In this document: positions 1-64,000 of the stretch, piece by piece
Layout: each line of letters begins with the position of its first letter
Numbering within the stretch: position 1 is the stretch's first letter
From: a virus
Taxonomy: Duplodnaviria; Caudoviricetes
Length of the DNA stretch: 64,000 nucleotides
Direction: 5' to 3' (one strand)
Virus record (IMG/VR): IMGVR_UViG_3300021431_000096
Coordinates: 1-64,000 of that record
Made by a program: the position numbers and the translations under genes
Notes under the pieces: model-generated
The model's database searches: none
Seen by the model: only the letters and a program-made list of their open reading frames with translations
Told to the model about the DNA's origin: nothing

Positions 1-342
1 CTGCTGTCGGCCCTGCGCCGCGTCAACCCGTTCAGCAGCGACTCGTCGAACCTCGTCAAGCTCTCCTTCGAGGGCAACGTGCTCACCGTCACCGCCGAGG
101 ACATCGACTTCAGCCGCGCCGCCTCGGAGAACGTGCCGCTGCAGGACACCAACCTGCCCGCCCAGTTCGCCATCGGCCTGAAGAACTCGTCGCTGATGTC
201 GATGCTCCAGGTGGCCGCCAAGACCGAGAACGTCATCATCTCGCTGGCCGACGCCACCCGCGCCATCCTCATCCGTCCAGAGGATGTGAAGGACAGCACA
301 ACGGCGCTCTGTATGCCGATGCTTTTGCAAGGCGGCGAGTAA
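1..342 (+). CDS. dnaN: DNA polymerase III beta sliding clamp, C-terminal part (5' truncated by the window)
   Basis: Frame 1 reads LLSALRRVNPFSSDSSNLVKLSFEGNVLTVTAEDIDFS...IGLKNS...RAILIRP...LCMPMLL, the typical third domain and C-terminus of Bacteroidota beta clamps. Confidence 0.85.
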   Translation: MLSALRRVNPFSSDSSNLVKLSFEGNVLTVTAEDIDFSRAASENVPLQDTNLPAQFAIGLKNSSLMSMLQVAAKTENVIISLADATRAILIRPEDVKDSTTALCMPMLLQGGE

Positions 343-454
343 GTGAGCGACAAGCCGAATCGTATTCGAGCTTGGCCGAACGTGAGCCGGCTCGATGCGA
401 TTAGCATCAATAATGGACTGATTTACTATAAAATGTGAAAAAGATGCGCGAAAG

Positions 455-486
455 TTTGGTCAATATGGAAAATAGTCGTACCTTTG
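455..486 (+). promoter_or_regulatory. Canonical Bacteroidota sigma-A promoter (TTTG-N20-TACCTTTG)
   Basis: TTTG at 455-458, 20-nt spacer, TACCTTTG at 479-486; matches the -33/-7 consensus. Confidence 0.75.
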
Positions 487-489
487 CCG

Positions 490-690
490 TCGCTACAAAG
501 ACAGTGGTTAGCCACTCCGTAAGAGCGAACGGTAATCGCTCACGACATCAGGTAGTGAGCCTTTTTTATAGGCCAAGCGTTTCGCGTACCCTCGTGGTAT
601 GTCCCCAAACGGCTGCCGTCCAGAAAGATTTATGTGCTCTTCGGGGTACTGCTGTCTTTGTAGCAACTGGACGTGCAGCCGTTCCTTTGT
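490..690 (+). ncRNA. Putative structured leader / switch RNA downstream of the promoter
   Basis: Inverted repeats GCTACAAAGACAG (492-504)/CTGTCTTTGTAGC (652-664); GCTCAC/GTGAGC plus T-run (538-567); AACGGCTGCCGTCCAG (608-623)/CTGGACGTGCAGCCGTT (667-683). Confidence 0.5.
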
Positions 691-916
691 TAAATCGGCT
701 GGTAAAAAAGGCTACTATGCAGCAGGAAGAGATTTGGAGAGACAAGACATGTCGCACGGGGGTCAGTCCCCCTGTGTGGCACGACCACGAATTATTCATC
801 AGTTAAACATTCCACGTGTCGGGCTGCGGTGCGGGTCCGCGTGGTGCCCAGGGATTCTTTCAGCCCTGCCAGCGTCGCAGCCATTTAATATTAACTTAAA
901 AAGGAATATAGGCGAT

Positions 917-1453
917 ATGGAAATTACATTAGAAAATTTGCACAGGGCGATTGCAGCGCTTCGCCAGTGCGCTAACGAGAACGCAGGTAAGCCGACCGAT
1001 ACGGGCAACGTCGTGGTGGCTGGCCTTTGTACGGACGTTGCCGACTTCCTCGAAAAGGAGTTCGACACGAGACACAGGCGATGGCTGACCGATGTCAAGG
1101 TTGAGAGCATCTACAACCGCTGCCGGATCGACAAGCGGGAGTTCACCACCGCCGAGGAGCGCAGCCACGTCAGTCAGAGTAGGATGTTTGAAGGTCTGAT
1201 TGACACACGGCTGATTGAGACCCGCGAGGCCGCAGACCCCACCGACGAGTCGGGCAATATGATTGTCGTGCATTCGGAAATGCTCGTCGGCGTGAAGAAA
1301 GGCATCGACCTCGACAAGGAACTGGCGCACGAGGACTATGAACTGGGTTGTGTAGGGCTGAAGACAGAACCAAAGTTCGGGCATTTTGAGACCGACCCAG
1401 TTACAGGAAAGACAGAGTTTGTGAGACCGAAGCGGAAAGATTCTGCTGAATAA
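917..1453 (+). CDS. Hypothetical phage protein (start reassigned to ATG 917)
   Basis: ORF 599-1453; the recurrent GGCGAT-ATG start context is at 911-919. Confidence 0.65.
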   Translation: MEITLENLHRAIAALRQCANENAGKPTDTGNVVVAGLCTDVADFLEKEFDTRHRRWLTDVKVESIYNRCRIDKREFTTAEERSHVSQSRMFEGLIDTRLIETREAADPTDESGNMIVVHSEMLVGVKKGIDLDKELAHEDYELGCVGLKTEPKFGHFETDPVTGKTEFVRPKRKDSAE

Positions 1454-1467
1454 GGAGGCATAAAGAA

Positions 1468-1917
1468 ATGAAACGTGACAAGATTTATATTAGTGGTCCT
1501 GTGAGTTCTATCGGGTTAGACGAAGCACGGAGGCGGTTTGGCGAAGCGGAGAAGCATCTGCAGAAACTTGGTTTCCGTACATCAAATCCAACCAAAATGT
1601 GCTTACCAGTGTTTCTTGCTGCTCGATGCGGGAGCTGGGGGTATCGCGCTTGCGTAGTCCTTCAACTTATTTGGCTCTGCATGACGTGTCAGTGCATCTA
1701 TTTGCTGGACGGCTGGCACACGTCCGATGGCGCAAGGGCAGAGCGTGCCATCTCGCGCATCTTTGGTTTGACCGCCCTCTATGAGCAAAAGCGTAAGCCA
1801 TCGCCCGTCAGCAAGACCGCCGAAGCCTTTGCCGAACTGGGCAAGGCCGTCTCCGCCTGCGGAGTGAATGATAAGACTATCAAACCGAAAAGTAAGAAAC
1901 ATAAAAAGACTAAGTGA
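1468..1917 (+). CDS. DUF4406 family protein (nucleoside deoxyribosyltransferase-like fold)
   Basis: KIYISGPVS...F..AE..L...G....NP...C..IYLLDGW..S.GARAE motifs. Confidence 0.8.
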   Translation: MKRDKIYISGPVSSIGLDEARRRFGEAEKHLQKLGFRTSNPTKMCLPVFLAARCGSWGYRACVVLQLIWLCMTCQCIYLLDGWHTSDGARAERAISRIFGLTALYEQKRKPSPVSKTAEAFAELGKAVSACGVNDKTIKPKSKKHKKTK

Positions 1918-1919
1918 TT

Positions 1920-2279
1920 ATGAGTAAACAAGGACAGAAAAAGGAAACCGACTTTGGCGCAGTCAACAGTTGGTTGGAAGAGAATGTATTGCCGATGTTG
2001 ATGGAAAAGTGCGCAAGCCCGCTGGAGGCCATCTACCTGCTGACATCGTTCGCGAAGAATGCTGCGCTGACCATCGGAGTGGCCGCAGGACAACCGCCAA
2101 AGAGGGTGATAGCTGCCTGCAAGGATATCTTCGACAAGAAGGACTATGCCGAGGAAGCCCTGACGATGATGGCGGCACTGATGGCAAAGAAGATTGAGAA
2201 GAACGGCGGTGTGGCCGACCTCTCCGACGCTATTGACTCAGTTGAAGAGATTACACGCAAGTTGGACGAACAGAACTAA
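1920..2279 (+). CDS. Hypothetical protein
   Basis: Co-directional ORF tightly packed after DUF4406. Confidence 0.65.
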   Translation: MSKQGQKKETDFGAVNSWLEENVLPMLMEKCASPLEAIYLLTSFAKNAALTIGVAAGQPPKRVIAACKDIFDKKDYAEEALTMMAALMAKKIEKNGGVADLSDAIDSVEEITRKLDEQN

Positions 2280-2285
2280 GGCGAT

Positions 2286-2885
2286 ATGAACAAACAGGAA
2301 ATGTATCAGCAGGCTCTATCGAAAGCTATCGAGCAGGCAATAAACGGCAAGAGCGCCGTGGCGGAGTACACATCGCGGTTGGCCGAGATGAAGGCAGAAC
2401 AGATACTAATGGGAAGTCTTGGAAAGGAATTTGCGTGCAAGGGACTTGACTGCCGTGGCCGACTGGTGGCGGTAGGCTACGAGGCGAAGCGCGAATACTG
2501 GGACAGGGATAGTTATGCCTGCCGCGAAGAGACTGCGCTTATAATCACGCTGTGGTTTGCCAGGGACGTGACCGACATGATCGAGGCCAAGGGTGTGACC
2601 GATGCAGAGAAGCGCGAGTTGAAGTCCGTACAGCGACGCTACAATTATGTCAAGAAAGGCTGTTGCTTCGACCACTATTATTGTAGTGGTAGTATTGCCG
2701 ATAGCGAGAACAAGGTTGCCGAGGCAATGGAAAATATACGGAATAATTTGAACTCGCTGAAGAACGGAATCAAAGCCTTGACTTCGGCTACTTACTATTA
2801 TTCCTTAGAGAAAGTCCTGGCTGACGACTTTATGAAAATCGGCCTTAGTTACGACGGACAATCAATACTTTGCAGACCGCTTTAA
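2286..2885 (+). CDS. Hypothetical protein
   Basis: 199-aa ORF with AAGGCGAT-ATG start context. Confidence 0.7.
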   Translation: MNKQEMYQQALSKAIEQAINGKSAVAEYTSRLAEMKAEQILMGSLGKEFACKGLDCRGRLVAVGYEAKREYWDRDSYACREETALIITLWFARDVTDMIEAKGVTDAEKRELKSVQRRYNYVKKGCCFDHYYCSGSIADSENKVAEAMENIRNNLNSLKNGIKALTSATYYYSLEKVLADDFMKIGLSYDGQSILCRPL

Positions 2886-2927
2886 TTCGTGTATAAAAAG
2901 TAACAAGCAATTAAAACATTTACGATT

Positions 2928-3470
2928 ATGAGATCAAGAACAGCACAATGGTTTGAGTGCAAAATCAAGTACGAGAAGGTGATGGAGGACGGGCTGCAGA
3001 AGCAGGTCGTGGAGCAGTATGTGGTCGATGCCCTGTCGTTTGCAGAGGCGGAGCAGCGTATCACTGAGCAGATGTCGCAGTACATCAGCGGCGAGTTTGA
3101 GGTGGCCGACGTGAAGAAGGCGGCCTACAAGGAGGTGTTCTTCGACGATGACAATGCGGAGAGCGACCGCTGGTACAAGGCGAAACTGGACTTCATCACC
3201 ATCGACGAGCGGACGGAGAAGGAGAAGCGCAGCCGCGTGACCTACCTCGTGCAGGCTACCAACCTGAACCGCGCCATGAAGAATGTGGACACGGTGATGG
3301 GCGGCACGATGATCGACTACGACGCTGCCAGCATCAGCGACACGAAACTGGTGGACGTGTTTGAAACGATGGAGCAGCGAGAGCAGAACGGAGCTCGCTC
3401 CAGTTATGCCGAGTCGCGACAGAGTTCGACCGAAGGTCAATACAGCAAAGGCAACGAAGCCGAGAAGTAA
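2928..3470 (+). CDS. DUF4494 family protein, C-terminus extended by a palindromic repeat
   Basis: WFECKIKYEK...G.QK.V.E.Y.VDALSFAEAE.RI...DRWYKAKL.FITIDE...KEKR...YLVQA; tail QREQNGARSSYAESRQ derives from the repeat at 3376-3420. Confidence 0.85.
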   Translation: MRSRTAQWFECKIKYEKVMEDGLQKQVVEQYVVDALSFAEAEQRITEQMSQYISGEFEVADVKKAAYKEVFFDDDNAESDRWYKAKLDFITIDERTEKEKRSRVTYLVQATNLNRAMKNVDTVMGGTMIDYDAASISDTKLVDVFETMEQREQNGARSSYAESRQSSTEGQYSKGNEAEK

Positions 3471-3507
3471 GTTTTAACGACCACGGATTACACGGATTTT
3501 ACGGATT

Positions 3508-4275
3508 ATGATTGAACTTGACAAGATATACAACGAGGACTGCCTGCTGGGCATGAAGCGCATCGCTGACGGAGCGGTGGACTGCATCATCACGGATCTG
3601 CCGTATGGCGTACTCAATGAGCAGAGCGAGGGCGGTTCGTGGGACAGCATCATCCCGCTGGAGCCGATGTGGGAGCAGTTCAAGCGAGTGACCAAACCCA
3701 ATGCGGCCATCGTGCTGTTCTGCCAAGGCATGTTCACGGCAAAGCTGATGATGTCGCAGCCGAAGATGTGGCGATATAATCTGATATGGAAGAAAGGAAA
3801 TCGTACAAGCGGCTTTCTCAATGCGAACCGTATGCCTTTGCGTAATCACGAAGACATCGCAGTGTTTTATCAGCAACTACCGACATACAATCCGCAGAAG
3901 ATCAAAGGCGCGGTCAATCATGGTTCGGGCGATATAAAGTCGTACAAGAATCGCTGTTATGGCGATTTCAATCCAGTGGAGTGCGACAAGTCGGGAATGA
4001 AGTACCCTATATCGGTCATTGACTTTGACCGCGAGTTTGATATTGACCAAATGTCTCACCCCACCCAGAAGCCCGTCGATTTGCTGCGCTACCTTATCCT
4101 GACCTACTCCAACGAGGGTGACACCATCCTCGACGCGACGATTGGCTCAGGCACGACGGCTGTGGCGGCTCTGATGGAAAAGCGTCACTTTATCGGCTTC
4201 GAGACCAACAGGGAGTATTTCGACATCGCACAGCAGCGCATCGACGACGTGCGGCGCAATCCGACACTATTCTAA
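3508..4275 (+). CDS. N4-cytosine/N6-adenine DNA methyltransferase (beta class)
   Basis: DCL.GM...D..VD.IITDLPYG catalytic motif, HPTQKPV.L..YLI.TYSNEGD.ILD...GSGTT SAM-binding motif. Confidence 0.9.
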   Translation: MIELDKIYNEDCLLGMKRIADGAVDCIITDLPYGVLNEQSEGGSWDSIIPLEPMWEQFKRVTKPNAAIVLFCQGMFTAKLMMSQPKMWRYNLIWKKGNRTSGFLNANRMPLRNHEDIAVFYQQLPTYNPQKIKGAVNHGSGDIKSYKNRCYGDFNPVECDKSGMKYPISVIDFDREFDIDQMSHPTQKPVDLLRYLILTYSNEGDTILDATIGSGTTAVAALMEKRHFIGFETNREYFDIAQQRIDDVRRNPTLF

Positions 4276-4339
4276 ATTCGTGAAATTCGTGAAATCCGTG
4301 TTCAGAAAAAATAATTAGTAATTAACAAGCAACAGAGAT

Positions 4340-4717
4340 ATGACACGACAAGAATTAGAACGATTACGCCAGCCGTGGCCGCCGGTAATGGAGATGGCCA
4401 TGAGGGCTGGAGGTTGCGACCTGGAGCCGACGTATATTGAGGAAGGGTACGGCTGCTACTCCACGGGATTCTTCCGCTGGAAGGGGAAGGACATCGCCAT
4501 AACCATCGACGCAGGGCTGTGGCACCTGTCTGCCGCCTGCAACCACACGCTGGGCTACTACGAGCTGAAGGAGATACGCTACACGTTCCTGCCCAACGCC
4601 ATGTTCGTGGCGCAGGTGTTCCCTCCCCGCGAGGACTTCGTGAACGTGCATGAGAACTGTTTCCACCTGTGGCAGCTGGCACCAGGCGGCTACGCGGAAT
4701 ATCAAAAGGAGGACTGA
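4340..4717 (+). CDS. Conserved phage hypothetical protein
   Basis: WHLS...YYELKEIRY.F.P....AQVFPPREDFVNVHENCFHLW motif common in phage early regions. Confidence 0.7.
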   Translation: MTRQELERLRQPWPPVMEMAMRAGGCDLEPTYIEEGYGCYSTGFFRWKGKDIAITIDAGLWHLSAACNHTLGYYELKEIRYTFLPNAMFVAQVFPPREDFVNVHENCFHLWQLAPGGYAEYQKED

Positions 4718-4740
4718 ATAAATTAAAAACAAAAGGCGAT

Positions 4741-5532
4741 ATGTTGATAAAACTTACAAGTAAATGCTCGATGATGTGTCCGCATTGCATGGAGGACGCG
4801 CAGGAAACGGGACTGATGATGACGCTTGACACGTTCAAGCAGGCCGTGAAATTCGGCACGTATATAGGCAACATCCATTTCGTGCTGTCTGGCGGCGAGC
4901 CGACGGAGAACGAGCACATCACTGAAATGTGCGAATGGCTCGACATGGCTACCGGCTGCAACTTCACCATCGTGTCGAACGGCATGTGGCTGAAGGACGA
5001 GCGCAAACGTCAGCGCATCGAGTGGATAAGCCGGCTGCACTGCTACCTCGGTATGCAGGTATATACCAACAGGCAGTGGTACAAGGAATACGACTATGTG
5101 GTGAGCCACAAGCACGAATACGAGCGGTACAACAAGGTGATTGTCGATGCCGACTCTCACATCTTCATGCAGGACCTCGGGCGTGCCAGGACAAACCCCG
5201 ATGCACAGAAGGAGGTGGACCAAAACCCACACTTCATGTCGTGTCTGAACACAACGCTTGCTGCTATTCAGAAGCCCGACCCGCAGGAGTTCGGTATCAC
5301 GATGATGCTGCACCGCCAGTTCTGCAAGCCGTCGGTGGATTGCGAGGGCAACGTACACATGTCAGAGAGCCGCCTGTGCCCGTCAGTTGGCAATGTCAAT
5401 ACCGACAACTTTGCCGACATCTGGCAGCGGATGCGCGAGTTCCGCCCGTGTGGTCACTGCAGGCAGTACCGGAAGTTCATGGAAAGCCCGCGCCCCGACA
5501 TTGCAGCAGCGCGAGCCGTGATGGGGGTGTAG
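4741..5532 (+). CDS. Radical SAM protein with SPASM/twitch-like C-terminal Cys cluster
   Basis: CSMMCPHC (CxxxCxxC), SGGEPT, SNG, C-terminal C...C...CxxC; start moved to GGCGAT-ATG at 4741. Confidence 0.85.
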   Translation: MLIKLTSKCSMMCPHCMEDAQETGLMMTLDTFKQAVKFGTYIGNIHFVLSGGEPTENEHITEMCEWLDMATGCNFTIVSNGMWLKDERKRQRIEWISRLHCYLGMQVYTNRQWYKEYDYVVSHKHEYERYNKVIVDADSHIFMQDLGRARTNPDAQKEVDQNPHFMSCLNTTLAAIQKPDPQEFGITMMLHRQFCKPSVDCEGNVHMSESRLCPSVGNVNTDNFADIWQRMREFRPCGHCRQYRKFMESPRPDIAAARAVMGV

Positions 5533-5568
5533 GAAGAGCAGGAATAAATAAATTAAATTAAAGGCGAT

Positions 5569-6120
5569 ATGAACGAAAAAAAGACAACAGAGCATGCCGC
5601 GAGTGTCATCAAGGCGATGCAGGAAGAGTATGCCAAGGGCGTCATCAAGGATTGGGAGATGCCGCCGCTGGTGAACATGAAGACGGGAGAGACGACGGGC
5701 TTTGCCGTAGTGATCAATGTCGGCACGAAGTACGACTACACGGAAGAGCTGCTGACGGACTGGAAGGAGCGGTTCGATGCCGACGAGTACAAGGTAAGCG
5801 CACGGCGCAACCAACTGACCCTGACGTTCACCATTCGGACGTTTGAGCCGACGGAGGCGCACATCGCAAAGATGAGCCACGCCATCGGTCTCGACAACGA
5901 GCAGCCCGAAGAAGGTGGGTGTTATAAGGCATACCGCAACGGCTCATGGTACGACGACCCCGACCCGCTGTGGGACGAGCTTGTGCTTTCGGGCTTTGCT
6001 ACCGACCAGCGCAAACCGAAGAACTACAGCTACTACGTCACGCCGAAGGGTATGCAGTTCCTCGCACGGCATCATAAGATAATGATTAAGTACACCGAAG
6101 AATATGAGGGGAGGGACTGA
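5569..6120 (+). CDS. Hypothetical protein
   Basis: 183-aa ORF with GGCGAT-ATG start. Confidence 0.7.
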   Translation: MNEKKTTEHAASVIKAMQEEYAKGVIKDWEMPPLVNMKTGETTGFAVVINVGTKYDYTEELLTDWKERFDADEYKVSARRNQLTLTFTIRTFEPTEAHIAKMSHAIGLDNEQPEEGGCYKAYRNGSWYDDPDPLWDELVLSGFATDQRKPKNYSYYVTPKGMQFLARHHKIMIKYTEEYEGRD

Positions 6121-6123
6121 CCC

Positions 6124-6630
6124 ATGAAACAATGCGAACCACTGAAAGAGCCGCTGCACGTGCCGGAGGGATGTGCTCCATGCCCACCGGGACTCAGGAA
6201 CCGCAGACGGTATATGCCGATGGGACACGTCGGCATCGTTGCCAGCGAGCCCGTCGCAGGTGCGTCCGACCTCGTTGCCGTTGACGTAAGGACGCAGGAA
6301 CTGCCCAAGGTGTTCATGCTCCGTGAGCAGTATGACAAACTTGACCCAGCCGTCATCCGTGAGAAGCAGGAAGAGGCGCACTGCATCCTCGTGCCGGTAG
6401 AGCGTGACGAAATGGATAGGATTCGGCAGGAGTCCGTCGTATATACACCGATGCCGGAAATGCCGAAAGTGCCCGAAATCCTTTGGCAGGAGCCTTCACC
6501 TTATTACGGAGGCGCAAACATCGGCAAAGGTCATAAGCACATTGGAGGTCGGCAAGACCCCAAGGACTATGCCAAGAAGAAGAAAGCCAAGCGCCGCCAG
6601 CAGAAGCAGGCAAGGCGCAGGAATAAATAA
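6124..6630 (+). CDS. Hypothetical protein with basic C-terminal tail (KKKKAKRRQQKQARRRNK)
   Basis: ORF coupled to the upstream stop; tail shared with 63505-63675. Confidence 0.65.
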   Translation: MKQCEPLKEPLHVPEGCAPCPPGLRNRRRYMPMGHVGIVASEPVAGASDLVAVDVRTQELPKVFMLREQYDKLDPAVIREKQEEAHCILVPVERDEMDRIRQESVVYTPMPEMPKVPEILWQEPSPYYGGANIGKGHKHIGGRQDPKDYAKKKKAKRRQQKQARRRNK

Positions 6631-6648
6631 ATTAAAAGGAATACGAAT

Positions 6649-7146
6649 ATGATAGAAAAAGTATTGAACGAAACGAGCGTCACGCCGAAGATTACGCTGA
6701 CGCAGACGGAGTACAATCGCCTCGTTGAACTGGCGCAGGCCAATGCCAGGCAGATAGACGAGCGGGCAGTGGAATACTACAAGAAGAACGGTGTGTGCGG
6801 CATACATATCGACGCTTACGTCCGAGAGCAGAACGGCGGCTGCGACAGTATTGCCGACACGTTCCGCTTCGACTGCCAGCCGAGGTACGGCTACGTGACA
6901 CCATCGGACGAGTACGAGCCGAATCCCTTTGCCATCGACCGCGAGACACGGCAGCGTATTATGAAGTTTGCGGCCAACTATGCCACGTCGGCTTTCTACC
7001 GCAAGTTCGGCAAGCAACTGATGCACATCAACAACGCCGAAAGGTATGAGAGCCGTGCCCGCCGCGACTGGCTGATAGGACGAGCCGTTACGCTGACGGG
7101 CTGGCTGCTGGCCGTTCTGATGTTTGTTATCGTAATGCTGAAATAA
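6649..7146 (+). CDS. Hypothetical protein with C-terminal transmembrane helix
   Basis: 165 aa; hydrophobic end AVTLTGWLLAVLMFVIVMLK. Confidence 0.7.
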   Translation: MIEKVLNETSVTPKITLTQTEYNRLVELAQANARQIDERAVEYYKKNGVCGIHIDAYVREQNGGCDSIADTFRFDCQPRYGYVTPSDEYEPNPFAIDRETRQRIMKFAANYATSAFYRKFGKQLMHINNAERYESRARRDWLIGRAVTLTGWLLAVLMFVIVMLK

Positions 7147-7185
7147 TTCGTGAAATTCGTGAAATTATATGTTTATATGACTTTC

Positions 7186-7533
7186 CTCACGCTCGGCAGA
7201 CTTCAAGCGAGCTTGGTCTGCTCTCGCTTAATCGGAAAGTTCGTGTTCAAAGAAAACAGGGCGCTTCAGCGAGTATTCCCCCCGCTTTCTTGCGTCCCGA
7301 TGGTAGCAAGCGGCAAAGCCGAGCGATAGCCGCCCCCCGATTGGCGGGGGACTCATAATGTCCCAATTCCGCCAGCGCGATTTCGTAACTTTGCGATTGT
7401 CATCGCAGACCCTGCTCACGCTCGGCATACTGCAAACGAGTTTGCGTCTGCCCTCGCTTAATCGCAGCGTTGACTTCGCCGACCCTGCTCACGCTCGGAT
7501 GTGCTCGAACAAGATTCGGCACCTCGCTCGCTC
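7186..7533 (-). repeat. Cluster of three REP-like palindromic elements
   Basis: (G)CTCACGCTCGG...TCGCT copies at 7186-7228, 7414-7458 and 7487-7533. Confidence 0.75.
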
Positions 7534-7616
7534 AATCGCAGCGTTAGCACTCGCAAACAATGTCCGCAAGGACTGAGGCAAAAGCAGTACCTTTGCTGCT
7601 GACAGAAAAAACAAGA

Positions 7617-7670
7617 GTGCTTGCACTTTTTCCGAAAAGTGCTTGCACAATCTGGAAAGAGTGCTTGCAC
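7617..7670 (+). repeat. 3 x 22-bp direct repeats (core GTGCTTGCAC) upstream of an HU-like gene
   Basis: GTGCTTGCAC at 7617, 7639 and 7661. Confidence 0.85.
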
Positions 7671-7731
7671 TCCCTGAAAATGGCCATAAGGCAAAACGTA
7701 ATATATTTTTAATTTTTAAAACCAAAAGAAA

Positions 7732-8220
7732 ATGGCACAAATGACAATGAAGGTGCGTAAGGTGAACGCACAGAACCCAAAGACGCAGGCCAAAGGCTTT
7801 GCCGCCCGCGCCATCACCAATGGTAAGCAGTCGTTTGCAGACATCTGCGAACTGGCAGGACTGAACACCACGATGAACGTGGCTGAGCTGGAGGCTGCCG
7901 GCAAGCTGATTCTGCAGGCCGCTGCACGCGAGTTGAAGAACGGCAAGATTGTGGACCTGGGTCCCATCGGTGCCATCTACCCTGCCGTGAGCGGCAAGTG
8001 GGCTGAGAAGGCAGAGGACTTGCAGAAGAGCGACCTGACGCTGAGGGTGAACTACCGTCCGAGCGACGAGATTGACGCTGCCATCAAGGGTGCCAAGCTG
8101 GCATGGGCAAGCGCCGAGGACGAGAAGAAGGAGCAGGAGAACGGTGGCGAGAACACCACGACTGATCCTGACGAGGGCGGCAACACCAGCGGCACGGACG
8201 ATGACAATCTGGAGGGCTAA
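7732..8220 (+). CDS. HU/IHF-like DNA-binding protein (Bacteroidota extended HU family)
   Basis: F..I.E.A..NTT....E...A......A..ELKNGKIVDLGPIG.IYP.VS...VNYRPS; acidic Gly-rich tail ending LEG. Confidence 0.75.
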   Translation: MAQMTMKVRKVNAQNPKTQAKGFAARAITNGKQSFADICELAGLNTTMNVAELEAAGKLILQAAARELKNGKIVDLGPIGAIYPAVSGKWAEKAEDLQKSDLTLRVNYRPSDEIDAAIKGAKLAWASAEDEKKEQENGGENTTTDPDEGGNTSGTDDDNLEG

Positions 8221-8231
8221 ACGCCCGATGG

Positions 8232-8280
8232 CTGATGTCTGATGTCTGATGTCTGATGTAAGACGTAAGACGTAAGACAT
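8232..8280 (+). repeat. 7-bp tandem repeats (CTGATGT)n then (AAGACGT)n
   Basis: Read directly after the HU-like stop codon. Confidence 0.8.
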
Positions 8281-8383
8281 CACCACCAAGGGGTCAAGCG
8301 GGGCTGCGCGGTATGTCCGCAGCGGACAAACGTTCTTCTTACACTTACCGGCTTCGACTAACAGCCGACACCACAAGAACGCC

Positions 8384-8463
8384 GCGAGATGGGTAGCGCC
8401 ATCCGCACCCCGCTCCCTTTTTTTCAAAACGACAACGAGATTTTTTCAAATAATGGCGATATG
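8384..8463 (+). repeat. Leader repeat B, copy 1 (copy 2 at 10384-10462)
   Basis: GCGAGATGGGTAGCGCCATCCGCACCCCGCTCCCT(n)CAAAACGACAACGAGATTTTTTCAAATAATGGCGATATG; copies differ only in T-run length. Confidence 0.9.
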
Positions 8464-9108
8464 AAACTACAAGACGCAATTAAAGGATTTATGACGTTTG
8501 CGATAATCATCGTGAACATTCTATGGGCGGCATGGATATTTGCCGCTATTTGGCGAGGACTTGACCTCACCACAGTATTCAACTCCTTGCTCATGGCGAC
8601 GCTCTGCCTGCTATGCTGGCTGATGTCAAGACGGATGGAACGACTGGCGAACACCAACGCGATGTTGGCCGAAGAGGTGCAGCGGCTGGAAGACGTGAAG
8701 AAGTTCGTTGCCGCCCTGCGCGACATCGCAAAGCACCGTGAGTGGGACAGCGAGGTGGCCGACGTTATGAAGGAGCACTTCGACGAGAACGAACCGCACG
8801 ACACGCCGAAAGTGACGGTAGGGTTTACTAATGATGTGGCCGAGGAAGACCATGAACTGCTCTACGACATCGCAAAGGAAAGTGCGAATGCGATTGTTGG
8901 CCTTGTGAAGGAGAAGAACGAAGACGGTCTGATAATGACCGCAGACGCTCTTGCATCAGAGTGGCGCAAGCGCACCAAGCACGACTATGGCAACCACCGC
9001 CCAGGTGTCCGCATCGACTTTCGCTCGTTTGCGGATGACGGCATCGTGGTCGTAAAGTTCGACCTTGATACGGTAACAAAAGGAACGGAAAGCGTTAAGG
9101 AGGACTGA
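8461..9108 (+). CDS. Membrane protein with two N-terminal TM helices and a coiled coil
   Basis: Start at the end of repeat B; hydrophobic segments FMTFAIIIVNILWAAWIFAAIW and VFNSLLMATLCLLCWLM. Confidence 0.7.
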   Translation: MKLQDAIKGFMTFAIIIVNILWAAWIFAAIWRGLDLTTVFNSLLMATLCLLCWLMSRRMERLANTNAMLAEEVQRLEDVKKFVAALRDIAKHREWDSEVADVMKEHFDENEPHDTPKVTVGFTNDVAEEDHELLYDIAKESANAIVGLVKEKNEDGLIMTADALASEWRKRTKHDYGNHRPGVRIDFRSFADDGIVVVKFDLDTVTKGTESVKED

Positions 9109-9111
9109 CGT

Positions 9112-10068
9112 ATGAAACCACAACCGACATGTACGAACACCATTCAATCGAAGAAACTGATTGAGCTGGGGTTAAGAGAGGACACAGCCGACCTCTACAT
9201 CATCAAGGAAAAAGACTACGCCATCAGCAACAAAAAGACCAAGGATGCCGTACCGTCGTGGTCGCTGGCAAGAATGGTGGAGATAGTGAGCCACTACCCG
9301 ACACCACACCCCGAAGTGTGGCGCGACGTGGACTTCTTCACGGAGATTTACAACGAGCTTTGCCACGCGCTTGTCAACGGCTACTGCTGGGACTACTGGA
9401 GCGACGAGAAACGCAAGCAGGAGAAAGACCCTGAGCGCAACCATTGGAGCAAGGCGGCTGATGCCATCCGCAAGAAGTTACCGAAAGTGTTTCAGTCGAA
9501 GTGGCCCGACCGACAGCAGCTCATAGACTTCTTCAAGAGCGAGGGCGAGCACATTAAGCATCGTGACGACCGCCTTGGCAAGATTTACCGCACGGCGGCA
9601 GAGGAACTGCAAGCCTACGACGACAAGGAGAAGAAGCCGCGACTGATGTTGCAATGGAGCCGTAACACCTTCGGCTATCATCATTTGAGTGCGTGGGCAC
9701 TGAACGACAAGGGCGAGGGCTGCTATGAGTATGCCGTGGTCATTGGCATCAACAAACTGACGGCTTTATGGAAACTCGCTCGTCAGATGAAGCGCATGGG
9801 TTACTTGCATCTGCTGCGATACGTGGTGAAGCAGGAAACCGTGTCAGACATACCAGGCCGCGTGAAGCACTTCCGCATCGAGCAAGTGACCGACACGTAC
9901 TTCCTCATCCGTCAGCGTCACACCCTGCTATTCTTCATTCACTTCTACGACAGCGGTGCCGAACTGCTCTGTCCCGACTATCGGCGCAACTCACGGCTCG
10001 ACGCTATGGACTTCATCAGCAAGACGGCAAGGGAGAAAGGCTTCGACTATCGAATACATGAGAAGTAA
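9112..10068 (+). CDS. Hypothetical protein (N-terminal CT..QSK.L..LGL...TAD...PSWSL motif)
   Basis: N-terminal motif shared with 56233-56691. Confidence 0.7.
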   Translation: MKPQPTCTNTIQSKKLIELGLREDTADLYIIKEKDYAISNKKTKDAVPSWSLARMVEIVSHYPTPHPEVWRDVDFFTEIYNELCHALVNGYCWDYWSDEKRKQEKDPERNHWSKAADAIRKKLPKVFQSKWPDRQQLIDFFKSEGEHIKHRDDRLGKIYRTAAEELQAYDDKEKKPRLMLQWSRNTFGYHHLSAWALNDKGEGCYEYAVVIGINKLTALWKLARQMKRMGYLHLLRYVVKQETVSDIPGRVKHFRIEQVTDTYFLIRQRHTLLFFIHFYDSGAELLCPDYRRNSRLDAMDFISKTAREKGFDYRIHEK

Positions 10069-10131
10069 ATCCCCTCAATCCGTATAATCCGTGTTCAAAA
10101 AAACAAAACCCTCAAAACCAATGGCGATATG
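10068..10131 (+). repeat. Leader repeat A, copy 1 (also 11362-11428 and 13568-13631)
   Basis: AATCCCCTCAATCCGTATAATCCGTGTTCA(n)CA(n)CCCTCA(n)CCAATGGCGATATG in three intergenic gaps. Confidence 0.9.
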
Positions 10132-10452
10132 ACTGATTACACAATTCCGATGATTATCGGCATGACATTGGCCTTCACACTTGGCGCAGCAGTCGGTGCG
10201 CTGTGGGGGCTTAGCCGGCACGAATGGCTCTACTGCCGCGTGACGGCACACCTGACGTGGAGGATGCGCGAGGCGATGAAGTCGCTCGGCATCGACGAGT
10301 GGAAAATCGACAAGGCGCAGGAGTATATGGGCTCGGTGGTTATACCGCCGCACATCCCGATGCCGGAACCGCCCGTGAAGGCTGCGAGATGGGTAGCGCC
10401 ATCCGCACCCCGCTCCCTTTTTTCAAAACGACAACGAGATTTTTTCAAATAA
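10129..10452 (+). CDS. Small membrane protein, duplicate copy 1
   Basis: Nearly identical to 11426-11833 over the first ~86 codons. Confidence 0.7.
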   Translation: MTDYTIPMIIGMTLAFTLGAAVGALWGLSRHEWLYCRVTAHLTWRMREAMKSLGIDEWKIDKAQEYMGSVVIPPHIPMPEPPVKAARWVAPSAPRSLFSKRQRDFFK

Positions 10453-10459
10453 TGGCGAT

Positions 10460-11359
10460 ATGATACAACAACTTGACCTTTTCGGCAACCCGATTCCGAT
10501 GCCACCAAAGCAGGTTGACTTGCAGACGAAAGTCGAGCGAGCCATCCGATTGTTGAAGTCGGCGGAGCGTGCGGCAAAGAAGAAAGGACAACCCGTGGAG
10601 GTGTGCTATTCGGGCGGCAAGGACAGCGATGTTATCCTTGAACTCGCACGGATGAGCGGCATCAACTTTCGGGCTATCTACAAGAATACGACCATCGACC
10701 CGCCTGGCACGATTAAGCATTGCGTAGAGCAAGGCGTCGAGGTACATAAGCCTAAGCAGACGTTTTATCAGGTCATTGAGAACAGAGGATATCCGACACG
10801 TCTGCGCCGATTCTGCTGCGAGGTGCTGAAAGAGTACAAGATATTGGACGTAGCCGTACAGGGCATCCGTCGCTCGGAAAGCATCAAGCGTTCGCAGATG
10901 TACGGCGAACCACAGATATGCCGCATCTACAATGGCAGCAAGAAGAACCACGTTTCAGTGTTCCTTCCTATCCTCGAATGGACTGACAAGGATGTCGAAA
11001 TGTTTATCAAGGAGCGCGGTATCAAATGCCATCCGCTCTATTATAACGAGCATGGCAAATTCTGTGTATCGTGCCGACTCGGTTGTATGGGGTGTCCGCA
11101 AAAGCATGACAATGGACTGCATGAGTTTCGTGAACGACCCGCTTTAGTCAAGGCATGGCTTAGGGCTGGCGAGAAATGGTGGAACACGCACCCCATCGTC
11201 AAGGTCAAGAAGAAGTATCACGACCACTATGAACTGTTTGTCCGCGACGTGTTCTGCAATAGCCACGAGGAGTTCGTCCGAAAGTTTGGGCCTAATCTTT
11301 TCCACGGGGCTATCGACTGCAAGGCATTTCTCTCGGACTACTTCGGCATCGCTCTTTGA
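10460..11359 (+). CDS. PAPS reductase / PP-loop family protein
   Basis: YSGGKDS, NTTIDPP, RFCC..LKE, GIRR.ES..R, PILEW, RLGCMGCP motifs. Confidence 0.88.
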   Translation: MIQQLDLFGNPIPMPPKQVDLQTKVERAIRLLKSAERAAKKKGQPVEVCYSGGKDSDVILELARMSGINFRAIYKNTTIDPPGTIKHCVEQGVEVHKPKQTFYQVIENRGYPTRLRRFCCEVLKEYKILDVAVQGIRRSESIKRSQMYGEPQICRIYNGSKKNHVSVFLPILEWTDKDVEMFIKERGIKCHPLYYNEHGKFCVSCRLGCMGCPQKHDNGLHEFRERPALVKAWLRAGEKWWNTHPIVKVKKKYHDHYELFVRDVFCNSHEEFVRKFGPNLFHGAIDCKAFLSDYFGIAL

Positions 11360-11425
11360 ATAATCCCCTCAATCCGTATAATCCGTGTTCAAAAAAAACA
11401 AAAACCCTCAAAAACCAATGGCGAT

Positions 11426-11833
11426 ATGACTGATTACACAATTCCGATGATTATCGGCATGACATTGGCCTTCACACTTGGCGCAGGATTCGGTGCGCTG
11501 TGGGGGCTTAGCCGGCACGAATGGCTCTACTGCCGCGTGACGGCACACCTGACGTGGAGGATGCGAGAGGCGATGAAGTCGCTCGGCATCGACGAGTGGA
11601 AAATCGACAAGGCGCAGGAGTATATGGGGTCGGTGGTCATACCGCCGCACATCCCGATGCCGGAACCGCCCGTGAAGGCTGCGAGTGAGCGAGAGCAGTC
11701 GGAAGCTCGCTTCCAGAATGCCGAGCGTGAGCAGGCTCGACCGCAGGTCAAGGCTGCGAGTGAGCGGGAGCAATGCCAAACTGGTTTGAGCATTGCCGAG
11801 CGTGAGCAAAATCAAAACGAAAGTTTTAATTAA
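11426..11833 (+). CDS. Small membrane protein, duplicate copy 2 (tail built from two REP-like elements)
   Basis: C-terminus SEREQSEARFQNAEREQ...SEREQCQTGLSIAEREQ is encoded by repeats at 11687-11732 and 11762-11807. Confidence 0.7.
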   Translation: MTDYTIPMIIGMTLAFTLGAGFGALWGLSRHEWLYCRVTAHLTWRMREAMKSLGIDEWKIDKAQEYMGSVVIPPHIPMPEPPVKAASEREQSEARFQNAEREQARPQVKAASEREQCQTGLSIAEREQNQNESFN

Positions 11834-11842
11834 ACGAATTAT

Positions 11843-12856
11843 ATGATACGAACAGTAACGCTTTTTTCCGGCTATGACAGTCAATGCCTCGCCCTGCGAC
11901 GTTTGGGCGTGGACTTCGACTTGGTGGCTTGGTGTGAGATTGACGACGACGCAAGAAAGGCGCACGACCTGCTGTTCCCAGAGTATGCGAACCGCAACAT
12001 TGGCGACATCAGCAAGATAAACTGGCAGACGTTTATGGAAATGCGCAAAGGCCCCGCCGTCGATTACTACACGAAGCAATACCTGCTGTTTGCGCCGGAG
12101 CAGACCGACACTGGCGACGAGCAAGTGGACTTGCTGACCTATTCGTCGCCCTGCCAAGACTTCTCGATTGCCGGACTGCAAGCCGGAGCCGAGGAAGGCA
12201 GCGGTACCCGAAGCAGTTTGTTGTGGGAAAGCGAGCGGGCCATTGCCGCCCTGCGACCGAAGTATTTGCTGTTCGAGAACGTGGGTGCCGTGGTCAGCAA
12301 GAAGTTCAAACCGCTGTTTGAGGACTGGTGCAAGCGACTGGAGGGCTACGGCTACACGAACTACTGGAAGATTCTCAACGCCCGCCACTACGAGGTGCCG
12401 CAGAACCGACTGCGGCTTTACATGGTCAGCATCCTCGGCGAGCACAAGCCGTACCACTTCCCAGAACCATTGCCGCTGGAAAAGAAGTTCAGCGACGTAT
12501 TGGAGCCGACGGTGCCCGAGCGTTACTTCCTGAGTGAAGCGGCCATCCGTTCCATCTTCAACACGCCACCAGGTACGAACTTCAAACCGACGGTGGACGG
12601 CGGCGGCGAGAACTACGCAAGGGCTTTGACCTGCGGCGATCACCTTTGGCGACGTACCGACAACTACGTGACAGCCCCCGACGGGCGACTGCGCCGACTG
12701 ACGGAGCGCGAGGCGTTCCGGCTGATGGACGTGGACGATGCAGACATCGACAAGCTGGTGTCGTCGGACATATCCTTCACGCAATTACAGAAGATGGCTG
12801 GAAATAGCATCGTGGTAAACGTGCTATGCCACATATTCCGAAACCTTTTAATGTAA
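11843..12856 (+). CDS. C5-cytosine DNA methyltransferase
   Basis: LFSGYDS (motif I), SSPCQDFS (IV), FENV (VI), PQNR.R (VIII), RRLT.RE..RLM (IX), AGNSI (X). Confidence 0.92.
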   Translation: MIRTVTLFSGYDSQCLALRRLGVDFDLVAWCEIDDDARKAHDLLFPEYANRNIGDISKINWQTFMEMRKGPAVDYYTKQYLLFAPEQTDTGDEQVDLLTYSSPCQDFSIAGLQAGAEEGSGTRSSLLWESERAIAALRPKYLLFENVGAVVSKKFKPLFEDWCKRLEGYGYTNYWKILNARHYEVPQNRLRLYMVSILGEHKPYHFPEPLPLEKKFSDVLEPTVPERYFLSEAAIRSIFNTPPGTNFKPTVDGGGENYARALTCGDHLWRRTDNYVTAPDGRLRRLTEREAFRLMDVDDADIDKLVSSDISFTQLQKMAGNSIVVNVLCHIFRNLLM

Positions 12857-12861
12857 ACGAT

Positions 12862-13080
12862 ATGACAGAACTAACAACATGCCCCTTTTGCGGCGGTCTT
12901 ATCAATCATGGTAGCGACTGCTTGGCCGCTGAAATGTACGACGGCTATGAAGAAGATGACGATGCCATTGTCAGCTCATACCGCTGCACCCGCTGCGGTC
13001 GTGACATCGAGGTGACGGAGCCATCGGAGAGTGAACGAAACGGCGATTATGCCGAGTATTGGAAATCAAACGAACAGTGA
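12862..13080 (+). CDS. Zn-ribbon protein, paralogue 1
   Basis: CPFCGG...YRCTRCGRDIEVTEP...Y.EYW. Confidence 0.75.
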   Translation: MTELTTCPFCGGLINHGSDCLAAEMYDGYEEDDDAIVSSYRCTRCGRDIEVTEPSESERNGDYAEYWKSNEQ

Positions 13081-13082
13081 TT

Positions 13083-13328
13083 ATGGACTTTCAACAGACA
13101 AGAGAAAAGATAGCCGAACAGAGGTGCATCTTCTGCGGCGGTGAGTTATCGTTCGACGGGCAAGAGCGTGTCGGCACATGGCGCAATGGCTACGGCGGCG
13201 ACAAGGTGGCCATGCTGAACTACGTCCGCTGTAAGAAATGCGGTCGTGACTATGAAATCTTCGACCCAACGGCTGAAGAACGTGCGACTGATTATAAGGA
13301 CTATTGGGATAATGAGGGCGCGAAATGA
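13083..13328 (+). CDS. Zn-ribbon protein, paralogue 2
   Basis: CIFCGG...RCKKCGRDYEIFDP...YKDYW. Confidence 0.75.
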   Translation: MDFQQTREKIAEQRCIFCGGELSFDGQERVGTWRNGYGGDKVAMLNYVRCKKCGRDYEIFDPTAEERATDYKDYWDNEGAK

Positions 13329-13567
13329 TACCGAAGCCAGAAGACATGAAATGCCCCATTTGTGGCGGCAGACTGTACGACCAAGGCAAGAACCGAGCCA
13401 TCGCCGAGCGTTGCTCACATGGCGACGACTTCAAGGCCGTAATCCGTTTCTACTCCTGCGGTCGCTGTGGTCGTGACATCGAAATCATCGACCCTATCGA
13501 AAGCGTCCGCAATGAGTACGGCGAGTATTGGAAAAACCATCAGGACGAACTATGGCAGGACGAGTAA
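13325..13567 (+). CDS. Zn-ribbon protein, paralogue 3
   Basis: CPICGG...SCGRCGRDIEIIDP...YGEYW; ATGA overlap with paralogue 2. Confidence 0.75.
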   Translation: MIPKPEDMKCPICGGRLYDQGKNRAIAERCSHGDDFKAVIRFYSCGRCGRDIEIIDPIESVRNEYGEYWKNHQDELWQDE

Positions 13568-13628
13568 AATCCCCTCAATCCGTATAATCCGTGTTCAAAA
13601 AACAAAACCCTCAAAAACCAATGGCGAT

Positions 13629-13952
13629 ATGAAACAAGAAGACATCAAACACCAATCGACAATGACAAAGACATACGACCGAAAGGCTATGAAGCCCGTG
13701 ATGCCGCCGACGGACGCCGAGGACATAGAGTGGCGCGACGTGGTGGGATTCGAGGGGCGCTACGAAGTGTCGAACTACGGCCACGTGCGCACCATTCCCC
13801 ACTATGCAGATAACCACACAGGGCGCATACTGCTGAAGGCGCGGCTGCTGCGCCCGAACGTGCTGCGGAAAGGCTACCTGCAGGTGACTATCAGCGACAA
13901 GGACTGCCGCCGACACGCCCCAAGATTCTCATCCAATACGGCGATACAATAA
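13629..13952 (+). pseudogene. Truncated NUMOD4 protein lacking the HNH domain
   Basis: EWRDVVGFEGRYEVSNYGHVR...KGYLQV, then ends before the HRLVA...F/HNH motifs. Confidence 0.6.
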
Positions 13953-13969
13953 AATTCTAATTTGGCGAT

Positions 13970-14524
13970 ATGAAAGAAATATGGAAAGACATTGAAGGTT
14001 ACGAGGGCTTATATCAAGTGAGCGACAAGGGCAGGGTGCGCTCCATTGCCACATTCCAAGGAAAATGGAACGCAGTATATAAAAGAAAGGAACCGTCGCT
14101 TCTGACCCAGCAGGCAGACAAGGACGGCTATCTCCGCGTTGGACTCACGAAGAACAGAGTCATCAGAAGGTATATGGTTCACAGGCTTGTGGCATCGGCC
14201 TTTATCGACAACCCTGACGGACTGCCGATGATTAACCATAAGGATCAGGATAAGCAGAACAACCGCTCGGACAATCTCGAATGGTGTACGGCAAAGTACA
14301 ACTCGAACTACGGCGACATCAAGGATAGACTCAGTGCCGCCCGCATCAACCTGCCGTCGGTGTCGAAGCAGGTGAAGATGATTTACGACGATGGCCGCGA
14401 GGAGGTGTTTCCCTCCATCAGCGAGGTGGAGAGACGACTCGGCATCTCATGGAAACGCATCAGGCGGAGCATTAAGCATAACACAAATGTATTCAATACG
14501 GATTTTAAATTCAAATACCTTTAG
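13970..14524 (+). CDS. NUMOD4-HNH homing endonuclease
   Basis: EIWKDIEGYEGLYQVSD.GRVRS, HRLVA.AFI.NP...P.INHKD.DK.NN...NLEWCT..YN. Confidence 0.9.
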   Translation: MKEIWKDIEGYEGLYQVSDKGRVRSIATFQGKWNAVYKRKEPSLLTQQADKDGYLRVGLTKNRVIRRYMVHRLVASAFIDNPDGLPMINHKDQDKQNNRSDNLEWCTAKYNSNYGDIKDRLSAARINLPSVSKQVKMIYDDGREEVFPSISEVERRLGISWKRIRRSIKHNTNVFNTDFKFKYL

Positions 14525-14527
14525 ATT

Positions 14528-14938
14528 ATGGAAATAGTAGGAACAATCATTGCCGTGCTGCCAGCTCAGAGCGGCGTGTCGGCAAGAACGGGCAACCCGT
14601 GGATGTCGCAGGAATACGTCATCGAGGTGCCGGGTATGTACCCTAAGCGGATGTGCTTCCGCATCTTCGGCGAGGACCGCATCAAGCAGTTCGCCCTGCA
14701 GCAGGGTCAGCAGAACGTTACCATTCAGTTTGACATCGACGCCCACGAGCACGAAGGTCGCTGGTATAACGAGGTGCGCTGCTACAACGTGCTACGTGCC
14801 GTGCCAGCCGGACAGGTGGCAGCACCGCAGCCCTACGGTGGCACGACGGGACAACGGCCGGGAGCAGCGCAGCCAGGGACAGCACCGTTCCCTCCCCCGC
14901 AGACCGACCCCGCCACCGGCGAGCCGCTGCCGTTTTAG
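14528..14938 (+). CDS. DUF3127 family protein (OB-fold, SSB-like)
   Basis: MEI.G.IIAVLP..SGVS...GN.W..QEYVIE....YPK..CF..FGEDRI...FDIDA.E..GRWYN...; ends LPF. Confidence 0.85.
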   Translation: MEIVGTIIAVLPAQSGVSARTGNPWMSQEYVIEVPGMYPKRMCFRIFGEDRIKQFALQQGQQNVTIQFDIDAHEHEGRWYNEVRCYNVLRAVPAGQVAAPQPYGGTTGQRPGAAQPGTAPFPPPQTDPATGEPLPF

Positions 14939-15062
14939 GCGTGTCGCCTAAGACTTTCGTCACGACTCGGCAAAGCTGATGCAAGCATCGCTCTGCCCTC
15001 GCTGCTCCGAAAGTTCTGACCGCCGACCTTTATTTTTATCATACATAACAATATTGTGTACC

Positions 15063-15100
15063 GCCCCGCTTGGTCTGTGAAGATCGGGCGGGGATTTTTG
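15063..15100 (+). terminator. Putative intrinsic terminator after the early block
   Basis: CCCCGCTTGGTCT/AGATCGGGCGGGG stem followed by ATTTTTG. Confidence 0.5.
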
Positions 15101-15248
15101 TGTGGACTGCGCATAGAGCAAGCGCTTGTTCTTGCGTCCCGTTGGTAGCAAGCGGCAAAGCCGAGCGCAGACCACCCCTAACCCCTCCTAACTCAGGAGG
15201 GGAAACCAATACCGCAGCGGCGGCTGACTCAGGAGGGGAAAGACGGTT

Positions 15249-15282
15249 GTCCCATTTTTGAATCGGCTTGGTTGTAACTTTC
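15249..15282 (+). promoter_or_regulatory. GTCCC-class promoter upstream of the portal gene
   Basis: GTCCC-N21-TAACTTTC; one of ten copies (see findings). Confidence 0.6.
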
Positions 15283-15310
15283 GGCCAGAAATAATAAATC
15301 GCAAAAAGAT

Positions 15311-17266
15311 ATGGCAACAAAGAAACAGACGAAGAAGGGTGCGACGATGCAGAGCACGACGCTGCCGGAGCACCCTAACGTGACGGTGGTGACAAGCCGC
15401 GAGGAGTTTGAGCGCGAGGCACAGCGGCTGCGCGAGAGCGGATTTACGGAAGTGCCGGGTGCGCTCGGTGGCGGCAGCGGCGGCGGCATCAGTCCCGACT
15501 ATGCCGACTACCTCGAAGCGAAGCTGTCGTGCAGTGAGGGCACGGGCAAGGGCAAGACCTCGCTGCCCCTGCTCCACGTGAGCAGCGGCTATGCACAGCC
15601 AGTGACGGCGGCAAACGGCCACAAGGGAAGCTACATCACCTGGGGCGCTGGCAACCGCATCCCTAACGTCATCTCACTGCTCTGTTCGCTGCTGCCCTAC
15701 ACGGCGGCTGCGCTGAAGTTCAACATCGACCTCTGTTGCGGCATGGGTCCGCGCCCGATGTACGCCTACACGCAGTACGTCGGTGGCAACATCTCGCAGA
15801 AGTCGATACCCTACGATCAGGCCGACAAGCTCATCCTCGGACAGATTCGCGACCTGCAGTTGCAGCTGGTGAAGCTGGAGGCAGAACATCCGGAGTTGAC
15901 TGAGGATGACGGCGCAGCAGGCATAGCGCTTGTTCAGACCACCCCACCTGTCGGCACCCCTCCTAACTCAGGAGGGGAAACAGATACCTCGAAGCCTCGC
16001 AAGTCTGCCGCCGAGCAGATGCGCGACGAGCTGCGGGAGCAGATAGAGAGCCTGCGCAAGGACCTCGCCACGTGGCAGCTGACGATGAAGCAGCTCTACG
16101 GCGACCCCGACGCGACGGAGGCCGAAGACCGCATCGGATTCCTCGGGCGCAACAACCTGCTGCAGACCTTCCAGCAGCTCTACGCCGACATGCTGCAGTA
16201 CAACATCTGCTACCCCGAGTTCGAGTTGCAGAAGACCTACCTCGTGCCCTCGCAGCAGACCGACCCCGTGACCGGCAAGGTGATTATGAAGGACGTGCCC
16301 GCCTCGCAGTGGTCGCCCAAGGTGGTCGGTCTGAAATGGCGCAACGCCAAGACCATGCGCCTCGAAATGATGTCGAACCAAAACCGTATAGAACATGTTT
16401 ACATCTCGAACCAGTGGCTTTCATCGCCCGAACAGACCATCCCAACGCAGGATAGTGATTTCAAGATCGACGCTCTTCCGGCACTCTCCTATCAACAGCC
16501 AGCCCAAGACCTGGAACGGCTTGCGCGAGACGCCCGAACCGCTCGAACTGGCAAAGCGGCCCGACCCACTCATGTAGTGATGCCCGTCACGTACAACGAG
16601 TACGGCCACCCCTATTACCCCGTGCCGGCGTGGTACTCGGTCTTCAGCGGCGATGTCTATACCTACGCCTCGCTGCTCATCTCCGACCGCAAGAAGCGCC
16701 GCGACAATGCCAATGTGATAGGCAGGATTCTGTATGTTTCGGACGAATACATACAACGAATGTATATCCAAAGGCATCTTGACACGCCCGAACAGCGCCG
16801 CGAGTTCTTCCAGAAGGAGATCGTGGAGCCCATCAACAACTTCCTGAAGAACCGCGACCACATGGGAGAGCCGATGCTCGCCTACACGTTCAAGGATGCC
16901 GACGGCAAGGTGTATAAGTCGTGGGAGATCGTCGAGGTGCAGGAGAACAACGCCCAGCAGGCCGAGGCCAACAAGGAGGAGCTGGCCGAGATCTCCAGCA
17001 TCATCCTCTTCGCGTGGGGCGTCGATTCGCAACTGATCGGCAACACCCCCGGCACGACCACCCGCAGCGGCGGCACCGACCTGCGCGAGCGTTACCTGCT
17101 GAAACAGGTGAACATGGCGCTGATGCAGCAGCTGGTGCTCAACACGCTGAATGTCGTCAACGTCCGCAACCAGTGGGACCCCCACCTCCAGTGGCAGATC
17201 AAGAAGGAGGTGCTCACCACGCTCGACAACTCGAAGACCGGCATTACCGAGGCCGAGAGCGCGTAA
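15311..17266 (+). CDS. Phage portal protein
   Basis: WG.GN.IP, YYP.PAWYSVF, I.FA.GV...LIG.TPG....SGGTDLRE.YLLKQ and LTTLD.SKTG C-terminal motifs as in Bacteroides-phage portals; first gene of the structural block. Confidence 0.75.
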   Translation: MATKKQTKKGATMQSTTLPEHPNVTVVTSREEFEREAQRLRESGFTEVPGALGGGSGGGISPDYADYLEAKLSCSEGTGKGKTSLPLLHVSSGYAQPVTAANGHKGSYITWGAGNRIPNVISLLCSLLPYTAAALKFNIDLCCGMGPRPMYAYTQYVGGNISQKSIPYDQADKLILGQIRDLQLQLVKLEAEHPELTEDDGAAGIALVQTTPPVGTPPNSGGETDTSKPRKSAAEQMRDELREQIESLRKDLATWQLTMKQLYGDPDATEAEDRIGFLGRNNLLQTFQQLYADMLQYNICYPEFELQKTYLVPSQQTDPVTGKVIMKDVPASQWSPKVVGLKWRNAKTMRLEMMSNQNRIEHVYISNQWLSSPEQTIPTQDSDFKIDALPALSYQQPAQDLERLARDARTARTGKAARPTHVVMPVTYNEYGHPYYPVPAWYSVFSGDVYTYASLLISDRKKRRDNANVIGRILYVSDEYIQRMYIQRHLDTPEQRREFFQKEIVEPINNFLKNRDHMGEPMLAYTFKDADGKVYKSWEIVEVQENNAQQAEANKEELAEISSIILFAWGVDSQLIGNTPGTTTRSGGTDLRERYLLKQVNMALMQQLVLNTLNVVNVRNQWDPHLQWQIKKEVLTTLDNSKTGITEAESA

Positions 17267-17300
17267 AAGAAAAAAAGTAAAAAGGTAAAACGATACAATT

Positions 17301-18503
17301 ATGTTAATTACAACAATCGAGGAATTAAGACTGTGCTTCCCCAGCCACGCCATCGACCACATCGACGCATTCGTGGGCTATATCGACAACTCGGAGCACG
17401 AGTTCCTGCTGCAGCCTCTCGGACAGCCGCTTTACGACAAACTCTGCGACTGGTACGACCAGAACAAACCCGTGATGACCACCATCGACGACAAGCAGGC
17501 AGGCTATTACAACAAACTCCTGCTCATCGCCCAGCGCTGCGTCGCCTTCGACGCCATGTCGAGAGCCATCGACCAGCAGGCCATCTCGATCAACGGCTCC
17601 GGCATCAACTTCGCCAGCGCCGAGGACTACAAGGCTGCCGACGGCGAGGCCATCAACCGCGCCAAGCAGTCGTACCAAAAGGAAGCCCACAGCGCACTCA
17701 ACCGCCTGCTCTATACCCTGGAGCAGTGGACTGCGCAATGTCCGACCGAGGAAGACGTGACCGCTGAGACGCAGGAACTCTACGAAATCTGCAAGTTCTG
17801 GCGCTCGTCGCGCTACTTCTATCTCGCCGCGCAGCTGCTCATCCCGAGCGCCACCGTGCTGCAGGAGTACCTGAACATCTACGACAGTCGCGAAAAATTC
17901 ATCCAGATGCTGCCCGATTTGCACTTTATTCAGGAAGAGCAGATCGCCCAGGCGATTGGCGAAGACTTCTGCGAGTTCCTCGTTGGTATGCAGATTAAAG
18001 GCGGTACCAAGCGCGACGCCACCGCCGCCACGAGCAGCACGCCGAAAGTCCTGGCCGACGACAGCGACATTCCGCCGACCACCCGCCGCCTGCTCCACAA
18101 ACTCCGCAAGATCGAGGCCACGCTGCTCGAAGGCCGCACAAAGGTGCTGCGCGTCGAAAAAGACCGCCGCATCGCCGCCCACGACGAGGGCATCCGTCTG
18201 CTCGGCCAGTGGCGCGAATACTGCCAGCAGCACCAGTCGGCGATCCTGAAAGACCTCGACACCATCCACGGCCTGCCCGCCACCGCTGCGGCCCTGCTCT
18301 CGCCGACCGACCGCGAACAACTCGCCCCAGACGTGCTCAACGCCTGCCTCGAAGCCGAGCAGCCATTCACCGACAGCCCCATGTTCGTCGCCCCCGTCTT
18401 TGAGACCCCCGCCGAGTCCAAAAGCCCCTGCGGCTGCCGCTGCGACTCCGACAATCTCAACCATGACGGCATGGCCATGCTCGTCACGCCCCCATTACTC
18501 TAA
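17301..18503 (+). CDS. Putative head-tail adaptor (DUF6712-like)
   Basis: MLIT..EELR...P........F......SE..FL...LG..LY; follows the portal. Confidence 0.55.
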   Translation: MLITTIEELRLCFPSHAIDHIDAFVGYIDNSEHEFLLQPLGQPLYDKLCDWYDQNKPVMTTIDDKQAGYYNKLLLIAQRCVAFDAMSRAIDQQAISINGSGINFASAEDYKAADGEAINRAKQSYQKEAHSALNRLLYTLEQWTAQCPTEEDVTAETQELYEICKFWRSSRYFYLAAQLLIPSATVLQEYLNIYDSREKFIQMLPDLHFIQEEQIAQAIGEDFCEFLVGMQIKGGTKRDATAATSSTPKVLADDSDIPPTTRRLLHKLRKIEATLLEGRTKVLRVEKDRRIAAHDEGIRLLGQWREYCQQHQSAILKDLDTIHGLPATAAALLSPTDREQLAPDVLNACLEAEQPFTDSPMFVAPVFETPAESKSPCGCRCDSDNLNHDGMAMLVTPPLL

Positions 18504-18515
18504 AACCAAGAAACT

Positions 18516-21269
18516 ATGCACAGTGAGATTGATATTCAGGTGAACGGGCAGTCGATGGCGCTGCCACAGGACTTCTCGCTCGACGTGACGGAGGAGAACC
18601 CGCTGTTCCACGACGTTGAGATGCACAGCGACCCCGTGCAGGCGCCGATGGATGGCAACCGCCATATCTTCGGCAACGTGGACGACCCGCAGAGCCACCA
18701 ACGGCCTGTGGACTTGGAGCACACCCCCGCCAAATGGTCGGTCAGCGGCATCCCGTTCCGCAGCGGTACCATCGCCATTCAGGAGGACGACGAGCTGGAC
18801 GGCGCCTTCTCCTTTAACATCGACGAAGCCCGCCAGTCATTCAATGATCTTATCGGCGACCTGAAGTGTCAGGATGTACCTTTATATAATAACGAACTTA
18901 TCCCCATCGGCGAGAAGGTGTGCGACGTGAACGTGGAGCTCAGCGTCGAGGTGGACGTGCGCTGCAAGGTGAGCAGCACCTTCGGTTACGTGAAGGGTGA
19001 TTTCCTGAACAACCGCCCTTGGTCTGTCAGTGGTCAGTTCGATCCGCAGGCCCTCGGTTTCTCGTTCCCCGGCAAGGCCAACGTCAGTTCGTCGAACAAC
19101 AAGCCACGCACCTACCCAGAGGGCATCTCGGTGAACCACCCCGCAAAGACAAAGGACTACATCAACGTGAGCGAGCCCTACGAGTCCAACGGCGGCGTGC
19201 CAGCAGCGGGGAAGTTCCGCTATTGCAACGCCCGCGTCTGCTACACCCACCACGGGCTGAACGCCGACAAGGCCAGCGGTGAGACCACGGCGGAGGGCGG
19301 TCAGAAGATTGCAGGCACCATCGGCGAGACCACCGACGACATCATGAAGGTGGACGACAACTACGGCACGTATGAGAATTACGGCCCTTATTGGGTGTTA
19401 GATGCCGACCGCCAGCAGTCGGGCATCTGTTTCTATGTCTTATATTTCCTCGACTGTCTCTTTAATCACCTCGGCGTGGTGTTCGACAACTCGGCATTGA
19501 CCGCCATCGAAGATTTACGAAGACTCTGCTTCTTCACCACCAAATGTAAATTCATGACCGACACGGCGCATCCCGTGCAGACGCTCAGCGGCATCGACGC
19601 CATCAACAAGTGGCTCGACGACCGTGGCTGTGGCGGACGCATCGAGTTCCCCGACAGCGACGAGAAGAACTTCGACGAGGCGGGCGACTCGATTACCGTC
19701 TACGACTACGACACGCAGCGGGAGTATAAGATTATCGCCGGTCAGCTGGTGCATGGCGTCGGTCAGGTGGAGAGTTTCAAGACCTACGCGACGGTGCAGA
19801 GCGTCACCTCTGCCACGGCGAAGGTCTGCACGATGTACGCCACGAACGAGAACTTCCCCGACGAGGCGGTCTCGACCGTCATCAGCAGTCTGGAGAACTC
19901 CTTCGGCATCCGCTTCCATTACGACTACCAGCATAACAAAGTCACCGCTTATCTGCTGCGCGACGTGTTCCGCCAGAAGGACGGCAGCGGCAACGCCCTC
20001 GCGCCGATTACGCTGCCCTGCACGGTGCTGAAGGTGAACAAACTGAGCGAGAAGATTACAGGCGTCCGCATGAAATACTCCGCCGAGAGCGACGGCAAGG
20101 AGCAGATGGAGAACATCCGACGGGCAAAGCGCGACTATGACACGGACTTCGACTATATCGACTACCGTCAGGACCGCACGAAGGTGTCTGCAGACGGCTA
20201 CAAAAGCATCGCCAGCGACCTGAAGACCGAGAACGTCACCTGCTACGTCGACCTGAACACCGCCGATGCCTTCCGCTTCAAGATATCGAAGGACGTGGAC
20301 TCGGGCGACGTGGCCTATCACCGTCTGTTTGAGGTCGGACAGTTCCACGGCATCGAGGTGGGCGACTGTTCGCCAGCCAACGAGGACTTCATCAAGGAGT
20401 TCGTCTCGGATTTCCAGCCTATGTCCTGGAACGACGTGAATGCCTATGCCGAGCTGAAGAAGGGTTCGACGGAACCCATCCTCGCGGCCTATATCGACGA
20501 GGACATGGAGCATGAGTTCGTGACGCAGAAGATCAACCACCCCGTCTATACCGACAAGGTGGACATCTACGCCTCCGAGGTGCTGCGGCTCGTGGAGTCG
20601 TATGACCCGACGGGTACCGAGGACGGCAATTCGCCGCTGCAGGATATGGACTGGGGACTGGCCATCGCCATCATGCGCGGCGGCGGCACCGATGCCACTG
20701 TGCAGAATTTCGACAGGAATTACGATAATTTTGACAATTCAAAATGGCGGCAGGTCGCTGGCGGCTATGCGATGTCGAGCGACTCGATGGACCAGTACGG
20801 CACGCAGTATGACTATAACGGCACGCAGGAGGGTATCGGCGACGGCGAGCGGTTCTCGCTGAAGATTCGTTCGTGGAAGCCATTCCTCTATTATAATGAT
20901 TCAAGCGGCAAGACCCATGTCACCAGCGACCTCTCGCTCGAAGGCAAGCCCGTGGAGGGTGTCAGCGGCAAGACATGGCTCAAGCCGTGTAACGCCGACG
21001 AGAAAGACAGCAGCGGCAAGGTCGTCAAGCGCATCGCCACACGCGGTCTGGCCGACGTGTTCATGGCGGAGGTCATCCACTTCTTCCTGAAGCGCCGCAA
21101 GCTGCGCATCCACCTCCTCGCCGAGGCAGCCGCGCTTGTTGATATCCCGAACCACTGGCGCCGCCGTTTCCGCATCGGCGACAACGTGGGGTATATCGAC
21201 AAGATCAACTATTCCATCTCAGCCGAGACGGGCATCGGCGAAGTCACCATCGACCTCTTTGAGATTTAG
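18516..21269 (+). CDS. Tail/baseplate structural protein
   Basis: 917 aa; N-terminal LP.DFSLD..EENPLF..V.M.S.P motif; position in the structural block. Confidence 0.55.
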   Translation: MHSEIDIQVNGQSMALPQDFSLDVTEENPLFHDVEMHSDPVQAPMDGNRHIFGNVDDPQSHQRPVDLEHTPAKWSVSGIPFRSGTIAIQEDDELDGAFSFNIDEARQSFNDLIGDLKCQDVPLYNNELIPIGEKVCDVNVELSVEVDVRCKVSSTFGYVKGDFLNNRPWSVSGQFDPQALGFSFPGKANVSSSNNKPRTYPEGISVNHPAKTKDYINVSEPYESNGGVPAAGKFRYCNARVCYTHHGLNADKASGETTAEGGQKIAGTIGETTDDIMKVDDNYGTYENYGPYWVLDADRQQSGICFYVLYFLDCLFNHLGVVFDNSALTAIEDLRRLCFFTTKCKFMTDTAHPVQTLSGIDAINKWLDDRGCGGRIEFPDSDEKNFDEAGDSITVYDYDTQREYKIIAGQLVHGVGQVESFKTYATVQSVTSATAKVCTMYATNENFPDEAVSTVISSLENSFGIRFHYDYQHNKVTAYLLRDVFRQKDGSGNALAPITLPCTVLKVNKLSEKITGVRMKYSAESDGKEQMENIRRAKRDYDTDFDYIDYRQDRTKVSADGYKSIASDLKTENVTCYVDLNTADAFRFKISKDVDSGDVAYHRLFEVGQFHGIEVGDCSPANEDFIKEFVSDFQPMSWNDVNAYAELKKGSTEPILAAYIDEDMEHEFVTQKINHPVYTDKVDIYASEVLRLVESYDPTGTEDGNSPLQDMDWGLAIAIMRGGGTDATVQNFDRNYDNFDNSKWRQVAGGYAMSSDSMDQYGTQYDYNGTQEGIGDGERFSLKIRSWKPFLYYNDSSGKTHVTSDLSLEGKPVEGVSGKTWLKPCNADEKDSSGKVVKRIATRGLADVFMAEVIHFFLKRRKLRIHLLAEAAALVDIPNHWRRRFRIGDNVGYIDKINYSISAETGIGEVTIDLFEI

Positions 21270-21299
21270 TTCATAGTTCAAAATTCAAAGTTCATAGTT

Positions 21300-22310
21300 A
21301 TGGCAACCAATCTTAAACTCTATTCGGGTTCCAAGCTGATAGGCAGTCCTGTTGTATTCGAGGTGACGGCGCACAACCTTGATGCCAGTGCGACGTTCCA
21401 CCAGGTGCGCATTGTGCTGACTGCCAACGCCTCGGTGTTCGAGTTCTCGCAGCCCGCTTCCAACGGCGAGAAGTTGTACTTCGACATCAGCAGCGCCTTC
21501 CGCGCACTCGCCGAGAAGTATGAGTACACCGCAGCAGGCATCAACCCTATTCCTAACGGCGGCTATCCCAGTTACGGCAATGCCGCCGGTGACAATATCA
21601 AGGCTTGCGACGACTATCTGCTCAACGGTGTGGAGCACCGTGGCGAGCATGAGGTGACCGGTACGCTCGCAGGACCGTACTACCAAGGCTATCTTACCGA
21701 TCGCGAGCGGTTGCTATATGGCACGAATGTCCAGGAGTTGCCGTCGCAGTGGAGCCGTAAGCCTAAGTCGGCATCGCCGGAGATTTGCTTTATCGGCAAT
21801 CCGCACTTGCATGCCGGAGCGTTCGGCAATAATCCGTCGGTATCATCTACCCAAGTCACCAAGGGCATGCAGACCATCGGCGGACATCAGATTTATGGTA
21901 TCAACCAGCCTGCTGACGGCTTCGAGCTGCGCTTCATCAACTCCCTCGGCGTTCACGAGAATGTCTTCATCACCTGTCTGCGCCAGAGCGAGGTGAACAT
22001 CAAGAACGATTTCTACACCATTGCAAGGCTGGAAACGTTGAAGAAATTCTCCCGTGGCGTCAGTGTGAAGCAGAACGACTACGAGACGTGGAAGATGTCG
22101 AGCGGCCCCGTTGACCGCGCCTGGCAGCAGTGGTGGCTCCATGAGCCGCTGATGGCAAAGTGGGCGTGGCTCAACGTCGACAGCCAGTGGCTGCCCGTGC
22201 ATATCGTCCCAGAGGAGACTACCGTCGGCATCGACCGCGCCAAGGGCAACCTGCTCGAAGTGCAGTTCACCCTCCGCTTCGACATCAATGGATCGCCGTT
22301 CAAATCATAA
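21300..22310 (+). CDS. Tail-associated structural protein
   Basis: FINSLGV.E...SSGP....W..WW..E.L.....W......W.PV motif typical of Bacteroidota phage tail-tip genes. Confidence 0.5.
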   Translation: MATNLKLYSGSKLIGSPVVFEVTAHNLDASATFHQVRIVLTANASVFEFSQPASNGEKLYFDISSAFRALAEKYEYTAAGINPIPNGGYPSYGNAAGDNIKACDDYLLNGVEHRGEHEVTGTLAGPYYQGYLTDRERLLYGTNVQELPSQWSRKPKSASPEICFIGNPHLHAGAFGNNPSVSSTQVTKGMQTIGGHQIYGINQPADGFELRFINSLGVHENVFITCLRQSEVNIKNDFYTIARLETLKKFSRGVSVKQNDYETWKMSSGPVDRAWQQWWLHEPLMAKWAWLNVDSQWLPVHIVPEETTVGIDRAKGNLLEVQFTLRFDINGSPFKS

Positions 22311-22370
22311 AGCTCAAAGTTCAAAGCTCAAAGTTCAAAGCTCAAAGTTCAAAGCTCAAAGTTCAAAGTT
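22305..22370 (+). repeat. Heptamer tandem array (TCAAAG[C/T])n
   Basis: About 9 units directly upstream of ATG 22372; similar arrays at 21270-21298 and 30681-30717. Confidence 0.85.
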
Positions 22371-22371
22371 T

Positions 22372-25300
22372 ATGGCAGTCACGATAACAACCGCAGCGAA
22401 TTATTGGATAGCACCCAACGCCCTCACCATCACGCTCAATGCGCTTGGCGAGGCTAACCGCATACAGGCCAGCGTGGCCAGCGGCGCAGTCATTATGGTA
22501 TATATGCGAGGCATCAAACCCGCAGACCCGTCAGACCCCGACACGGCCCTGAACGGCGACGGGCTTGAGTTTGACAACGGTCACAACTACCGCCGCTGGC
22601 CGCTCAGCATCTCGCCAACGTACTTCAATTCAAACGACGAGAAGTACATCTATGTCGCCATCCCGCGAAAGGCGAGTGTCGGCACTGACGCCGTGGTAGT
22701 GTTCCCGTCGCAGAAACTCGACATCTATGGTTACTCGATCAAGGAGGTGCCGAAGCGCAACGCCCGTGGTCAGATGATTGACGAGGACGGCTACCCGACC
22801 GATGACATCACCAAGGCTGTGAAGGAGGAGGAACAGGACGAGCAGCTCGGTACCGACGACTACTGGTACGTCTGGCTGCAGGGCATCATCACCGAGACCA
22901 ACGGCACGAGCCTGCGCGACTGGGACGCCCACTGCGAGAGCGGCTACCTCGACTCCGACGAGGCCATCTCATCACTGGAGACAGACTGGTACAAATGGGA
23001 TCCGATTTCGGGCACGGTGACGTTCCTGAAAGAAATCTTTATGGACGCTGGCAGCATCTTCAGCAATCTGAAGGCGAAGGTGGCCGAGATTGCCGACCTG
23101 AACGTGACCAACCTGCTCGACGCCATCAAGGCAAAGATTGACGATATCCGTTCGCATAACTTCGAGGAGGGACTGACCGACGGCAACGGCTTCCGTCTGA
23201 CCGCCGACAACGGCGAGGGAAACAGCGAACTGGAGGTGGATTTTTTGAAAGTCCGTAAGAAGGCTACGTTCATGGAACTCGAAATCCGCAAAGAGACGTT
23301 TGTCGGCGGCAACCAGAACTATTCGCCTGCCGGATCGGTCATCTACCGCGTGGAATACCTCGACGTGAACAACGAACCGCTCGGTTATAAGACAAAGAAA
23401 GTGCCCTGGCTGTTGAAGGGATTCGCCTTCCTTGGCGGTCCGTTTGCCGGAGCCTACCATCTCGCCACGAAGCGCCGCGTCTATGTCGGCATGACCGACG
23501 AGGAGTGGCCGAAGTGCCACCATTTCCGCTGCTATCTGATTTCCGACGACGGCACCACCGCCACCCGCAACTGGTGGCGCTACGGCGACCAGGCCAAGTG
23601 CCAGAGTTTCAATAAAGCCGCGTCGGTGCAGAGCAAGCACGATAATACTTATAACTCTGGTACGAGCGTCGTGCCCGATCCCGCCACGCCGATGGCGGAG
23701 AAGACCTACGCCTCGCAGCCCGTGGAGACCTCTTACTGGTGGCGCATGGTGACGAACACGGGCTCGAAATTGCTGGAGGACGGCTATGTGTATGACTTCG
23801 TGGACTTCCCTTACGAGGGCTGGGATGTGGTCATCGGCGGCACCCGTCACCGCTATTCAGAGATAGAGAAGAAAGGTTTCCGCGACCCAGGCAGCGGCAT
23901 GCCTATGGCTGGCGACACGCTCGTCTGCATCGGCAACCGCATTGAGGAAGACCGCATGAACCTGATCAATCTCAGCACGACGGGTGACGATAACGACCCG
24001 CCGTCGATACGTGGCTACCGTGGCATCCATAATTTCAAGATGGAGAGGAGCAATCAGGTATTCAAGATTTCGCCGGAGGAGACACTGTTCCGCTCGAAGC
24101 GGTTCTATCTGCTGAATGACGACGACGAAGCCTTCCGTGTGCCGCTCGAAAGGGGAGAGTGGGAGATGGGTCAGCGCTACCACTGGTACGACCGTGTGTC
24201 GTGGGACGGCAGCATCTGGCTCTGCGTCGTGGCCGACGAATATGTATGGCAGGACGCTAACGGCAACGACTACCGCGAACTCGACGTGACCGACATCGAC
24301 CAGGGCGAAGGCTCGTTCACCTACTACGCCTACGACCGTCAGATTCCCGACCTCGACGAGGACGGTCGCGAGGACGGCGACCTCGTATATAGCGGCACAG
24401 ACCACTACTATGCCACGGGCAAAGTCGGTTCGACTACTGTCTATAAGATAAAGGTATATACCTACTTGGAGCCTTCCGACGAGCACAACGCCGTCTGGCT
24501 CTGCGAGGTCAGCAAGGGTACGGAGATTACCCGCAGCGAGATTCACTATGCCGCCTCGCTCGACGGTATCAACCATCCCGACGACGAGAGCGATGACTGG
24601 AAGGACACCATCGAGGCAACGGGCGTGCTGGCAGGTCAGTACCTGTGGACGCGCACCACCACCTACTACCGCGACAAAAACGACCCCGACCGCGAGCCGA
24701 CGCGGACGTATAGCGTTGCCCGCTGGGGCATCGACGGCGACGGCATCAGCGAGATTGACTCCTACTATACCTGTATGTTGGAGGAAGTCAACGACATGGC
24801 CACGTATGAGAAGACCCACACCGTGTCGTGGTACTATACCTTTGAATCGGCCATTGCCGCCACGGGCAAGACCATCGGCGAGTTGCAGGGTTGGTATATT
24901 TGGGAGAAGACTCAAATCGTCTATGACATGGCACCTGCTCCCGATGGCAGCGCCCGTCCGAAGCCCGACCTGGTTAACTACCGCGTCAGCCGTATCGGTC
25001 AGGACGGCCAGATCGGGCAGGAGGAATACTACTGCCTGCGTGAGTACGACACCTACGAAAAGGCGTTCCCGCCGTCGTTCGACTGGGCGGCACCGTTCGA
25101 CGTGGGCATCCAGTGGTACAACCAGCGCAACCCCGCCGCTGACGACTGGAGGCTGTTCAACAGCGACAGCTGGGTGGATAAGATTTGCACAGAGCAGACG
25201 AAACAGTATGACCCGTGGAAGCAGACCACGCGGCACCCGAACTGTCCCGTATGGTCGCCGATTATGCCTGCTTACGACGAGAACAAACCGACGTTTAAGT

Positions 25301-28300
25301 TTCTGTGGAACTTCGAGCAGCGCGTCGATGGCATGGGTACGCAGTACGCCACGAAGCCCATCTGCATCGGCAACCATGCCCGTGGCATCAAGGGTGTGAT
25401 AGAGTTCTATGCCCTGTCCGCCTCGCAGACGCCGAAGAGCGCCTCGATACTCATTCCGCAGGACCTCTACGACAAGAACGGCTACGGTGTGATTCCCACC
25501 AGCGGCTTCACTGACAAGCAGGTGTGGAGCGACGAGAAGTACGACCGCGCCCCGACGGAGCAGCTGCCGTATCAGTGGAACTGGACACGGACGCTCTACG
25601 ACGTGGCCGATGCTAACGGCAAGACCTATGAGGATCATTATCATGTCTCGTCGGTGAAAGGCACCAAGGGTGAGGACGGTGCCGGTGTGGAGTATATCTA
25701 CTGCCGCACAGCCGATGCAAACCCTCCGCAGGGATATCTGAACCATAATGGTAACGTGACAGGGTGGGGACATGTCACAGAGAACGAGGGCAAGACTATC
25801 AATGGCGTTTGGGTTCCGCGCTGCAGGTATGAGGATGACTTTGTGCCTGATGCGAAGACCGTCAGCGGCGTCACCTACACGTGGACCGACAATCCGATGG
25901 GCATTACGCAGGAATATCCCTATGAGTGGGTGTGTGAGCGTAAGAGTGAGTCGTACCTGCTCAACGGCAAGTTCTCCGGCGGACATATCTGGGGAGAGTT
26001 CTCCGCGCCGAAGGAGCGGTCGAAATGGGGCTACAACGGCGAGGACGGCGACGGCACGGAGTATGTGTTCATGCGGACGAGCAAGGACGTGGCCCCGGCG
26101 TTTAGCACCAACGACGTGATTTCCGGCTACACCAGCGACTACAAGAGCGACGAGTGGCGGCCATATATCAATAATAAGGATGCCTGCGGAGCGGAGAGCA
26201 ACCGCACGACCGACGACCCGAAGGGCACCTCCCGCGACTGGCCCTACGAGTGGGTGGCCAAGCGCAACAAGGCCGCTGCCGCCTCGAAGACCGCCGGCGA
26301 GACGCAGGGACAGCGCCAGTGGAAGTCTTATTATGAATGCACTGCAGACAACTCGCACAAGATGTCGAAATGGAGCACCTACTCGACGCTCAGGCTCGAC
26401 ATCGACAACGAGATGGACATGATACCGACGGAGAGCGACAACAAAATCAGTGCCGCCCGCACGGTGCAGACCGTCGTGCATTTCTACGACGGCTCGACGG
26501 AGGTGAACATCAGTGCCGCCACGCTCAGCGTCACGGGAGGCCCCGCCGATAGCATCGCCACTTACAGCCATGCCGCTCAGGGCTATGGACAGAAACTGTC
26601 GTGGTCGTTCATCGCCGGCAAGACGATGGCCGACGCCTATAACATCACCATAGGCTACACCTACAACGGCATCACCTACACGGCGGTATTCACCGTCTCT
26701 GCGTCGAAGGGACAGCGCATCTATCAGCTGCGCCCGAGCCATTCGTCGCTCATCTGCAAGCGCAACACGAACAACACACTGGCCGATCCAGACCCGTTGT
26801 CGCTGATTATCGACCGCATCGACGGCAACAGCACGACACAAATCAGCAGTCCCACAGCGGATGCCACCTATAAGGACGGCGATGTGACGCTGACTGTGAA
26901 ATATAGCACCACGTCGATGCCGACTTCTGCAAGCAGCGGCTCGTCGTGGCCCAAGGCGAACAGCGTGCAGATATCAGGGTCTGGCAGCGTCACGAACGTC
27001 TATCTCGCCCTGTTCAATAGCAGCGGCGTGCTCCTCGACCGCGAGACAGTCCCGGTAGTTCGCGACGGCAAGAACGGCGAGAACACCGTCCGTCTCGACC
27101 TCGACAACGAGAACGACTCGATGCTCTATACGGGTGGCGGCACGCTCGTCAGCGGCAATGTCACTTCGACCGCCTATATGTTCGACGGTGCGAGCGACGT
27201 GTCTGGTTCTACCACGTTCTCCATCAGCGCGAGGGAGGGTTGCACCAGCAGTCAGGCCACCATCAGCGGTCGTGTCATCACCGTGACGGGCATCAACGCG
27301 GCTACGGCAAAAGTCACCGTGCAGGGTGTCTATAAGGACGGCAACAACAATACACATACGAAGACTGCCGTGCTGACGATCAAGAAAATCGTGGACGGCG
27401 ACAAGTACGACCTCGTGATATCGCCGAACGCCATTCCCTACAACGCCACCACGGACACGCCTGCAGAGACCACCGTGTCAATCAAGGTCTACAAGACGTC
27501 GGTGAACAGCAGCGGCGGCGCTACCCGCGCTCTCTCCGCCCCGCCATCCGGCTATAGCGTCTTTGCAGGCAGCATGGCGCTCGACGCCTCGTCGACGGGC
27601 ACCTACTCGACGAAGACGGACAACAGCGAGATAAGTTCGCTGACCGTGAAGATTGCCAAAAGTGCCACCTCTACGGACATCCTCGACATCGAGACCATCC
27701 CCATCGCGAAGGTTGAGAACGGCAAGAGCGTCACGAAGAAGAGCGAGAGCTACCGATATGCGACGAACAGTACCGGCACGCGGCCTGCGGCATCATCGTC
27801 CGACTGGCAGACCACGAAGCCGACGCTGCAGCAGGGCTACTGGCTCTATACCGAGACTACCATCACCTGGAGCGACAACTCGACCACCGTGCTCTACACC
27901 GACGAGCGCAATCCGAACGATGGCGTGGCCGGTCAGGACATCATCGTCGATGGCTCGACCGAGATGAAGTACTACGTGGGCGACTCGAACACGTCGCACC
28001 CTGCCGAGTCGAGCTCAGATTGGAAGGACCTGTCGCAGGTTACGCAGACGCAGGGCAAGTGGCTCTGGTCGAAGGCCACCACCTACTACCGCAAGGCTTC
28101 GTCAGCAGCGGGCAGCAAGGATGCCGGCCATTCGGTGAACTACAACGTGAGCTACATCTCGAAGGACGGTGCCGCAGGTCGTGCCGTAACAGGAATCACG
28201 GAATACTACAAGGCCACCAGCAGCAACGCCGAGATGCCTGTGCCTACGACCGACAGCGGATGGAGCACCAACCCGAACGTGTCGAACTGGGGCGCCACCG

Positions 28301-29766
28301 ACAAGTACCTGTGGAACTACGAGAAGGTGACATACAGCAGCGGCACGACCGTGGAGCGCACCAAGCCGCAGATCGTGGCCATCTGGACGAAGGACGGCAA
28401 GGGTATCGACTCCATCACCAATTATTATAAAATCACCTCGTCGGCCACGGCTCCGTCAAGACCATCCACCGACGGCGGCGACGGCTGGGATGATGACCCG
28501 ACAGCCCCCGGCGCAGGCGAATACCTCTGGAACTACGAGAAAGTGACCTACACCGACGGCTCCGTCTTCCGCTCAGAAGTCCAACTCATCGGACATGTGG
28601 GAAAGGACGGTCAGAATGGCAAAGACGGTAAAGACGGCAAGGATGGCAAGGATGGCAAAGACGGTCAGGACGGAGCAGCAGGCCACGTAGGCCGCTGGTA
28701 CTACTATGCAGGCGAGTGGAATGCCACCACGAAGTATAAGTTCGAGGCGACCAAGGCGCCCTACGTGAAGCGCGGCAGCAACTTCTATATGCTGGACTGC
28801 GCTGCATGGCCGTCCACGCAGCAGTCGAGCTCGACGTACACCAGCAAGGACGAAGACCCGGCCGACTCGGACTTCAACAAGGGCAACCCGTGGAGCCAGA
28901 TGACAGCCGTGTTCAAGTACATCATCACCGAGGCTATCTTTTCTGGTTATGCACATCTCGGCTCGTTCATCATCAACGGCGACTGGCTGATCTCACAGAG
29001 CGGCACCATGTACGGCACCGACGGCTCCGCACACACAATAGGGCCTGGTACTTCGTGGAACTATCCCGGCGGCTCGTACACGATTTACAACTCATACGAG
29101 AAGTTCGACCCGTCGTATCCGAACTCGTCGAAGTCTGGCGTCGTCAACTTCGCCCCGAACTATGCCGTGGACGGCAAGACGGGCAAGACGTATCAGAACG
29201 ATGCGTATGTGAAGGGCACGATAAGTGCCGACGGTTCGTTCATTGCAAAGAACGCCAATGGTGCCGGTGTGGTGATGGTCAACGGTGGCACCACATCCAC
29301 CACGACCAACGAGACGGGCGTTACAGTCCTTGATGCGGCAGGTATCTATTCGCGTACGAATCAAGACGGATTCCGCCTGAACGCCAGCAATGGTCTGCAG
29401 CGATACGACTCGCGTAACGGATGGGGTCCGATGTTTGCCGGGCGCCGCGTGGACAAGGTAACTGCAGCAAAGACGCTCGACGATACCTATGACTTCATTA
29501 TCGCCGACCCGTCGAACTATTCCGGCGGTTTCACCATCACCCTGCCATACAATCCGCCCGACGGAAAAATCATCACTATACAGTGTACGAGTTATGATCG
29601 TTGGGTGGACGTACAGCGGAACACGATTGGCTACATCAAGGTGCTCGGACAGGCATCGGGACTGCCAGCCAATACCTTCGTGAAGGTGAGGATATCCAAC
29701 TTCGAGCGAGGCGAGTTCGTCGCTTTCGGCGGCAACTGGTATGCAACGAAGTCGGCTTGGGATTAA
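22372..29766 (+). CDS. Large tail fibre / central tail protein (~2464 aa)
   Basis: SELEVDFLKVRKKATFMELEIR motif; many YLW.R/YEKVTY repeats; LDLDNE.D repeats; collagen-like GKD repeats at 28600-28680. Start moved past the heptamer array. Confidence 0.8.
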   Translation: MAVTITTAANYWIAPNALTITLNALGEANRIQASVASGAVIMVYMRGIKPADPSDPDTALNGDGLEFDNGHNYRRWPLSISPTYFNSNDEKYIYVAIPRKASVGTDAVVVFPSQKLDIYGYSIKEVPKRNARGQMIDEDGYPTDDITKAVKEEEQDEQLGTDDYWYVWLQGIITETNGTSLRDWDAHCESGYLDSDEAISSLETDWYKWDPISGTVTFLKEIFMDAGSIFSNLKAKVAEIADLNVTNLLDAIKAKIDDIRSHNFEEGLTDGNGFRLTADNGEGNSELEVDFLKVRKKATFMELEIRKETFVGGNQNYSPAGSVIYRVEYLDVNNEPLGYKTKKVPWLLKGFAFLGGPFAGAYHLATKRRVYVGMTDEEWPKCHHFRCYLISDDGTTATRNWWRYGDQAKCQSFNKAASVQSKHDNTYNSGTSVVPDPATPMAEKTYASQPVETSYWWRMVTNTGSKLLEDGYVYDFVDFPYEGWDVVIGGTRHRYSEIEKKGFRDPGSGMPMAGDTLVCIGNRIEEDRMNLINLSTTGDDNDPPSIRGYRGIHNFKMERSNQVFKISPEETLFRSKRFYLLNDDDEAFRVPLERGEWEMGQRYHWYDRVSWDGSIWLCVVADEYVWQDANGNDYRELDVTDIDQGEGSFTYYAYDRQIPDLDEDGREDGDLVYSGTDHYYATGKVGSTTVYKIKVYTYLEPSDEHNAVWLCEVSKGTEITRSEIHYAASLDGINHPDDESDDWKDTIEATGVLAGQYLWTRTTTYYRDKNDPDREPTRTYSVARWGIDGDGISEIDSYYTCMLEEVNDMATYEKTHTVSWYYTFESAIAATGKTIGELQGWYIWEKTQIVYDMAPAPDGSARPKPDLVNYRVSRIGQDGQIGQEEYYCLREYDTYEKAFPPSFDWAAPFDVGIQWYNQRNPAADDWRLFNSDSWVDKICTEQTKQYDPWKQTTRHPNCPVWSPIMPAYDENKPTFKFLWNFEQRVDGMGTQYATKPICIGNHARGIKGVIEFYALSASQTPKSASILIPQDLYDKNGYGVIPTSGFTDKQVWSDEKYDRAPTEQLPYQWNWTRTLYDVADANGKTYEDHYHVSSVKGTKGEDGAGVEYIYCRTADANPPQGYLNHNGNVTGWGHVTENEGKTINGVWVPRCRYEDDFVPDAKTVSGVTYTWTDNPMGITQEYPYEWVCERKSESYLLNGKFSGGHIWGEFSAPKERSKWGYNGEDGDGTEYVFMRTSKDVAPAFSTNDVISGYTSDYKSDEWRPYINNKDACGAESNRTTDDPKGTSRDWPYEWVAKRNKAAAASKTAGETQGQRQWKSYYECTADNSHKMSKWSTYSTLRLDIDNEMDMIPTESDNKISAARTVQTVVHFYDGSTEVNISAATLSVTGGPADSIATYSHAAQGYGQKLSWSFIAGKTMADAYNITIGYTYNGITYTAVFTVSASKGQRIYQLRPSHSSLICKRNTNNTLADPDPLSLIIDRIDGNSTTQISSPTADATYKDGDVTLTVKYSTTSMPTSASSGSSWPKANSVQISGSGSVTNVYLALFNSSGVLLDRETVPVVRDGKNGENTVRLDLDNENDSMLYTGGGTLVSGNVTSTAYMFDGASDVSGSTTFSISAREGCTSSQATISGRVITVTGINAATAKVTVQGVYKDGNNNTHTKTAVLTIKKIVDGDKYDLVISPNAIPYNATTDTPAETTVSIKVYKTSVNSSGGATRALSAPPSGYSVFAGSMALDASSTGTYSTKTDNSEISSLTVKIAKSATSTDILDIETIPIAKVENGKSVTKKSESYRYATNSTGTRPAASSSDWQTTKPTLQQGYWLYTETTITWSDNSTTVLYTDERNPNDGVAGQDIIVDGSTEMKYYVGDSNTSHPAESSSDWKDLSQVTQTQGKWLWSKATTYYRKASSAAGSKDAGHSVNYNVSYISKDGAAGRAVTGITEYYKATSSNAEMPVPTTDSGWSTNPNVSNWGATDKYLWNYEKVTYSSGTTVERTKPQIVAIWTKDGKGIDSITNYYKITSSATAPSRPSTDGGDGWDDDPTAPGAGEYLWNYEKVTYTDGSVFRSEVQLIGHVGKDGQNGKDGKDGKDGKDGKDGQDGAAGHVGRWYYYAGEWNATTKYKFEATKAPYVKRGSNFYMLDCAAWPSTQQSSSTYTSKDEDPADSDFNKGNPWSQMTAVFKYIITEAIFSGYAHLGSFIINGDWLISQSGTMYGTDGSAHTIGPGTSWNYPGGSYTIYNSYEKFDPSYPNSSKSGVVNFAPNYAVDGKTGKTYQNDAYVKGTISADGSFIAKNANGAGVVMVNGGTTSTTTNETGVTVLDAAGIYSRTNQDGFRLNASNGLQRYDSRNGWGPMFAGRRVDKVTAAKTLDDTYDFIIADPSNYSGGFTITLPYNPPDGKIITIQCTSYDRWVDVQRNTIGYIKVLGQASGLPANTFVKVRISNFERGEFVAFGGNWYATKSAWD

Positions 29767-29873
29767 TAAAAATCGGTCTTGCGGGGCGGCCCTCGAGGCC
29801 CATTGTCCCAAAATTTTTCGGGCACGACACTAAATTTGTCGGTAGAAAACGCGGGCGGTCGGCAGAGAGTCCC

Positions 29874-29969
29874 CGCAGGTGGTACGACGTATCACATGGC
29901 GGCTGGCACGACGGAACACCTCGCAGGTGATACGACGTAGCACCCGGCAGGTGGCACGACGGACGCGCC
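29874..29969 (+). repeat. 4 x 24-bp degenerate tandem repeat upstream of an HU-like gene
   Basis: Units start at 29874, 29898, 29922 and 29946; core GC(A/G)G.TG..ACGACG. Confidence 0.8.
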
Positions 29970-30017
29970 GCAGACAGAAAAAAAAGAATATTCACCAACA
30001 ACAAAAAAGTAACAATT

Positions 30018-30596
30018 ATGATTGACATTAACATTTACGTGAATCAGGGCGTCGAGGCATTCGGCACGACCGGACGGACGCTCACCGTGAACGAACTGCC
30101 CAAGGAAGTCTCGCTCGACTTCGTGGCCGAGGAGCTGCACCACAAGATGCGCCATCTGGAGAAGGACGACATCACGATGGTGCTGTCGCGCTTCCTCGAC
30201 GTGGCGGCACGCATGATGGCCGAGGGATTCGGCATCCAGTACACCAACACCAAGGAGGCCGTGATGATGCGACTCTACACCGACGCCCGGCTCGACCTGC
30301 CGACGAAGAGCATCAACCTGCAGAAGGCGCAGGAGCTGATGCCCGACGTCGTTCACACCGAGCAGGACATGGTGGACCATGCCGTCGAACTCGTGGCGAT
30401 GGTCGGCGTCAGGCTGCGCCCCTACGTCGAGGTGAAGCAGAAGTTCCATGAACTGCTGGCCGACTACAAGCCGAAGTATCAGGTGAAAGATACCGTTGAG
30501 CGGGCCTACGTGGAGAAGAAGGACGGCTCGGGCTCCGGCTCCGACGATAACGGCGGCTCTGATGACAACAACGGCGGCGACTCGCTGGAAGGATAA
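30018..30596 (+). CDS. HU-like DNA-binding protein (divergent)
   Basis: VSLDFVAEEL......L...DI..VL..F.DVAA.MMAEGF.I; acidic Gly-rich tail ending SLEG, like 7732-8220. Confidence 0.55.
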   Translation: MIDINIYVNQGVEAFGTTGRTLTVNELPKEVSLDFVAEELHHKMRHLEKDDITMVLSRFLDVAARMMAEGFGIQYTNTKEAVMMRLYTDARLDLPTKSINLQKAQELMPDVVHTEQDMVDHAVELVAMVGVRLRPYVEVKQKFHELLADYKPKYQVKDTVERAYVEKKDGSGSGSDDNGGSDDNNGGDSLEG

Positions 30597-30721
30597 ACCA
30601 AAACACAGAGATACATAGACACAGAGATTAAAGAAAGAAAAGCTCTGTACCTCTGTACCTCTGTGTTGAAAAAAAGTAATCATAAAGCTCAAAGTTCAAA
30701 GTTCAAAGCTCAAAGTCCACT

Positions 30722-32239
30722 ATGGCAGTATCAGATGATTTCCGCAAGCAATGGCTCGAAATGGAGGAGCAGTACGGCAAGAACATCGAGCTGGGCGACA
30801 TCCAGAAGATGGAGGTCGGCCAGGTCGACGAGACCGTCTCCATGCCCGCCGTGAAGTTCACCGACCAGACGCTCACCGTCTTCCAGGAGTACCGTCACGT
30901 GCCGATGAACACGTTCATGAAGCCCATCACCGACAAGGTGGCCGAGGCCGAGACGCGAGTGACAAAACTGGAAAGCGACGTCAGCACCGCCGTCACCCAG
31001 GCCAATGCCGCCCGCGACAATGCCAACAACGCTGCCGGGCGCGTGGACACCAGTATTGCCAATGCCAATGCTGCCGCCGCCACCGCCAACGCCGCCGCGC
31101 AGAACGCCGACTCCTCCCGTCAGGCCATCGAGGCCAACGAATCGACGCGACAGACCAACGAATCGACGCGCCAGTCGCAGGAATCTACACGCCAGAGTCA
31201 GGAGGCCACACGTCAGGCTCAGGAATCGACGCGGCAGTCGCAGGAATCCACCCGTCAGAGTCAGGAGTCCGCCCGTGAGACTCGTGCCACCAGCGACCAC
31301 AACCGTGCCGAGACTGACCATACCACTGCCACCACGGATCACTCGACGGCTACCAGCGACCACAGCCGCGCCGAGACCGACCACACCGCCAGCGTCAGCG
31401 CCACCAGCGAGGCGTCGAACGTCAATGCGCAGCTGGAGGGCATGACCGTGACCATCACCAACCGCAGCGGCGTGCAGACGAGCGTGAACATCGGCTTCGA
31501 GATTTACCGCACCTACACGTCCGTCGCAGCCATGCAGGCCGACGCCGCCAACGTGCCGCAGGCCAAGTTCGTGATAATTGCCACCACCGATGCCACCGAC
31601 CCCGACAACGCGAAGCTCTACGCCAAGAACGCCGCAGGAGGCTTCACCTTCCTCAGCGACCTCGACCAGGCATCGAGCGCAGCCTTCGCCGACTGGCTGG
31701 AGAACTACAAGCCCGTCATCGAGGCCGACCACACGCAGGCAGGACTCGACCATCAGCAGGCTGTCAGCGACCACTCGACTGCTGCCAGCGACCATACGCA
31801 GGCCGGCACCGACCATGCCCGCGCCGAGAGCGACCACACCACGTCGCAGACCGCCTCCGGCTATGCCAACGAGCAGGGCGACTATGCCAAGAACATGGCC
31901 GACCACCCCGCCTACCTCGCCGACGGCACCGCCGCCCATCCAGGCGATGCTGGCTATCTCTACACGTGGGACTACGCCCGGCAGCAGTATGTGAAGGGCG
32001 CACGCATTTCGCTCGACTTCGATTCGATGACGCCCGAGCAGAAGGAAGAGTTGGCTGATGCCGTACTCGCCGCCATCGGATTCGACACCGTTCCGACGGA
32101 AAACTCCGACAAGGCCGTTACCAGCGGCGGGCTATATATCGCATTTCAGAATGTCAATACCGCTCTCGCCGGCAAACAGGACACGCTGACGTTTGCCACC
32201 GACGCAACCTGCGAGGCCATCATCGACGAACTCGTCTAA
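30722..32239 (+). CDS. Coiled-coil fibre-like structural protein
   Basis: Heptad repeats ESTRQSQ and xDHxxAx; DTVPTENSDKAVTSGG motif; C-terminal ATDATCEAIIDELV. Confidence 0.7.
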   Translation: MAVSDDFRKQWLEMEEQYGKNIELGDIQKMEVGQVDETVSMPAVKFTDQTLTVFQEYRHVPMNTFMKPITDKVAEAETRVTKLESDVSTAVTQANAARDNANNAAGRVDTSIANANAAAATANAAAQNADSSRQAIEANESTRQTNESTRQSQESTRQSQEATRQAQESTRQSQESTRQSQESARETRATSDHNRAETDHTTATTDHSTATSDHSRAETDHTASVSATSEASNVNAQLEGMTVTITNRSGVQTSVNIGFEIYRTYTSVAAMQADAANVPQAKFVIIATTDATDPDNAKLYAKNAAGGFTFLSDLDQASSAAFADWLENYKPVIEADHTQAGLDHQQAVSDHSTAASDHTQAGTDHARAESDHTTSQTASGYANEQGDYAKNMADHPAYLADGTAAHPGDAGYLYTWDYARQQYVKGARISLDFDSMTPEQKEELADAVLAAIGFDTVPTENSDKAVTSGGLYIAFQNVNTALAGKQDTLTFATDATCEAIIDELV

Positions 32240-32302
32240 CGTCGTTGTCCCATTTTCGCAGAAGCATTTTGTAACTTAGCATCAGCAAAAGTACAAAGGA
32301 AT

Positions 32303-33001
32303 ATGGTAACGACAATCAACATACCAGTGGTGCCGCCGGGGACGGATTTGAAGTTCCGCGTGACGGTGACAAAGGAAAACTTCGACCTGACACGCGACCC
32401 GTTCAACATCGTCATCAAGAACAGTTGGGGTCGCGTGGTGGCCCGCTTGCTGAAGAGTGACTGCTATCAGGACTCTGAGGGCCGCTGCTATTTCAATATA
32501 GATAATGTAAAGGAGGGCGAGTACATGGCCGTGTTCGTCGGTGCCTATGCCGATGCCGACTACGCCAAGCAGCATCGCATGTGGAACGACCGCCAGCCGC
32601 TCTACATCGGCAGCAACGACTGCGAGACCACGAAGCGGCACTGCTGCGACGGGCATCCCGTCGAGTATGAGCAGATATGGACGGTGAACGTCAGCGACGG
32701 CGAGTATCTGGCCGACAGCGACGGCAACTTTGTCTATACCTCCGACGGCCAGCGCATCTCGTTCAGCGACCGCTCGACTGCTGACGGTAAGGTGCGCCTC
32801 TCGATGACTGGCGACGAGTTTCTCAAGCTCATCGAGGGCCGCGAACCAAACAGCGAGGTGAACACCATTCCGGAGATGATGGACGTGATGCGCGGCATCA
32901 CTGACGACGAGACCATCCCGCAAAAGATTCAGCAGGAAATCGACGGGAGTCAGGAGGAGAATGAGGCGAGCGACGCCGACATCGACAGCATTTTCGACTA
33001 A
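32303..33001 (+). CDS. Structural protein with C-terminal ASDADIDSIFD motif
   Basis: GTDLKFRVTV...F N-terminus (Ig-like, inferred); preceded by a GTCCC promoter at 32247-32279. Confidence 0.65.
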   Translation: MVTTINIPVVPPGTDLKFRVTVTKENFDLTRDPFNIVIKNSWGRVVARLLKSDCYQDSEGRCYFNIDNVKEGEYMAVFVGAYADADYAKQHRMWNDRQPLYIGSNDCETTKRHCCDGHPVEYEQIWTVNVSDGEYLADSDGNFVYTSDGQRISFSDRSTADGKVRLSMTGDEFLKLIEGREPNSEVNTIPEMMDVMRGITDDETIPQKIQQEIDGSQEENEASDADIDSIFD

Positions 33002-33013
33002 AAAAATAACGAT

Positions 33014-33316
33014 ATGGCAACGACAGACAAATATCCAAGCTACCTGCCCGAGGACTTCAAGGGACTGGAGTCGATTCAGGAGGGCAACCAGCGGTACTAC
33101 TATAAGACGGTGGACGGGCAGAATCTGCTCATCGGCGCTATCGTCGGCAAGCGGCATTTGGTGATCCGCTTTCCCGAGGGTTCGACTATCGACGTGATTC
33201 CGAAGGACTCGGTCGGCACGGACGAGATCAAGGACGGCGGCGTGCATCAGGAGGATCTTGACCCAAACATCGAGGCCGCCGATGACGACATCGACAATAT
33301 TTTCAATAATCAATAA
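33014..33316 (+). CDS. Small structural protein with C-terminal ADDDIDNIF motif
   Basis: DSVGTDEIKDGGV fibre-type repeat. Confidence 0.65.
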   Translation: MATTDKYPSYLPEDFKGLESIQEGNQRYYYKTVDGQNLLIGAIVGKRHLVIRFPEGSTIDVIPKDSVGTDEIKDGGVHQEDLDPNIEAADDDIDNIFNNQ

Positions 33317-33322
33317 GGCGAT

Positions 33323-33622
33323 ATGAACAAGACAAAGGAATTGGAACTTTTCAAAATGTCCGACGGGTTCTGGGCAGGACACCAGACCGCAGACGGAAAA
33401 CGCATGAAGGCGGGCGCTCACAAAATCACCGCCGAGGAAATCATGACGATGTTCACCGAGTTCTTTCAGGACTACTGCAAGGAAACTGGCGAGTCGAAGC
33501 TGCTGATGCAGGACGGAAGCGGCAGACTGTTCGTCACGATGCGGGTGCCAGACAAGCAGGCAGAAAAGCCGAAGAAGTCCGCACAAAAGCCAGCACACAA
33601 GAAGCGCAAGGCTAAGAAATAG
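33323..33622 (+). CDS. Hypothetical protein with basic C-terminus
   Basis: GGCGAT-ATG start; internal ITAEEIMTMF motif. Confidence 0.65.
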   Translation: MNKTKELELFKMSDGFWAGHQTADGKRMKAGAHKITAEEIMTMFTEFFQDYCKETGESKLLMQDGSGRLFVTMRVPDKQAEKPKKSAQKPAHKKRKAKK

Positions 33623-33715
33623 CCCGCACACCAACCAACAATATCCAACACAAGATAGAATGAGACTAAATCTCAGCATAGTTCACTGATTTATTAACTA
33701 AAATTTGTTTGCATT

Positions 33716-34687
33716 ATGGCAATTACAAATCCAACCAAGTACGTTTCCGTACAAAGACTGAGCCGCTTCGAGGCTAAGCTCGCTCAGAAGTATCAGACAC
33801 AGGCCATCACCGCCATCACTGGTCTGAATGCAGAAACCGTAGAGGCCGCTCTGGCTGAGTTGCTCGGCAAGATCAACGCGCTCCCCAGCGCCATCATCCC
33901 CAAGGGCTCCAAGGCTTTCGCAAGCCTCGCTCCCTCGACCGACCTGGCTGCTGCCAACCTCGGCTTCATGTGGAACATCACGGACGCCTTCACCACCACA
34001 GCCGACTTCGCCGAGGGCGCTGGCCACAGCATCCCCGCTGGAGCCAACGTGTATGTGGCCAACGTAGGCACCGCCGCTGAGCCCGTCTACAAGTACGACA
34101 TCTTCGCCGGCATGTACGACCTCTCAGGCTACGCCCTGAAGAGCGAGATGTCTATCACCGACGGTGAGGGTGCCGACGCCGACAAGACCACTATCCAGCT
34201 GAAGAGCGGTCTGTCGAAGCAGGTGCTCATCGCCCACCAGGACATCAGCGGCAAGGCCGACAAGGTGGCTTCTGCTACCAGCGGCAACCTCGCCGGACTG
34301 GACGGCAACGGCAACCTGACCGACTCTGGCATCGCAGCTACTGACGTGGCTACTATCGACGCCGACGCCGTGGAGGGCAACATCGCCGAGTTCGACGCCA
34401 ACGGCAACCCCGTGGACAGCGGTCACGCACTCTCTGAGTACAAGACCAAGCAGACGGCTGTGGCTGATGCTGACGCCACCACCAGCGGCAACGACACGAC
34501 CTTCGTGGACAGCGTGACACAGGACACCAACGGCGAGATCTCCGTCCACAAGAAGACCGTTCCCAACGTGTCTGCCTCTACCTCTGGCGCAGGCGGCACC
34601 AACGGCCTGATGCTCGCCACCGACAAGGAGAAGCTCGACCTGCTGCTGGAGTGCTCCGACGACGACATCGACAGCATCTTCGCGTAA
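33716..34687 (+). CDS. Fibre-like structural protein
   Basis: HQDISGKADKV..ATSGNLAGLDGNGNLTDSG and GLMLATDKEKLD fibre repeats; N-terminal KYVSVQRLSRF..KL and C-terminal SDDDIDSIFA. Confidence 0.75.
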   Translation: MAITNPTKYVSVQRLSRFEAKLAQKYQTQAITAITGLNAETVEAALAELLGKINALPSAIIPKGSKAFASLAPSTDLAAANLGFMWNITDAFTTTADFAEGAGHSIPAGANVYVANVGTAAEPVYKYDIFAGMYDLSGYALKSEMSITDGEGADADKTTIQLKSGLSKQVLIAHQDISGKADKVASATSGNLAGLDGNGNLTDSGIAATDVATIDADAVEGNIAEFDANGNPVDSGHALSEYKTKQTAVADADATTSGNDTTFVDSVTQDTNGEISVHKKTVPNVSASTSGAGGTNGLMLATDKEKLDLLLECSDDDIDSIFA

Positions 34688-34699
34688 TCTCTCTATCCC

Positions 34700-34734
34700 A
34701 GGTCAGCAGGGTTCGACTCCCTGCTGGCTTGCCA
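34700..34734 (+). other. tRNA-minihelix-like hairpin (12-bp stem, UUCGACU loop, 3' GCCA)
   Basis: AGGTCAGCAGGG-TTCGACT-CCCTGCTGGCTT-GCCA. Confidence 0.5.
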
Positions 34735-34757
34735 AACATTTTAAAACATCAAGAGAT

Positions 34758-34895
34758 ATGGCACTAACAAACGAAACAAAGTACGTGACCGTGCGACGGC
34801 TCAATCGGTTCCGTAACAAACTGAGGGCAGAACTGCCGAGTACGACCGTTGCATCCGACGCCACCTGCGAGGCCATCGTCGACGAACTCGTCTGA
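34758..34895 (+). CDS. 45-aa putative adaptor peptide (absent from the ORF track)
   Basis: MALTNETKYVTVRRLNRFRNKLRAELPSTTVASDATCEAIVDELV; N-terminus resembles 33716, C-terminus is near-identical to that of 30722-32239. Confidence 0.8.
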   Translation: MALTNETKYVTVRRLNRFRNKLRAELPSTTVASDATCEAIVDELV

Positions 34896-34933
34896 CGCCG
34901 TGACATTTGTATAACCAATAAAAAGAAAAGAAT

Positions 34934-35839
34934 ATGGCAGATGAATTAGAGAACAACGGCCAGCAGGTGCAGGGCACCAGTGGCCATGAGAGCGAGACCG
35001 TCAGCGTCGGCGGCCTGAAAGCCTCGCTGCAGAAACTGAAGACCGACCACATCGACACGAAGTACACGAAGCCGTCAGGCGGCATTCCGTCCACGGATAT
35101 GACCTCGGCGGTGCAGTCGTCCCTTGGCAAGGCCGACGCCGCCAAGGCACTCCTCGACGACATCGTGCCCGCACAGGCGTCGGATCAGAACCAGCTTGCC
35201 GACAAGAGCTTTGTCAACTCGTCGGTTTCGACGGCAACGGCCACCCATCGCGGCACGTTCAACCTCGTCAGCGACCTCTCGCTGACCGTTTCGGCCACGC
35301 AGTCGCAGATTGCCACCGCACTCGGCACCGCCATCCAGACGGCAGACAACAACGACTACGCCTTCGTACAGGTGCCGACGGCCGACGACAATCCGACGGA
35401 GATTGCCCGCGTGGACCGCTACAAGCATAACGGCACGGCATGGGCGTTCGAGTACAGTCTGAACAACTCTGGCTACACCGCCGCGCAGTGGGCAGCCATC
35501 AACTCGGCCATCACCAGCGCGAAGGTGAGCGGATATGACTCGCACGTTGGCAACTCCGATATTCACGTGACCACGCAGAACAAGACGGCGTGGAACGCCA
35601 AGTACGACAAGCCCAGTGGCGGCATACCAAAGACAGACCTTTCCAGCGGCGTGCAGTCATCCCTGGATAAGGCCGACGCTGCCGCCCCGCAAAGCACCAC
35701 CTACTCGAAGACCGAGGTCGACCAGAAGTTCGACGAGTTCGCTGGTCCGACCTACGATCCCGCCACGCGGGCCATCATCTTCCCCGCCACGGCGAAGGTG
35801 TCATACGACGCCGCCAACCGCGCCGTCGTCTTCGGATAA
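34934..35839 (+). CDS. Fibre-like structural protein
   Basis: Two KY.KPSGGIP.TD....VQSSL.KADAA repeats; QASDQNQLADKSFVNSS and AAQWAAINS motifs. Confidence 0.75.
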   Translation: MADELENNGQQVQGTSGHESETVSVGGLKASLQKLKTDHIDTKYTKPSGGIPSTDMTSAVQSSLGKADAAKALLDDIVPAQASDQNQLADKSFVNSSVSTATATHRGTFNLVSDLSLTVSATQSQIATALGTAIQTADNNDYAFVQVPTADDNPTEIARVDRYKHNGTAWAFEYSLNNSGYTAAQWAAINSAITSAKVSGYDSHVGNSDIHVTTQNKTAWNAKYDKPSGGIPKTDLSSGVQSSLDKADAAAPQSTTYSKTEVDQKFDEFAGPTYDPATRAIIFPATAKVSYDAANRAVVFG

Positions 35840-35875
35840 GCAGTACAAGTATTCACTCATTAATTTATAAGCATT

Positions 35876-37285
35876 ATGGCACAGGAATTTGACATTTTGA
35901 AAATCGGAGGCGTTCCCATCAACGCCTGCGACGTCGTGGCACGCCAGCGCATCGACGAGCTGGCAGCAGCCAGCGGCGTGACCTACTTCGGCCGCGTGTG
36001 GAACCTCCAGAACTCCACGCCCGTGGCCGACCACTACATCGGCAACCTCGCCTTCGGACAGCAGCTGCCCGAATGGCTCGGACTGGGCTGCTACATCGTG
36101 AAGAACGACCACAGCCGTAAGAAGCTGATGGCCGACAACCATTATAAGTACGAGAACGGTGCTCCCGCCAAACTGGATGGTACAGAAGGCCATTACCAGT
36201 GGGGATGGGGCAAGAAGTTCTATATCGTGGTGAAACAGCAGGGCGACGAGCTGGCGCTGATTATTGCCAAGGGCAAGATTCCCGGCGAGGTGAACTACAC
36301 CATTCCCGTGGCCTCTGAGTCTGCGGCTGGATGGGCTACGATGGAACGCAGCACTGGTAAGCTGGTAAGCTACATCAATATGGGTGCCGACTACCGTGGT
36401 GGTAACAACGACAGCAGTCGTGACGGACAGTATAACACTATGCTCGGACGCCCTGCATCTTCTATGACTACCAACGCATTCCTGACTGCCGCCCGCCTGA
36501 ATGGCGACGGATGGCTGGGTGCAAGTATGCGCTTTGACTGCGTGAAGGCCATACTCTTCTACGTCATCTTCGGTAACCTGAACGTACAGGCCGCCTATAA
36601 TGCCAATAAGGACGCCAATGGACTGTATCAGGGCGGACTTGGTACTGGTCCTACCAATGCAGGCGGTTGGTGGGGAGCCAACTGGGACTATTATCCCGTG
36701 TTCCCACTGAGTGCAGGTATAGAGTTGGGCGACCGTTGTGGCGTGTTCAACTATGTAGTGAAGGACGGTGAGGACAATACGTTGCAGACCATGCAGGGTA
36801 CCTGTTTCTTCGGATTGAAGAACGGCATGGGCGGTATCATGTGGAAGATGATGACCGACGAGTTGCTGCAGTGTAATGAGGATAAGAGTCAGACGCACCT
36901 GATAGCCGAGAAGATTTGTAAGGTGGACGGCAATTACACCTACAGCATCGGCAACAGCGCTACGGGCTTTAAGGTTGGTGGTACCACACCTGCTTATGAG
37001 AGTGCTGCATGGAACAGTATCAGCCGCGTGCTCTTCAAGAATCTTGAGCTGCTGCCTATCGGTGTCGGTCAGACCAATCGCTTCAGCGATGATTATTACA
37101 ATCCTGCTATAACCTCCGGGTTCCGTCTTGTGCTCCGTTCCGGCTCTCTGGACCATGGTGGTCGGTGTGGCCTTTCGTTTGTCCTTGGTTACATTGGTGT
37201 CGGGAATGCCTATGCGTACGGCGGGTCGTCGCTCTGCGAAGTGACCGAGGAGTGGAGCGTGGACGGAGAGTACGTCGAGGTCTAA
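35876..37285 (+). CDS. DGR target protein (probable receptor-binding protein with C-terminal variable region)
   Basis: Carries the VR at 37114-37234; the G.R...R.G.......CG........G.......G..LC pattern fits C-type-lectin/FGE-like DGR targets. Confidence 0.9.
   Translation: MAQEFDILKIGGVPINACDVVARQRIDELAAASGVTYFGRVWNLQNSTPVADHYIGNLAFGQQLPEWLGLGCYIVKNDHSRKKLMADNHYKYENGAPAKLDGTEGHYQWGWGKKFYIVVKQQGDELALIIAKGKIPGEVNYTIPVASESAAGWATMERSTGKLVSYINMGADYRGGNNDSSRDGQYNTMLGRPASSMTTNAFLTAARLNGDGWLGASMRFDCVKAILFYVIFGNLNVQAAYNANKDANGLYQGGLGTGPTNAGGWWGANWDYYPVFPLSAGIELGDRCGVFNYVVKDGEDNTLQTMQGTCFFGLKNGMGGIMWKMMTDELLQCNEDKSQTHLIAEKICKVDGNYTYSIGNSATGFKVGGTTPAYESAAWNSISRVLFKNLELLPIGVGQTNRFSDDYYNPAITSGFRLVLRSGSLDHGGRCGLSFVLGYIGVGNAYAYGGSSLCEVTEEWSVDGEYVEV
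37114..37234 (+). repeat. DGR variable repeat (VR)
   Basis: 121-bp match to TR with 15 mismatches, all at TR adenines. Confidence 0.97.
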
Positions 37286-37342
37286 GGATTACGATGTGGT
37301 CAATGTGTTCAACAGGTGACAAAGGTTAACAAAAAGGGGGCA

Positions 37343-37372
37343 AGCACGCCCCGCCCCAAAGCGGGGCGTGCT
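37343..37372 (+). other. GC-rich perfect hairpin/cruciform between VR and TR
   Basis: AGCACGCCCCGC-CCCAAA-GCGGGGCGTGCT, extendable by AAGGGG/CCCCTT. Confidence 0.7.
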
Positions 37373-37411
37373 CCCCTTCGCTCTAAAAAACATGGTAGCT
37401 CTCGTTAAAGA

Positions 37412-37532
37412 CTCCGGGTTCCGTCTTGTGATCCGTTCCGGCAATCTGAACAATGGTGGTCAGTGTGGCCTTTCGATTGTCAATGGTAACAATGGTGTCG
37501 GGAATGCCAATGCGAACAACGGGTCGTCGCTC
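37412..37532 (+). ncRNA. DGR template repeat (TR)
   Basis: Ten AAY codons plus ATC, CAG and ATT in the VR frame (23 adenines); lies just upstream of the RT. Confidence 0.97.
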
Positions 37533-37687
37533 ATCTTTATTGGAATATTCAAAAATATACATTGGACGACGAGAGTGCCACGCCTCATGGCGGAAAATAA
37601 ACTGGGGGTGCAAGTGTTGGTAGGCTCACGCGGAAGGACCGTAACAGAGTGCGAAGACAGGAGCATCTAATGAATAAAGCAGAATAG

Positions 37688-39220
37688 ATGAAGACGATAA
37701 AACGACTATCGGACGACATAGCGACTGTCAATAATTTCATCGAAGCGCATGAGAACTACACAGAGACAAAGCCTTATAGGACTGATATCCGTGAGTTTGA
37801 AAGCAACTTCACTGCAAACATCAGAACACTTCTTAGAGCATATAACCTTGGCAACTGGGTGCCACCAGAATACGAAGAGCGTACTATCGTAGAACATAAC
37901 AAGCTACGGAAACTTGGTGTTTATCCTGCGGCAGAGCACAATATAGAATGGGCAGCACTGAATTATCTGGAGAAACCGTTGACCGATACATACATCCGCA
38001 ACTCTTGCGCCTGCGTCAGAGGACGAGGACAGAATGACTTTATTGATATCATATCCCGCGCCATGCGCAACAGTTATGATGACACACGCTACGGCGTGCA
38101 ACTGGATGCGCACCACTACTTTCAACTGATAGATCACAATATCATAGAGTGTGTGCTTGAAAGGAAGATCAAGGACGAAAGGTTGATGCGGTTACTGCAC
38201 AATATCCTGAGTTCTTTCATGAACGGATTGGTGCTCGGTACTAAACTCAGCCAGATAGAGGCGAACTTCCAACTGTCGCCCTTTGACCACGGAGCACAAT
38301 CATTATGGGGTGTTCGCAACGATGTGGAGAAGATGTGTTACTGGCGCCGAAGATATGTTGACTGGTGCATAGCAACCGTGCGAACCAAGGAACAGGCCGA
38401 GGAGCTCGCCAAGGGCGTGCAGTACCTGAACGCGAAGTTCGACAGCCTTGTGGACAAGGGCGTGTTCTATGCCAGGTTTGCCGACAACATCATCATGCTC
38501 TCTGGAGACAAGGCATTCTTGCATATCGTCACCGAAATTGCCATTATGGTGCTGGCACGGGACTATCACTATCAAACTAACAAGTCGTGGAATGTCCGAC
38601 CTGTTGAACCCGATGGCATAGACATCTGCGGTTATGTATTACATCATTATTATAGAAAAGTAAGAAAACGCATTAAACAAGATTTATGGAGAGAGGTCAT
38701 ACAGCTTCGCAAAAAAGGGAAATCGCCAGAGGAAATACGCCTGGCATGTGCCTCGCGTATTGGGTGGCTAACGCATGGCGACTGTAGGAACCTTCTCAGG
38801 AAAATGAATGTCAATATGGAAGAACGGCTTGGCGATAAGATTAAGAAAAAGAGAATAATGATTCCTTTTGAAGGTATGACGAAAGAACAGCGACGTTCTA
38901 TCGAGGACTTTCTTTGTTATACTGACGAAGACGAAAATGATAAGATGATTCTCCTTTTGGAATATACTGTCGGCAAGTCGATATTTCCAGGAAAAGAAAA
39001 CCGTGCTGCGTTAAGGTTCAAAACTTCAAACGGAATCATTCGTCATCCCGATGGTACCACAGAGCATCAGTGGAGTGAAGAGGAACTTTACGCATGGACT
39101 GGTTCACAAATACTGATAGAACAGATGTTGCAGGAGTTCTCACCAGAAGATTTGCCTGCGCCGACGGCCATTCACGAAAACACGAACAAATACGGAAAGA
39201 AATATTATAAGTTCACTTAA
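37688..39220 (+). CDS. DGR reverse transcriptase with a C-terminal extension
   Basis: SCACVRGRG, QLDAHHYFQLIDH, GLVLGTKLSQ..AN, ARFADN, GIDICGY; adjacent to TR/VR. Confidence 0.93.
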   Translation: MKTIKRLSDDIATVNNFIEAHENYTETKPYRTDIREFESNFTANIRTLLRAYNLGNWVPPEYEERTIVEHNKLRKLGVYPAAEHNIEWAALNYLEKPLTDTYIRNSCACVRGRGQNDFIDIISRAMRNSYDDTRYGVQLDAHHYFQLIDHNIIECVLERKIKDERLMRLLHNILSSFMNGLVLGTKLSQIEANFQLSPFDHGAQSLWGVRNDVEKMCYWRRRYVDWCIATVRTKEQAEELAKGVQYLNAKFDSLVDKGVFYARFADNIIMLSGDKAFLHIVTEIAIMVLARDYHYQTNKSWNVRPVEPDGIDICGYVLHHYYRKVRKRIKQDLWREVIQLRKKGKSPEEIRLACASRIGWLTHGDCRNLLRKMNVNMEERLGDKIKKKRIMIPFEGMTKEQRRSIEDFLCYTDEDENDKMILLLEYTVGKSIFPGKENRAALRFKTSNGIIRHPDGTTEHQWSEEELYAWTGSQILIEQMLQEFSPEDLPAPTAIHENTNKYGKKYYKFT

Positions 39221-39247
39221 TATTCATCATTTTAAAATGTTTTGATT

Positions 39248-39901
39248 ATGAAAACAAGAAGTTATCAGTCAGGTTTGACTTACGAAAAGTATGATCGCGA
39301 CCACATTGCAATCTACTTCAACGAGACAACAAAGGAAGTGCCTTCGGGTAATGATAGGGAATCGACACAGGTAGAGTATGAATACGATACTGTGCTTGTG
39401 GCTGCTGAGACTCCTTCAGTAGAGGCATTTGCAGCAGCCCTTGTGGCTAATGGCATAGCCTTGCTTGATGCACAGGCTATTGCTACGGGTATTATCTTTG
39501 CTTCAATCCAAAAGGGGCAGTTGGAGGGTGATGAGCTTGCTGCAGCCAAGGAGATGGTACGAGCCAAGATTACTGCCTACGACTCGTCATCGGCAGTTAA
39601 TGAGTTTACCTATCAGGGAACGCCGATGTGGCTTGACAAAGACACACGTGCAGGTTTGATGCTGCGACTGAATGCCGAACAGGCTGGTGGTCACGAAAAC
39701 ACAACGTTATGGTATGGCACACAATCCTTCTCGTTGCCTGTAAGCAGTGCTATACAGATGCTTACCGCATTGGAACTTTACGCATCGGCTTGCTTCGACA
39801 TGACGGAAGAGCACAAAGCCGCTGTTGATGCCAAACACACGGTTAACACCGTATTGGCATACGATTATACGCAAGGCTATCCCGAAAAGCTGGCTTTCTA
39901 A
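39248..39901 (+). CDS. DUF4376-like tail-fibre-associated protein
   Basis: I.AYDSS.AVNEF...G..MWLDK.TR.GL...L..LELYA..CFD.T..HKAAV...YDYT.GYPEKL.F. Confidence 0.75.
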   Translation: MKTRSYQSGLTYEKYDRDHIAIYFNETTKEVPSGNDRESTQVEYEYDTVLVAAETPSVEAFAAALVANGIALLDAQAIATGIIFASIQKGQLEGDELAAAKEMVRAKITAYDSSSAVNEFTYQGTPMWLDKDTRAGLMLRLNAEQAGGHENTTLWYGTQSFSLPVSSAIQMLTALELYASACFDMTEEHKAAVDAKHTVNTVLAYDYTQGYPEKLAF

Positions 39902-39936
39902 TCGTTTGTCCTGATTTTCAATAACGCAGAGTAACT

Positions 39937-40440
39937 ATGAGCGTTTCGATAATGCTTTCTATCCTCCTGGTGGTGTCCTTTGTGGGCACCACCATTTGGA
40001 AAGAGAAAGAACTGCCAGATAGCATCAGCGCAATGGTGTGGGTGCTTCCCGAAGGCGGCTTGCGGTGGCTGTGGTCAATATGGCTCGTTGCCGTGTCCAT
40101 CCTTACCTTTGCTCCTGCCATCGGCATCCTCGACGCAAGGGGTCTTGGTGTGTTCGGATTTCTGCCTATGGTATGCCTCGGCTTTGTTGCAGTGTGGCCT
40201 CTCTTCGACCAGGAACACGTCAAATGGCACTACGTGATGGCAGTGGTCGGCGGCATCCTCTCGCAGGTCACGGTGGCTTTTATCAATCCGTGGTGGCTAT
40301 CCGTCTGGCTCTTGATGGCTGTAGCGCTATGGAAGCCCATCAGAAGCAAGGCTGTGATGATATCGGAGTGTCTATGCTATGTGGCGATGGTTGGCGCACA
40401 AACAAGCACAGCTCTTTTCGTCCACACGCAAAATCCATAG
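39937..40440 (+). CDS. Multi-pass membrane protein
   Basis: LPDSISA motif and about five hydrophobic segments. Confidence 0.7.
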   Translation: MSVSIMLSILLVVSFVGTTIWKEKELPDSISAMVWVLPEGGLRWLWSIWLVAVSILTFAPAIGILDARGLGVFGFLPMVCLGFVAVWPLFDQEHVKWHYVMAVVGGILSQVTVAFINPWWLSVWLLMAVALWKPIRSKAVMISECLCYVAMVGAQTSTALFVHTQNP

Positions 40441-40460
40441 CAATAAATCTTTTTTTCATT

Positions 40461-40720
40461 ATGACTAACGGCGAAGAACAGAAATCACGGAGTTACTTTT
40501 ACCGCTTCGAGGCCAACACGCGGATATCAAGCCCGACAAGTTCGGTGGCGCACAGGTGGCCACGCCCGACATGCTGACCGCCGATATGTTGACGTGGGGC
40601 ATCAAGGCCGAGATAGACCGCAAGTTCTCCAAGGTTTTCGCTATGAACAAGCAGACCGCGCGTCCAGGACGGCACCTCATCCGAAGGCGGTGATAATGGC
40701 GACAACGGCGGCTTCGCTAA
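40461..40720 (+). pseudogene. Frameshifted remnant, possibly of a fourth HU-like gene
   Basis: Pieces in different frames read DIKPDKFGGAQVATPDMLTADMLTWGIKAEIDRKFSKVFAMNKQ and QDGTSSEGGDNGDNGG (acidic Gly tail like the HU-like genes). Confidence 0.35.
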
Positions 40721-41102
40721 ATTCAGCGGCACGCCCTCTCCGGCAAAGCGCCACCGTCTGGATGAATGTTTACAATGGTCCCAGACGCGTTGGAACGGCA
40801 AAGGTAGGGAATGTTTTCGGAACGGCAAGCGTTCGTTAGCATTATTTAAGGAAAAGCACAAGGGGAGTCCCCGCCGTCCGAGATGGATGGCAGGGATGAC
40901 TTTGTGGTGTTCTGGCAGCTACCTGACGACGACCGTCAGCTCCGATCCGTCCGTGAAGATGATGTCCTGATTGTGATACAGAGGTGGTTGCCGTTATTTA
41001 GTCCCAAACGAAAAAAGCACATATTGTAAATTTGCTGATAGAACGCCGCCCAGATGCGGTTAACAGCGCCAGCCGCAGACAGCGGCTTACTCTCGCGAAG
41101 GG

Positions 41103-41255
41103 AAAAGAAAAAAGTTCAGGACTTGCGGGCGAACCTGCTACAATTCTAACGGACATGAACCGTCTGTACCCGCAAGGAACCTGAACTAAAAGGTCTCCTT
41201 TCTGATACGACGGTTCAATATTTTATTCCGTAAGAATTGTAGCGATGCAAAATTA
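41103..41255 (-). ncRNA. Putative structured antisense RNA with a -7 box and terminator
   Basis: TAATTTTG on the - strand at 41248-41255; stems 41137-41147/41233-41243, 41156-41164/41209-41217 and 41114-41129/41169-41186, followed by a T-run. Confidence 0.5.
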
Positions 41256-41559
41256 TAACAAAAATTACAATCGAGAGAATATCCATCACATCAGTGGGTA
41301 CAATTTAGTGAAACTTAACGCTTATAAACTGAAATTAATGCAGGCTCTCGGCATCAGGGTGGAGGACGTTAAAAACCTTGCTCCTTACGAGGCTTATCAC
41401 AACATGATGGGCATGAATATCGACCGAAAGCGCATGTATGCTTTCATCCGGCAGGAGTACGGCATCAGCAGGACGAATATGCAGAATATAGCGAAGCGTT
41501 TTGAGCAGACGGTTGACAATGATGCCGGTGATTTCGGGGAGGAAATCGGAGACGGATAG
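41245..41559 (+). CDS. Hypothetical protein, possible helix-turn-helix regulator
   Basis: L.....GIRVEDVK.L..Y..Y..M...RQEYGISRTNMQNIAKRF pattern; start uncertain. Confidence 0.5.
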   Translation: MQNYNKNYNRENIHHISGYNLVKLNAYKLKLMQALGIRVEDVKNLAPYEAYHNMMGMNIDRKRMYAFIRQEYGISRTNMQNIAKRFEQTVDNDAGDFGEEIGDG

Positions 41560-41814
41560 TTAAGGTTTGTCAATAGAGTGACGCGGGTTTTGGCTGACGG
41601 TAGCCAAAACAGCGGTTTTCGGGCGGTATGGCTGTGGCTGTATCGCTCGAAAGCCTTTTATACAGGCGGTTTCTGCGTAGCCAAGAACGGTGGCTGCGCA
41701 TTAACGCTTTTCTTTGGCAGGTGTGGCTTCTTTTTCCGAAATTTGCTGTCGGAAACGAGGAAACTCAAATCCACTACAATTCACTTTATTTATTAACACA
41801 AAAACTTTAAGACT

Positions 41815-42384
41815 ATGGCATTAGAGATGAATGATTTGATGATGCTCCGTGGGATGGACTCCAAGGAAGGTCTGTCGCCCTATGAGCAGGTGAAGCTCGA
41901 CCACATGACTGCAAAGAATCACACTGGCGGTGTGGCAGTAGCAGGACTGGTGACTGGCGTGGCTGGTGTTACCATCGCCGCAACGGCATGGCTGTTCGGT
42001 GGTATGTACTCCAATGCGAAAGCGAAGGAGGCCAAGGAGACGGCTATTGCCGCCAAGGAGATTGCAACCCTGCAGAACGGCGCTACACAGCGTCAGCTCG
42101 ATCAGTTGACCAACCTGTTTGCTGCTGAGCGTCAGGAGCGCATCGCTGGCGACGTGACGCTGAACCAGACCATCACGGACACCGTGAGCGGTCAGCAGGC
42201 CAGCACCCTTACTGCCCAGCAGCAGGCAGAACTCATGGCCTCGCAAGCTACGCAGCAGGTGATGACGAAGACCTATGAGGACTTCGTGACTGGTCGCGCT
42301 TCGCTGAACCCGACTCCCGTCAGCCTGTACTCGGCTCCACAGCCTTGTGCTTGTCCTGCCAGCGGTTGCGGTTGCGGCGCGTAA
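41815..42384 (+). CDS. Membrane-anchored coiled-coil protein with C-terminal CxC...GCGCG
   Basis: GGVAVAGLVTGVAGVTIAATAWLFGG hydrophobic segment; Gln-rich coil; PQPCACPASGCGCGA. Confidence 0.75.
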   Translation: MALEMNDLMMLRGMDSKEGLSPYEQVKLDHMTAKNHTGGVAVAGLVTGVAGVTIAATAWLFGGMYSNAKAKEAKETAIAAKEIATLQNGATQRQLDQLTNLFAAERQERIAGDVTLNQTITDTVSGQQASTLTAQQQAELMASQATQQVMTKTYEDFVTGRASLNPTPVSLYSAPQPCACPASGCGCGA

Positions 42385-42468
42385 GCGATTTGAGGGGCTG
42401 TGACTGTCCCGTATGCTGCGGCACTGCCGCAGCCTCTCATTTCCAAATTCAATTCACGGCAATATGAT

Positions 42469-42834
42469 ATGTTTGGATATGGTAAACGAAAACGACGTAT
42501 GCAGATGGTACAACAGGGATTAAGGGCGACGAGCAAGAGCAGTCTGAAGCTGCAATGCCTCTTTTGTGCAAAGGGCGACCTGAAGGAGGCAAAGGAACTC
42601 TACGACTTCTTTGCGAGCGACATGCCCGACCTTCCGGACTACGACCCTGTGCCGCCGACTTGGCAGCAGAACACGGCACAGACCATCAACGGCATCATGG
42701 ACTGGGTGAAAGAGAACCAGGGGGCGTTGGCACAGGCTTACGACTTCATAGCAGGCATCGTCAGAAAGCGGGGCATACCGCCAACGGCTGCGCCCGAGCC
42801 GCCAGCCGCACCGCTGCCACCCATCAATCAGTAA
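42469..42834 (+). CDS. Hypothetical protein
   Basis: ATG in GATATG context; Pro-rich tail. Confidence 0.7.
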   Translation: MFGYGKRKRRMQMVQQGLRATSKSSLKLQCLFCAKGDLKEAKELYDFFASDMPDLPDYDPVPPTWQQNTAQTINGIMDWVKENQGALAQAYDFIAGIVRKRGIPPTAAPEPPAAPLPPINQ

Positions 42835-42852
42835 CAACTAATTCACGGCATT

Positions 42853-43074
42853 ATGAATGAGAAGAAAGAAATCAAGGTGTTCCCCATCACGTTCGAGGTG
42901 TATGCCTACGATGCGCAGGAGGTGGAGGAACTGCGCAGTGCGATAGTGGACTTTATCGCCACCAACGCCCAGCGGAAAGTGCCTATACTGGCTGGCAAGG
43001 CCGCACAGGGCATCAGGGCATGGGATAAGAACCCGTTCGTCAGGAACAGGATTATCCAACACTTCCAAGTTTAG
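42853..43074 (+). CDS. Hypothetical protein
   Basis: 73-aa co-directional ORF. Confidence 0.7.
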   Translation: MNEKKEIKVFPITFEVYAYDAQEVEELRSAIVDFIATNAQRKVPILAGKAAQGIRAWDKNPFVRNRIIQHFQV

Positions 43075-43121
43075 AAAGAATCAGAAAGTTTTGCAAGAAT
43101 TATCAAAAAATAGCAAGGATT

Positions 43122-43457
43122 ATGGATCAGACAAATCAGAATCAGAATCAGCAGAGCGGGCAGTTCAAGTGTCCAGGCAACTGTCTGCAGTGCCTGCCCG
43201 CACAGCGTCAGTATTGTGCCTCGCAGCACGCCTACTCGAACATGAAGGTGCTCGACAAAATCATGGAGACGCTACTCGGTATGAAGAACCAGATGGACGC
43301 GATGCAAGGCACGGTCGCGGAGCTCTCGGCGAAGATCGAGGCCATCCAGAACGGCGAGGCTGCCGTGTTCGACCCCAATGGCGAGGGCGAGCTCTTCCCG
43401 AAGGAGTTTGCCGTCGCGGAGCCCGCAACCGACGCACCTGCAGAGGCGGCGAAATAA
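43122..43457 (+). CDS. Cys-motif plus coiled-coil protein
   Basis: CPGNCLQC...QRQYC followed by a heptad region. Confidence 0.7.
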   Translation: MDQTNQNQNQQSGQFKCPGNCLQCLPAQRQYCASQHAYSNMKVLDKIMETLLGMKNQMDAMQGTVAELSAKIEAIQNGEAAVFDPNGEGELFPKEFAVAEPATDAPAEAAK

Positions 43458-43475
43458 GCCCCTGAAAATGCCGAT

Positions 43476-43548
43476 GGACTTTTACTACCAACAAAAGTCC
43501 ACTTTTACTACCAATAAAAGTCCACTTACGCTCCAACAAAAGTCCACC
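43476..43548 (+). repeat. About 3.5 x 22-23-bp repeats (CCAA[C/T]AAAAGTCCAC)
   Basis: AAAAGTCC at 43493, 43516 and 43538. Confidence 0.8.
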
Positions 43549-43627
43549 TGCACAAAAATACAGCGCAAGACGGGTAGCGGCGCACCAAAAGGCTCCCAAG
43601 ATAATCAACACAAAAAACTAAAGTATT

Positions 43628-44107
43628 ATGGCAAACTGTAATTGTAATTGTCGTAACGGACAGGATGCACTCGACTTCCTGACTTCCGTACCAGGCGGCA
43701 CCGCTGCCAACGCAACGTATCAACTGGGACTGACCCACTACACTTGTGGAAACCGCAAGATGCTCGTGGCTGACCCGACGCATCCCGTCATCGCACAGCT
43801 GACGGCTACGCCCGTCGGTACGCCCATCGACCTCGGCAACGACACCTTCTGTCAGGAGTGCCAGATTGCGGGCACCGTCACCTACAAGCCCTGTAACTCC
43901 TGCTCGCCGCAGACCGAGTATGTCAGCCAGCGCGTCTGCCTGCCGTGCTCGTCGGCTGTGTCGCCCACGCTCACCATCGGCACCGTGGCTGCTTCGCCGA
44001 AGCCTATCACGTACTACGCAAACAATGGCTGCGGATGCTGCCAGGGCACTTACCCATGCACCAACCGCATCGCCATCACCACGTCGATTAACGTGACAAC
44101 GGCATGA
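43628..44107 (+). CDS. Cys-rich hypothetical protein
   Basis: ANCNCNC, THYTCG, FCQEC, PCNSC, VCLPC, GCGCC. Confidence 0.75.
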   Translation: MANCNCNCRNGQDALDFLTSVPGGTAANATYQLGLTHYTCGNRKMLVADPTHPVIAQLTATPVGTPIDLGNDTFCQECQIAGTVTYKPCNSCSPQTEYVSQRVCLPCSSAVSPTLTIGTVAASPKPITYYANNGCGCCQGTYPCTNRIAITTSINVTTA

Positions 44108-44484
44108 ACTGGCCCGATGTACTGATGATTGTCTTCTCCGCGACAGCCGCCAACCACCTCGGTCTGGCGGCTGCCGCAGAGAGCGTCGTCCGTCACCGCC
44201 TGCCAGTCCTGAACTGTCCCAAGTGTGCGGCATTCTGGAGTGTGATAGTGTACGGTGTGGCGGTAGCAAATTCTTCACTCTTCACTCTTCACTCTTCACT
44301 CCAAATCCTCGCCGCCGCCTTCCTCTCCGCATGGTCAGCCGTCTGGCTCGACCTCTTAATGGGAATCATTGACCAATTATATATAAAGGTATATGACACG
44401 TTTTATCCAACAACAGATACCACCGACACCGACGCGCTCGATACCGCAGACCCCGTGTCCGATGTGTCCGACGGCCAAGGTTGA
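44104..44484 (+). CDS. Membrane protein with CPKC motif
   Basis: ANHLGL...LNCPKC..FW; in-frame TTCACTC repeat (NSSLFTLHSSL). Confidence 0.7.
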   Translation: MNWPDVLMIVFSATAANHLGLAAAAESVVRHRLPVLNCPKCAAFWSVIVYGVAVANSSLFTLHSSLQILAAAFLSAWSAVWLDLLMGIIDQLYIKVYDTFYPTTDTTDTDALDTADPVSDVSDGQG

Positions 44485-44666
44485 GTCTGTCGCTGTGCCA
44501 CAGCGACCGCAGCCCAAATCCGAAACAATATCGGAAAAGGCACCGAAACCGATGCCTAAACGACAAAATAAGAAATAAAAATCGCCGATTTCCGCTTGTT
44601 TCCGCAGAAATCCTGCAAATAAGCAGGTTTAAGTCGGCTTAAAGTCTAATTTAAACAGAAAATAAG

Positions 44667-45167
44667 ATGAACTCAACAGAATTGAAAGACCGCTACATGG
44701 GTCTTTATGACTACATGGCGCAGAGCCGCGACCCGAAGAATATGAAAGCCTTCGGTTGCGTGATGACAGAGATGATGGACTACCTCGTGGCCAACAAGCC
44801 CGACGTAGCCGAAGAGATGATAGACAAACTGGAGGCTATCAAATGGCGTCAGTACCTCACGCCAAAAGAGGCCGAGAAGATTGTCGCCGGTATGGAACCG
44901 AAAGCACCGTGGAGTCGCGAGGTGTGGAAGAACGCTATGGAGTCGTTCGGACTGCCACTGGAGGAGATGCCAGCCTACAACCGCTGTGCGCTCTGGGTGG
45001 AGATGAACAAGATTTACTCCGACTTCGGCGAAGAGATAGCCGCCTTGCTCGGCAAACCGCTGTCAGCATCCGACAAGGATATCATCTCAGCCTGCTACAA
45101 GATGGCGCTGAAGAACCTGAAGGATAAGGACGGCGTGTACGACATCCGCAAGTATTTCCTCTGGTAG
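44667..45167 (+). CDS. Conserved helical hypothetical protein
   Basis: YLT..EA..IV..M.P...WS...W.......YN..ALWV.MN..YSD...A...LKD.D....IR.YF. Confidence 0.75.
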   Translation: MNSTELKDRYMGLYDYMAQSRDPKNMKAFGCVMTEMMDYLVANKPDVAEEMIDKLEAIKWRQYLTPKEAEKIVAGMEPKAPWSREVWKNAMESFGLPLEEMPAYNRCALWVEMNKIYSDFGEEIAALLGKPLSASDKDIISACYKMALKNLKDKDGVYDIRKYFLW

Positions 45168-45209
45168 GTCAAAGTAGGTCAGAGAAGGTCAAAGTAGGTC
45201 AAGTTTTGT

Positions 45210-45497
45210 ATGGACTATGCCGCCGCTGCTGATGCACTCATGCGCCGCAAACTCTTAGAGCAGATGTACGACCGCATGACCGACGAAGAGAAGCGACTCT
45301 TCGCCATGATGACAATGCAGAACAAGAGCAGCGACGAGATCCTGCAGGCTATTCAGAAGAACCAGCAACACTTGCAGCACCTCGTGGAGCACGCCGACCG
45401 CGACCAGTGGTACAAAGCCTTCGGCTCCGACGTAGCCGCCAACGTGCTCACCACCTCTGCCTTCTGGCTCCTCGGCAAGCTCTTCGCCAAGCGATAA
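45210..45497 (+). CDS. Hypothetical protein
   Basis: FGSDVAANV C-terminal amphipathic segment. Confidence 0.7.
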   Translation: MDYAAAADALMRRKLLEQMYDRMTDEEKRLFAMMTMQNKSSDEILQAIQKNQQHLQHLVEHADRDQWYKAFGSDVAANVLTTSAFWLLGKLFAKR

Positions 45498-45528
45498 AAC
45501 TATCCATTCGATATCGCCGTGAATGGTC

Positions 45529-45570
45529 GCGGGCGCATCGGTTTCACAGCCCTTGCGCCCGCCTTTTTTG
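45529..45570 (+). terminator. Intrinsic terminator
   Basis: GCGGGCGCA...TGCGCCCGC followed by CTTTTTTG. Confidence 0.7.
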
Positions 45571-45656
45571 CCTGCAAATGCGCCCTTTCCGCAGCCTTAT
45601 ATCCCAAAAAGTTCACCGCCCGTCTATATCTTTGCAGAAAAGAAATCAGACAAGAC

Positions 45657-46022
45657 ATGACAACATTTATTAATGACATCCAACCCATCCTGTTGACCGC
45701 CCTCGTTGGCGTACTCATCGCCTATGCTCGCTACGTGAACACCCTGAAAACCCGCGTGGCAGTGTTAGAGCGAACCATCGAAGATTTGCTGAAGACCATC
45801 GACAGCATGCAGAAGCGGCTCGACTCGCACTCGAAGAAACAGGACGAGATTCACGACACGCTCAACGACGTGAAGAGCGACATGAAGGACATGAAGGTGG
45901 AAATCGTGAAGGAGATGGGACAGATGGCCTCGAACCTGAGCGGACTGGCCTCCGACCTGAAAGGACTCAACAACCTGCTCGCAATCTCTGACTACGGCAT
46001 CCGTGCCAACAAACCGCAATAA
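45657..46022 (+). CDS. N-terminal TM plus coiled-coil protein (holin/lysis-associated candidate)
   Basis: PILLTALVGVLIAYA then heptads; downstream of the ATCCC-N21-TATCTTTG promoter. Confidence 0.55.
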   Translation: MTTFINDIQPILLTALVGVLIAYARYVNTLKTRVAVLERTIEDLLKTIDSMQKRLDSHSKKQDEIHDTLNDVKSDMKDMKVEIVKEMGQMASNLSGLASDLKGLNNLLAISDYGIRANKPQ

Positions 46023-46025
46023 AAT

Positions 46026-46466
46026 ATGATTCATCACGACCGATATCCCAATCACTCCGTGCCTCCGGCTCGCCACAAAGTCGGAAATCGCCGCACTTGG
46101 GCTGACCGCTTCGGGCTAAACGTCTTGCGCCAGCGGTGGTCAAACGCCATGCCAAAGTTCTTCAAGCGTGTATGCTGGCTGTCGGCTCTCGTCGGCGGAA
46201 CCGCCCTCGCCGTCAATACCGCAATAACATCTGGCGGCGGAACGACGCACGAATGGTGGAACGACATCTATCCATATTTATTGGGTGTTCCTGCTGGAGC
46301 CGCTTTCGTGGCCAAGTTCACTCAGAACTATGATCGAGACGGCAAGCCCATCAAAAAGGAACTTCCAGAGGGCGACAATCCGTCAGCCGTAAACTACTCC
46401 GATATTGAGACCGTTTCGCCTGCTGAGCATGAGAAAATCGACATCGACCCGTACAATGGCGATTGA
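46026..46466 (+). CDS. Holin-like two-TM protein
   Basis: RW...MPKFFKRV.W....V.G.A......YL.G..AGAAFVAKFT pattern. Confidence 0.5.
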   Translation: MIHHDRYPNHSVPPARHKVGNRRTWADRFGLNVLRQRWSNAMPKFFKRVCWLSALVGGTALAVNTAITSGGGTTHEWWNDIYPYLLGVPAGAAFVAKFTQNYDRDGKPIKKELPEGDNPSAVNYSDIETVSPAEHEKIDIDPYNGD

Positions 46467-46673
46467 CATATATCATTGCTAAAAGATGCGCTTCTCGATA
46501 TACCCAACAAACAAACGTTAAACAGAAGCTTAAAATATCTTAAACTATTGTCTAAGAACACCCCAAAAACGGACATCAAAGAAAGAGTATCAAATTTTGG
46601 TTGATTTCTGAACAAAAAGCGGAAGAAAAGACAGAGACATTCTATAATATATAAGGTATAAAAGGACAACGAT

Positions 46674-47216
46674 ATGACACAGAATTGGGAGTGCGAAGAA
46701 TTATTTCTTAACGAGGTGGTGCGTGTAGAACTGGTACCGGCGAGCAAGGCTGAATTGCTCGTGCCGTTCAATGTCGGCGAGGTGACGGCAACGGCAGGAT
46801 GGAAAGAGATTGACGACCCTGATAAGCCAGGCAAAAAGAAAAACGTGTCGCGGGTCGGCACGGCGGTGATGGTGATTGACGCGACGGCGACAGACGCGAC
46901 GGGAAGGCTGGTGTCGCCGCCGACGCTGAAGACCACGGAGAAGCCCGACAGGGCGGGATATATCCGCCAGCACGACCTGCAGATACCCACGGAGGGCGGC
47001 TACGAGGACATCCGCAAGAAGCGTGGAGAGCTGGCAGGCGTGGACTTCAACGTGGTGCTGGAGATGCGCAGCGGCTCGCGGTTTCTGATCTATGCGCTGC
47101 CGAACTCATCGACGGTGGCCGTGGAGGATCAGTTCAGCGGCGAGGGCAAGCAGACGGTGAAGGTCTCTCTTCAGTCGATGTCGAACATGATCCGTCTGAC
47201 CGATTCAACGACATAG
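46674..47216 (+). CDS. Hypothetical protein, probably structural
   Basis: Beta-rich 180-aa ORF upstream of the head genes. Confidence 0.6.
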   Translation: MTQNWECEELFLNEVVRVELVPASKAELLVPFNVGEVTATAGWKEIDDPDKPGKKKNVSRVGTAVMVIDATATDATGRLVSPPTLKTTEKPDRAGYIRQHDLQIPTEGGYEDIRKKRGELAGVDFNVVLEMRSGSRFLIYALPNSSTVAVEDQFSGEGKQTVKVSLQSMSNMIRLTDSTT

Positions 47217-47548
47217 CGGGCGACCGCTCCATATCTTCATATAGCTGACAGACACACAATCTTTAAAGTCTAATTTAGTTTATAAATTGTCCCGACGGCG
47301 TGGTGCGTGAGCATCGCGCCGTCTTTCGTTTATCCCTTAAAAACGCCTTTTGACCTGCGGTCGAAATTGCTCACGCTCGGAAATGCTGATGCGGGGCATC
47401 GCATTTCGCTCGCTTACTCGCAATTTTGCCCTAAAAACGGCTTTTGCGGGCGAAAAAGCAGTCCCAAAGAAATCGCACGTGCTATACCTTTGCCGATGTG
47501 GACGCGACGAGCCACGACAGCAAAATTGAAAATCGAAAAATCAGATTT

Positions 47549-49297
47549 ATGAACGGACTATTTGAAATACTCAGCAACAAGGAGTGGATGATTCAGCAGG
47601 AGTTCCTGCACAGCATCCTGCCTACGCTGCAGTACAACATCACAAACCATGCCTCTCTCGGCATCGAGCGCGAGAAGAAGTCGCCAATGGCCATCGGTCA
47701 GCATGGACAGGACTTCATTCGTGAGTATCAGGTGACACAGGACGGAAAGACGCACGGTCGTTATGGCTGGCGCGGCGACAGCCTGTCAGAGTTGAATGAA
47801 CCTTTCGTCAATGTTATGCCTATTGACGGACCTATCACCCGCAATGGCGGCGCTTGCAGCTACGGGTCGATGGAAATCCGCGACTGGATGATGGAGGCTG
47901 CTAACAATCCTGCTTGTCAGGGTCACGTATTGAACATCAACACCCCCGGCGGCAGCGCTTGGGCAAAGAACGACTTCCAGCAGGGTATCGACTATGCTCA
48001 CGCCCGTGGTCAGCGCGTCATTGCCTTCATCGACGGACTTTGCGCTTCGGCTGGCATGTATCTCGCTTCGCTCTGCGACGAGGTGTATGTAATGAACCCG
48101 AAAGACCAGTTGGGCTGCGTCGGTGTAATGGCTGCTTTCTGCACCATGAAGAACGGAGAAAAGTATCAGTGGGGCGAGACCTACCACGAATACTACGCTA
48201 CCAAGAGTATCAACAAGAATAAGGAAATGCGCGACATTGCCGAGAACGACGACGCCAAGCTGCTCATTGAAGAGCTCGACAAGCTGGAGGCTGAGTTCCG
48301 TGCCGACATGAAGGCTGCTTTCCCCAATGCCAAGGACGAGCACCTGGACGGCAAGGTATTCGACGCTAAAGATGTGATGGGCATCCTGTGCGACGGTGAG
48401 ATGATGCTCGGCGACGTGATCTGCCGCGTGTTCAACCTCGCCAACGGCACCGAACAACCCATCGCCCGCACCGCAGGCCGAAAGGTCGCTAAGCGTCAGC
48501 AGACGGCAGGTCGCGGCACGTCGGCTGGTCAGCAGGCATCCGTCGGCAACTGTGCATCCGCATCCGTCCGCATGACCGCCGCGCAGGCTAAGGAAAACAT
48601 TTTATCACCAACAAATAACAGTATCAACATGAAAGAGAATTATCCCGCAGTGTTTGCGCTTCTCGGAGTCGAGGAGATGCAACTTTCAGAGGAGGGCACT
48701 TTCTTCAACAAGGATCTGCTCGCCACGCTGAACAGCGCCATTGAGGCGAAGAACAAGGAGACGGCTGACGCCAAGGCTCTGGCCGAGCAGCTGACCTCAG
48801 AGAAGAACGAGCTGACCGCTCAGATTGAGACGCTGAACGCCGACCACCAGAAGGCCATCGACGACCTGAAGGCTGAGCACGCCACGGCCATCGAGGAGAA
48901 GGACAACCAGATTTCTGCCCTGGAGCAGGAGAAGGCCGACCTCACCGCCGCCGCCACGACGAAGGACGAGGAAATCGCCACGCTGAAGACCGACGCAGAG
49001 GGCAAGGCTTCACAGATTGAGCAGCTGACCACCGACCTGAACGGTGCGAAGGAGAGTCTGACCACCGCCGAGGGCACGATTGCCGAGCGCGACCAGACCA
49101 TCAGCGACCTGAACGCCCAGATTGCCGAACTCCAGAACAACCCCGGCGCAGAGCCCGCAGCAGGCGCAGCCCCGAAGAACAACGGCGGCGGTGCGGAAGC
49201 CCCAGGCGTAGCCGTCAACCAGTATGTCTATGACCCCTCACTCTCCTACGAGAAGAACATGGAGGCCAAGGAAAAGTGGGAGGCCGAGCACAAGTAA
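47549..49297 (+). CDS. S49 (SppA/ClpP-like) prohead protease with C-terminal coiled-coil scaffold
   Basis: IDGPITR.G, L.INTPGG, IDGLCASAGMYLASLCD, GCVGV; long acidic coiled-coil tail; precedes the capsid gene. Confidence 0.88.
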   Translation: MNGLFEILSNKEWMIQQEFLHSILPTLQYNITNHASLGIEREKKSPMAIGQHGQDFIREYQVTQDGKTHGRYGWRGDSLSELNEPFVNVMPIDGPITRNGGACSYGSMEIRDWMMEAANNPACQGHVLNINTPGGSAWAKNDFQQGIDYAHARGQRVIAFIDGLCASAGMYLASLCDEVYVMNPKDQLGCVGVMAAFCTMKNGEKYQWGETYHEYYATKSINKNKEMRDIAENDDAKLLIEELDKLEAEFRADMKAAFPNAKDEHLDGKVFDAKDVMGILCDGEMMLGDVICRVFNLANGTEQPIARTAGRKVAKRQQTAGRGTSAGQQASVGNCASASVRMTAAQAKENILSPTNNSINMKENYPAVFALLGVEEMQLSEEGTFFNKDLLATLNSAIEAKNKETADAKALAEQLTSEKNELTAQIETLNADHQKAIDDLKAEHATAIEEKDNQISALEQEKADLTAAATTKDEEIATLKTDAEGKASQIEQLTTDLNGAKESLTTAEGTIAERDQTISDLNAQIAELQNNPGAEPAAGAAPKNNGGGAEAPGVAVNQYVYDPSLSYEKNMEAKEKWEAEHK

Positions 49298-49359
49298 ACC
49301 CCAACCAACACAAGACTCATAAATAACAAAAATTATTCACCAACACATTTTTTTCAACT

Positions 49360-50625
49360 ATGGCAAACGAAAAATTCATCGGATTGGAGAATGTGCAGTC
49401 GGTAGCCGACAAGCTCTCTCCGAACATCGTGATCGGTCCCGCATACTACATGCGTGACGAACTGGACCGCCTTGGCATCAAGGTCGAGACAGGTGTGCAG
49501 TACCAGCTGACGAAGACCGTCTTCGCAGGCAAGGGTGGTCAGACCCGCCGCAAGGAGGTTGGCAACGTCGAGGAGAAGAAGCTGGGATATCTCTTCACCC
49601 GCAAATTACAGGCGAATATCTGCGTACACCGCATTCGCTGTAATGAGGACGACTTCCAGGAGAAGCCCGGCAACATCGCCATCAACGGCTCTGCCGAGAT
49701 GCACTTCGAGAAGACCGAGCTGTTCATGACCGAGCAGGCCAAGCTCTTCGCTCAGGACATCTGGAACAACATCATCGGCGGCGACGCAGCCAGCGACGAC
49801 GAGGAGATGAACCTCTTCGACGGTCTGCTCACCGTGATGGCCACCGATCTGAACGACGGCACCGTCAACAAGGCAGCCAAGAATCTCATCCCCAGCGGCG
49901 TGTTCGACAAGCCACAGAGCGAGGGCGACAGCCAGGCTTACGACGAGTTCGTGGAGTGGCACAACCAGTGGTCTCCACAGCTGAAGAAGCAGAAGGCCAA
50001 CGTCTATATGCCTACCGACGTGGCTCAGGCCATCGCCGATGCCTACGAGCAGAAGCACCGCTCACACAAGAGCGTCATCGAGCTGGAGAACGGCAACTAC
50101 CGCATCAACAGCGACGGCCTGTCTAAGCTGACCTTCGTTCCCGTGGACGACATCAAGGGCAACCTCGTGTTCGCCACCATCGAGGGCAACCTCCTGCTGG
50201 GCGTGAACAATGAGAGCGACTCTTCATTCGTGAAGGTTCTCCCAGAGCCCTCGCATGATGTAAAAGACCTCGTGATGCAGATTCAGGGAATCTTCGGATT
50301 CATGCTGGTTGACCCCTCTGCCCGCGCATTCGTCACCAACGGTGGTGCTGCCGAGATGGAGTTCAACAGCGGCGACTATACCAAGGATGCCGTCTATGTA
50401 ACCTCTAACAACGAGGAACTGGGTACCGTAGCCATCACCAACGGCACCGCCCCCGTAGAGAGCGGCACTGAGGTAGCCAAGGGCACAACCCTGACGCTGA
50501 CCGCCACCGCCAAGAAGACTGGTGCTAAGTTCGTGAAGTGGAGCAACGGCTCGACCGACAATCCTGCCACCATCGTCGCCAACGGCAACCCGATGGCCAT
50601 CGTCGGTATCTTCTCGGGGGAATAG
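49360..50625 (+). CDS. Major capsid protein with C-terminal Ig-like domain
   Basis: Follows the protease; LFDGL.T....D motif; C-terminal LTLTATA..G.KFVKWS.G.TDNP.T Ig-like repeat. Confidence 0.75.
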   Translation: MANEKFIGLENVQSVADKLSPNIVIGPAYYMRDELDRLGIKVETGVQYQLTKTVFAGKGGQTRRKEVGNVEEKKLGYLFTRKLQANICVHRIRCNEDDFQEKPGNIAINGSAEMHFEKTELFMTEQAKLFAQDIWNNIIGGDAASDDEEMNLFDGLLTVMATDLNDGTVNKAAKNLIPSGVFDKPQSEGDSQAYDEFVEWHNQWSPQLKKQKANVYMPTDVAQAIADAYEQKHRSHKSVIELENGNYRINSDGLSKLTFVPVDDIKGNLVFATIEGNLLLGVNNESDSSFVKVLPEPSHDVKDLVMQIQGIFGFMLVDPSARAFVTNGGAAEMEFNSGDYTKDAVYVTSNNEELGTVAITNGTAPVESGTEVAKGTTLTLTATAKKTGAKFVKWSNGSTDNPATIVANGNPMAIVGIFSGE

Positions 50626-50927
50626 GAGCCGGGGATGAGCCGGCTGAACAAGCATCGGATAAGGTAAGTTACAACTTCACTTCGTACAGCGCGGACGGCG
50701 AGACCGAGTACGGCAACGGAACGGTCGAGACCACAGGCGAGAAGAAGACCTTCAACGGTGTCGAGTACACCGAGGCCGAGGTGAAGACGAACACCGAGCC
50801 CGAGTGGGTGGGACGTAAGTTCTACATCATCTCGACGGCGACCGCAGACGGAACGACCAAGTACCCGCTCTACGACGCCGAGGGCCAGGAGGCCGGAGTT
50901 CTGGTAACTATCACGCCGACGGCGTAA
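50616..50927 (+). CDS. -1 frame extension of the capsid protein (probable programmed frameshift)
   Basis: G5 run just before the MCP stop, hairpin at 50627-50645, open -1 frame to 50927 with phage-like codon usage. Confidence 0.6.
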   Translation, partial: GGIGAGDEPAEQASDKVSYNFTSYSADGETEYGNGTVETTGEKKTFNGVEYTEAEVKTNTEPEWVGRKFYIISTATADGTTKYPLYDAEGQEAGVLVTITPTA

Positions 50928-51034
50928 ATCTCTCAAAGGGGGTACGGGAGCCCCAGGCGCTTATATCGCCCGCCGACGGGCTCCCTCCCTTTTCTCAAAC
51001 AAAAGTAGTAACCAACACAAAAACATTTATTGAT

Positions 51035-51595
51035 ATGGCAGACATCACATGTCCAACATTGCAAGACATCCTCAAGAGCAATGAGTGCCTTGAGAATCTG
51101 GCAGGTATCAGCTCCGACGTCTATGTCGGTGTTAAGAGCGACCTTGCTGCGCCTCTGACCGCAAACGAGAACTTGTATGGCACGCCCACATTCTCGTCGT
51201 CCGACGGCAAGAAAGGTCTCTACAAGATTCAGGGCAAGAACGAGGCCCAGAAGATTGCTTTCTCCAGCCTTGGCCCGCGTAAGGGTTACGAGTTGACCAT
51301 CACGGTGGTCATCGAGTCTCTCAACCAGGCGTTCAGTAAGGTCGGCAGAGCTTTGAACAACCTCGATCTGTTTTTCATAGTAGAGGATGGAGAGGACTCT
51401 CTGATCATGTACGACCCGCAGCGCCGCTGTGAGGCCGAGTCGGGTGGCATCGCTGGTGACACTGGCGACACCGCAGACAGCGACCGTCAGGCCACCTGCG
51501 AGTTCAAGCTGAAGCCCGTTAAGTACCCCTTGCTGTATGTCACCAAGCCCTCAGATCCCAAAGGCTGGGACTCTCTGCTCGCAAGTGCACAGTAA
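51035..51595 (+). CDS. Major tail / tail-tube-like protein
   Basis: C.ENLAGI...VY......LNNLDLFFIV.D......YDP....G...DTG.....DR pattern of Bacteroidota phage tube proteins. Confidence 0.6.
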   Translation: MADITCPTLQDILKSNECLENLAGISSDVYVGVKSDLAAPLTANENLYGTPTFSSSDGKKGLYKIQGKNEAQKIAFSSLGPRKGYELTITVVIESLNQAFSKVGRALNNLDLFFIVEDGEDSLIMYDPQRRCEAESGGIAGDTGDTADSDRQATCEFKLKPVKYPLLYVTKPSDPKGWDSLLASAQ

Positions 51596-51665
51596 AACTC
51601 TCGCTCACCGAAAGTCATAATTGATTGGTTTCATAAGTTAGTATTGATTTTAGGTTAGTAATGTG

Positions 51666-51701
51666 AGCCCCGCGTCACGAGTTGGCGCGGGGCTTCTTTT
51701 T
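51666..51701 (+). terminator. Intrinsic terminator between convergent genes
   Basis: AGCCCCGCG...CGCGGGGCT followed by TCTTTTT. Confidence 0.75.
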
Positions 51702-52347
51702 ATTCCGTCGGCAGCTCGGCGGTCGGCTGTCCGTCGGATTCCTCCGCCTTCGGCTCGTCCTTCTTCTTCGCCGCCTTCTTCTTCGGCTCGGCAGGCTGCC
51801 CGGCGGCCTCGGCCTTCTTCTGCTGCACGCGGAACAGCGACTGCAGGATGCCCACCAGCGAGCCGACGATGCCCTCGCTGCCCATCATGCGGTTGACCGA
51901 CCCAGAAAGGACGGAATAGTTGGCGATGCTTGACTTCGGCGACGCCTGCAACAGCATGGGGCCGCTGACGACCACCGTCTCCGTGTCGCCGACGACGCAG
52001 AACAGCTCCATCTGCTGGCCCTCGCGCCAGCCGTACTCCGTCTGCTTCATCCACGCCTCGCCAAGTTCCGACGCCACCAGCTCCGACTGGTCGCCGTCGG
52101 TCAGCAGGTGCAGGCGGCGGATCCACCCACGGTCGTACCACCGCTTCAGGAAGCGCATCAGCGTGATGTCAACCTCCTTCACGCAAATCCAATACTCGCC
52201 GAAGCCCGCATTGGCCACACAGCACAACGCGCCCATCAGCCCTTTCATCGTCACGTCGCCCTGCGTCTGGAACAGGGCGGCACCGCCGGAACTTCTAAGC
52301 ATTCGCGGCAAAACGTTCTCTACGCAACATGGTTCTACAAATGCCAT
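51700..52347 (-). CDS. Hypothetical protein
   Basis: MAFVEPCC...FQTQGDVT; driven by a divergent GTCCC promoter. Confidence 0.7.
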   Translation of the reverse strand: MAFVEPCCVENVLPRMLRSSGGAALFQTQGDVTMKGLMGALCCVANAGFGEYWICVKEVDITLMRFLKRWYDRGWIRRLHLLTDGDQSELVASELGEAWMKQTEYGWREGQQMELFCVVGDTETVVVSGPMLLQASPKSSIANYSVLSGSVNRMMGSEGIVGSLVGILQSLFRVQQKKAEAAGQPAEPKKKAAKKKDEPKAEESDGQPTAELPTE

Positions 52348-52377
52348 AGTCTTAATTATTTGATGATTACTACGACA

Positions 52378-52449
52378 CAAAGATACGGCTTTTGTCGTCT
52401 GTTTTGGGACAAGATAGTCCCATTATATATATATAAGGTATTACCTTTG
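52378..52449. promoter_or_regulatory. Back-to-back divergent GTCCC-class promoters
   Basis: - strand GTCCC(52410-52406)-N20-TATCTTTG; + strand GTCCC(52417-52421)-N20-TACCTTTG. Confidence 0.7.
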
Positions 52450-52482
52450 CCATTGAAATCAAACAAAAAGGCGATATAGATT

Positions 52483-54087
52483 ATGACACAGAGACTTTAC
52501 ACCGAAATGAATGCCGACGAGCAGTTGCAGTGGGTGACTGAGTTCGGCGAAATCATGGAGCAGCACGGCGAACGGCTCGCGCTGCTGACGAAAGGCAAGG
52601 CCACGGCAACCACCGATGATGCTGCCGCCATCCGACGCATTTTTTCTCTTCTCGCAGCTTGGCCATTCGCACAGGACTTCTGCGACAAGGCCCAGCGCTA
52701 CGGCGACTACATGGCCCGCACCCCCCGACTGCCTATATATATAGAAAAGGTGAAGGAAAAGCTGGCCGACGGACTGACCATGACCGACGCGCAGGGTAGG
52801 ATAGTAGCTTACGTGAATCCTTCCACACCGCTTCGCCGCCGTGGACGTCCGACGAAAGAAGAAGTGGCAGCCCGTCTGCGCGGTGAAACAATCACCATGC
52901 AGGACGGAGACGACCCCGAAGCCCGCAAGCGCCGTACCATCGCCAAGATGCTCGGCCTGGAAGTGGTGATCCACGGCGATGCACCGCGAGAAAAAAACAA
53001 TGCCGAGATTGCCGCCGAGAAAGCCGCGAAGCAGCGGGAATATGAAAGAATGAATCCGAGCCTTTTCGCCGCGCAGCCCGGCGGATCATCGGGGACTGGC
53101 TCCATGCGTGCTGTCGAAGATGGCACACTGGTGCCTGTCCCCAGTGATTCGCCCGCTCCCCAGAGCGGAAACACCGCCGCCTCTTCTGTCTCCGGCGTCC
53201 CGTCTGTTGCCGTACCACAGCAACCCCAGTGCCCCACCATGTCCGAGGTCTATCAGGACCGCATCGAACAGGACCGCCTGCGCCTCTCCGACCTCGCCTG
53301 GCTCTGCTCCGGCGACCTCCGCAAGCGCATCGAGACCGTCCGCGCCCTCCGTGTCACCGCCGAGTCAGCCTCCGAACGCGCCAAGACGATGGCCGACCTC
53401 GGCCAGCCCGCCGACGCCATCGCCCCCTATGCCCAGCAGGCCAAGGAAGCCGTCGATGGCTACATGGCCATCTATCAGGCCGTCGACGAGGAACTCGCCA
53501 TCCAGTTCAAGCGCCTCAGTATCGACCTGCCATATCAGGAAAGATTCAAGCGTCGCTTCAAAGGTGTCGATCTGGAGAAAGTCCTCCATATCACCCGTCC
53601 GTATTATGAAAAGGTGAAGAAGGACAATCCTGCCATTGACGTCCGCATCAAGCAGGCCATCGAGACCGACAATCCCGAGTACGCCGCCAAGCTGAAAGCC
53701 GAGGAGGAGAAGAAGCAGGAACTCCAAGCCCTCCACCGCTACATCATGCGTAAGGACAAGGAGGCCAGTGACGAGCGTGTTCGCACTATGACAGAACGAA
53801 TCGCCCGCATCCGCGAACTCGCCGGCGACGCCGTGGCCGACACCTATCTTCCCGTCCTCGAAAAGACCAGGGCCGACAACCTCGCCTGGCGTGCCGCCAA
53901 GGGTAAACCCGCGTCGGACAAACCAGCTGACACCGTGGGGACTGTCCCTGCTGTGGGCAGCGACGCTCAGGAGCGAACTACAGATGGACTGTCCCCATCC
54001 GTGTCAGTCGCTCCCAAAGAGCGAAAGAAGCCTTCGGCCAAGCCTGCCGACAAGAAACCCTCTCCGAAGAAGCCCGCCAAGAAATAA
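52483..54087 (+). CDS. Hypothetical helical protein with an AT-hook-like RRRGRP motif
   Basis: 534 aa; RRRGRPTKEE; Lys/Pro-rich tail. Confidence 0.7.
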   Translation: MTQRLYTEMNADEQLQWVTEFGEIMEQHGERLALLTKGKATATTDDAAAIRRIFSLLAAWPFAQDFCDKAQRYGDYMARTPRLPIYIEKVKEKLADGLTMTDAQGRIVAYVNPSTPLRRRGRPTKEEVAARLRGETITMQDGDDPEARKRRTIAKMLGLEVVIHGDAPREKNNAEIAAEKAAKQREYERMNPSLFAAQPGGSSGTGSMRAVEDGTLVPVPSDSPAPQSGNTAASSVSGVPSVAVPQQPQCPTMSEVYQDRIEQDRLRLSDLAWLCSGDLRKRIETVRALRVTAESASERAKTMADLGQPADAIAPYAQQAKEAVDGYMAIYQAVDEELAIQFKRLSIDLPYQERFKRRFKGVDLEKVLHITRPYYEKVKKDNPAIDVRIKQAIETDNPEYAAKLKAEEEKKQELQALHRYIMRKDKEASDERVRTMTERIARIRELAGDAVADTYLPVLEKTRADNLAWRAAKGKPASDKPADTVGTVPAVGSDAQERTTDGLSPSVSVAPKERKKPSAKPADKKPSPKKPAKK

Positions 54088-54157
54088 CTTCTTTTCATTT
54101 AGCTATAATTGTCCCCGCCCGCATGTCTCCCTCCGAGACCCCTGCGGGCGGTTTCCG

Positions 54158-54478
54158 TCACCACTCGTCATGAGCCTTGATCGCACCGTCTATACTTGCG
54201 TATTGTATATTACAAGCATCAACGTCTTCTGTTGGCTCTTCTACAAGTTCGTAGTCTTTTTCCGCACTTATTGGGAATCCCCATCCTTTTCCATGATAAC
54301 AACCGCCAGATATGCTCGTTATCGTATATTCTGCCTTGCTTCCTTTTGGACGGATTGTATCACCTATATCAAACTTTGGCTTAGGATCCTCTAAATAATC
54401 CAGCACATCCTTTAGCAGATAATAAAAATCATCTGCCATTTCTTTTATAGTCTCTTGTAAAAACATCCCAAGGCTCAT
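54158..54478 (-). CDS. Hypothetical protein (PKFDIGD KOW-like motif)
   Basis: ORF track; start uncertain. Confidence 0.5.
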   Translation of the reverse strand: MSLGMFLQETIKEMADDFYYLLKDVLDYLEDPKPKFDIGDTIRPKGSKAEYTITSISGGCYHGKGWGFPISAEKDYELVEEPTEDVDACNIQYASIDGAIKAHDEW

Positions 54479-54551
54479 AATACTCTGATGATCTCAAGTC
54501 AAAACTTCTATTATTGCGTATGCTGTCTATTAACTCTTCCTTTGTCATACG

Positions 54552-54950
54552 TTAGTCCTCTTGCTTGTAATTACTATACCACTCGTCGATGGGTCTCATA
54601 CCAGCCACCGTGAGACGGTGCTCCAGCAGTTTGAGCCAGTCCTCTGACTTCTTCAACTGTTCTGCCAGCGCATCCTGACCGCTCTCTACGGCCTTACGCA
54701 TTGCCCCGTTGATTTGCATTGCTACCGCACCGAGAGCATAGTCATCATCACGGCTCCACGTCAATTCCGGCATCACATTCTGCTGCACCCCTTCATCCTC
54801 CTTCGGCAGTTTGTCGAGGTCGAACATGTCGAGGTAATACCCGTCCCTTACGATGCAGTGTTCTGGCACCATCGGTGTACCGTCCACATACGCCTTGATA
54901 GCCTTCCACGTCGGAAGGTGTTTCATCATAATTCTTGTTTCTTTGTTCAT
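54552..54950 (-). CDS. Hypothetical protein
   Basis: TACGATT-ATG start context; ends QED*. Confidence 0.65.
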   Translation of the reverse strand: MNKETRIMMKHLPTWKAIKAYVDGTPMVPEHCIVRDGYYLDMFDLDKLPKEDEGVQQNVMPELTWSRDDDYALGAVAMQINGAMRKAVESGQDALAEQLKKSEDWLKLLEHRLTVAGMRPIDEWYSNYKQED

Positions 54951-54973
54951 AATCGTATTTATATTTTTACCAT

Positions 54974-55744
54974 TCACACCAGCTCCTTTACCATTTTCCT
55001 GATATTCTTCACATACCCCCGCGTCATTTCGATGAAGTTGACCTCCGGGTTCTTCGAGAGGGCGCAGATGAGCAGCGGGTTATGCACCACGGCGATGATC
55101 TGCGTGTGCGGCTTGTGGAAGTCGAGCACGGACTTGATATGCCCGATGTTCTCGATGTCGAGGTTTCTGTCGGGCTCGTCCATCAGGATGGTCCACTCGT
55201 CGCCCTCGACGATGTGGTCGGCAACGTAATCCGTATAGGGCTTGTAGTTGTCCTTGAACCGCGTGTAGTCGAACATCAGGTTCGCGCCCTTGCTGAACAT
55301 CCTGGCGAAGAGCGCGTTCAGTGCCACGATGACACCCTCGCCCGTTGACGACTCCCGCTGCCCGAGGAACTCGCTGATGGAGTGGTCGTTCTCGAATATC
55401 TCGTCGTTGTGCTGCCTCTCCCCCGCATGGCACAGGCGGAACGTGTTGCGCCTATAGTCGGCATACACGTCGGCACCGGCATACATGTGCTTGTCGTCGC
55501 CAAGGCCGAAGCAGATGGCATTGATGTTGCTGTTGAACATACCCGCCGAGCACTCCGACAGGTCCACCAGCAGATACTTCCTTATCAGGTTCATCAGCGT
55601 GGTCTTGCCGCAGCCGTTCTTGCCGACGATGATGTTCACGCCAGGCTTGAACTCATACGTCTTGCCGTTCTTGAACGCCCCGAGTCCGCTCAGGTACTCG
55701 ATGGGCGTGTCCCCGTTGTTGTTGATTACCACCTTTGTTATCAT
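54974..55744 (-). CDS. ABC/AAA-type ATPase
   Basis: Walker A GKNGCGKTT, S.GE signature, Walker B ILMDEPDRNLD, H-loop VVHNP. Confidence 0.88.
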   Translation of the reverse strand: MITKVVINNNGDTPIEYLSGLGAFKNGKTYEFKPGVNIIVGKNGCGKTTLMNLIRKYLLVDLSECSAGMFNSNINAICFGLGDDKHMYAGADVYADYRRNTFRLCHAGERQHNDEIFENDHSISEFLGQRESSTGEGVIVALNALFARMFSKGANLMFDYTRFKDNYKPYTDYVADHIVEGDEWTILMDEPDRNLDIENIGHIKSVLDFHKPHTQIIAVVHNPLLICALSKNPEVNFIEMTRGYVKNIRKMVKELV

Positions 55745-55927
55745 AATTTCTTATTCCTTTTTTTTATTTCGCCGTGCTCCGTCGGCAGACGTGCGATAAT
55801 TCATACTGCCGTGGGCTTCCTGCTGTCTCCCTGCGTGGGGCTTTCTGTTCTCGCCCGACAAACCTTATTAGTCCTCCTTGCGGTTGGGACCGTCTGCCCG
55901 ACGGTGAGCGCGTCGATGTATTACCTT

Positions 55928-56236
55928 TTATATATTACGCGAGTGTTGCCAGTGATAGCCTGATTTGCACCATCCTCGCAGGTCGCGGTCTCGTCGCGGT
56001 GTGAATGCAAACCTGCTTGTGTCGCCACACATGACCGATTCGTCGTAGTCCTGCTTATACACCCACCTACATCCCTTGTAGGGCTTGCCCGTGCGGATGC
56101 TCCTGAGTATGCTTGTGCGGTCGAGGTGGTAGAGTTTCATTGCGTCCATGATGCCCTCAAACCATCCGTTCAACGTTCCGTCTGGAAAGACTGCCACTAC
56201 AGGCTTCGGCTTACGTCCTCGCTTTGTCATCGTCAT
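55928..56236 (-). CDS. NUMOD1-like DNA-binding protein
   Basis: KPVV....DG....WFE.I.DA.......TSI...I..GKPYKG.RW.Y. Confidence 0.6.
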   Translation of the reverse strand: MTMTKRGRKPKPVVAVFPDGTLNGWFEGIMDAMKLYHLDRTSILRSIRTGKPYKGCRWVYKQDYDESVMCGDTSRFAFTPRRDRDLRGWCKSGYHWQHSRNI

Positions 56237-56691
56237 TCGTCGTCATCTTCCGCAAGCTGCGGTTTGTTCGTCAGATACCATTTCAGCATCTCAAAGGCCG
56301 CGTCGCGCAGGGTCGGCTGGGTGTTGTGGGCATAGCCCTTACCCTCACCCTTGCACTCGTAGAGGATATTCCACGAAGCGTACTGGTCGCGGTAGATGTA
56401 GATGTGGCACACGTTGCCGTCGATGCAGACGTGGGCTGGCAGCAGTCTCAGCATTCTGTCTGTTGACCATGCCGGAGTGCCCGTTGGGTCTTGGCTCGTT
56501 GTTGCGCCAGGGTAGCAGAACGGTCTATACTGCTCCTCGCCGTAGATTCTCTTCGGTGTAAAGATGTCGCTTATCCACGTCATGTCGCTGGTATCGGCAC
56601 CCAGTCCGAGGTCTCGCAGTGTGCGCGACTGTTCAAGCGTCGTGCAGATGGTCTGCGGTTCTTTCTCTCTGTCAATGTCAAGTACGTTCAT
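56233..56691 (-). CDS. Hypothetical protein (CTT.EQS..L..LGL..DT.DM family)
   Basis: PAWS...L..LLP and DAAFEML.W motifs; paralogous to the N-terminus of 9112. Confidence 0.7.
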   Translation of the reverse strand: MNVLDIDREKEPQTICTTLEQSRTLRDLGLGADTSDMTWISDIFTPKRIYGEEQYRPFCYPGATTSQDPTGTPAWSTDRMLRLLPAHVCIDGNVCHIYIYRDQYASWNILYECKGEGKGYAHNTQPTLRDAAFEMLKWYLTNKPQLAEDDDE

Positions 56692-56725
56692 ATTCGTTTC
56701 GTTCTATTCGTTCAATTCGTGCTCG

Positions 56726-57211
56726 TTAAAAAGACTCGTCGTTCAAGTCCAGCGGATAGCGGTCGTCGTCGAAGTCATCGTCGTCATCCTTGACACCCTT
56801 CTGGCGATTGCGGCTGCGCTGCACCCAGTCGAGCGTGCAACCTACGTCATAGAACGCCCGCTTGGTCTTCTTCGACGGTTCCCAGGAGAGGAAGCCGCTC
56901 GTGCCGTGCAGGTTCATGTCCTCCTCGCGCTTCACCCAGCCCGCGTCCTTGATCTTCGGGTGCAGGTAGCCCAGCACGCCCATGTCGATGCTGAAGCCCA
57001 TCTGTATGCGGTCGATTATTTCACGCGCCAGCTGGTCGAATATCAGTGCCGCCATGCGCGGCTCCACCAGCAGCCGCCTGCCGATTTTCTCGGCCACTTC
57101 CTCCACGCTCTCCGTACCCGACGACTGCACGCGGAACGTCCATCCCAACTCCTTTGTCTGCGGATGGATTATCTTCACCTTGTGAACTGGTATGTAATTC
57201 CTTCTTGCCAT
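56726..57211 (-). CDS. HU-like DNA-binding protein
   Basis: EEVAEKI.......P......F..L..EI......GFSIDMGVLGYLHPKI; acidic tail; start moved to 57211. Confidence 0.7.
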   Translation of the reverse strand: MARRNYIPVHKVKIIHPQTKELGWTFRVQSSGTESVEEVAEKIGRRLLVEPRMAALIFDQLAREIIDRIQMGFSIDMGVLGYLHPKIKDAGWVKREEDMNLHGTSGFLSWEPSKKTKRAFYDVGCTLDWVQRSRNRQKGVKDDDDDFDDDRYPLDLNDESF

Positions 57212-57349
57212 ATACCTTTTCTTGTTGTTTCCTATACCTCTTGCGGTTGGTCCCAGTATCGTTCCTGTTGCGTTCCCGTACCTGCCATTGAGGTTTCCTA
57301 TACCGTTTGTGTCACATTCCCTATACCTTTTGTGTCTCACCCCTATAAG
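57211..57349 (-). repeat. About 7 x 22-bp degenerate repeats upstream of an HU-like gene
   Basis: TATACC-like cores at 57211, 57233, 57255, 57277, 57299, 57322 and 57344. Confidence 0.7.
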
Positions 57350-57541
57350 GTTCTCTGATACAGCTAAGGATTTTGCTGTCGGAACATTGCCCGTCAAGCA
57401 TCGAACCCTTGCGCGTCAAACGTCCGTCACTCGCACGTCAAGCTCCGAGACCTTGCGCGTCAAATTCAAGGGATAAATAGTGTCAGGCATCTTTTCTTTC
57501 GTCTTTCTATCTACTATCTTCATCGTTCAGTCCTCCTTGAT

Positions 57542-58096
57542 CTAAACAATATCTTTCTTCTCTGCATCCCACTCGAAGCCCATAGCCTTCAGTTTAGCAA
57601 ACAACTGTTCGCACTCGTCTTTGTAAGCCTTGCGGTAGGTTCTGCTTCCAAAACTGCCGACACCTATGCTCGGCCCAATGGAGGTGTGTCCGTCCTCGAT
57701 GTTCGTGCAAGCATGGTAGATAATGGCTGTGTTCGTGCCTCCGAACTTACCCTCCGTGTCGATACCTTTATAGATAAATATGCACTCGCCCGCCATCAGG
57801 ATGTCGCCGTCCTGAGCCGTGCCGTCGGCAGCATTCACACGCTCAATGACTGGTTCGTGAGTGTTGCCGTTGTACTTGCGCCCGTCACCGCACACGATGT
57901 TGTCGTCATCGTCATAATGCCAGCAGTCGGGGCAGTATTGCCGTCCGTCAATATCAAGCCAACCGCTCGATGTAGCCTCCGACAGCATATTGCCGCCGTC
58001 GGGATCATCCGTGTAATATGTAAATCCGTCGTCGTTGACGAAATGCTCACCGCAGCTATCGCATACGATGATAATGGTTTCTACTTTCTTCTTCAT
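57542..58096 (-). CDS. Zn-binding hypothetical protein
   Basis: CDSCG...GW..IDG..YCPDC plus a DGDIL...FIYK domain; start MKKKVET at 58096. Confidence 0.7.
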   Translation of the reverse strand: MKKKVETIIIVCDSCGEHFVNDDGFTYYTDDPDGGNMLSEATSSGWLDIDGRQYCPDCWHYDDDDNIVCGDGRKYNGNTHEPVIERVNAADGTAQDGDILMAGECIFIYKGIDTEGKFGGTNTAIIYHACTNIEDGHTSIGPSIGVGSFGSRTYRKAYKDECEQLFAKLKAMGFEWDAEKKDIV

Positions 58097-58113
58097 AATC
58101 CCAATTCCTTTTA

Positions 58114-58776
58114 TTACATTGCAAACGAGATAAAGTGGCTTGCGCCGTAGATGGCTCCGATGGCGATGATGATCATCTTCAGCCAATAAAACACCCATGC
58201 ACCGAAACCTACCCAGTCGGGATAGTCGCTGAGCACGATGCCCGTGCGCTTGATGCGGCACTTGACAAGCCAGATAGTCACCGACTGCCATACATACTGC
58301 ATGGTTGACAGCAACAGATAGAGCAATGCCGCACCGCCCAGCACATAGAACTCCGCATACTTCGAGCCGCCAATGAGCTGACCAGCCAGCAGGACTATCA
58401 TCGCCCATGCCAGCTGCTCGGCACGGTCGCCCGACGTCTTGCTGCGGTTCTGATACTCGTCGTAGGCAGCCTGCTCGGTAAGTGGCTGGTCGGCATCGTC
58501 CTCGCGCTCAAAGACAGGCTGACGTACTTCCTCCGTCGCTGGGTCAACCAGTTCGAGGTCATCCTCTAAGATCTCCCACAACTCTGTTCCGAACTTCACG
58601 TCATATACCATGCGATAGGTGTCAACATCCATCACATAGCCTGTGCGCCCTGCCAACTCTTTCGTCTGCTTGGCCCACACATGGTCGCCCTTCTTAAACT
58701 TTGGCTCTACTGCGCCCCCCGATAAAGATGCAGGTACCGCATCAGGACGCTGGTTCTTTTTGTTTTGTTCTGTCAT
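58114..58776 (-). CDS. KOW-like domain plus membrane protein
   Basis: PKFKKGDHV N-domain followed by three hydrophobic segments. Confidence 0.7.
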   Translation of the reverse strand: MTEQNKKNQRPDAVPASLSGGAVEPKFKKGDHVWAKQTKELAGRTGYVMDVDTYRMVYDVKFGTELWEILEDDLELVDPATEEVRQPVFEREDDADQPLTEQAAYDEYQNRSKTSGDRAEQLAWAMIVLLAGQLIGGSKYAEFYVLGGAALLYLLLSTMQYVWQSVTIWLVKCRIKRTGIVLSDYPDWVGFGAWVFYWLKMIIIAIGAIYGASHFISFAM

Positions 58777-58848
58777 AATCGTATTCCTTTTAATAATTCG
58801 TGTCAATTAGTGATAATTCGTGTTCAAAAGAAAGTGAAGAGTGAAGAA

Positions 58849-59295
58849 TTAGAGGTCTTTCACCTTATCATAGCAGATGCCGATGTCTATCTGGCAGCAT
58901 CGGAGTATGTGCTGGAACAGATGCAAGTAGTCGGCAAAACCCTCGAAGTATTGGAAATTGTCGGTCTGCTTGCTGTGCCCGTGACGCACGCACACCCACC
59001 AGTGGTCGAGTTGCGTGTGGTCAACGCAGATGTCAATGCGCTTCTCGCTGTCCTCGTATATCCACTCGTTAGGTGCGACGCTCGAAGTAAATCCGAGAGC
59101 CATCAGCAACTTCTCCGACATCCGCATGGGGGCAATGCCTCGCATGGTGTGCGATTCAAGTCCGTTGCCCTTGCCTTGATAGATGGTGATGTCCTGCTGC
59201 CCGAATGAATACTCGATGCCGCTTGTGCTGACTATCTCAACGGGCTTTCCCTTGCGTAGAACGATGTCGCCTACCATTAGTTCGTCTGATTTCAT
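58849..59295 (-). CDS. Hypothetical protein (ELMVGD...L..LGF...YLH.FQ..L family)
   Basis: Paralogous to 60053-60514. Confidence 0.7.
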   Translation of the reverse strand: MKSDELMVGDIVLRKGKPVEIVSTSGIEYSFGQQDITIYQGKGNGLESHTMRGIAPMRMSEKLLMALGFTSSVAPNEWIYEDSEKRIDICVDHTQLDHWWVCVRHGHSKQTDNFQYFEGFADYLHLFQHILRCCQIDIGICYDKVKDL

Positions 59296-59298
59296 ACG

Positions 59299-59775
59299 TC
59301 AGTCCTCCTTAATCTCTTTCCTGAAAGCGCTGACAATCGTATTGATGTTGGCTTTCGATGTTTCGTACTGTGCCATCACCCTTTCGAGGGCGGCGATACA
59401 CTCGCGCTTGGTGTCACGAATGGCATCCTTGCGGTAGTAGTCGAGCGCACCGCAGGGCATTTCCTCCGTGATGTCGCGCTTCTTCACCAGCCCGTTCTGG
59501 AACTCCAGCCCGTTGTCGTGCAGCGCCTTGATGTAGCCGTTCATAAACGACAGGCTGACCTCGCAGAACTCGTCGCCTACATAATTGCCTATGATGTCTC
59601 GCCAGCCGTGCATCATGCAGACGTACTTGGCATAGACGTCGGTCACTTCCCTCAGTGCCATCTTCTCGTCGATGCAGGTCATGCGGTCTTGCAACTCCCT
59701 TTCCAACTTGACCACGGCCTTCTCCCGCTTCCGCAGAGCCATCCACTGCCTGATGTAATTGATCATTCGTTTCAT
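59299..59775 (-). CDS. Hypothetical protein
   Basis: 158 aa, ends KED*. Confidence 0.7.
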   Translation of the reverse strand: MKRMINYIRQWMALRKREKAVVKLERELQDRMTCIDEKMALREVTDVYAKYVCMMHGWRDIIGNYVGDEFCEVSLSFMNGYIKALHDNGLEFQNGLVKKRDITEEMPCGALDYYRKDAIRDTKRECIAALERVMAQYETSKANINTIVSAFRKEIKED

Positions 59776-59807
59776 CGTATTCCTTTTAAGTTATTTATTC
59801 CTGCGTT

Positions 59808-60002
59808 TTAATGGCATCGCTGCACGGCGGCACTCGACTGAATACGATACTCCTCCTCGCTCTTGTAGAAGTTGCCGTCGGCACCACGATAACCATACTC
59901 TCCCGTGACATTGTTCAGCGTGTAGCCCTCCAGGAAGGCTCCGCAACGGCTGCAAGTTCTCTTTGCATCGCCGTTCTCTTCTCCGCATTGTTTACATTTC
60001 AT
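59808..60002 (-). CDS. Small Zn-ribbon protein
   Basis: MKCKQCG.EN......CSRCGA.L. Confidence 0.65.
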   Translation of the reverse strand: MKCKQCGEENGDAKRTCSRCGAFLEGYTLNNVTGEYGYRGADGNFYKSEEEYRIQSSAAVQRCH

Positions 60003-60052
60003 TGTCGTATTCCTTTTAATTATATTTTGGCTGAAAGAAAAAGAGGAGTCAT

Positions 60053-60514
60053 TTACGGTTCATCTTTTCTTATGTCATCAATATCAATATACTTGTGAAT
60101 CCCTGCCATCCTCATGGCATTCTGTAGTTCGTGAACAAAACGTATCTTAATCAGACCGCCAACCATCCACAATCCTATTCCGCTTTCGTTTGGCCATTCA
60201 ATCATTTCAAGTTGGAATGGACTCTCGCGGTCTAACGCTGCGAAGTTCTTGTGGTAATACTCGAAGCCAATCCTTTTCAATATGGCATCCGTCAGCGGAA
60301 TGGGCGCAACGACCATCTGATAATCATCGTTGCATATCTGTAAGAACACCCTGCGGATAGTCTCATAGTCCACTTTGTGATAGTGGTTGAATCTGCCTTC
60401 ACCTACGCAGATTGCAACAACCAAGTCGCCAATCATCAAGTCCTCGGCATCGACCCTGAAACCACAATCAAGCCAGTGGTTTTCCATGTTTGCTTCGTTG
60501 TATGGTTTACTCAT
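60053..60514 (-). CDS. Hypothetical protein (DLMIGD...PIPLT..IL..IGF...VHELQNA family)
   Basis: Motifs typical of Bacteroidota phage early proteins. Confidence 0.7.
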   Translation of the reverse strand: MSKPYNEANMENHWLDCGFRVDAEDLMIGDLVVAICVGEGRFNHYHKVDYETIRRVFLQICNDDYQMVVAPIPLTDAILKRIGFEYYHKNFAALDRESPFQLEMIEWPNESGIGLWMVGGLIKIRFVHELQNAMRMAGIHKYIDIDDIRKDEP

Positions 60515-60516
60515 CG

Positions 60517-61134
60517 TCAGTCCTCCGTAAATTTATCCTTGTTCCTATGATACACTACCAGCCAGCCGATGTTGTCGATGGCGCAGCACAGGCCCCAGAT
60601 GAACATAGCCACTTTTAGCGAGGGCATGAACAGCAGAGCGCAGACGTAGCCGGCGATGCAGTAGATGCCGCACACAACGTCGTTGTTGTTGTCATAGACC
60701 TCGCGTTCGTGCTCGTTCCACAGCTTCGGGCGAAATGTCATCAGACACTTGCCGATGAACTCCGACACCAGTGTGCCGTAGAGCAAGCAGGCGATGGCGA
60801 GTACCCACACGTTGTACTCCACGAAACAGAGCCACATGCCGACGCAGAAGCCCGCTGCCGACTCGATGATGCAGAGCGCCGTGAACCATTGGATAGCCTT
60901 GCGGCGCACCCAGCCTTTCCATATCATGCCGATAAACAGTCCGACCACGGAATAGACGAGCGACTGGAACGCGAGCCATTCGGCAGGCAGCTCCGTCACC
61001 CACGCCTTCGAGATAGCTGGTCCGACGTAGGCATCCAGCAGCCCGACGATGAACAGCGTAGATAGCGTCCACCGCTGGTTCTCGTCGGGGTGGATGTTCA
61101 GAAGATCGAGTAATCGCTTGAATAGTTTCTGCAT
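60517..61134 (-). CDS. Multi-pass membrane protein
   Basis: About six hydrophobic segments in 205 aa. Confidence 0.75.
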   Translation of the reverse strand: MQKLFKRLLDLLNIHPDENQRWTLSTLFIVGLLDAYVGPAISKAWVTELPAEWLAFQSLVYSVVGLFIGMIWKGWVRRKAIQWFTALCIIESAAGFCVGMWLCFVEYNVWVLAIACLLYGTLVSEFIGKCLMTFRPKLWNEHEREVYDNNNDVVCGIYCIAGYVCALLFMPSLKVAMFIWGLCCAIDNIGWLVVYHRNKDKFTED

Positions 61135-61138
61135 CGTG

Positions 61139-61495
61139 TCAGTCCTCCTTGATGTTCAGTTGCATCTTCAGCCACGCCATAAAGTCCGTCACGCTGCTTT
61201 CGACGCTGATAAGCCCGCCCTTGCAAGGCTTGTCGGCACGGCTGGCAAAGTCAATCAGGTTGTTGGCCTGTTCGTACTCCTCACGCATCTTCTTGATGAT
61301 ACGCTGCTCGATGTCAGCGTTCCACCGTGGCTGCTGCACGAAGTTGCGGTTCTTGATTTTCCTCTCGTGGTTGGCACCGCCGATAAAGCCTGACGTGAAC
61401 GCCCGCTTTTCTGCCTCAGTGTACTCCTTGTGGCTCTCGTCCATATCGGCACGAGCCGCCTTTGTCAATTCTGACAGTCTGCTAAAATCTACCAT
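61139..61495 (-). CDS. Hypothetical protein
   Basis: AAGGCGAT-ATG start; ends KED*. Confidence 0.7.
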   Translation of the reverse strand: MVDFSRLSELTKAARADMDESHKEYTEAEKRAFTSGFIGGANHERKIKNRNFVQQPRWNADIEQRIIKKMREEYEQANNLIDFASRADKPCKGGLISVESSVTDFMAWLKMQLNIKED

Positions 61496-61510
61496 ATCGC
61501 CTTATTCCTT

Positions 61511-61864
61511 TTAATAATTCGTTTTGAATCTATCCCAGTCCGACGGACACAGACCGCCCAGCATCTGATTGCGCCATTCTTCGTATGTCGGCATGGTTGA
61601 ATCTCTCTTCCACTCCATCGCCTCGCGCTTGACGAGCACCACCTGCCCTGGCTTGTAGAGCTTGGCTATCGGCAGTTCGTCGATGTGGACGTACTTCACA
61701 ATCTTCCACCCGCCTCGCTGGGCTATCTGCTCGATGGTGTCGCGGCTGTCGGTAGAACGGCAGTAGCACACTATTTCCGTTCCCGCAGGCCAGTCGGGTA
61801 GTTGGAACGCCCTCTTTACGTCTTCCTCGCTGAAGAAGCGTGAAATTTCGTCGGTGGTCATCAT
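61511..61864 (-). CDS. Hypothetical protein
   Basis: Co-directional packed ORF. Confidence 0.65.
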   Translation of the reverse strand: MMTTDEISRFFSEEDVKRAFQLPDWPAGTEIVCYCRSTDSRDTIEQIAQRGGWKIVKYVHIDELPIAKLYKPGQVVLVKREAMEWKRDSTMPTYEEWRNQMLGGLCPSDWDRFKTNY

Positions 61865-61867
61865 GAG

Positions 61868-62257
61868 TCAGTTCTCCTGCTTTTTGACTTTAGGAATTGT
61901 CTTGTTCATATCCTCTGCATAGCACCAGCGGTCGATGCAGTGCCACATGCGGCAGCTCTGCCCGTTGCTTATCCACGGCTCACTATCGTTGATGAACGTG
62001 CCAGTCATATACTCATACTGACCGTCGCCGAGGTCTTCGGCGGCAATGATGTATGAGTCTGGTTCTGGTTTCTCCAGTCGGTTGCGCCACTTGAACTTCT
62101 GCCACTTCTTGCGCTCATGTTGCAGTCCTCGCTTGAAAGCCTCGATGAAGATTTTCTTTTCGAGGTCTATCACCGCACAATTCTGTTCTTCCTCCCACTC
62201 GCGGCAAGCCTTGCCTGCAGCGTAGCCGTCATCTGTATTTTGCTTGAAGTCTATCAT
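61868..62257 (-). CDS. Hypothetical protein
   Basis: W....EKP...I.RWCY.ED motif. Confidence 0.65.
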   Translation of the reverse strand: MIDFKQNTDDGYAAGKACREWEEEQNCAVIDLEKKIFIEAFKRGLQHERKKWQKFKWRNRLEKPEPDSYIIAAEDLGDGQYEYMTGTFINDSEPWISNGQSCRMWHCIDRWCYAEDMNKTIPKVKKQEN

Positions 62258-62303
62258 ATTCCCAATTCCTTTTTAATCCATTCAATATGTGCCATATTCC
62301 TTT

Positions 62304-62567
62304 TTATTTACTCTTTGCTATTTCTGCCTCGCCGCCATAGACCACCTTCATCTTAGGCTTGCGGCGCGGCTTGTCAACGAACTTGTAGTGTACCCAGTAT
62401 TCCCTGTCCTCATACCACTCCTGGTCGATCGGCACAAGGTGGAACATCTCGCCATCAAAGTCCACACCGATGAGCATACACTCCACGTCGCAGTCGGGGT
62501 GTTTCGTGTGCCACAACATCACCTCAGAGTGACGGTAGTGGTAGTTGGCGAACTGGTTCTGGGTCAT
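62304..62567 (-). CDS. Hypothetical protein
   Basis: ATGA overlap with the upstream ORF. Confidence 0.65.
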   Translation of the reverse strand: MTQNQFANYHYRHSEVMLWHTKHPDCDVECMLIGVDFDGEMFHLVPIDQEWYEDREYWVHYKFVDKPRRKPKMKVVYGGEAEIAKSK

Positions 62568-62764
62568 ATCATCTTGTATTTCTCCATTACCTGTTTCATT
62601 TTCCGAACCATGTGGTAATAGCCCTCGTTGATCAGGTAGGTGTTAGGCTTACTGCGTAACGTACTCATAACAAGTTGCCACTGCTCGTCTATTTCCTCTG
62701 CCACATCCAGTGCTTTCGCCTGCCAGAAACGGCTTTCCGTCGATTGGTCAAATTCCTTTGGCAT
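62564..62764 (-). CDS. Hypothetical protein
   Basis: AAAAGGAATACGATA-ATG start context. Confidence 0.6.
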   Translation of the reverse strand: MPKEFDQSTESRFWQAKALDVAEEIDEQWQLVMSTLRSKPNTYLINEGYYHMVRKMKQVMEKYKMI

Positions 62765-62910
62765 TATCGTATTCCTTTTAATTATTTCCGATTGTTAATG
62801 ATGTGTTAAAAACCGTTCAAAGCTTTCGCACACCCCCTTTGAAAGCTTTCAGCCTTTCTCTCGATGCGTTTCAGCCTTGCTCGGTCTCTTTCCATTTCGC
62901 TTTCATCTGG

Positions 62911-63492
62911 TCAGTCCTCCTGCTTGTTTTCTTCCTTGTCGGGCCACCACGCCCACGCTGCACTCTCGGCGCGGCTGATCATCCAAGGTTCGATACCTTT
63001 GATAATCTCGTCGTAGTATGCCCACGCCACGGGCAACTGCTTACGCCCCTCGCTGTCGTGAAATTCGCACTCGGCTGGCAGCACATTGGGAGAGAGGAAC
63101 CGCACGGATTCAAACACGTACTGACCTTCTTTCAAGTCTTTTCTCGTAAGCGCCATCAGCACCCGTCGCTTTCCGGGGCTCTCCGTGGCAGGCTGCCATG
63201 TGAATGAGGTCGGCTTCATGTCTGGGTATTTGTTTTCGACCATCGTAAAAGGTCTCTCCAGTCCGTGCTTCTTATCCCACGCTCTCAGTCGTGGGCATGA
63301 CACGTCTGGTGTGCAGCCCAACAATACGCCACCGCCAACGTGACACTCGTAGCCTTTATTGCAGAGCGTGCCCAACTTGTTGTGCTTGCACTTCTCGCGG
63401 AACTTGATGCGCTCCTTGGGCTCCAATATCCATCTGTGCCCGTGCTGGTTTTTCTTCAGAACCTTGAACTCTATTTGTTTCTTTTCTGCCAT
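62911..63492 (-). CDS. Hypothetical protein with Cys cluster
   Basis: CKH......C....C........C.....C; ends QED*. Confidence 0.7.
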   Translation of the reverse strand: MAEKKQIEFKVLKKNQHGHRWILEPKERIKFREKCKHNKLGTLCNKGYECHVGGGVLLGCTPDVSCPRLRAWDKKHGLERPFTMVENKYPDMKPTSFTWQPATESPGKRRVLMALTRKDLKEGQYVFESVRFLSPNVLPAECEFHDSEGRKQLPVAWAYYDEIIKGIEPWMISRAESAAWAWWPDKEENKQED

Positions 63493-63504
63493 AATTCCTT
63501 TATT

Positions 63505-63675
63505 TTATTTATTCCTGCGTCGCGACTGCTTCTGCTGGCGGCGCTTGGCTTTCTTTACTTTCCTCGTTTTCGGTCCTATGCCATGACGGTAGTCGTGGTG
63601 GGGCATGATGGCATTTGCGCCAAGCATCATCATGGCCATAGCCTCCATTGTCTGCTCTCTGAGTGGTTTGTGCAT
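63505..63675 (-). CDS. 56-aa basic peptide (absent from the ORF track)
   Basis: MHKPLREQTMEAMAMMMLGANAIMPHHDYRHGIGPKTRKVKKAKRRQQKQSRRRNK; tail matches 6124-6630. Confidence 0.65.
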   Translation of the reverse strand: MHKPLREQTMEAMAMMMLGANAIMPHHDYRHGIGPKTRKVKKAKRRQQKQSRRRNK

Positions 63676-63689
63676 ACGTCAGTCCTCCT

Positions 63690-64000
63690 TCATAATGATT
63701 TCACAAACTCGTTGATGTGGTTGATCTCGTCCTCGGCGAGCTTGCAGACGAGGGCATTGAAGGTGTCCTCGCTGATAACCGCCTCTTTTACTTTGTCGCC
63801 TTCCGCGTATGGCAGTTTAACCGTGACCTTGATCTCGGCTGTCGTCGGATAACTACTCAGCAGGTCGAACACCTCCTGCAGCTTGCGGCGCTTCTTGGCC
63901 ATGCGCTCCGCTGTCTCTAATTTCTCTGGGTCCATAATCTTTGCTCTTAATTCTAATATTTCGATACTCTCTTCTATTTTCTTGCGCAGATAGTCCACCA
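63690..64000 (-). CDS. Hypothetical protein (5' truncated by the window)
   Basis: Open frame running off the end of the window. Confidence 0.6.
   Translation of the reverse strand, partial: VDYLRKKIEESIEILELRAKIMDPEKLETAERMAKKRRKLQEVFDLLSSYPTTAEIKVTVKLPYAEGDKVKEAVISEDTFNALVCKLAEDEINHINEFVKSL

What the first reader, a model, noticed from the sequence alone, without database searches (positions are those of the whole stretch)
30722..35960. Chain of fibre genes with matching N- and C-terminal 'docking' peptides, including a 45-aa gene made of only the two motifs
Seen: consecutive proteins end in an acidic amphipathic helix: ATDATCEAIIDELV (30722), ASDADIDSIFD (32303), AADDDIDNIFNNQ (33014), CSDDDIDSIFA (33716), ASDATCEAIVDELV (34758). 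Several begin with a basic helix: TKYVSVQRLSRFEAKL (33716), TKYVTVRRLNRFRNKL (34758), TVSVGGLKASLQKL (34934). The unlisted ORF 34758-34895 is just the N-motif plus the C-motif. 34934 ends with a different motif (YDPATRAIIF...YDAANRAVVFG), and the DGR target begins ILKIGGVPINACDVVARQRI. Inference: a modular head-to-tail coupling code, analogous to PKS docking domains, that assembles long or branched fibres ending in the DGR-diversified tip; the tiny gene would be an adaptor or extender.
Basis: partly seen in the sequence, partly recalled or inferred. Interest (0 to 1): 0.85.

Follow-up and report, generated by a model that had tools for sequence, protein, structure and literature searches.

The report
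Docking-peptide code joining phage fibre segments
In a 93-kb phage of rumen Prevotella-like bacteria, successive tail-fibre proteins carry short matching end-pieces, and a conserved 45-residue protein made only of two such end-pieces probably works as an adaptor that plugs the hypervariable (DGR) fibre tip onto a second stalk; co-variation across related phages and a structure model support this, but no experiment has tested it.

Summary
Five acidic helix motifs sit 1-4 residues before stop codons. They occur only in this operon of the 93-kb phage genome.

The unlisted 45-aa ORF (34758-34895) is a real gene. It follows fibre B in 37 related loci and varies mostly at third codon positions.

It consists of the N-module of fibre B plus a C-tail. 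In 17 of 18 related phages that tail is of the same type as the tail of fibre A, 2.6 kb upstream. It also tracks the N-terminus of the next fibre gene. At least eight tail types exist, and they swap often relative to the conserved core.

A 3+3 complex model places the mini-protein's tail (residues 29-45) in parallel against residues 13-39 of the next fibre protein. The score was 0.87 and the best control 0.00.

A distant phage (L077) obeys the same rules with a different N-module.

Best reading (about 0.6): C-tails dock onto the N-modules of other proteins (heterotypic docking), and the mini-protein converts one specificity into another.

The DID.IF tails are a separate class from the TCEAI.DEL tails.

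Nothing has been tested experimentally. Nearest precedents are multi-segment fibres and the docking peptides of Klebsiella phages.

The parts
30722..32239 (+). Fibre A (505 aa). It has a conserved N-terminus, a repeat-rich shaft (21-nt tandem repeats at 31124-31291) and a C-tail of type X1 at 32192-32236.
   Evidence: Its tail type matches the mini protein's tail in related loci.
32303..33001 (+). 232-aa protein: an Ig-like beta-sandwich (residues about 15-105), a low-confidence acidic linker, and a D tail (DID.IF) at 32963-32998.
   Evidence: Structure model: pLDDT 73-90 for residues 20-100 and under 50 beyond residue 145. The fold search gave only weak matches to generic beta-sandwiches.
33014..33316 (+). 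100-aa protein: a small beta meander (residues 19-52), a flexible linker, and a D-like tail at 33272-33313.
   Evidence: In locus L025 its homologue carries a type-7 tail. In L077 it carries a hairpin-type tail, which matches the changed N-modules of that phage.
33323..33622 (+). 99-aa protein with a lysine-rich C-tail. It is conserved between the 100-aa gene and B. Its role is unknown.
   Evidence: No family was found.
33716..34687 (+). Fibre B (323 aa): N_B module (residues 1-26, 33716-33793), a variable shaft, and a D tail at 34649-34684.
   Evidence: More than 1000 homologues have nearly invariant termini. RNA-library contigs cover this gene.
34700..34734 (+). Conserved 12-bp hairpin with the invariant loop GGTTCGACTCC. 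In this window it is followed by GCCA. It mimics the acceptor/T-arm minihelix of a tRNA and sits just 3' of gene B.
   Evidence: Present once in 60 of 72 loci. 96.6% of cells are paired, and 9 of 12 pairs show compensatory change.
34758..34895 (+). Mini adaptor gene (45 aa): N_B module (residues 1-27) plus an X1 tail (residues 29-45, 34842-34892).
   Evidence: Found in 37 loci, plus L076 and L077. Variation is mostly at third codon positions. The tail forms the modelled interface.
34934..35839 (+). Fibre C (301 aa): N_C module (residues 13-39, 34970-35050), a shaft, and a double-hairpin tail at 35744-35836.
   Evidence: The N_C type follows the X tail type.
35876..37285 (+). DGR target protein (469 aa), the presumed distal receptor-binding piece. 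VR at 37114-37234.
   Evidence: Matches phrog_5302 'tail protein', E 2.4e-44. VR/TR comparison.
37412..37532 (+). DGR template repeat.
   Evidence: 88% identical to the VR. All 15 differences fall on TR adenines.
37688..39220 (+). DGR reverse transcriptase (510 aa).
   Evidence: phrog_1423, E 2.1e-57.

Best explanation
The operon encodes a multi-segment tail fibre. Its pieces are joined by short terminal modules. Each C-tail is a short strand, a Ser/Thr helix cap and a two- to three-turn acidic amphipathic helix (or, in another class, one or two beta-hairpins). As a trimer, the tail packs in parallel against the N-module of the next piece, which is a strand, a turn and a helix. This gives a lap joint. 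Several specificity classes exist.

In this window the pairings would be as follows. The X1 tail, carried by fibre A and by the 45-aa protein, docks on the N_C module of fibre C (34934). The DID.IF tail, carried by the 232-aa, 100-aa and B proteins, docks on the N_B module carried by B and by the 45-aa protein. The double-hairpin tail of C docks on the N-terminus of the DGR target.

The 45-aa protein is therefore a code-converting adaptor. It occupies an N_B-type attachment site and presents an X1 tail. The same C-plus-DGR tip can then be mounted both on fibre A and on the B-type stalk.

What is shown: the motifs, the conservation, the co-variation, and a confident model of the X1/N_C joint. 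What is inferred: the DID.IF/N_B and hairpin/N_D pairings, trimeric stoichiometry, presence in virions, and the overall topology.
For: 1. The motifs are terminal and confined to this operon.

2. The mini gene sits just after B in 37 loci, and also in L076 and L077. Differences by codon position are 3071/2126/7269, and invariant residues are encoded by 3-5 different codons.

3. The mini tail is of the same type as the tail of the upstream A-position protein in the same phage. Alignment scores are 44-103, against 30 or less for other ORFs. The match holds in 17 of 18 distinct phages.

4. On the tree of the intervening gene B, the mini tail type changes at least 15 times among 36 phages. In the window-versus-L007 comparison, the core between the two tails is 80-97% identical while the flanks are 45-68% identical.

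5. A proteins of types X1 and X2 are homologous up to the tail and differ only in the last 10 or so residues.

6. Each tail type goes with one N-module type in the following gene, with no exception seen.

7. Complex model of 3 x C(1-75) plus 3 x mini: ipSAE 0.87/0.86/0.87, best of 3 controls 0.00. The calibration mark was reached by 58 of 80 solved complexes and by 2 of 110 mismatched pairs. Contacts agree at 87% or more, and the partner's pLDDT is at least 76. The interface is mini residues 29-45 against C residues 13-39, in parallel register. The N_B half of the mini protein is not involved.

8. L077 is a distant phage found through N_C, not through B. Its A tail, mini tail and next N-module are all X1/N_C. 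Its mini N-module copies the different N-module of its own B-like gene. The tail of its 100-like protein has changed to the hairpin class, which elsewhere precedes that N-module class.

9. Other proteins consist of two modules only: N_C plus a hairpin tail in 63 and 74 aa (L013, L050), and 56-96-aa proteins with a type-8 tail.
Against: There is no experimental evidence of binding, of virion incorporation or of trimer state.

The complex model is a prediction. Amphipathic helices are easy to bundle, and no non-cognate tail was tested as a control because only one job was available.

The match between the mini tail and the next N-module is confounded by adjacency (13-70 nt apart). The formal independent-pairs test on the B tree has at most 4 pairs per type and cannot reach significance.

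There are exceptions. In L022, A is type 1 and the mini is type 4. L029 has no A-type partner. Types 5, 6 and 7 have no upstream twin.

No fused 'Rosetta-stone' protein joining a tail to an N-module was found.

The DID.IF/N_B pairing rests on analogy and on a single co-switch, in L077.
Confidence: 0.6

Rival explanations
1. The terminal motifs are only folding or trimerisation caps of each fibre, like the fibritin foldon. The 45-aa protein is then a stub, or a plug of a B-type socket. Tail matching would reflect common descent, linkage or gene conversion rather than binding between different proteins.
For: Similar helix tails and N-motifs occur on single fibre proteins of unrelated phages. The double-hairpin tail resembles a foldon in size and position (own knowledge). 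The independent-pairs test is underpowered.
Against: Caps would not need to match between A and the mini protein across a conserved 2.6-kb core while switching type at least 7-8 times. The two tails in one phage differ at several residues and are only 86% identical in DNA, so recent gene conversion is unlikely. The model places the tail on another protein's N-module, with controls at 0.00. The 232-aa and 100-aa proteins carry the tail on a disordered linker, not at the end of a fibre shaft.
Confidence: 0.15
2. Joints are like-with-like. The mini tail would co-assemble with the identical-type tail of A, and the mini N-module with the N-module of B. The mini protein would then be a splint tying the distal end of A to the start of B.
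For: Most tail types, and the N_B module, occur in at least two proteins per genome. The mini protein is exactly N(B) plus C(A).
Against: Some tail types occur only once in a genome and still sit before their usual N-module (type 7 in L010 and L048; the hairpin tail in this window). The model puts the tail on N_C rather than leaving it free. This pairing was not itself modelled.
Confidence: 0.08
3. The conserved ends are mainly DNA-level homology patches that allow cassette exchange of fibre modules. The 45-aa ORF would be a tolerated recombination scar.
For: Mosaic boundaries fall at the module edges. Identity drops right after the N_B part of the mini gene. Tail types are shuffled frequently.
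Against: Variation in the mini gene is mostly at third codon positions, and invariant residues are encoded by 3-5 codons. Selection therefore acts on the protein, not on the DNA. A scar would not keep a tail that matches gene A in 17 of 18 phages. This rival is compatible with docking and could be true as well.
Confidence: 0.07
4. The 45-aa protein binds the N-module of fibre C only transiently. It would act as an assembly chaperone or as a competitor that regulates how many C-plus-DGR tips attach to fibre A. It would not be part of the virion.
For: The evidence is the same as for docking. The N_B half has no modelled partner yet.
Against: The N_B half is as conserved as the N_B module of B. 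It changes together with the B-like N-module in L077. This argues that the N_B half has its own binding site.
Confidence: 0.1

Closest known systems
Branched receptor-binding proteins of Klebsiella podophages (KP32, K11, KP34): the RBP1 branching domain plus the conserved N-terminal docking peptide of RBP2
   Same: A short conserved terminal peptide (about 29 residues) is necessary for mounting one fibre or spike protein on another. It is portable between proteins (PMC13352976, PMC6872550).
   Different: In the Klebsiella phages the acceptor is a globular T4gp10-like domain and the donor peptide is N-terminal. Here both partners are short strand-helix modules and the donor is C-terminal. Several specificity classes coexist here, and free-standing two-module adaptor proteins exist. 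No T4gp10-like domain was detected.
T4 long tail fibre (gp34-gp35-gp36-gp37)
   Same: Several gene products are joined end to end into one fibre, with small connecting proteins between the large segments (own knowledge).
   Different: There is no sequence relationship. T4 joints are not described as interchangeable peptide classes. T4 has no protein made of just two docking modules.
Docking domains of modular polyketide synthases
   Same: C-terminal helices of one subunit pack on an N-terminal coiled coil of the next. Compatibility classes set the order of subunits (own knowledge).
   Different: This is an analogy only: an unrelated protein family, an enzymatic assembly line rather than a virion, and dimeric rather than presumably trimeric.
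Bordetella phage BPP-1 Mtd on its tail fibres
   Same: A DGR-diversified receptor-binding protein is a separate gene product mounted on the distal end of a fibre (own knowledge).
   Different: No peptide code or adaptor mini-protein is known there. The target here matches only a generic phage tail family (phrog_5302).
T4 fibritin foldon
   Same: A short C-terminal beta-hairpin element at the end of a trimeric fibre. It resembles the double-hairpin tail of 34934 in size and position (own knowledge).
   Different: The foldon acts within its own trimer. Here tail classes track the N-module of another protein.

Membership tests
Diversity-generating retroelement with a phage tail-fibre target | A reverse transcriptase gene next to the target | tested here: met
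   37688-39220 matches phrog_1423 reverse transcriptase, E 2.1e-57.
Diversity-generating retroelement with a phage tail-fibre target | A TR/VR pair that differs only at TR adenines, with the VR at the 3' end of the target gene | tested here: met
   VR 37114-37234 and TR 37412-37532 are 88% identical. All 15 differences fall on TR adenines.
Klebsiella-type branched RBP system (anchor, branching domain, conserved peptide) | A T4gp10-like branching domain in the primary RBP | tested here: not met
   No Pfam family at E up to 0.1 in any of the ten operon proteins, beyond chance-level hits. No relative among PDB sequences.
Klebsiella-type branched RBP system (anchor, branching domain, conserved peptide) | A short conserved terminal peptide that mediates mounting of the secondary protein | tested here: inconclusive
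   Conserved terminal modules and a confident interface model exist. However, the donor is C-terminal and no binding was measured.
T4-type long tail fibre proteins | Sequence homology to gp34-gp37, or the Pfam phage tail-fibre repeat | tested here: not met
   No Pfam hit. PF03406 appears only in distant, longer shaft relatives of B.
Trimeric phage fibre proteins (generic) | Fibre shaft repeats shared with known phage tail proteins | tested here: met
   34934 matches phrog_27373 'tail protein', E 1e-16, and a shaft repeat of PDB 6r5w Gp15. B shares shaft repeats with long fibre proteins.
Trimeric phage fibre proteins (generic) | Trimeric state | not testable with these tools
   The complex was modelled as 3+3 by assumption.
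tRNA or tRNA-like RNA (for the hairpin at 34700-34734) | Recognised by a tRNA finder or an Rfam model | tested here: not met
   ARAGORN finds no gene. Rfam has no match at gathering score. The best sub-threshold hit is mascRNA at 18.3 bits, against 42.5 needed.
tRNA or tRNA-like RNA (for the hairpin at 34700-34734) | A conserved structure with T-loop sequence and a 12-bp acceptor/T-arm-like stack | tested here: met
   The invariant GGTTCGACTCC closes a 7-nt loop. The stem is 12 bp and 96.6% paired, and 9 of its pairs show double changes. The covariation score is 0.711 against 0.274 when shuffled.

The most novel reading that the evidence does not exclude
A family of at least six mutually orthogonal tail/N-module pairs forms a general plug-and-play code for building multi-segment and branched fibres in phages of Bacteroidota. 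Free-standing two-module mini-proteins (45-96 aa) act as code converters. Whole receptor-binding assemblies, DGR tips included, could then be re-plugged in nature, and by design, by exchanging peptides of about 15 residues.
Probability: 0.45. Interest if true: 0.8.

Novelty: new variant of a known kind. Interest (0 to 1): 0.68.

Why it matters
Tail fibres set the host range of a phage, and how multi-protein fibres are put together is known for only a few model phages.

If short, class-specific terminal peptides decide which fibre segment mounts on which, three things follow. First, the many small unannotated ORFs in fibre operons of gut and rumen phages gain a function as adaptors. Second, fibre architecture becomes predictable from sequence. 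Third, the peptides would be compact connectors for re-targeting phages of Bacteroidota, much as the docking peptide of Klebsiella phages is now used.

It would also show how a DGR-diversified tip can be shared between two stalks.

Tried and rejected
- Searching viral contigs with the DGR target protein found no relative.
- A megablast of the operon against deposited phage records gave only a 92-nt match.
- Pfam found nothing meaningful in the ten proteins.
- PDB sequence searches with B and C found only one shaft repeat.
- I looked for Rosetta-stone fusions among longer relatives of B. All 120 listed were shaft relatives from other phages, and none joined a tail to an N-module.
- A near-length search with the 45-aa protein found only 7 proteins, probably because such small ORFs are rarely called. 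It says little about spread.
- The independent-pairs test of A tail against mini tail on the B tree has too few pairs (4 or fewer per type) to be significant.
- A scan with the type-2 N-module returned only contigs already held.
- Fold searches of the 232-aa and 100-aa models found no match at E 0.001 or better.
- The Atlas look-up of the 99-aa protein gave only unnamed viral clusters below 0.9.
- RNA-library contigs do not cover the mini gene, C or the DGR target. This is no evidence that they are silent.
- I considered the hairpin as an attP or tRNA fragment and rejected it. Both stem arms co-vary between phages, and the 5' arm is contiguous with the T-arm, which is not the case in a tRNA gene.
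- Stop-codon read-through or an alternative genetic code could have explained seven genes sharing one frame. I did not pursue it, because the stops are mostly TAA and every gene has its own conserved start.
- The look-up of earlier findings of this scan returned nothing.
Full report
OBSERVATION. A loose pattern for the acidic tail matches five times in the six-frame translation of the window. Each match is in the coding frame of one of the genes starting at 30722, 32303, 33014, 33716 and 34758, and each ends 1-4 residues before the stop. A broader tail pattern run on the whole phage genome hits only this operon. The basic N-motif occurs at the start of 33716 and of the unlisted 45-aa ORF 34758-34895. 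That ORF is exactly the N-motif plus a tail. The 3' ends of gene 30722 and of the mini ORF are 86% identical over 58 nt.

CONTEXT.
- The window is the first 64 kb of a 93,359-bp virus record judged about 95% complete.
- Relatives lie on contigs labelled Prevotella sp. and uncultured Prevotellaceae, one of them beside an integrase.
- The stretch is found in goat, bovine and other gut metagenomes.
- The phage is far from deposited phages, and most of its proteins match no family.
- The operon ends in a DGR: a target gene (35876-37285), a VR/TR pair whose 15 differences all fall on TR adenines, and a reverse transcriptase.

I use these names:
- A = 30722-32239
- B = 33716-34687
- mini = 34758-34895
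- C = 34934-35839

THE MINI GENE IS REAL. B has more than 1000 homologues, with nearly invariant first 26 and last 12 residues. I fetched 72 related loci. In 37 of them a small ORF directly follows B and starts with the same N-module. Among 38 distinct 5' parts of this ORF, differences by codon position are 3071, 2126 and 7269. Invariant residues are encoded by 3-5 different codons. Selection therefore acts on the peptide.

MODULE ANATOMY.
- The helix tails share one framework: a short hydrophobic strand, Ala/Cys-Ser/Thr as a helix cap, then an acidic amphipathic helix. The DID.IF tail of the 232-aa, 100-aa and B proteins is a short version of this framework.
- The A proteins of the window (type X1) and of L007 (type X2) are homologous up to the cap and differ only in the last ten or so residues.
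- The N-modules of B, mini and C also share a framework: strand, turn, helix.
- Other tail classes exist. These include one or two beta-hairpins (the end of C) and at least four further types.

CO-VARIATION.
- The mini N-module is constant, but its tail falls into at least eight types.
- Wherever enough upstream DNA is held, the tail of the A-position protein in the same phage is of the same type. Alignment scores are 44-103, against 30 or less for every other ORF.
- This holds in 17 of 18 distinct phages. The exception is L022.
- On a tree of gene B, which lies between the two tails, the mini tail type changes at least 15 times among 36 phages. In the 18-phage subset the mini type changes 8 times and the A type 7 times.
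- Window and L007 are 80-97% identical from 32800 to 34700, but only 45-68% identical in A and after the N-module of the mini gene. Two variable flanks thus co-vary across a conserved core.
- The formal independent-pairs test has too few pairs to be significant.
- The mini tail type also maps one-to-one onto the N-module of the following gene, with no exception seen: type 1 with GLKASLQKLK, type 2 with LGGMM.HVE, type 4 with EDMQ.FG, and so on. Adjacency confounds this, so the match with the distant A tail is the informative one.

COMPLEX MODEL. I used the single job on three copies of C(1-75) plus three copies of mini, each with a small alignment of type-1 relatives.
- The model supports binding; it does not show it.
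- The score was 0.87 (runs 0.87, 0.86, 0.87) and the best of 3 controls 0.00.
- The calibration mark was reached by 58 of 80 solved complexes and by 2 of 110 mismatched pairs. These counts hold only roughly here, because my own alignments and multiple copies were used.
- The runs agree in at least 87% of contacts, and the partner's pLDDT is at least 76.
- The interface is mini residues 29-45 (the tail) against C residues 13-39 (the N_C module).
- Contact indices rise together (C21 with mini32, C31 with mini37/38, C34 with mini41, C33 with mini44). The joint is therefore a parallel lap of strand on strand and helix on helix.
- The N_B half of mini is not in the interface.

In the model, mini Ile40/Val41 and Cys37 touch the small residues Gly27, Ala30 and Ser31 of C. 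In types 2 and 4 the tail has Ala-Ala at those positions, and the N-module has Lys-His or Ala-Phe. This looks like size compensation. It is my inference from anchored alignments and standard residue volumes, not a tool result.

AN INDEPENDENT CASE. Searching viral contigs with the N_C module alone found L077, a distant phage.
- Its B-like gene has a different N-module and no DID.IF tail.
- Its 62-aa mini gene still combines a copy of that different N-module with a type-1 tail.
- Its A protein ends in a type-1 tail, and the next gene starts with N_C.
- The different N-module belongs to the class that elsewhere follows hairpin tails: the DGR-target N-terminus here, and the 620-aa and 355-aa proteins of L001 and L006.
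- In L077 the 100-aa homologue has exchanged its DID.IF tail for a single hairpin unit.
- This is one co-switch between non-adjacent genes. It is the only direct support for the DID.IF/N_B pairing.
- Tails are also portable in L025, where the 100-aa homologue carries a type-7 tail.

Other proteins made of two modules only exist. N_C plus a hairpin tail makes up 63 and 74 aa in L013 and L050. Proteins of 56-96 aa carry a type-8 tail that recurs on the protein before the distal gene.

CARRIERS OF THE DID.IF TAIL. The 232-aa protein models as an Ig-like sandwich (residues about 15-105) followed by a low-confidence acidic region. The 100-aa protein models as a small beta meander, a linker and a short terminal helix. 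Neither matches a solved fold at E 0.001. These proteins therefore carry the tail on a flexible tether, like a short linear motif.

MOST LIKELY MECHANISM (confidence about 0.6).
- C-tails dock on N-modules of matching class.
- A (X1) mounts C, and C (hairpin tail) mounts the DGR target.
- The mini protein sits with its N_B module wherever B's N_B module sits and presents a second X1 tail. The same C-plus-DGR tip is then mounted on two stalks.
- The DID.IF tails of the 232-aa, 100-aa and B proteins would fill N_B modules of B and mini. One possible chain is therefore 100-aa or 232-aa protein, then B, then mini, then C, then the DGR target.
- Shown: motifs, conservation, co-variation, and one confident model. 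Inferred: everything else, including trimers and virion presence.

RIVALS.
- Caps that act only within their own trimer. This is hard to square with the matching across the conserved core and with tails on disordered tethers.
- Like-with-like joints. Some tail types occur only once in a genome, which argues against this.
- DNA homology patches for cassette exchange. This is compatible with docking, but it does not explain selection at the protein level.
- A transient chaperone or regulator role for the mini protein. This is not excluded.

KNOWN COMPARATORS. [quoted passage not shown] There the acceptor is a globular T4gp10-like domain, which is absent here. T4's multi-protein long fibre and the docking domains of polyketide synthases are analogies from my own knowledge. 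The chain-like fibres of phage A1002 are built differently, as dimers on a rope protein. I found no paper that describes peptide classes or two-module adaptors in fibres. I therefore rate this a new variant of a known kind.

SEEN IN PASSING.
- Just after B lies a hairpin with the invariant loop GGTTCGACTCC and a 12-bp co-varying stem, followed here by GCCA. It occurs once in 60 of 72 loci.
- The hairpin mimics a tRNA acceptor/T-arm minihelix, but no tRNA or Rfam family is called. L077 has a plain GC hairpin with a U-rich tract at the same place.
- Contigs from three RNA libraries of two studies cover gene B: 33710-34666 and shorter pieces.
- Heptamer arrays (CAAAGYT) lie directly before the starts of three structural genes.

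Noticed in passing
window 34700-34734 (+); the same place in 60 of 72 related loci: A hairpin lies directly 3' of gene B. It has an invariant 11-nt T-loop-like sequence (GGTTCGACTCC) and a 12-bp stem, with compensatory changes in 9 of 12 pairs. Here and in many loci it is followed by GCCA. It looks like a tRNA acceptor/T-arm minihelix, so it may be a 3'-end, processing or terminator element. L077 has an ordinary GC hairpin plus a U-rich tract at this position.
   Followed up: partly
window 21279-21297, 22315-22368, 30690-30715 (+): Tandem arrays of the heptamer CAAAGYT (12 matches, 0.29 expected by chance) lie immediately upstream of the start codons of three structural genes: 21300, the giant protein, and fibre A. 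A similar array sits between B and the mini gene in L029. They may be a leader or regulatory element.
   Followed up: partly
window 22288-29766 (+): The listed start of the 2492-aa ORF reads through the heptamer array. The likely true start is the ATG at 22372, giving 2464 aa. The protein contains a GKDGKDGKDG collagen-like run and matches only weak 'tail protein' families.
   Followed up: partly
window 7732-8220 and 30018-30596 (+); also the 180-aa protein of L018 and the 190-aa protein of L020: Unrelated-looking proteins end in a Gly/Asp/Asn-rich linker followed by a terminal ...LEG motif. This may be another terminal signal, for docking or cleavage.
   Followed up: no
loci L007, L029, L038, L043 (homologues of the 232-aa and 100-aa proteins): In some relatives the DID.IF motif is not terminal. 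It is followed by a Gly-rich spacer and a second acidic ending (...EEGD).
   Followed up: no
window 33710-34666: Contigs assembled from three metatranscriptome libraries (two studies) cover gene B almost exactly from its start codon to just before its stop. The DNA run of the likely source sample covers the whole stretch evenly.
   Followed up: partly
window 31124-31291 and 31286-31840 (+): Fibre A contains two sets of 21-nt (7-residue) tandem repeats, one of the ESTRQSQ type and one of the TSDH..AE type. This fits a coiled-coil shaft whose length could vary.
   Followed up: no
window 30722-39901 (+): Nine of the ten consecutive genes from A to 39242 are in the same reading frame. Only the 45-aa gene is in another. 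The stops are mostly TAA and each gene has its own start, so I treated this as coincidence or as a trace of modular exchange.
   Followed up: no
window 14528-14938 (+): A small protein ends in an acidic tip with ...PLPF. It resembles a single-stranded-DNA-binding protein with the usual C-terminal tip. This is my reading of the sequence only.
   Followed up: no

Follow-up and report, generated by a model that had tools for sequence, protein, structure and literature searches.

The closest described relative of the enzyme considered here is bRT, the reverse transcriptase (RT) of the BPP-1 DGR, which is its best match in the PDB by both sequence and fold. The catalytic residues of bRT are D138, D215 and D216, and in the active complex Mg2+ lies 2.2 and 2.3 Å from D138 and D215, the only two distances given in the figure legend (bioRxiv 10.1101/2023.10.23.563531). 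According to DiGReF, both aspartates of the YxDD motif are 100% conserved in DGR RTs (PMC3521204). Variants of the active site are not discussed by Wu et al. 2018 (where neither 'YxDD' nor 'aspartate' occurs; PMC5758913), by Roux et al. 2021 (no 'motif', 'aspartate' or 'catalytic') or in a recent study of Bacteroides DGRs (no 'YMDD', 'YxDD', 'aspartate' or 'catalytic'; bioRxiv 10.1101/2024.11.15.621889), and a literature search that left most subscription journals outside its reach found no report of xDN in a DGR RT. A second line of background concerns RNA. The motifs RT-1 to RT-19 are RT-associated RNAs of unknown role, of which Weinberg et al. tie only RT-10 to a DGR, as the spacer between TR and RT in BPP-1; that others act similarly is a speculation of those authors (PMC5737381).

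The window, that is, the whole 64,000-nt stretch of DNA analysed here, comes from a 93,359-bp IMG/VR virus record with a completeness of about 95%. It carries a complete DGR cassette on the + strand (35876-39220), in which a tail-protein gene with a VR is followed by a TR, a structured RNA and an RT (Table 1). The RT has FADN where a DGR RT is expected to have YxDD with both aspartates; several other features by which a DGR is recognised are present, namely an adenine-specific TR/VR pair, a VR at the 3' end of the target, a TR near the RT and SQ in motif B. We argue below that this is very probably the RT of a complete and recently active DGR, in a 93-kb phage probably of Bacteroidales, and that FADN is a working variant characteristic of its clade.

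The VR ends 51 nt before the stop codon of the 469-aa tail-protein gene, and the TR lies upstream of the RT at a distance of 156 nt. TR and VR differ at 15 positions, and all 15 are adenines in the TR (hypergeometric P = 9e-14), as the initial annotation of this DNA had it. The identity of the target protein rests on PHROG and tblastn matches to tail proteins; by tblastn it is about 25% identical to the RT-adjacent tail proteins of crAss-like phages and of Bacteroides phage Versailles. There is one RT and one VR in the whole 93-kb record. A megablast comparison of the DGR locus with GenBank phages gave no match, nor did a tblastn search with a candidate capsid protein of the phage, and most of its large ORFs are without a PHROG match. 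Upstream of the tail genes lies an ORF of 2,492 aa (22288-29766, + strand). Directly 3' of the RT, at 39242-39901, is a gene for a 219-aa protein with a C-terminal DUF4376 / tail-fibre (phrog_1807) domain, and the position of this gene is kept in close relatives.

Table 1. Features of the DGR cassette and of related loci (positions are those of the window unless a locus is named)
Feature	Position	Strand	Basis or remark
DGR target gene, 469 aa, tail or receptor-binding protein with C-terminal VR	35876..37285	+	ORF; phrog_5302 tail protein, 2.4e-44
VR, 121 nt	37114..37234	+	88% identity to TR
TR, 121 nt, 23 adenines	37412..37532	+	translation rich in Asn (AAY) codons
Structured RNA between TR and RT start codon	37576..37686	+	match just under the gathering score of Rfam RT-17 (RF03020)
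DGR reverse transcriptase, 510 aa	37688..39220	+	phrog_1423 RT, 2e-57; AF2 pLDDT 92.7
Motif A catalytic Asp D140 (QLDAHHYF), equivalent of bRT D138	38105..38107	+	invariant in alignment A3
Motif B, GTKLSQIEAN, with DGR hallmark SQ (S188, Q189)	38237..38266	+	
Palm insertion, ~49 aa (~N211-G258), between motifs B and C	38318..38461	+	predicted three helices
Motif C, FADN within ARFADNII (TTT GCC GAC AAC)	38477..38488	+	
C-terminal extension, aa 376-510, ~135 aa, absent from bRT	38813..39217	+	bRT alignments stop at ~375
RT-17 in relatives	L011:5870-5967; L058-L089, just upstream of position 1501		
FVDG RTs	L004:6001-7641; L055:3060-4700; L056:5001-6659		
xDN RTs without the insertion	L020:3177-4499; P0133, P0144, P0150, P0152, P0157, P0176		

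Avd is an accessory protein of many, but not all, DGRs. A search for it (PF05635) returned nothing at E <= 1 anywhere in the 93-kb record, and there is no free-standing ORF between VR and RT, where the short ORFs overlap the TR. To judge from its genes, the element appears to be Avd-less; a divergent helper may be encoded elsewhere in the genome.

Translation confirms the reading and the coordinates (38477-38488) given for motif C in the initial annotation, with Asn in place of the second Asp. D266 is the kept catalytic Asp, corresponding to bRT D215, and N267 (38486-38488) replaces the residue that is D216 in bRT. The same annotation had described an insertion of about 60 aa before this motif. 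The insertion is there, and it is shorter: F264 follows S188 by 76 residues, where about 100 ordinary DGR RTs have 27, so the extra segment amounts to about 49 aa, and RTs that lack it show a 50-column gap at this point of the alignment. A family profile aligned with bRT (PDB 8UB7) matches positions 2-202 to bRT 3-201 and positions 259-374 to bRT 208-320, and sets RFADN on RYMDD of bRT. D140, D266, R74 and the SQ motif are invariant in the family alignment (A3). The Pfam family RVT_1 (PF00078) does not match the RT even at E <= 10, and a Pfam scan of the protein gives only a chance-level hit to R3H (E 0.14). A PF00078 match is among the precomputed annotations of about half of the homologues, and it is described as 'weak' or 'faint' where its context was retrieved.

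An AlphaFold2 model built from an alignment of 83 sequences (mean pLDDT 92.7) places residues 1-378 on bRT (8ub7_A) with a Z score of 33.8 and an rmsd of 2.4 Å over 323 of the 328 bRT residues; group II intron RTs are the next-best fold matches, at Z ~28. The residues left unmatched in this superposition are those of the insertion, for which helices are predicted at 213-229, 234-241 and 244-257 with pLDDT mostly 96-97 (block means 93-97). Could the alignment nevertheless be misleading, and the true catalytic pair lie elsewhere, for example in SYDD at residues 129-132 or in an acidic residue supplied by the insertion? A YDD does occur just upstream of motif A, and all members of the FADN clade have D212 in the insertion. 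SYDD, however, is already lost in a homologue that is 88% identical, and the state of position 212 is independent of whether the Asp was lost, because Asn stands there in insertion-bearing members with DD (P0099, P0101, P0105 and P0108) as well as in a second DN clade. Moreover, the HMM and structural alignments both set RFADN on RYMDD of bRT, and we consider a misplaced motif very improbable. In the separate matter of a compensating acidic residue, D212 (independent of the DD/DN state) and SYDD 129-132 (unconserved) were rejected as candidates and none was found.

The C-terminal extension has no counterpart in bRT. Modelled alone it gives a beta-rich barrel (pLDDT 81.6), whose matches in the PDB are mostly OB folds of SSB and PriB at Z 4-5.6, the best (Z 5.6) being a domain of RuvBL2. 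The likeness of the modelled domain to OB folds is weak, lying below significance, and may serve as a lead only. A protein atlas search with the domain returned only unnamed viral clusters, below 0.9. The domain is conserved in the clade, and some DD RTs that lack the insertion (P0125, P0204 and P0213) have it too. According to Wu et al. (PMC5758913), the C-terminus is extended by sequence of unknown nature in roughly 20% of DGR RTs.

How widely is FADN shared? A search of 5.8 billion proteins yielded 95 relatives of the RT, and every family member at 37-88% identity that covers the region has both FADN and the insertion (P0001-P0085, P0091 and P0092; about 90). RFADN is likewise present in 33 of 33 related IMG/VR contigs, and xDN in all 32 loci from GTDB species genomes, which were found with a narrower alignment (A5). 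The titles of 31 of these 32 name Bacteroidales or its families or genera; the carriers include Prevotella, Alistipes, Phocaeicola, Duncaniella, Parabacteroides, Muribaculaceae, Rikenellaceae and the cultured Lepagella muris NM04_E33. Taken from these relatives, the host of the window phage is probably a member of Bacteroidales. The FADN RT of the remaining locus, of the kind found in Bacteroidales phages, is on a 2.9-kb contig (L042, JBAZIG010000228.1; coverage 0.88) binned as Candidatus Paceibacterota, and this contig is probably mis-binned. Codons for the Asn of motif C in the clade include AAC as well as AAT. In five members at a greater distance (35-39% identity) the motif is FVDG, the second Asp being replaced by a Gly with the codon GGT, GGC or GGG.

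Scanning 1.8 billion cluster representatives without a profile brought in deeper relatives. Some of them combine the insertion with a canonical pair (FADD, YADD, LADD or FVDD), others combine it with FVDN, FMDN or YSDN, and seven DGR RTs of ordinary length, which lack the insertion, carry xDN as YMDN, YCDN or YNDN. The Q of SQ is replaced by P, T or A in several other DN lineages with or without the insertion (P0157 and P0176; P0104, P0114, P0129 and P0145); the FADN clade keeps it. A FastTree tree was made with motif C and the insertion columns removed. On this quick tree, whose sample is biased towards the query, the insertion-bearing RTs form one group (support 99) with DD members at its base, the FADN clade (support 99) lies within that group and itself contains the FVDN and FVDG members. 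Since the basal insertion-bearing relatives keep DD, the insertion is older than the change from D to N. Motif C must have changed state at least 10 times on this tree, so loss of the second Asp is a recurrent event among DGR RTs.

In a comparison of the RT gene with that of L022, whose RT is 81% identical, pN is 0.12 and pS 0.73; dS is saturated, and dN/dS comes to about 0.05. By this measure of codon change the gene is under strong purifying selection. These results bear on the second of two readings offered in the initial annotation, in which FADN is a private null mutation or the RT was inactivated after its last event, so that the 15 adenine-specific changes are relics of an earlier DD enzyme. 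Inactivated DGR RTs beside clean, adenine-only VR/TR pairs are indeed known (DiGReF, PMC3521204). The reading has a negligible probability here: FADN is found in every clade member down to 37% identity, close homologues thus carrying FADN and not the DD that a private mutation would predict, dN/dS is about 0.05, and, as described next, otherwise identical contigs with the same RT have different VRs. Taken together, clade-wide FADN, purifying selection and VR variation refute a private null and make a dead enzyme very unlikely.

Five public contigs encode the exact RT protein of the window. One of them (L006) is identical to the window. Another (L007) differs from it at 14 positions in 11,091 nt and a third (L010) at 15 positions in 6,045 nt, and every one of these differences lies within the 121-nt VR. 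Among the four VR alleles there are 23 variable columns, of which 21 are TR adenines and 2 are TR guanines. A similar picture emerges for a FADN RT that is 65% identical (P0011): a comparison of the two contigs L001 and L002 over 9,966 positions shows 16 differences, of which 13 fall in the VR, and 12 of these 13 are at TR adenines. Such VR-confined differences among contigs with identical RTs are evidence for ongoing mutagenic retrohoming. One contig (L009) has no TR/VR pair because its assembly jumps from VR to TR (2689-2809), with the 298 nt between them missing, and the target gene runs on into sequence derived from the TR. The repeat pair seems to have collapsed during assembly, and the join was treated as an artefact.

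Across the wider family, TR-VR mismatches fall at TR adenines in 336 of 340 cases in 30 viral loci and in 279 of 309 cases in 25 genome loci. The adenine fraction is low in L031 (12/24), L043 (11/16) and L045 (13/18), and these elements with many non-A mismatches may be decaying. A cultured mouse-gut isolate, Lepagella muris NM04_E33 (L033, NZ_SRYB01000003.1), has a FADN DGR in which 11 of 11 mismatches are at adenines. Other states of motif C are also found beside TR/VR pairs: next to three different FVDG RTs all mismatches are at A (14/14, 15/15 and 9/9), an unrelated YMDN RT without the insertion (L020) has a pair with 14 of 15 mismatches at A, and genome-derived FMDN and FVDN loci have TR/VR pairs as well; the contigs L015 (FVDN) and L019 (FMDN) extend too little upstream to reach such a pair. 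The copy in Prevotella (L011:8663-10002; also L012-L014) sits in a prophage-like region; directly 3' of it come an integrase-like gene and a tRNA, and beyond these lie host genes.

Conservation of both xDN and the insertion among homologues is thus the outcome of the alignment that the initial annotation had proposed, and its first reading, FADN as a functional variant of an RT clade of Bacteroidota phages, is the one supported by the comparison of sequences: FADN is clade-wide, the gene is under strong purifying selection, differences are confined to the VR, and 31 of 32 genome loci have titles that place them in Bacteroidales.

The 111 nt separating the TR from the RT start score 39.1 bits (E 2e-6) against Rfam RT-17 (RF03020), slightly less than the gathering score of 40.4. 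At the same position, 17 of 20 related viral loci score 47-73 bits, and L011, L001 and L021 likewise exceed the gathering score; the match is 67.6 bits in the Prevotella prophage locus and 46.1 bits in a relative with FADD plus the insertion. Because of this placement between TR and RT start, and of its recurrence in 17 of 20 viral relatives, RT-17 is probably the spacer or priming RNA of the clade, the counterpart of the BPP-1 spacer (Sp/RT-10).

This bears on a different account of the VR changes, in which the FADN protein is dead or nearly so and serves as an RNA-binding scaffold, while the mutagenic cDNA is supplied in trans by a second DGR RT, encoded by the host or by a prophage in the same cell. 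Bacteroides genomes are rich in DGRs (bioRxiv 10.1101/2024.11.15.621889), and in classical retroviral RT mutagenesis, as cited in PMC2148107, all three aspartates were needed. Against this, the sole RT of the phage lies directly downstream of its own TR and RT-17 RNA, RT-17 accompanies the window RT clade in 17 of 20 viral loci, and bRT is almost wholly enveloped by its own Sp RNA, with many essential contacts (bioRxiv 10.1101/2023.10.23.563531); given that dependence of bRT on its own Sp RNA, use of the RNA in trans by an unrelated RT is unlikely. Nor would a mere scaffold be expected to keep D140, D266, R74 and SQ invariant, and the clade, spread across many host genera, has always kept its own RT. 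We regard synthesis in trans as improbable and infer that the window RT would itself be the polymerase.

How might such a DGR work? With FADN as a working variant, the phage would transcribe the TR together with the downstream RT-17 RNA, the RT would copy the TR into cDNA with misincorporation opposite template adenines, and the cDNA would replace the VR at the 3' end of the tail-protein gene. In the history of the clade, the three-helix insertion of ~49 aa would have been gained first, with the second Asp changing later to Asn and, in one subclade, to Gly. D140 and D266 would carry the chemistry, and N267, in whose place the FVDG enzymes would have nothing, would be supporting only; a slower enzyme would perhaps suffice for a cDNA of roughly 120-200 nt. 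Catalysis by two carboxylates is suggested by the Mg2+ distances in bRT, by Ty1 D211N and by RNA polymerases with Asn. The D211N mutant of Ty1 RT, altered in the second Asp of YXDD, polymerises with a preference for Mn2+; to be counted against the analogy, its kpol is down 223-fold and transposition is blocked (PMC2148107). In Birnaviridae and Mononegavirales (GDNQ), the polymerases naturally have Asn at the second position of motif C (PMC4634563). In the light of Ty1 D211N and of these natural ADN and GDN RNA polymerases, the premise of the initial annotation that RTs normally need both aspartates of YxDD was too strong. By analogy, the change to Asn presumably brings altered kinetics or metal preference.

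A bolder proposal is that the third catalytic carboxylate of RTs is dispensable in nature and that its change is not neutral drift but an adaptive retuning of metal preference, speed or fidelity, tied to the insertion, the OB-like domain, RT-17 and the absence of Avd. We hold this only as a speculative possibility, with the odds clearly against it; from sequence, an adaptive change and a merely tolerated one are indistinguishable.

DGR surveys and textbooks treat both aspartates of YxDD as invariant and essential, and yet a large and abundant clade of DGRs in gut and rumen phages is without the second and gives clear indications of continuing diversification at adenines. The combination of an altered catalytic motif, a palm insertion, a C-terminal domain, an RNA of its own and no detected Avd includes, in xDN, a feature that appears new to the literature searched. 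With Avd apparently absent, its own RT-17 RNA, the palm insertion and the C-terminal domain, the clade may represent a second, distinct DGR ribonucleoprotein architecture. For annotation, RVT_1 misses the window RT, and tools or curators requiring YxDD could call such DGRs dead. For enzymology, these would be RTs that naturally work with two carboxylates and can be set against N-to-D revertants in metal use, rate and fidelity, and Lepagella muris NM04_E33 is a cultured carrier that may serve for experiments.

The locus resembles the BPP-1 DGR in its order (target with VR, TR, structured RNA, RT) and in adenine-specific mutagenesis, and its RT resembles bRT (PDB 8UB7-8UBF) in fold, in the motif A Asp, in the fingertip R74, in SQ and in the first Asp of motif C. 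The two enzymes differ in motif C itself, which is YMDD (D215, D216) in bRT and FADN in the window RT, and in the region between motifs B and C, where a 6-residue loop of bRT faces about 49 extra residues. bRT, at 328 aa, needs a separate Avd pentamer, whereas the window RT has a 135-aa C-terminal domain and no Avd was found in its record; and the RNA between TR and RT is RT-10 in BPP-1 and matches RT-17 here, so that a motif published without a role is found in the DGR spacer position of this clade. In the gut phages Hankyphage p00, cr50_1, cr10_1 and Bacteroides phage Versailles, the tail protein that the DGR diversifies is homologous to that of the window (25% identity). The DGR RTs of Bacteroides and crAss-like phages are about 25% identical to the window RT over residues 1-373, with tblastn matches that stop before the C-terminal domain; MT835875.1 (36% identity) is the only GenBank phage record that covers the full length of the RT. 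Ordinary DGR RTs, of those examined, differ from the window RT in having the 27-residue spacing between motifs B and C together with DD. Ty1 D211N has the same substitution at the same position as N267 and keeps template-directed polymerisation in vitro, but it is a laboratory mutant that blocks transposition, while the Asn of the window clade is natural and conserved and retrohoming has evidently been completed, to judge from the VRs. The polymerases of Birnaviridae and Mononegavirales, finally, share the right-hand fold and are functional with a natural Asn at the second Asp of motif C; they are RNA polymerases of eukaryotic RNA viruses and not RTs, and so offer an analogy only.

Follow-up and report, generated by a model that had tools for sequence, protein, structure and literature searches.

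A predicted OB-fold domain at the C-terminus of an Avd-less phage DGR reverse transcriptase as a candidate built-in helper

The DGR cassette and its reverse transcriptase

The window, i.e. the whole stretch of 64,000 nucleotides of rumen phage DNA analysed here, contains a complete DGR in the order target-VR-TR-spacer-RT, with all features on the + strand. The target gene (35876..37285) encodes a phage tail protein of 469 aa (phrog_5302 'tail protein', E 2.4e-44) and carries the variable repeat (VR, 37114..37234) in its final 170 nt. This VR is a 121-nt direct repeat of the template repeat (TR, 37412..37532) with 88% identity and is the single TR-like copy in the 93-kb record to which the window belongs. 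The TR has an adenine at every position where the VR differs (15/15 mismatches in the 121-nt pair). From VR to TR the gap measures 178 nt, from TR to RT 155 nt. The TR-RT spacer (37533..37687) is presumed to be the cis-acting DGR RNA on the analogy of the Sp RNA of BPP-1 (10.1101/2023.10.23.563531). In an alignment of 20 related spacers (MAFFT, RNAalifold) it contains a conserved hairpin whose 4-bp stem (37581-37584 / 37589-37592) covaries as CGCC/GGCG, CACC/GGUG, UGUC/GACA, CGGC/GCCG and UUCC/GGAA. Further conserved blocks are GGUAG at ~37618-37622 and AGCAGA directly before the start of the RT.

The VR of this element varies at TR-A positions both between and within ruminant-gut metagenomes, and the RT with its C-terminal domain, an arrangement referred to here as RT-OB, is nearly invariant. 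Moreover, adenine-biased VR/TR pairs were present in 67 of the 80 RT-OB loci fetched from IMG/VR. Since the VR/TR differences fall at TR adenines, we regard RT-OB elements as active. The DGR in the window is complete, recently active and Avd-less.

The RT ORF (37688..39220) encodes a DGR reverse transcriptase of 510 aa. Its core, residues 1-376 (37688..38815), consists of an N-terminal extension, fingers, palm and thumb and is recognised by phrog_1423 (reverse transcriptase, E 2e-57), the match being confined to residues 1-400. The best match among solved structures is the Bordetella bRT (PDB 8ub7, 328 aa), which aligns with residues 5-195 and 260-373 up to bRT residue 319. The thumb ends near residue 373, at ...GDCRNLLRKM, and the ~134 residues beyond have no bRT counterpart. 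DGR motif 4 ([ILV]GxxxSQ) is present as GTKLSQ at residues 184-189, and an insertion of ~50 aa separates motifs 4 and 5. Motif C reads RFADN instead of the canonical YxDD, with Asn267, aligned to bRT Asp216, in place of the second Asp. This Asn is shared by 53 of the 58 clade members, and D140 and D266 are invariant. The confinement of VR/TR differences to adenines implies that RTs with RF(A/M)DN are catalytically active despite the Asn, and a conserved Asn replacing the third catalytic Asp is an enzymological puzzle. Our RT falls in a distinct clade marked by four linked features, namely a C-terminal domain of ~125-180 aa, an RF(A/M)DN motif C, a palm insertion of ~50 aa and the lack of an avd.

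Conservation and predicted fold of the C-terminal domain

An earlier note on this DNA had described an extra, beta-rich domain past the thumb that starts at an in-frame ATG in an AT-rich context. We confirmed the ATG at 38816 as Met377 of the 510-aa ORF, and GC content is 0.40-0.42 over 38700-39300 compared with 0.55-0.63 in the flanking structural genes. The domain, residues 377-510 plus the stop codon (38816..39220), was analysed by AlphaFold2, fold searches, conservation and charge. It lies past the point at which the bRT alignment stops and is conserved across homologues, which rules out a chance extension of the ORF. With the domain alone as query, 11 proteins with the conserved domain were retrieved; an exhaustive HMMER search yielded 43 representatives, which almost without exception form the very C-terminal part of RTs of ~500-550 aa or of their fragments. 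The domain is carried by nearly all of ~85 RT homologues with a length of 500-580 aa and was found in ~100 related RTs overall. In IMG/VR, 190 loci encode a relative; 80 of them were fetched, and in nearly every one it is fused to the RT in frame. Its identity between homologues tracks that of the RT core (r = 0.86; medians 40% and 50%), and its ending is invariable (...TGSxxLIxQ...DLPxPT.I...K.KKFYKFT-COOH). The sole record with the domain in the GenBank phage collection is MT835875 (unannotated). Neither the domain nor any of 13 family members matched a Pfam family (best R3H, E 0.06, below the cut-off), and a PDB profile search with the domain sequence gave nothing significant (best E 0.4). 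The extension is a conserved, real extra domain.

AlphaFold2 modelled the domain from a 63-sequence alignment with a pLDDT of 91.3 and a pTM of 0.81; a single-sequence AlphaFold2 model of the whole RT was unusable (pLDDT 36). In agreement with the beta-rich character described earlier, the model has five main strands and short helices. As assigned by DSSP, the predicted order is b1-b2-b3-helix-b4-b5, which is that of an OB-fold: in RT numbering b1 spans 421-430, b2 438-452, b3 458-471, the helix 474-482, b4 491-499 and b5 505-509 (E45-54, E62-76, E82-95, H98-106, E115-123 and E129-133 in DSSP with domain numbering). The domain is laid out as a basic N-terminal helix (KIKKKR), a PFEGM motif, the OB-type barrel and a basic tail (...KYGKKYYKFT). 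In Foldseek searches against the PDB the top matches were all SSB or PriB (best E 0.012), and on re-examination of these matches the best Z was 4.9, for an SSB. The best VIA-align match was the OB domain of RuvBL2 (Z 5.7, rmsd 3.0, 70 aligned), followed by SSB, PriB, an editosome OB, Teb1, RPA, CST and a ligase OB (Z 3.2-4.7). BFVD returned phage SSBs and two viral RT proteins (E ~1e-3), and the nearest cluster in the ESM Atlas has Phi29_Phage_SSB in 21% of its members. All structural Z values are below 6, and according to the alignment tool a best Z of 7-8 often arises by chance. As the individual matches are weak, the OB call rests on the topology and the uniform match list rather than on any single match. 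The OB folds of SSB and PriB, the dominant structural neighbours, have the same strand-helix order as the domain but share no sequence similarity with it and score low Z; moreover, unlike them, it is joined to a polymerase. The OB-fold-like nature suggested in the earlier note is thus supported by the strand and helix order of the model and by weak structural neighbours that are overwhelmingly OB folds, and we predict that the domain is a module that folds on its own, with the topology of an OB fold.

The domain has a pI of 5.5 in this element (family median 6.5, range 5.2-9.1) and a net charge of -7 over domain residues 21-110, compared with a pI of 8.9 for the RT core (family median 9.2). 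The C-terminal tail contains the invariant basic or aromatic residues K125, K128, Y131, K132 and F133 (domain numbering). A complex prediction of the RT core (1-376) with the domain (377-510), both with alignments, gave no answer (score 0.00) and counts neither way.

Absence of Avd and relation to known systems

The earlier note had proposed that the domain may replace Avd, and an avd elsewhere in the genome would have spoken against this. The three Avd models PF05635, PF22296 and TIGR02436 found no match in the 93-kb phage record, which is ~95% complete. PF22296 detected the BPP-1 Avd in a positive control (E 2e-37). PF05635 by itself misses it, and the census was therefore repeated with PF22296 and TIGR02436. 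Avd was missing from 28 of 29 RT-OB records, i.e. our own and 28 related viral records. The sole Avd is part of another cassette, of canonical target-avd-TR-RT order, in which the RT has a YVDD motif and no OB tail. Across the 67 loci, the VR-TR gap is ~150-540 nt (mostly 250-300) and the TR-RT gap mostly ~150-250 nt, so that there is little or no room for an avd of 300-400 nt.

Avd (bAvd/Bbp7 of BPP-1; PF22296, related PF05635) is likewise a small module (~110-140 residues) that specifically serves a DGR RT, and within a cassette it and the OB domain are mutually exclusive. Both presumably serve the same need, RNA positioning for an RT without another nucleic-acid-binding subdomain. However, Avd is a separate, all-helical protein: its four-helix bundles assemble into a basic pentameric barrel (pI ~9.5; Wu 2018, PMC5758913), and it binds the N-terminal extension of the RT. 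In contrast, the OB domain is modelled as a beta-barrel, has an acidic to neutral pI, follows the thumb within one fused chain and matches none of the Avd HMMs; it is outside the Avd family. Other RTs also gain grip or processivity from an added module, as described for the D domain in RTs of group II introns and for the telomerase-associated Teb1, whose OB domains were among the weak structural matches (Z 3.6-3.8). This is an analogy only.

About one quarter of DGRs lack Avd, and how reverse transcription proceeds in them has been a question ever since the survey by Wu 2018 (PMC5758913). Lineage 3 (target-TR-RT, Architecture A), which has no avd, must use a variant mechanism, and unexplained, unannotated C-terminal extensions of DGR RTs were noted (PMC5758913). 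Our element shares the order target-TR-RT of Lineage 3 / Architecture A1 without an accessory gene and has the RT extension in addition. It differs from the BPP-1-type avd-TR-RT cassette (Architecture B of Wu 2018) in having no avd. The survey gives the extensions no fold, family or function and, in the text consulted, does not tie them to the loss of Avd (PMC5758913). Measured against it, assigning an OB fold and linking RT extension to Avd loss are new, the extensions and the Avd-less lineage having already been noted there. A literature search revealed nothing relevant on OB-folds in DGRs, Avd-independent DGRs or YxDN/YADN/FADN motifs.

The proposed co-occurrence of the domain with avd-less DGRs was borne out from one side only: the RT-OB cassettes are all without avd, but the Avd-less Bacteroides phage Versailles does not have the domain, as its RT of 396 aa shows neither an OB tail nor an Avd match. 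The RT of the Lineage-3 crAssphage LMMB is only ~25-26% identical to ours and carries a different tail that is unrelated in sequence. With no such tail in Versailles and an unrelated one in LMMB, the OB domain is not a universal solution for Avd-less DGRs. Furthermore, the domain, the ADN motif and the palm insertion are inherited as a set, so that the comparison cannot single out the feature that makes Avd dispensable. Hankyphage (Bacteroides phage p00) also has an Avd-less phage DGR, with an RT of 434 aa and a tail of ~110 aa. The end of this tail, ...FFTNS...FPFETTIKTETFGKGRTKYIFT-COOH, aligns end-to-end with ...YAWTGS...LPAPTAIHENTNKYGKKYYKFT-COOH of our domain. In hhalign the final 43-45 columns, up to both C-termini, aligned with E 0.059 for a 13-sequence profile and E 0.021 for one of 61 sequences; homologues of the tail are at least 89% identical among the matches listed. 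The alignment is no more than suggestive of homology between the OB domain and the Hankyphage tail. The Hankyphage RT differs in its normal YCDD motif C and in the lack of the basic N-terminal helix and PFEGM segment. The resemblance to small ORFs behind Bacteroides-phage RTs, mentioned in the earlier note, did not hold for the two ORFs compared, those of 142 aa in Versailles and 162 aa in Hankyphage (hhalign E 0.1-0.4). Comparison of the domain profile with the RT tails of LMMB and Versailles as well as with these two ORFs revealed no similarity (E 0.09-0.5 in all).

Possible roles of the domain

In Bordetella, bRT is inactive without Avd, which works ~40 A from the active site, where it positions the template-primer duplex and binds the spacer RNA, and bRT itself has no extra RNA- or DNA-binding subdomains (10.1101/2023.10.23.563531). 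The best overall explanation of our data, to which we give an even chance, is an active Avd-less DGR of an RT clade with a fused OB module that provides Avd-like help in cis. The module, covalently tethered to the thumb, would act as a single-stranded nucleic-acid-binding accessory. It could hold the nascent cDNA, a part of the DGR RNA (the template-primer region of spacer and TR) or both, and could supply in cis the substrate positioning and processivity that bRT receives in trans from pentameric Avd. We infer that the domain binds nucleic acid, is needed for cDNA synthesis and does the job of Avd, and it is a good candidate for a built-in helper in Avd's place. Against this stand its acidic to neutral character, unlike the basic Avd, and the use of OB folds in protein-protein and small-ligand binding as well. 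A more far-reaching version, of which we are doubtful, holds that the RT is a self-sufficient single-polypeptide enzyme, in which the OB domain replaces pentameric Avd for RNA/primer positioning and the active site works with two carboxylates (D...ADN). If so, one protein and one RNA would suffice to reconstitute adenine-mutagenic retrohoming, and the fused enzyme would be a simpler chassis for targeted mutagenesis than the bRT-Avd pair. The conserved OB-type domain marks an active, abundant clade of Avd-less RTs and makes the question of the helper cheaply testable.

The helper of RT-OB may instead be encoded by the host, and the domain may serve another step. One such role, which appears unlikely to us, lies after cDNA synthesis: the OB module would bind and protect the single-stranded cDNA and pass it on, so that the machinery of replication or recombination could replace the VR. 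The position after the thumb, at the product exit, would suit this, as would the nearest folds, which are ssDNA binders of replication and restart (SSB, PriB, phage SSBs and a Phi29-type SSB), and the acidic charge recalls SSB-type OB proteins, which are often acidic overall. However, canonical Avd-containing DGRs integrate without such a domain, and cDNA handling leaves unexplained why precisely the Avd-less cassettes have it. No mechanism is known for the integration step of DGRs, and a domain with this role would offer a first handle on it. OB folds are functionally promiscuous, and the domain could also be a protein-protein or regulatory module that mediates RT oligomerisation, docks on the basic core or recruits a host factor or the downstream product. 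The contrast of an acidic barrel core with a basic RT core (pI 8.9) would fit docking, and the top structural match, domain II OB of RuvBL2 (Z 5.7), is of a kind working mostly in protein assemblies; moreover, a small conserved gene follows RT-OB after 2-3 nt in other loci. Yet the match list consists mostly of ssDNA/RNA binders, no candidate partner emerged, and the basic helix at the N-terminus and the tail with its invariant basic and aromatic residues resemble nucleic-acid contact elements, and we hold this role to be just as improbable as cDNA handling. As to the downstream product, the small genes encode ORFs of 117-132 aa starting 2-3 nt after the RT-OB gene (one is clipped by a contig end). 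The N-terminus of the 219-aa product encoded downstream in our element (39242..39901) is weakly related to them in BLASTP among downstream ORFs, its C-terminal part matches Pfam DUF4376 (E 4e-6), and phrog_1807 assigns it to tail fibres. Whether this gene is a member of the cassette is uncertain.

The earlier note had also raised the possibility that the domain is made separately, and we consider it very unlikely that it is also, or mainly, produced as a 134-aa protein from the ATG at 38816, acting in trans and perhaps oligomeric like Avd. Of 58 aligned RTs, 52 share Met377. This would fit an internal start without proving one, since such a Met may be kept for structural reasons. The surrounding sequence, A-rich and with a GC content of 0.41, is typical of Bacteroidota start contexts; the host phylum of our phage was guessed from the names of homologues, e.g. 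Prevotella and Proteiniphilum. A scan for sigma-70-type promoters, which does not model those of Bacteroidota, found none just upstream of 38816. RNA-library contigs, all from Logan, are limited to the VR-TR region and the domain's end and are uninformative on transcript ends or an internal start. The in-frame fusion kept in nearly all 80 fetched loci speaks against a separate product. Nevertheless, one metagenomic lineage (P0031, locus L005) does have a free-standing domain ORF: its RT ends right after ...NLLN, and the ATG of METPRKRLG... follows 2 nt on, exactly at the equivalent of Met377. Clean split forms are rare, L005 being one contig of 1.2 kb and L004 one of 559 bp. Other apparent stand-alone copies were rejected: P0016 is an artefact of an N-gap in the scaffold L009, and both L010 and L007 are truncated at contig ends, their frames continuing open on the upstream side. 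P0075, the commoner split (a 388-aa RT and a 158-aa ORF, 12 contigs), arises from a 1-nt frameshift in an A-run, and its locus has no TR/VR pair; it is probably a decaying cassette that has lost its TR rather than a functional split.

The DGR cassette and its reverse transcriptase

The source record (93,359 bp, estimated to be 95% complete, with the window as its first 64 kb) carries a complete diversity-generating retroelement (DGR) at 35876-39220. The target gene encodes a 469-aa tail protein (35876-37285; phrog_5302, E 2e-44) and ends with the 121-nt variable repeat (VR, 37114-37234). It is followed by the template repeat (TR, 37412-37532), 178 nt downstream of the VR, a 155-nt spacer (37533-37687) and the 510-aa reverse transcriptase (RT) ORF (37688-39220). 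VR and TR differ at 15 positions, all of which are adenines in the TR, and no further TR-like copy was found in the 93-kb record. Near-identical copies of 37000-39400 were present in bovine and sheep gut metagenomes from at least nine studies. In this element the RT with its fused C-terminal OB-type domain (RT-OB) was almost invariant and the VRs differed at TR-adenine positions. Two alternative 136-nt VR contigs (37115-37250; depth 4.5 and 10.7), with 16 and 17 differences from the window, coexisted in the bovine run X4, which is consistent with ongoing diversification within the population.

The spacer is conserved over 20 related loci, where it contains a hairpin with a 4-bp stem (37581-37584/37589-37592) showing compensatory changes as well as the near-invariant blocks GGUAG and AGCAGA(C/U). 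It is likely a cis-acting DGR RNA scaffold. At a GC of 0.40-0.53, the RT gene (37600-39300) clearly exceeds the tail genes on either side (0.55-0.63) in AT content, which suggests that a source of lower GC contributed the RT part of the cassette.

The PHROG RT family match spans residues 1-400 of the RT. The Bordetella phage BPP-1 RT (bRT; PDB 8ub7, 328 aa) matched residues 5-195 and 260-373, up to bRT residue 319. Therefore, the thumb ends at ...GDCRNLLRKM, and about 134 residues have no bRT counterpart. This alignment and the GC of 0.40-0.42 over the domain (residues 377-510, 38816-39220), against 0.55-0.63 in neighbouring structural genes, bear out the earlier note, which had placed an extra domain after the thumb, starting at an ATG in AT-rich context (38816, Met377). 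Motif C reads RFADN instead of YxDD (YARFADN, residues 261-267; 38483-38491 for residues 266-267 and neighbours), and Asn267 aligns with the catalytic Asp216 of bRT. Of 58 clade members, 53 have the asparagine, and D140 and D266 show no variation. Nevertheless, the RFADN clade is evidently active: in 67 of 80 RT-OB loci, a VR and then a TR immediately precede the RT, and their mismatches are practically confined to TR adenines. YxDN-type RTs did not turn up in the searchable literature. Besides, an insertion of about 50 aa separates motif 4 (GTKLSQ) from motif C (bRT 193-209 versus RT 195-260). This palm insertion (38273-38464, residues about 196-259) is conserved across the clade with the consensus ...EKMAYWRxRYV...CRT..QA.EL.KGV.YL..KFD...

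Conservation and predicted fold of the domain

Pfam contains no family for the domain (13 family members scanned), and a profile search found no match among sequences of solved structures (best E 0.4). Nonetheless, the domain is strongly conserved. With the domain as the only query, a word-indexed search returned 11 proteins, namely ten RTs of 502-522 aa and one 295-aa RT fragment. HMMER, run exhaustively over 1.84 billion representatives, gave 43 matches, and all non-fragments place the domain at the extreme C-terminus of RTs of about 500-550 aa. Searching with the RT core yielded about 85 RTs of 500-583 aa, nearly all ending in ...TGSxxLIxQ...DLPxPT.I...K.KKFYKFT. A relative is encoded at 190 IMG/VR loci, and RT and domain share one stop-to-stop frame in nearly all of the 80 that were fetched. 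Across 57 homologues, identity to the window was 26-77% for the domain (median 40%) and 31-92% for the RT core (median 50%), with both values correlated (r = 0.86). The domain is under constraint and evolves together with the enzyme. Its coding sequence also holds a 23-nt inverted repeat (38857-38879/39018-39040, 87% complementary, 138 nt apart), which may be due to chance.

Single-sequence prediction of the whole RT gave unusable confidence (pLDDT 36), and the domain alone was predicted from a 63-sequence alignment (A2) with a mean pLDDT of 91.3 and a pTM of 0.81. The model comprises a short helix with the basic segment KIKKKR (domain residues 5-12), two further short helices, strands at 45-54, 62-76 and 82-95, a helix at 98-106 and strands at 115-123 and 129-133. 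The order b1-b2-b3-alpha-b4-b5 defines the OB fold. The best Foldseek match in the PDB had an E of 0.012, and the roughly 30 best matches were all SSB or PriB. VIA-align against 48,161 PDB representatives ranked the RuvBL2 OB domain best (Z 5.7, rmsd 3.0, 70 aligned), followed at Z 3.2-4.7 by SSBs, PriB, editosome OB proteins, Teb1, RPA, CST, ligase OB domains and the Pf3 and PRD1 SSBs; a second pass over the Foldseek top 1000 gave an SSB as best (Z 4.9). Among BFVD viral models, phage SSBs (E about 1e-3) were found along with two viral proteins whose annotation is reverse transcriptase. In an ESM Atlas feature search, Phi29_Phage_SSB was assigned to 21% of the nearest cluster's members (score 0.94), with a query recognition value below the reliability mark. 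None of these searches gave a strong structural match. The OB-fold-like character proposed in the earlier note is well supported for the topology of the predicted model; kinship with any particular OB family is unsupported.

Avd-less cassettes and the possible role of the domain

When all six frames of the entire 93-kb record were searched with PF05635, PF22296 (bAvd) and TIGR02436, no match was found to Avd, the usual helper protein of DGR RTs. The Avd of BPP-1 (NC_005357, locus L095; six-frame) was recovered by PF22296 (E 2e-37) and missed by PF05635 and TIGR02436. An Avd census by PF05635 alone undercounts; therefore, the census was repeated with all three models. Of 28 IMG/VR records that encode RT-OB (19 with a completeness of 90% or more), 27 gave no Avd match. 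In the sole positive record, the related virus G016, 37 kb separate Avd from the RT-OB cassette, and Avd is part of a second DGR, a canonical target-avd-TR-RT cassette (locus L096, G016:C1:41000-49000, at 2594-5265, minus strand; VR 4488-4604, avd 3991-4407, TR 3814-3930). The RT of this cassette has a normal YVDD motif, lacks the OB tail and is split by an assembly frameshift. G016 carries two DGRs, one of the Avd-less RT-OB type and one of the canonical avd type. Moreover, in the 67 RT-OB loci with a VR/TR pair, an avd gene would have little or no space in the gaps. Taken together, the domain and Avd exclude each other at the cassette level, and Avd-less RT-OB cassettes work.

About 20% of DGR RTs were described as carrying extensions that lack motifs and reach at most about 150 aa, and Lineage 3 DGRs lack avd, with none found elsewhere in those genomes by profile searches (Wu et al. 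2018, PMC5758913). The crAssphage LMMB paper restates this architecture (PMC7290462). We found no paper assigning these tails an OB fold or an Avd stand-in role. The long-standing question of the Avd-less DGR becomes directly testable with the RT-OB domain. In the 434-aa RT of Hankyphage the tail is about 110 aa long, and its last 45 residues align end-to-end with the domain, although weakly (hhalign E 0.02-0.06).

The structures of bRT with Avd and RNA were reported together with the findings that bRT alone is inactive and that it lacks additional subdomains for binding RNA or DNA (10.1101/2023.10.23.563531). In the simplest reading, the tethered OB module would give the RT, in cis, a hold on its substrate comparable to that of Avd. 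The covarying hairpin and invariant blocks of the clade's spacer point to a specific RNA scaffold that the domain could bind. We consider such a helper role in cis an evenly balanced proposition. The charge of the predicted barrel speaks against this role or limits it: with a pI of 5.5 (family median 6.5) the barrel is acidic to neutral, and basic stretches are confined to the N-terminal helix and the C-terminal tail. Bacteroides phage Versailles, whose DGR has neither Avd nor this tail, and the unrelated tail of about 95 aa in the crAssphage LMMB RT count in the same direction. The interpretation in the earlier note, an OB-fold-like accessory built into the RT that may replace Avd, is partly supported. 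The domain might instead serve the handling of cDNA after its synthesis, which seems rather improbable, or interaction with a protein, to which we give similarly little credence. As the domain is inherited together with RFADN and the palm insertion, comparative data cannot separate these three features of the clade.

That the domain is mainly expressed separately seems quite unlikely. Met377 is kept in 52 of 58 sequences, and separate translation from this codon may occur. A clean split was observed at locus L005, where the RT ends with ...ENLLN-TAG and two bases on the ATG of a 130-aa ORF follows (METPRKRLG...FFRFT); this protein was found in a second sample, too. At L004, a single 559-bp contig, a stop lies two codons ahead of the Met. 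Most short 'stand-alone' domain matches were assembly artefacts. The widespread 388-aa plus 158-aa form (protein representative P0075) was rejected as a functional split, since it results from a one-base frameshift at a locus without TR and is probably due to decay. In this form, located at L001:4001-5640 (also L002 and L003), an A-run shortly after the start of the OB domain has lost 1 nt, which interrupts an RFADN RT. It occurs on 12 contigs, its surroundings resemble those in Hankyphage, with genes for thymidylate synthase and a methyltransferase downstream, and no TR/VR pair was found within 9 kb. It looks like a decaying cassette.

The gene downstream of the RT

A small gene always directly follows the RT-OB gene, with a gap of 2-3 nt in other loci. 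In the window it encodes a 219-aa DUF4376 protein (39242-39901). Related ORFs of 117-132 aa (L001:5642-6040; L005:873-1223, cut by the contig end; L007:571-942; L010:479-871) match each other with pairwise E from about 1e-6 to 1e-34, and the N-terminus of the DUF4376 protein weakly resembles them (...TYEKYDRDHIAIYFNE...; E 0.001-0.1). This gene could reflect conserved tail-gene synteny or be a further component of the cassette.
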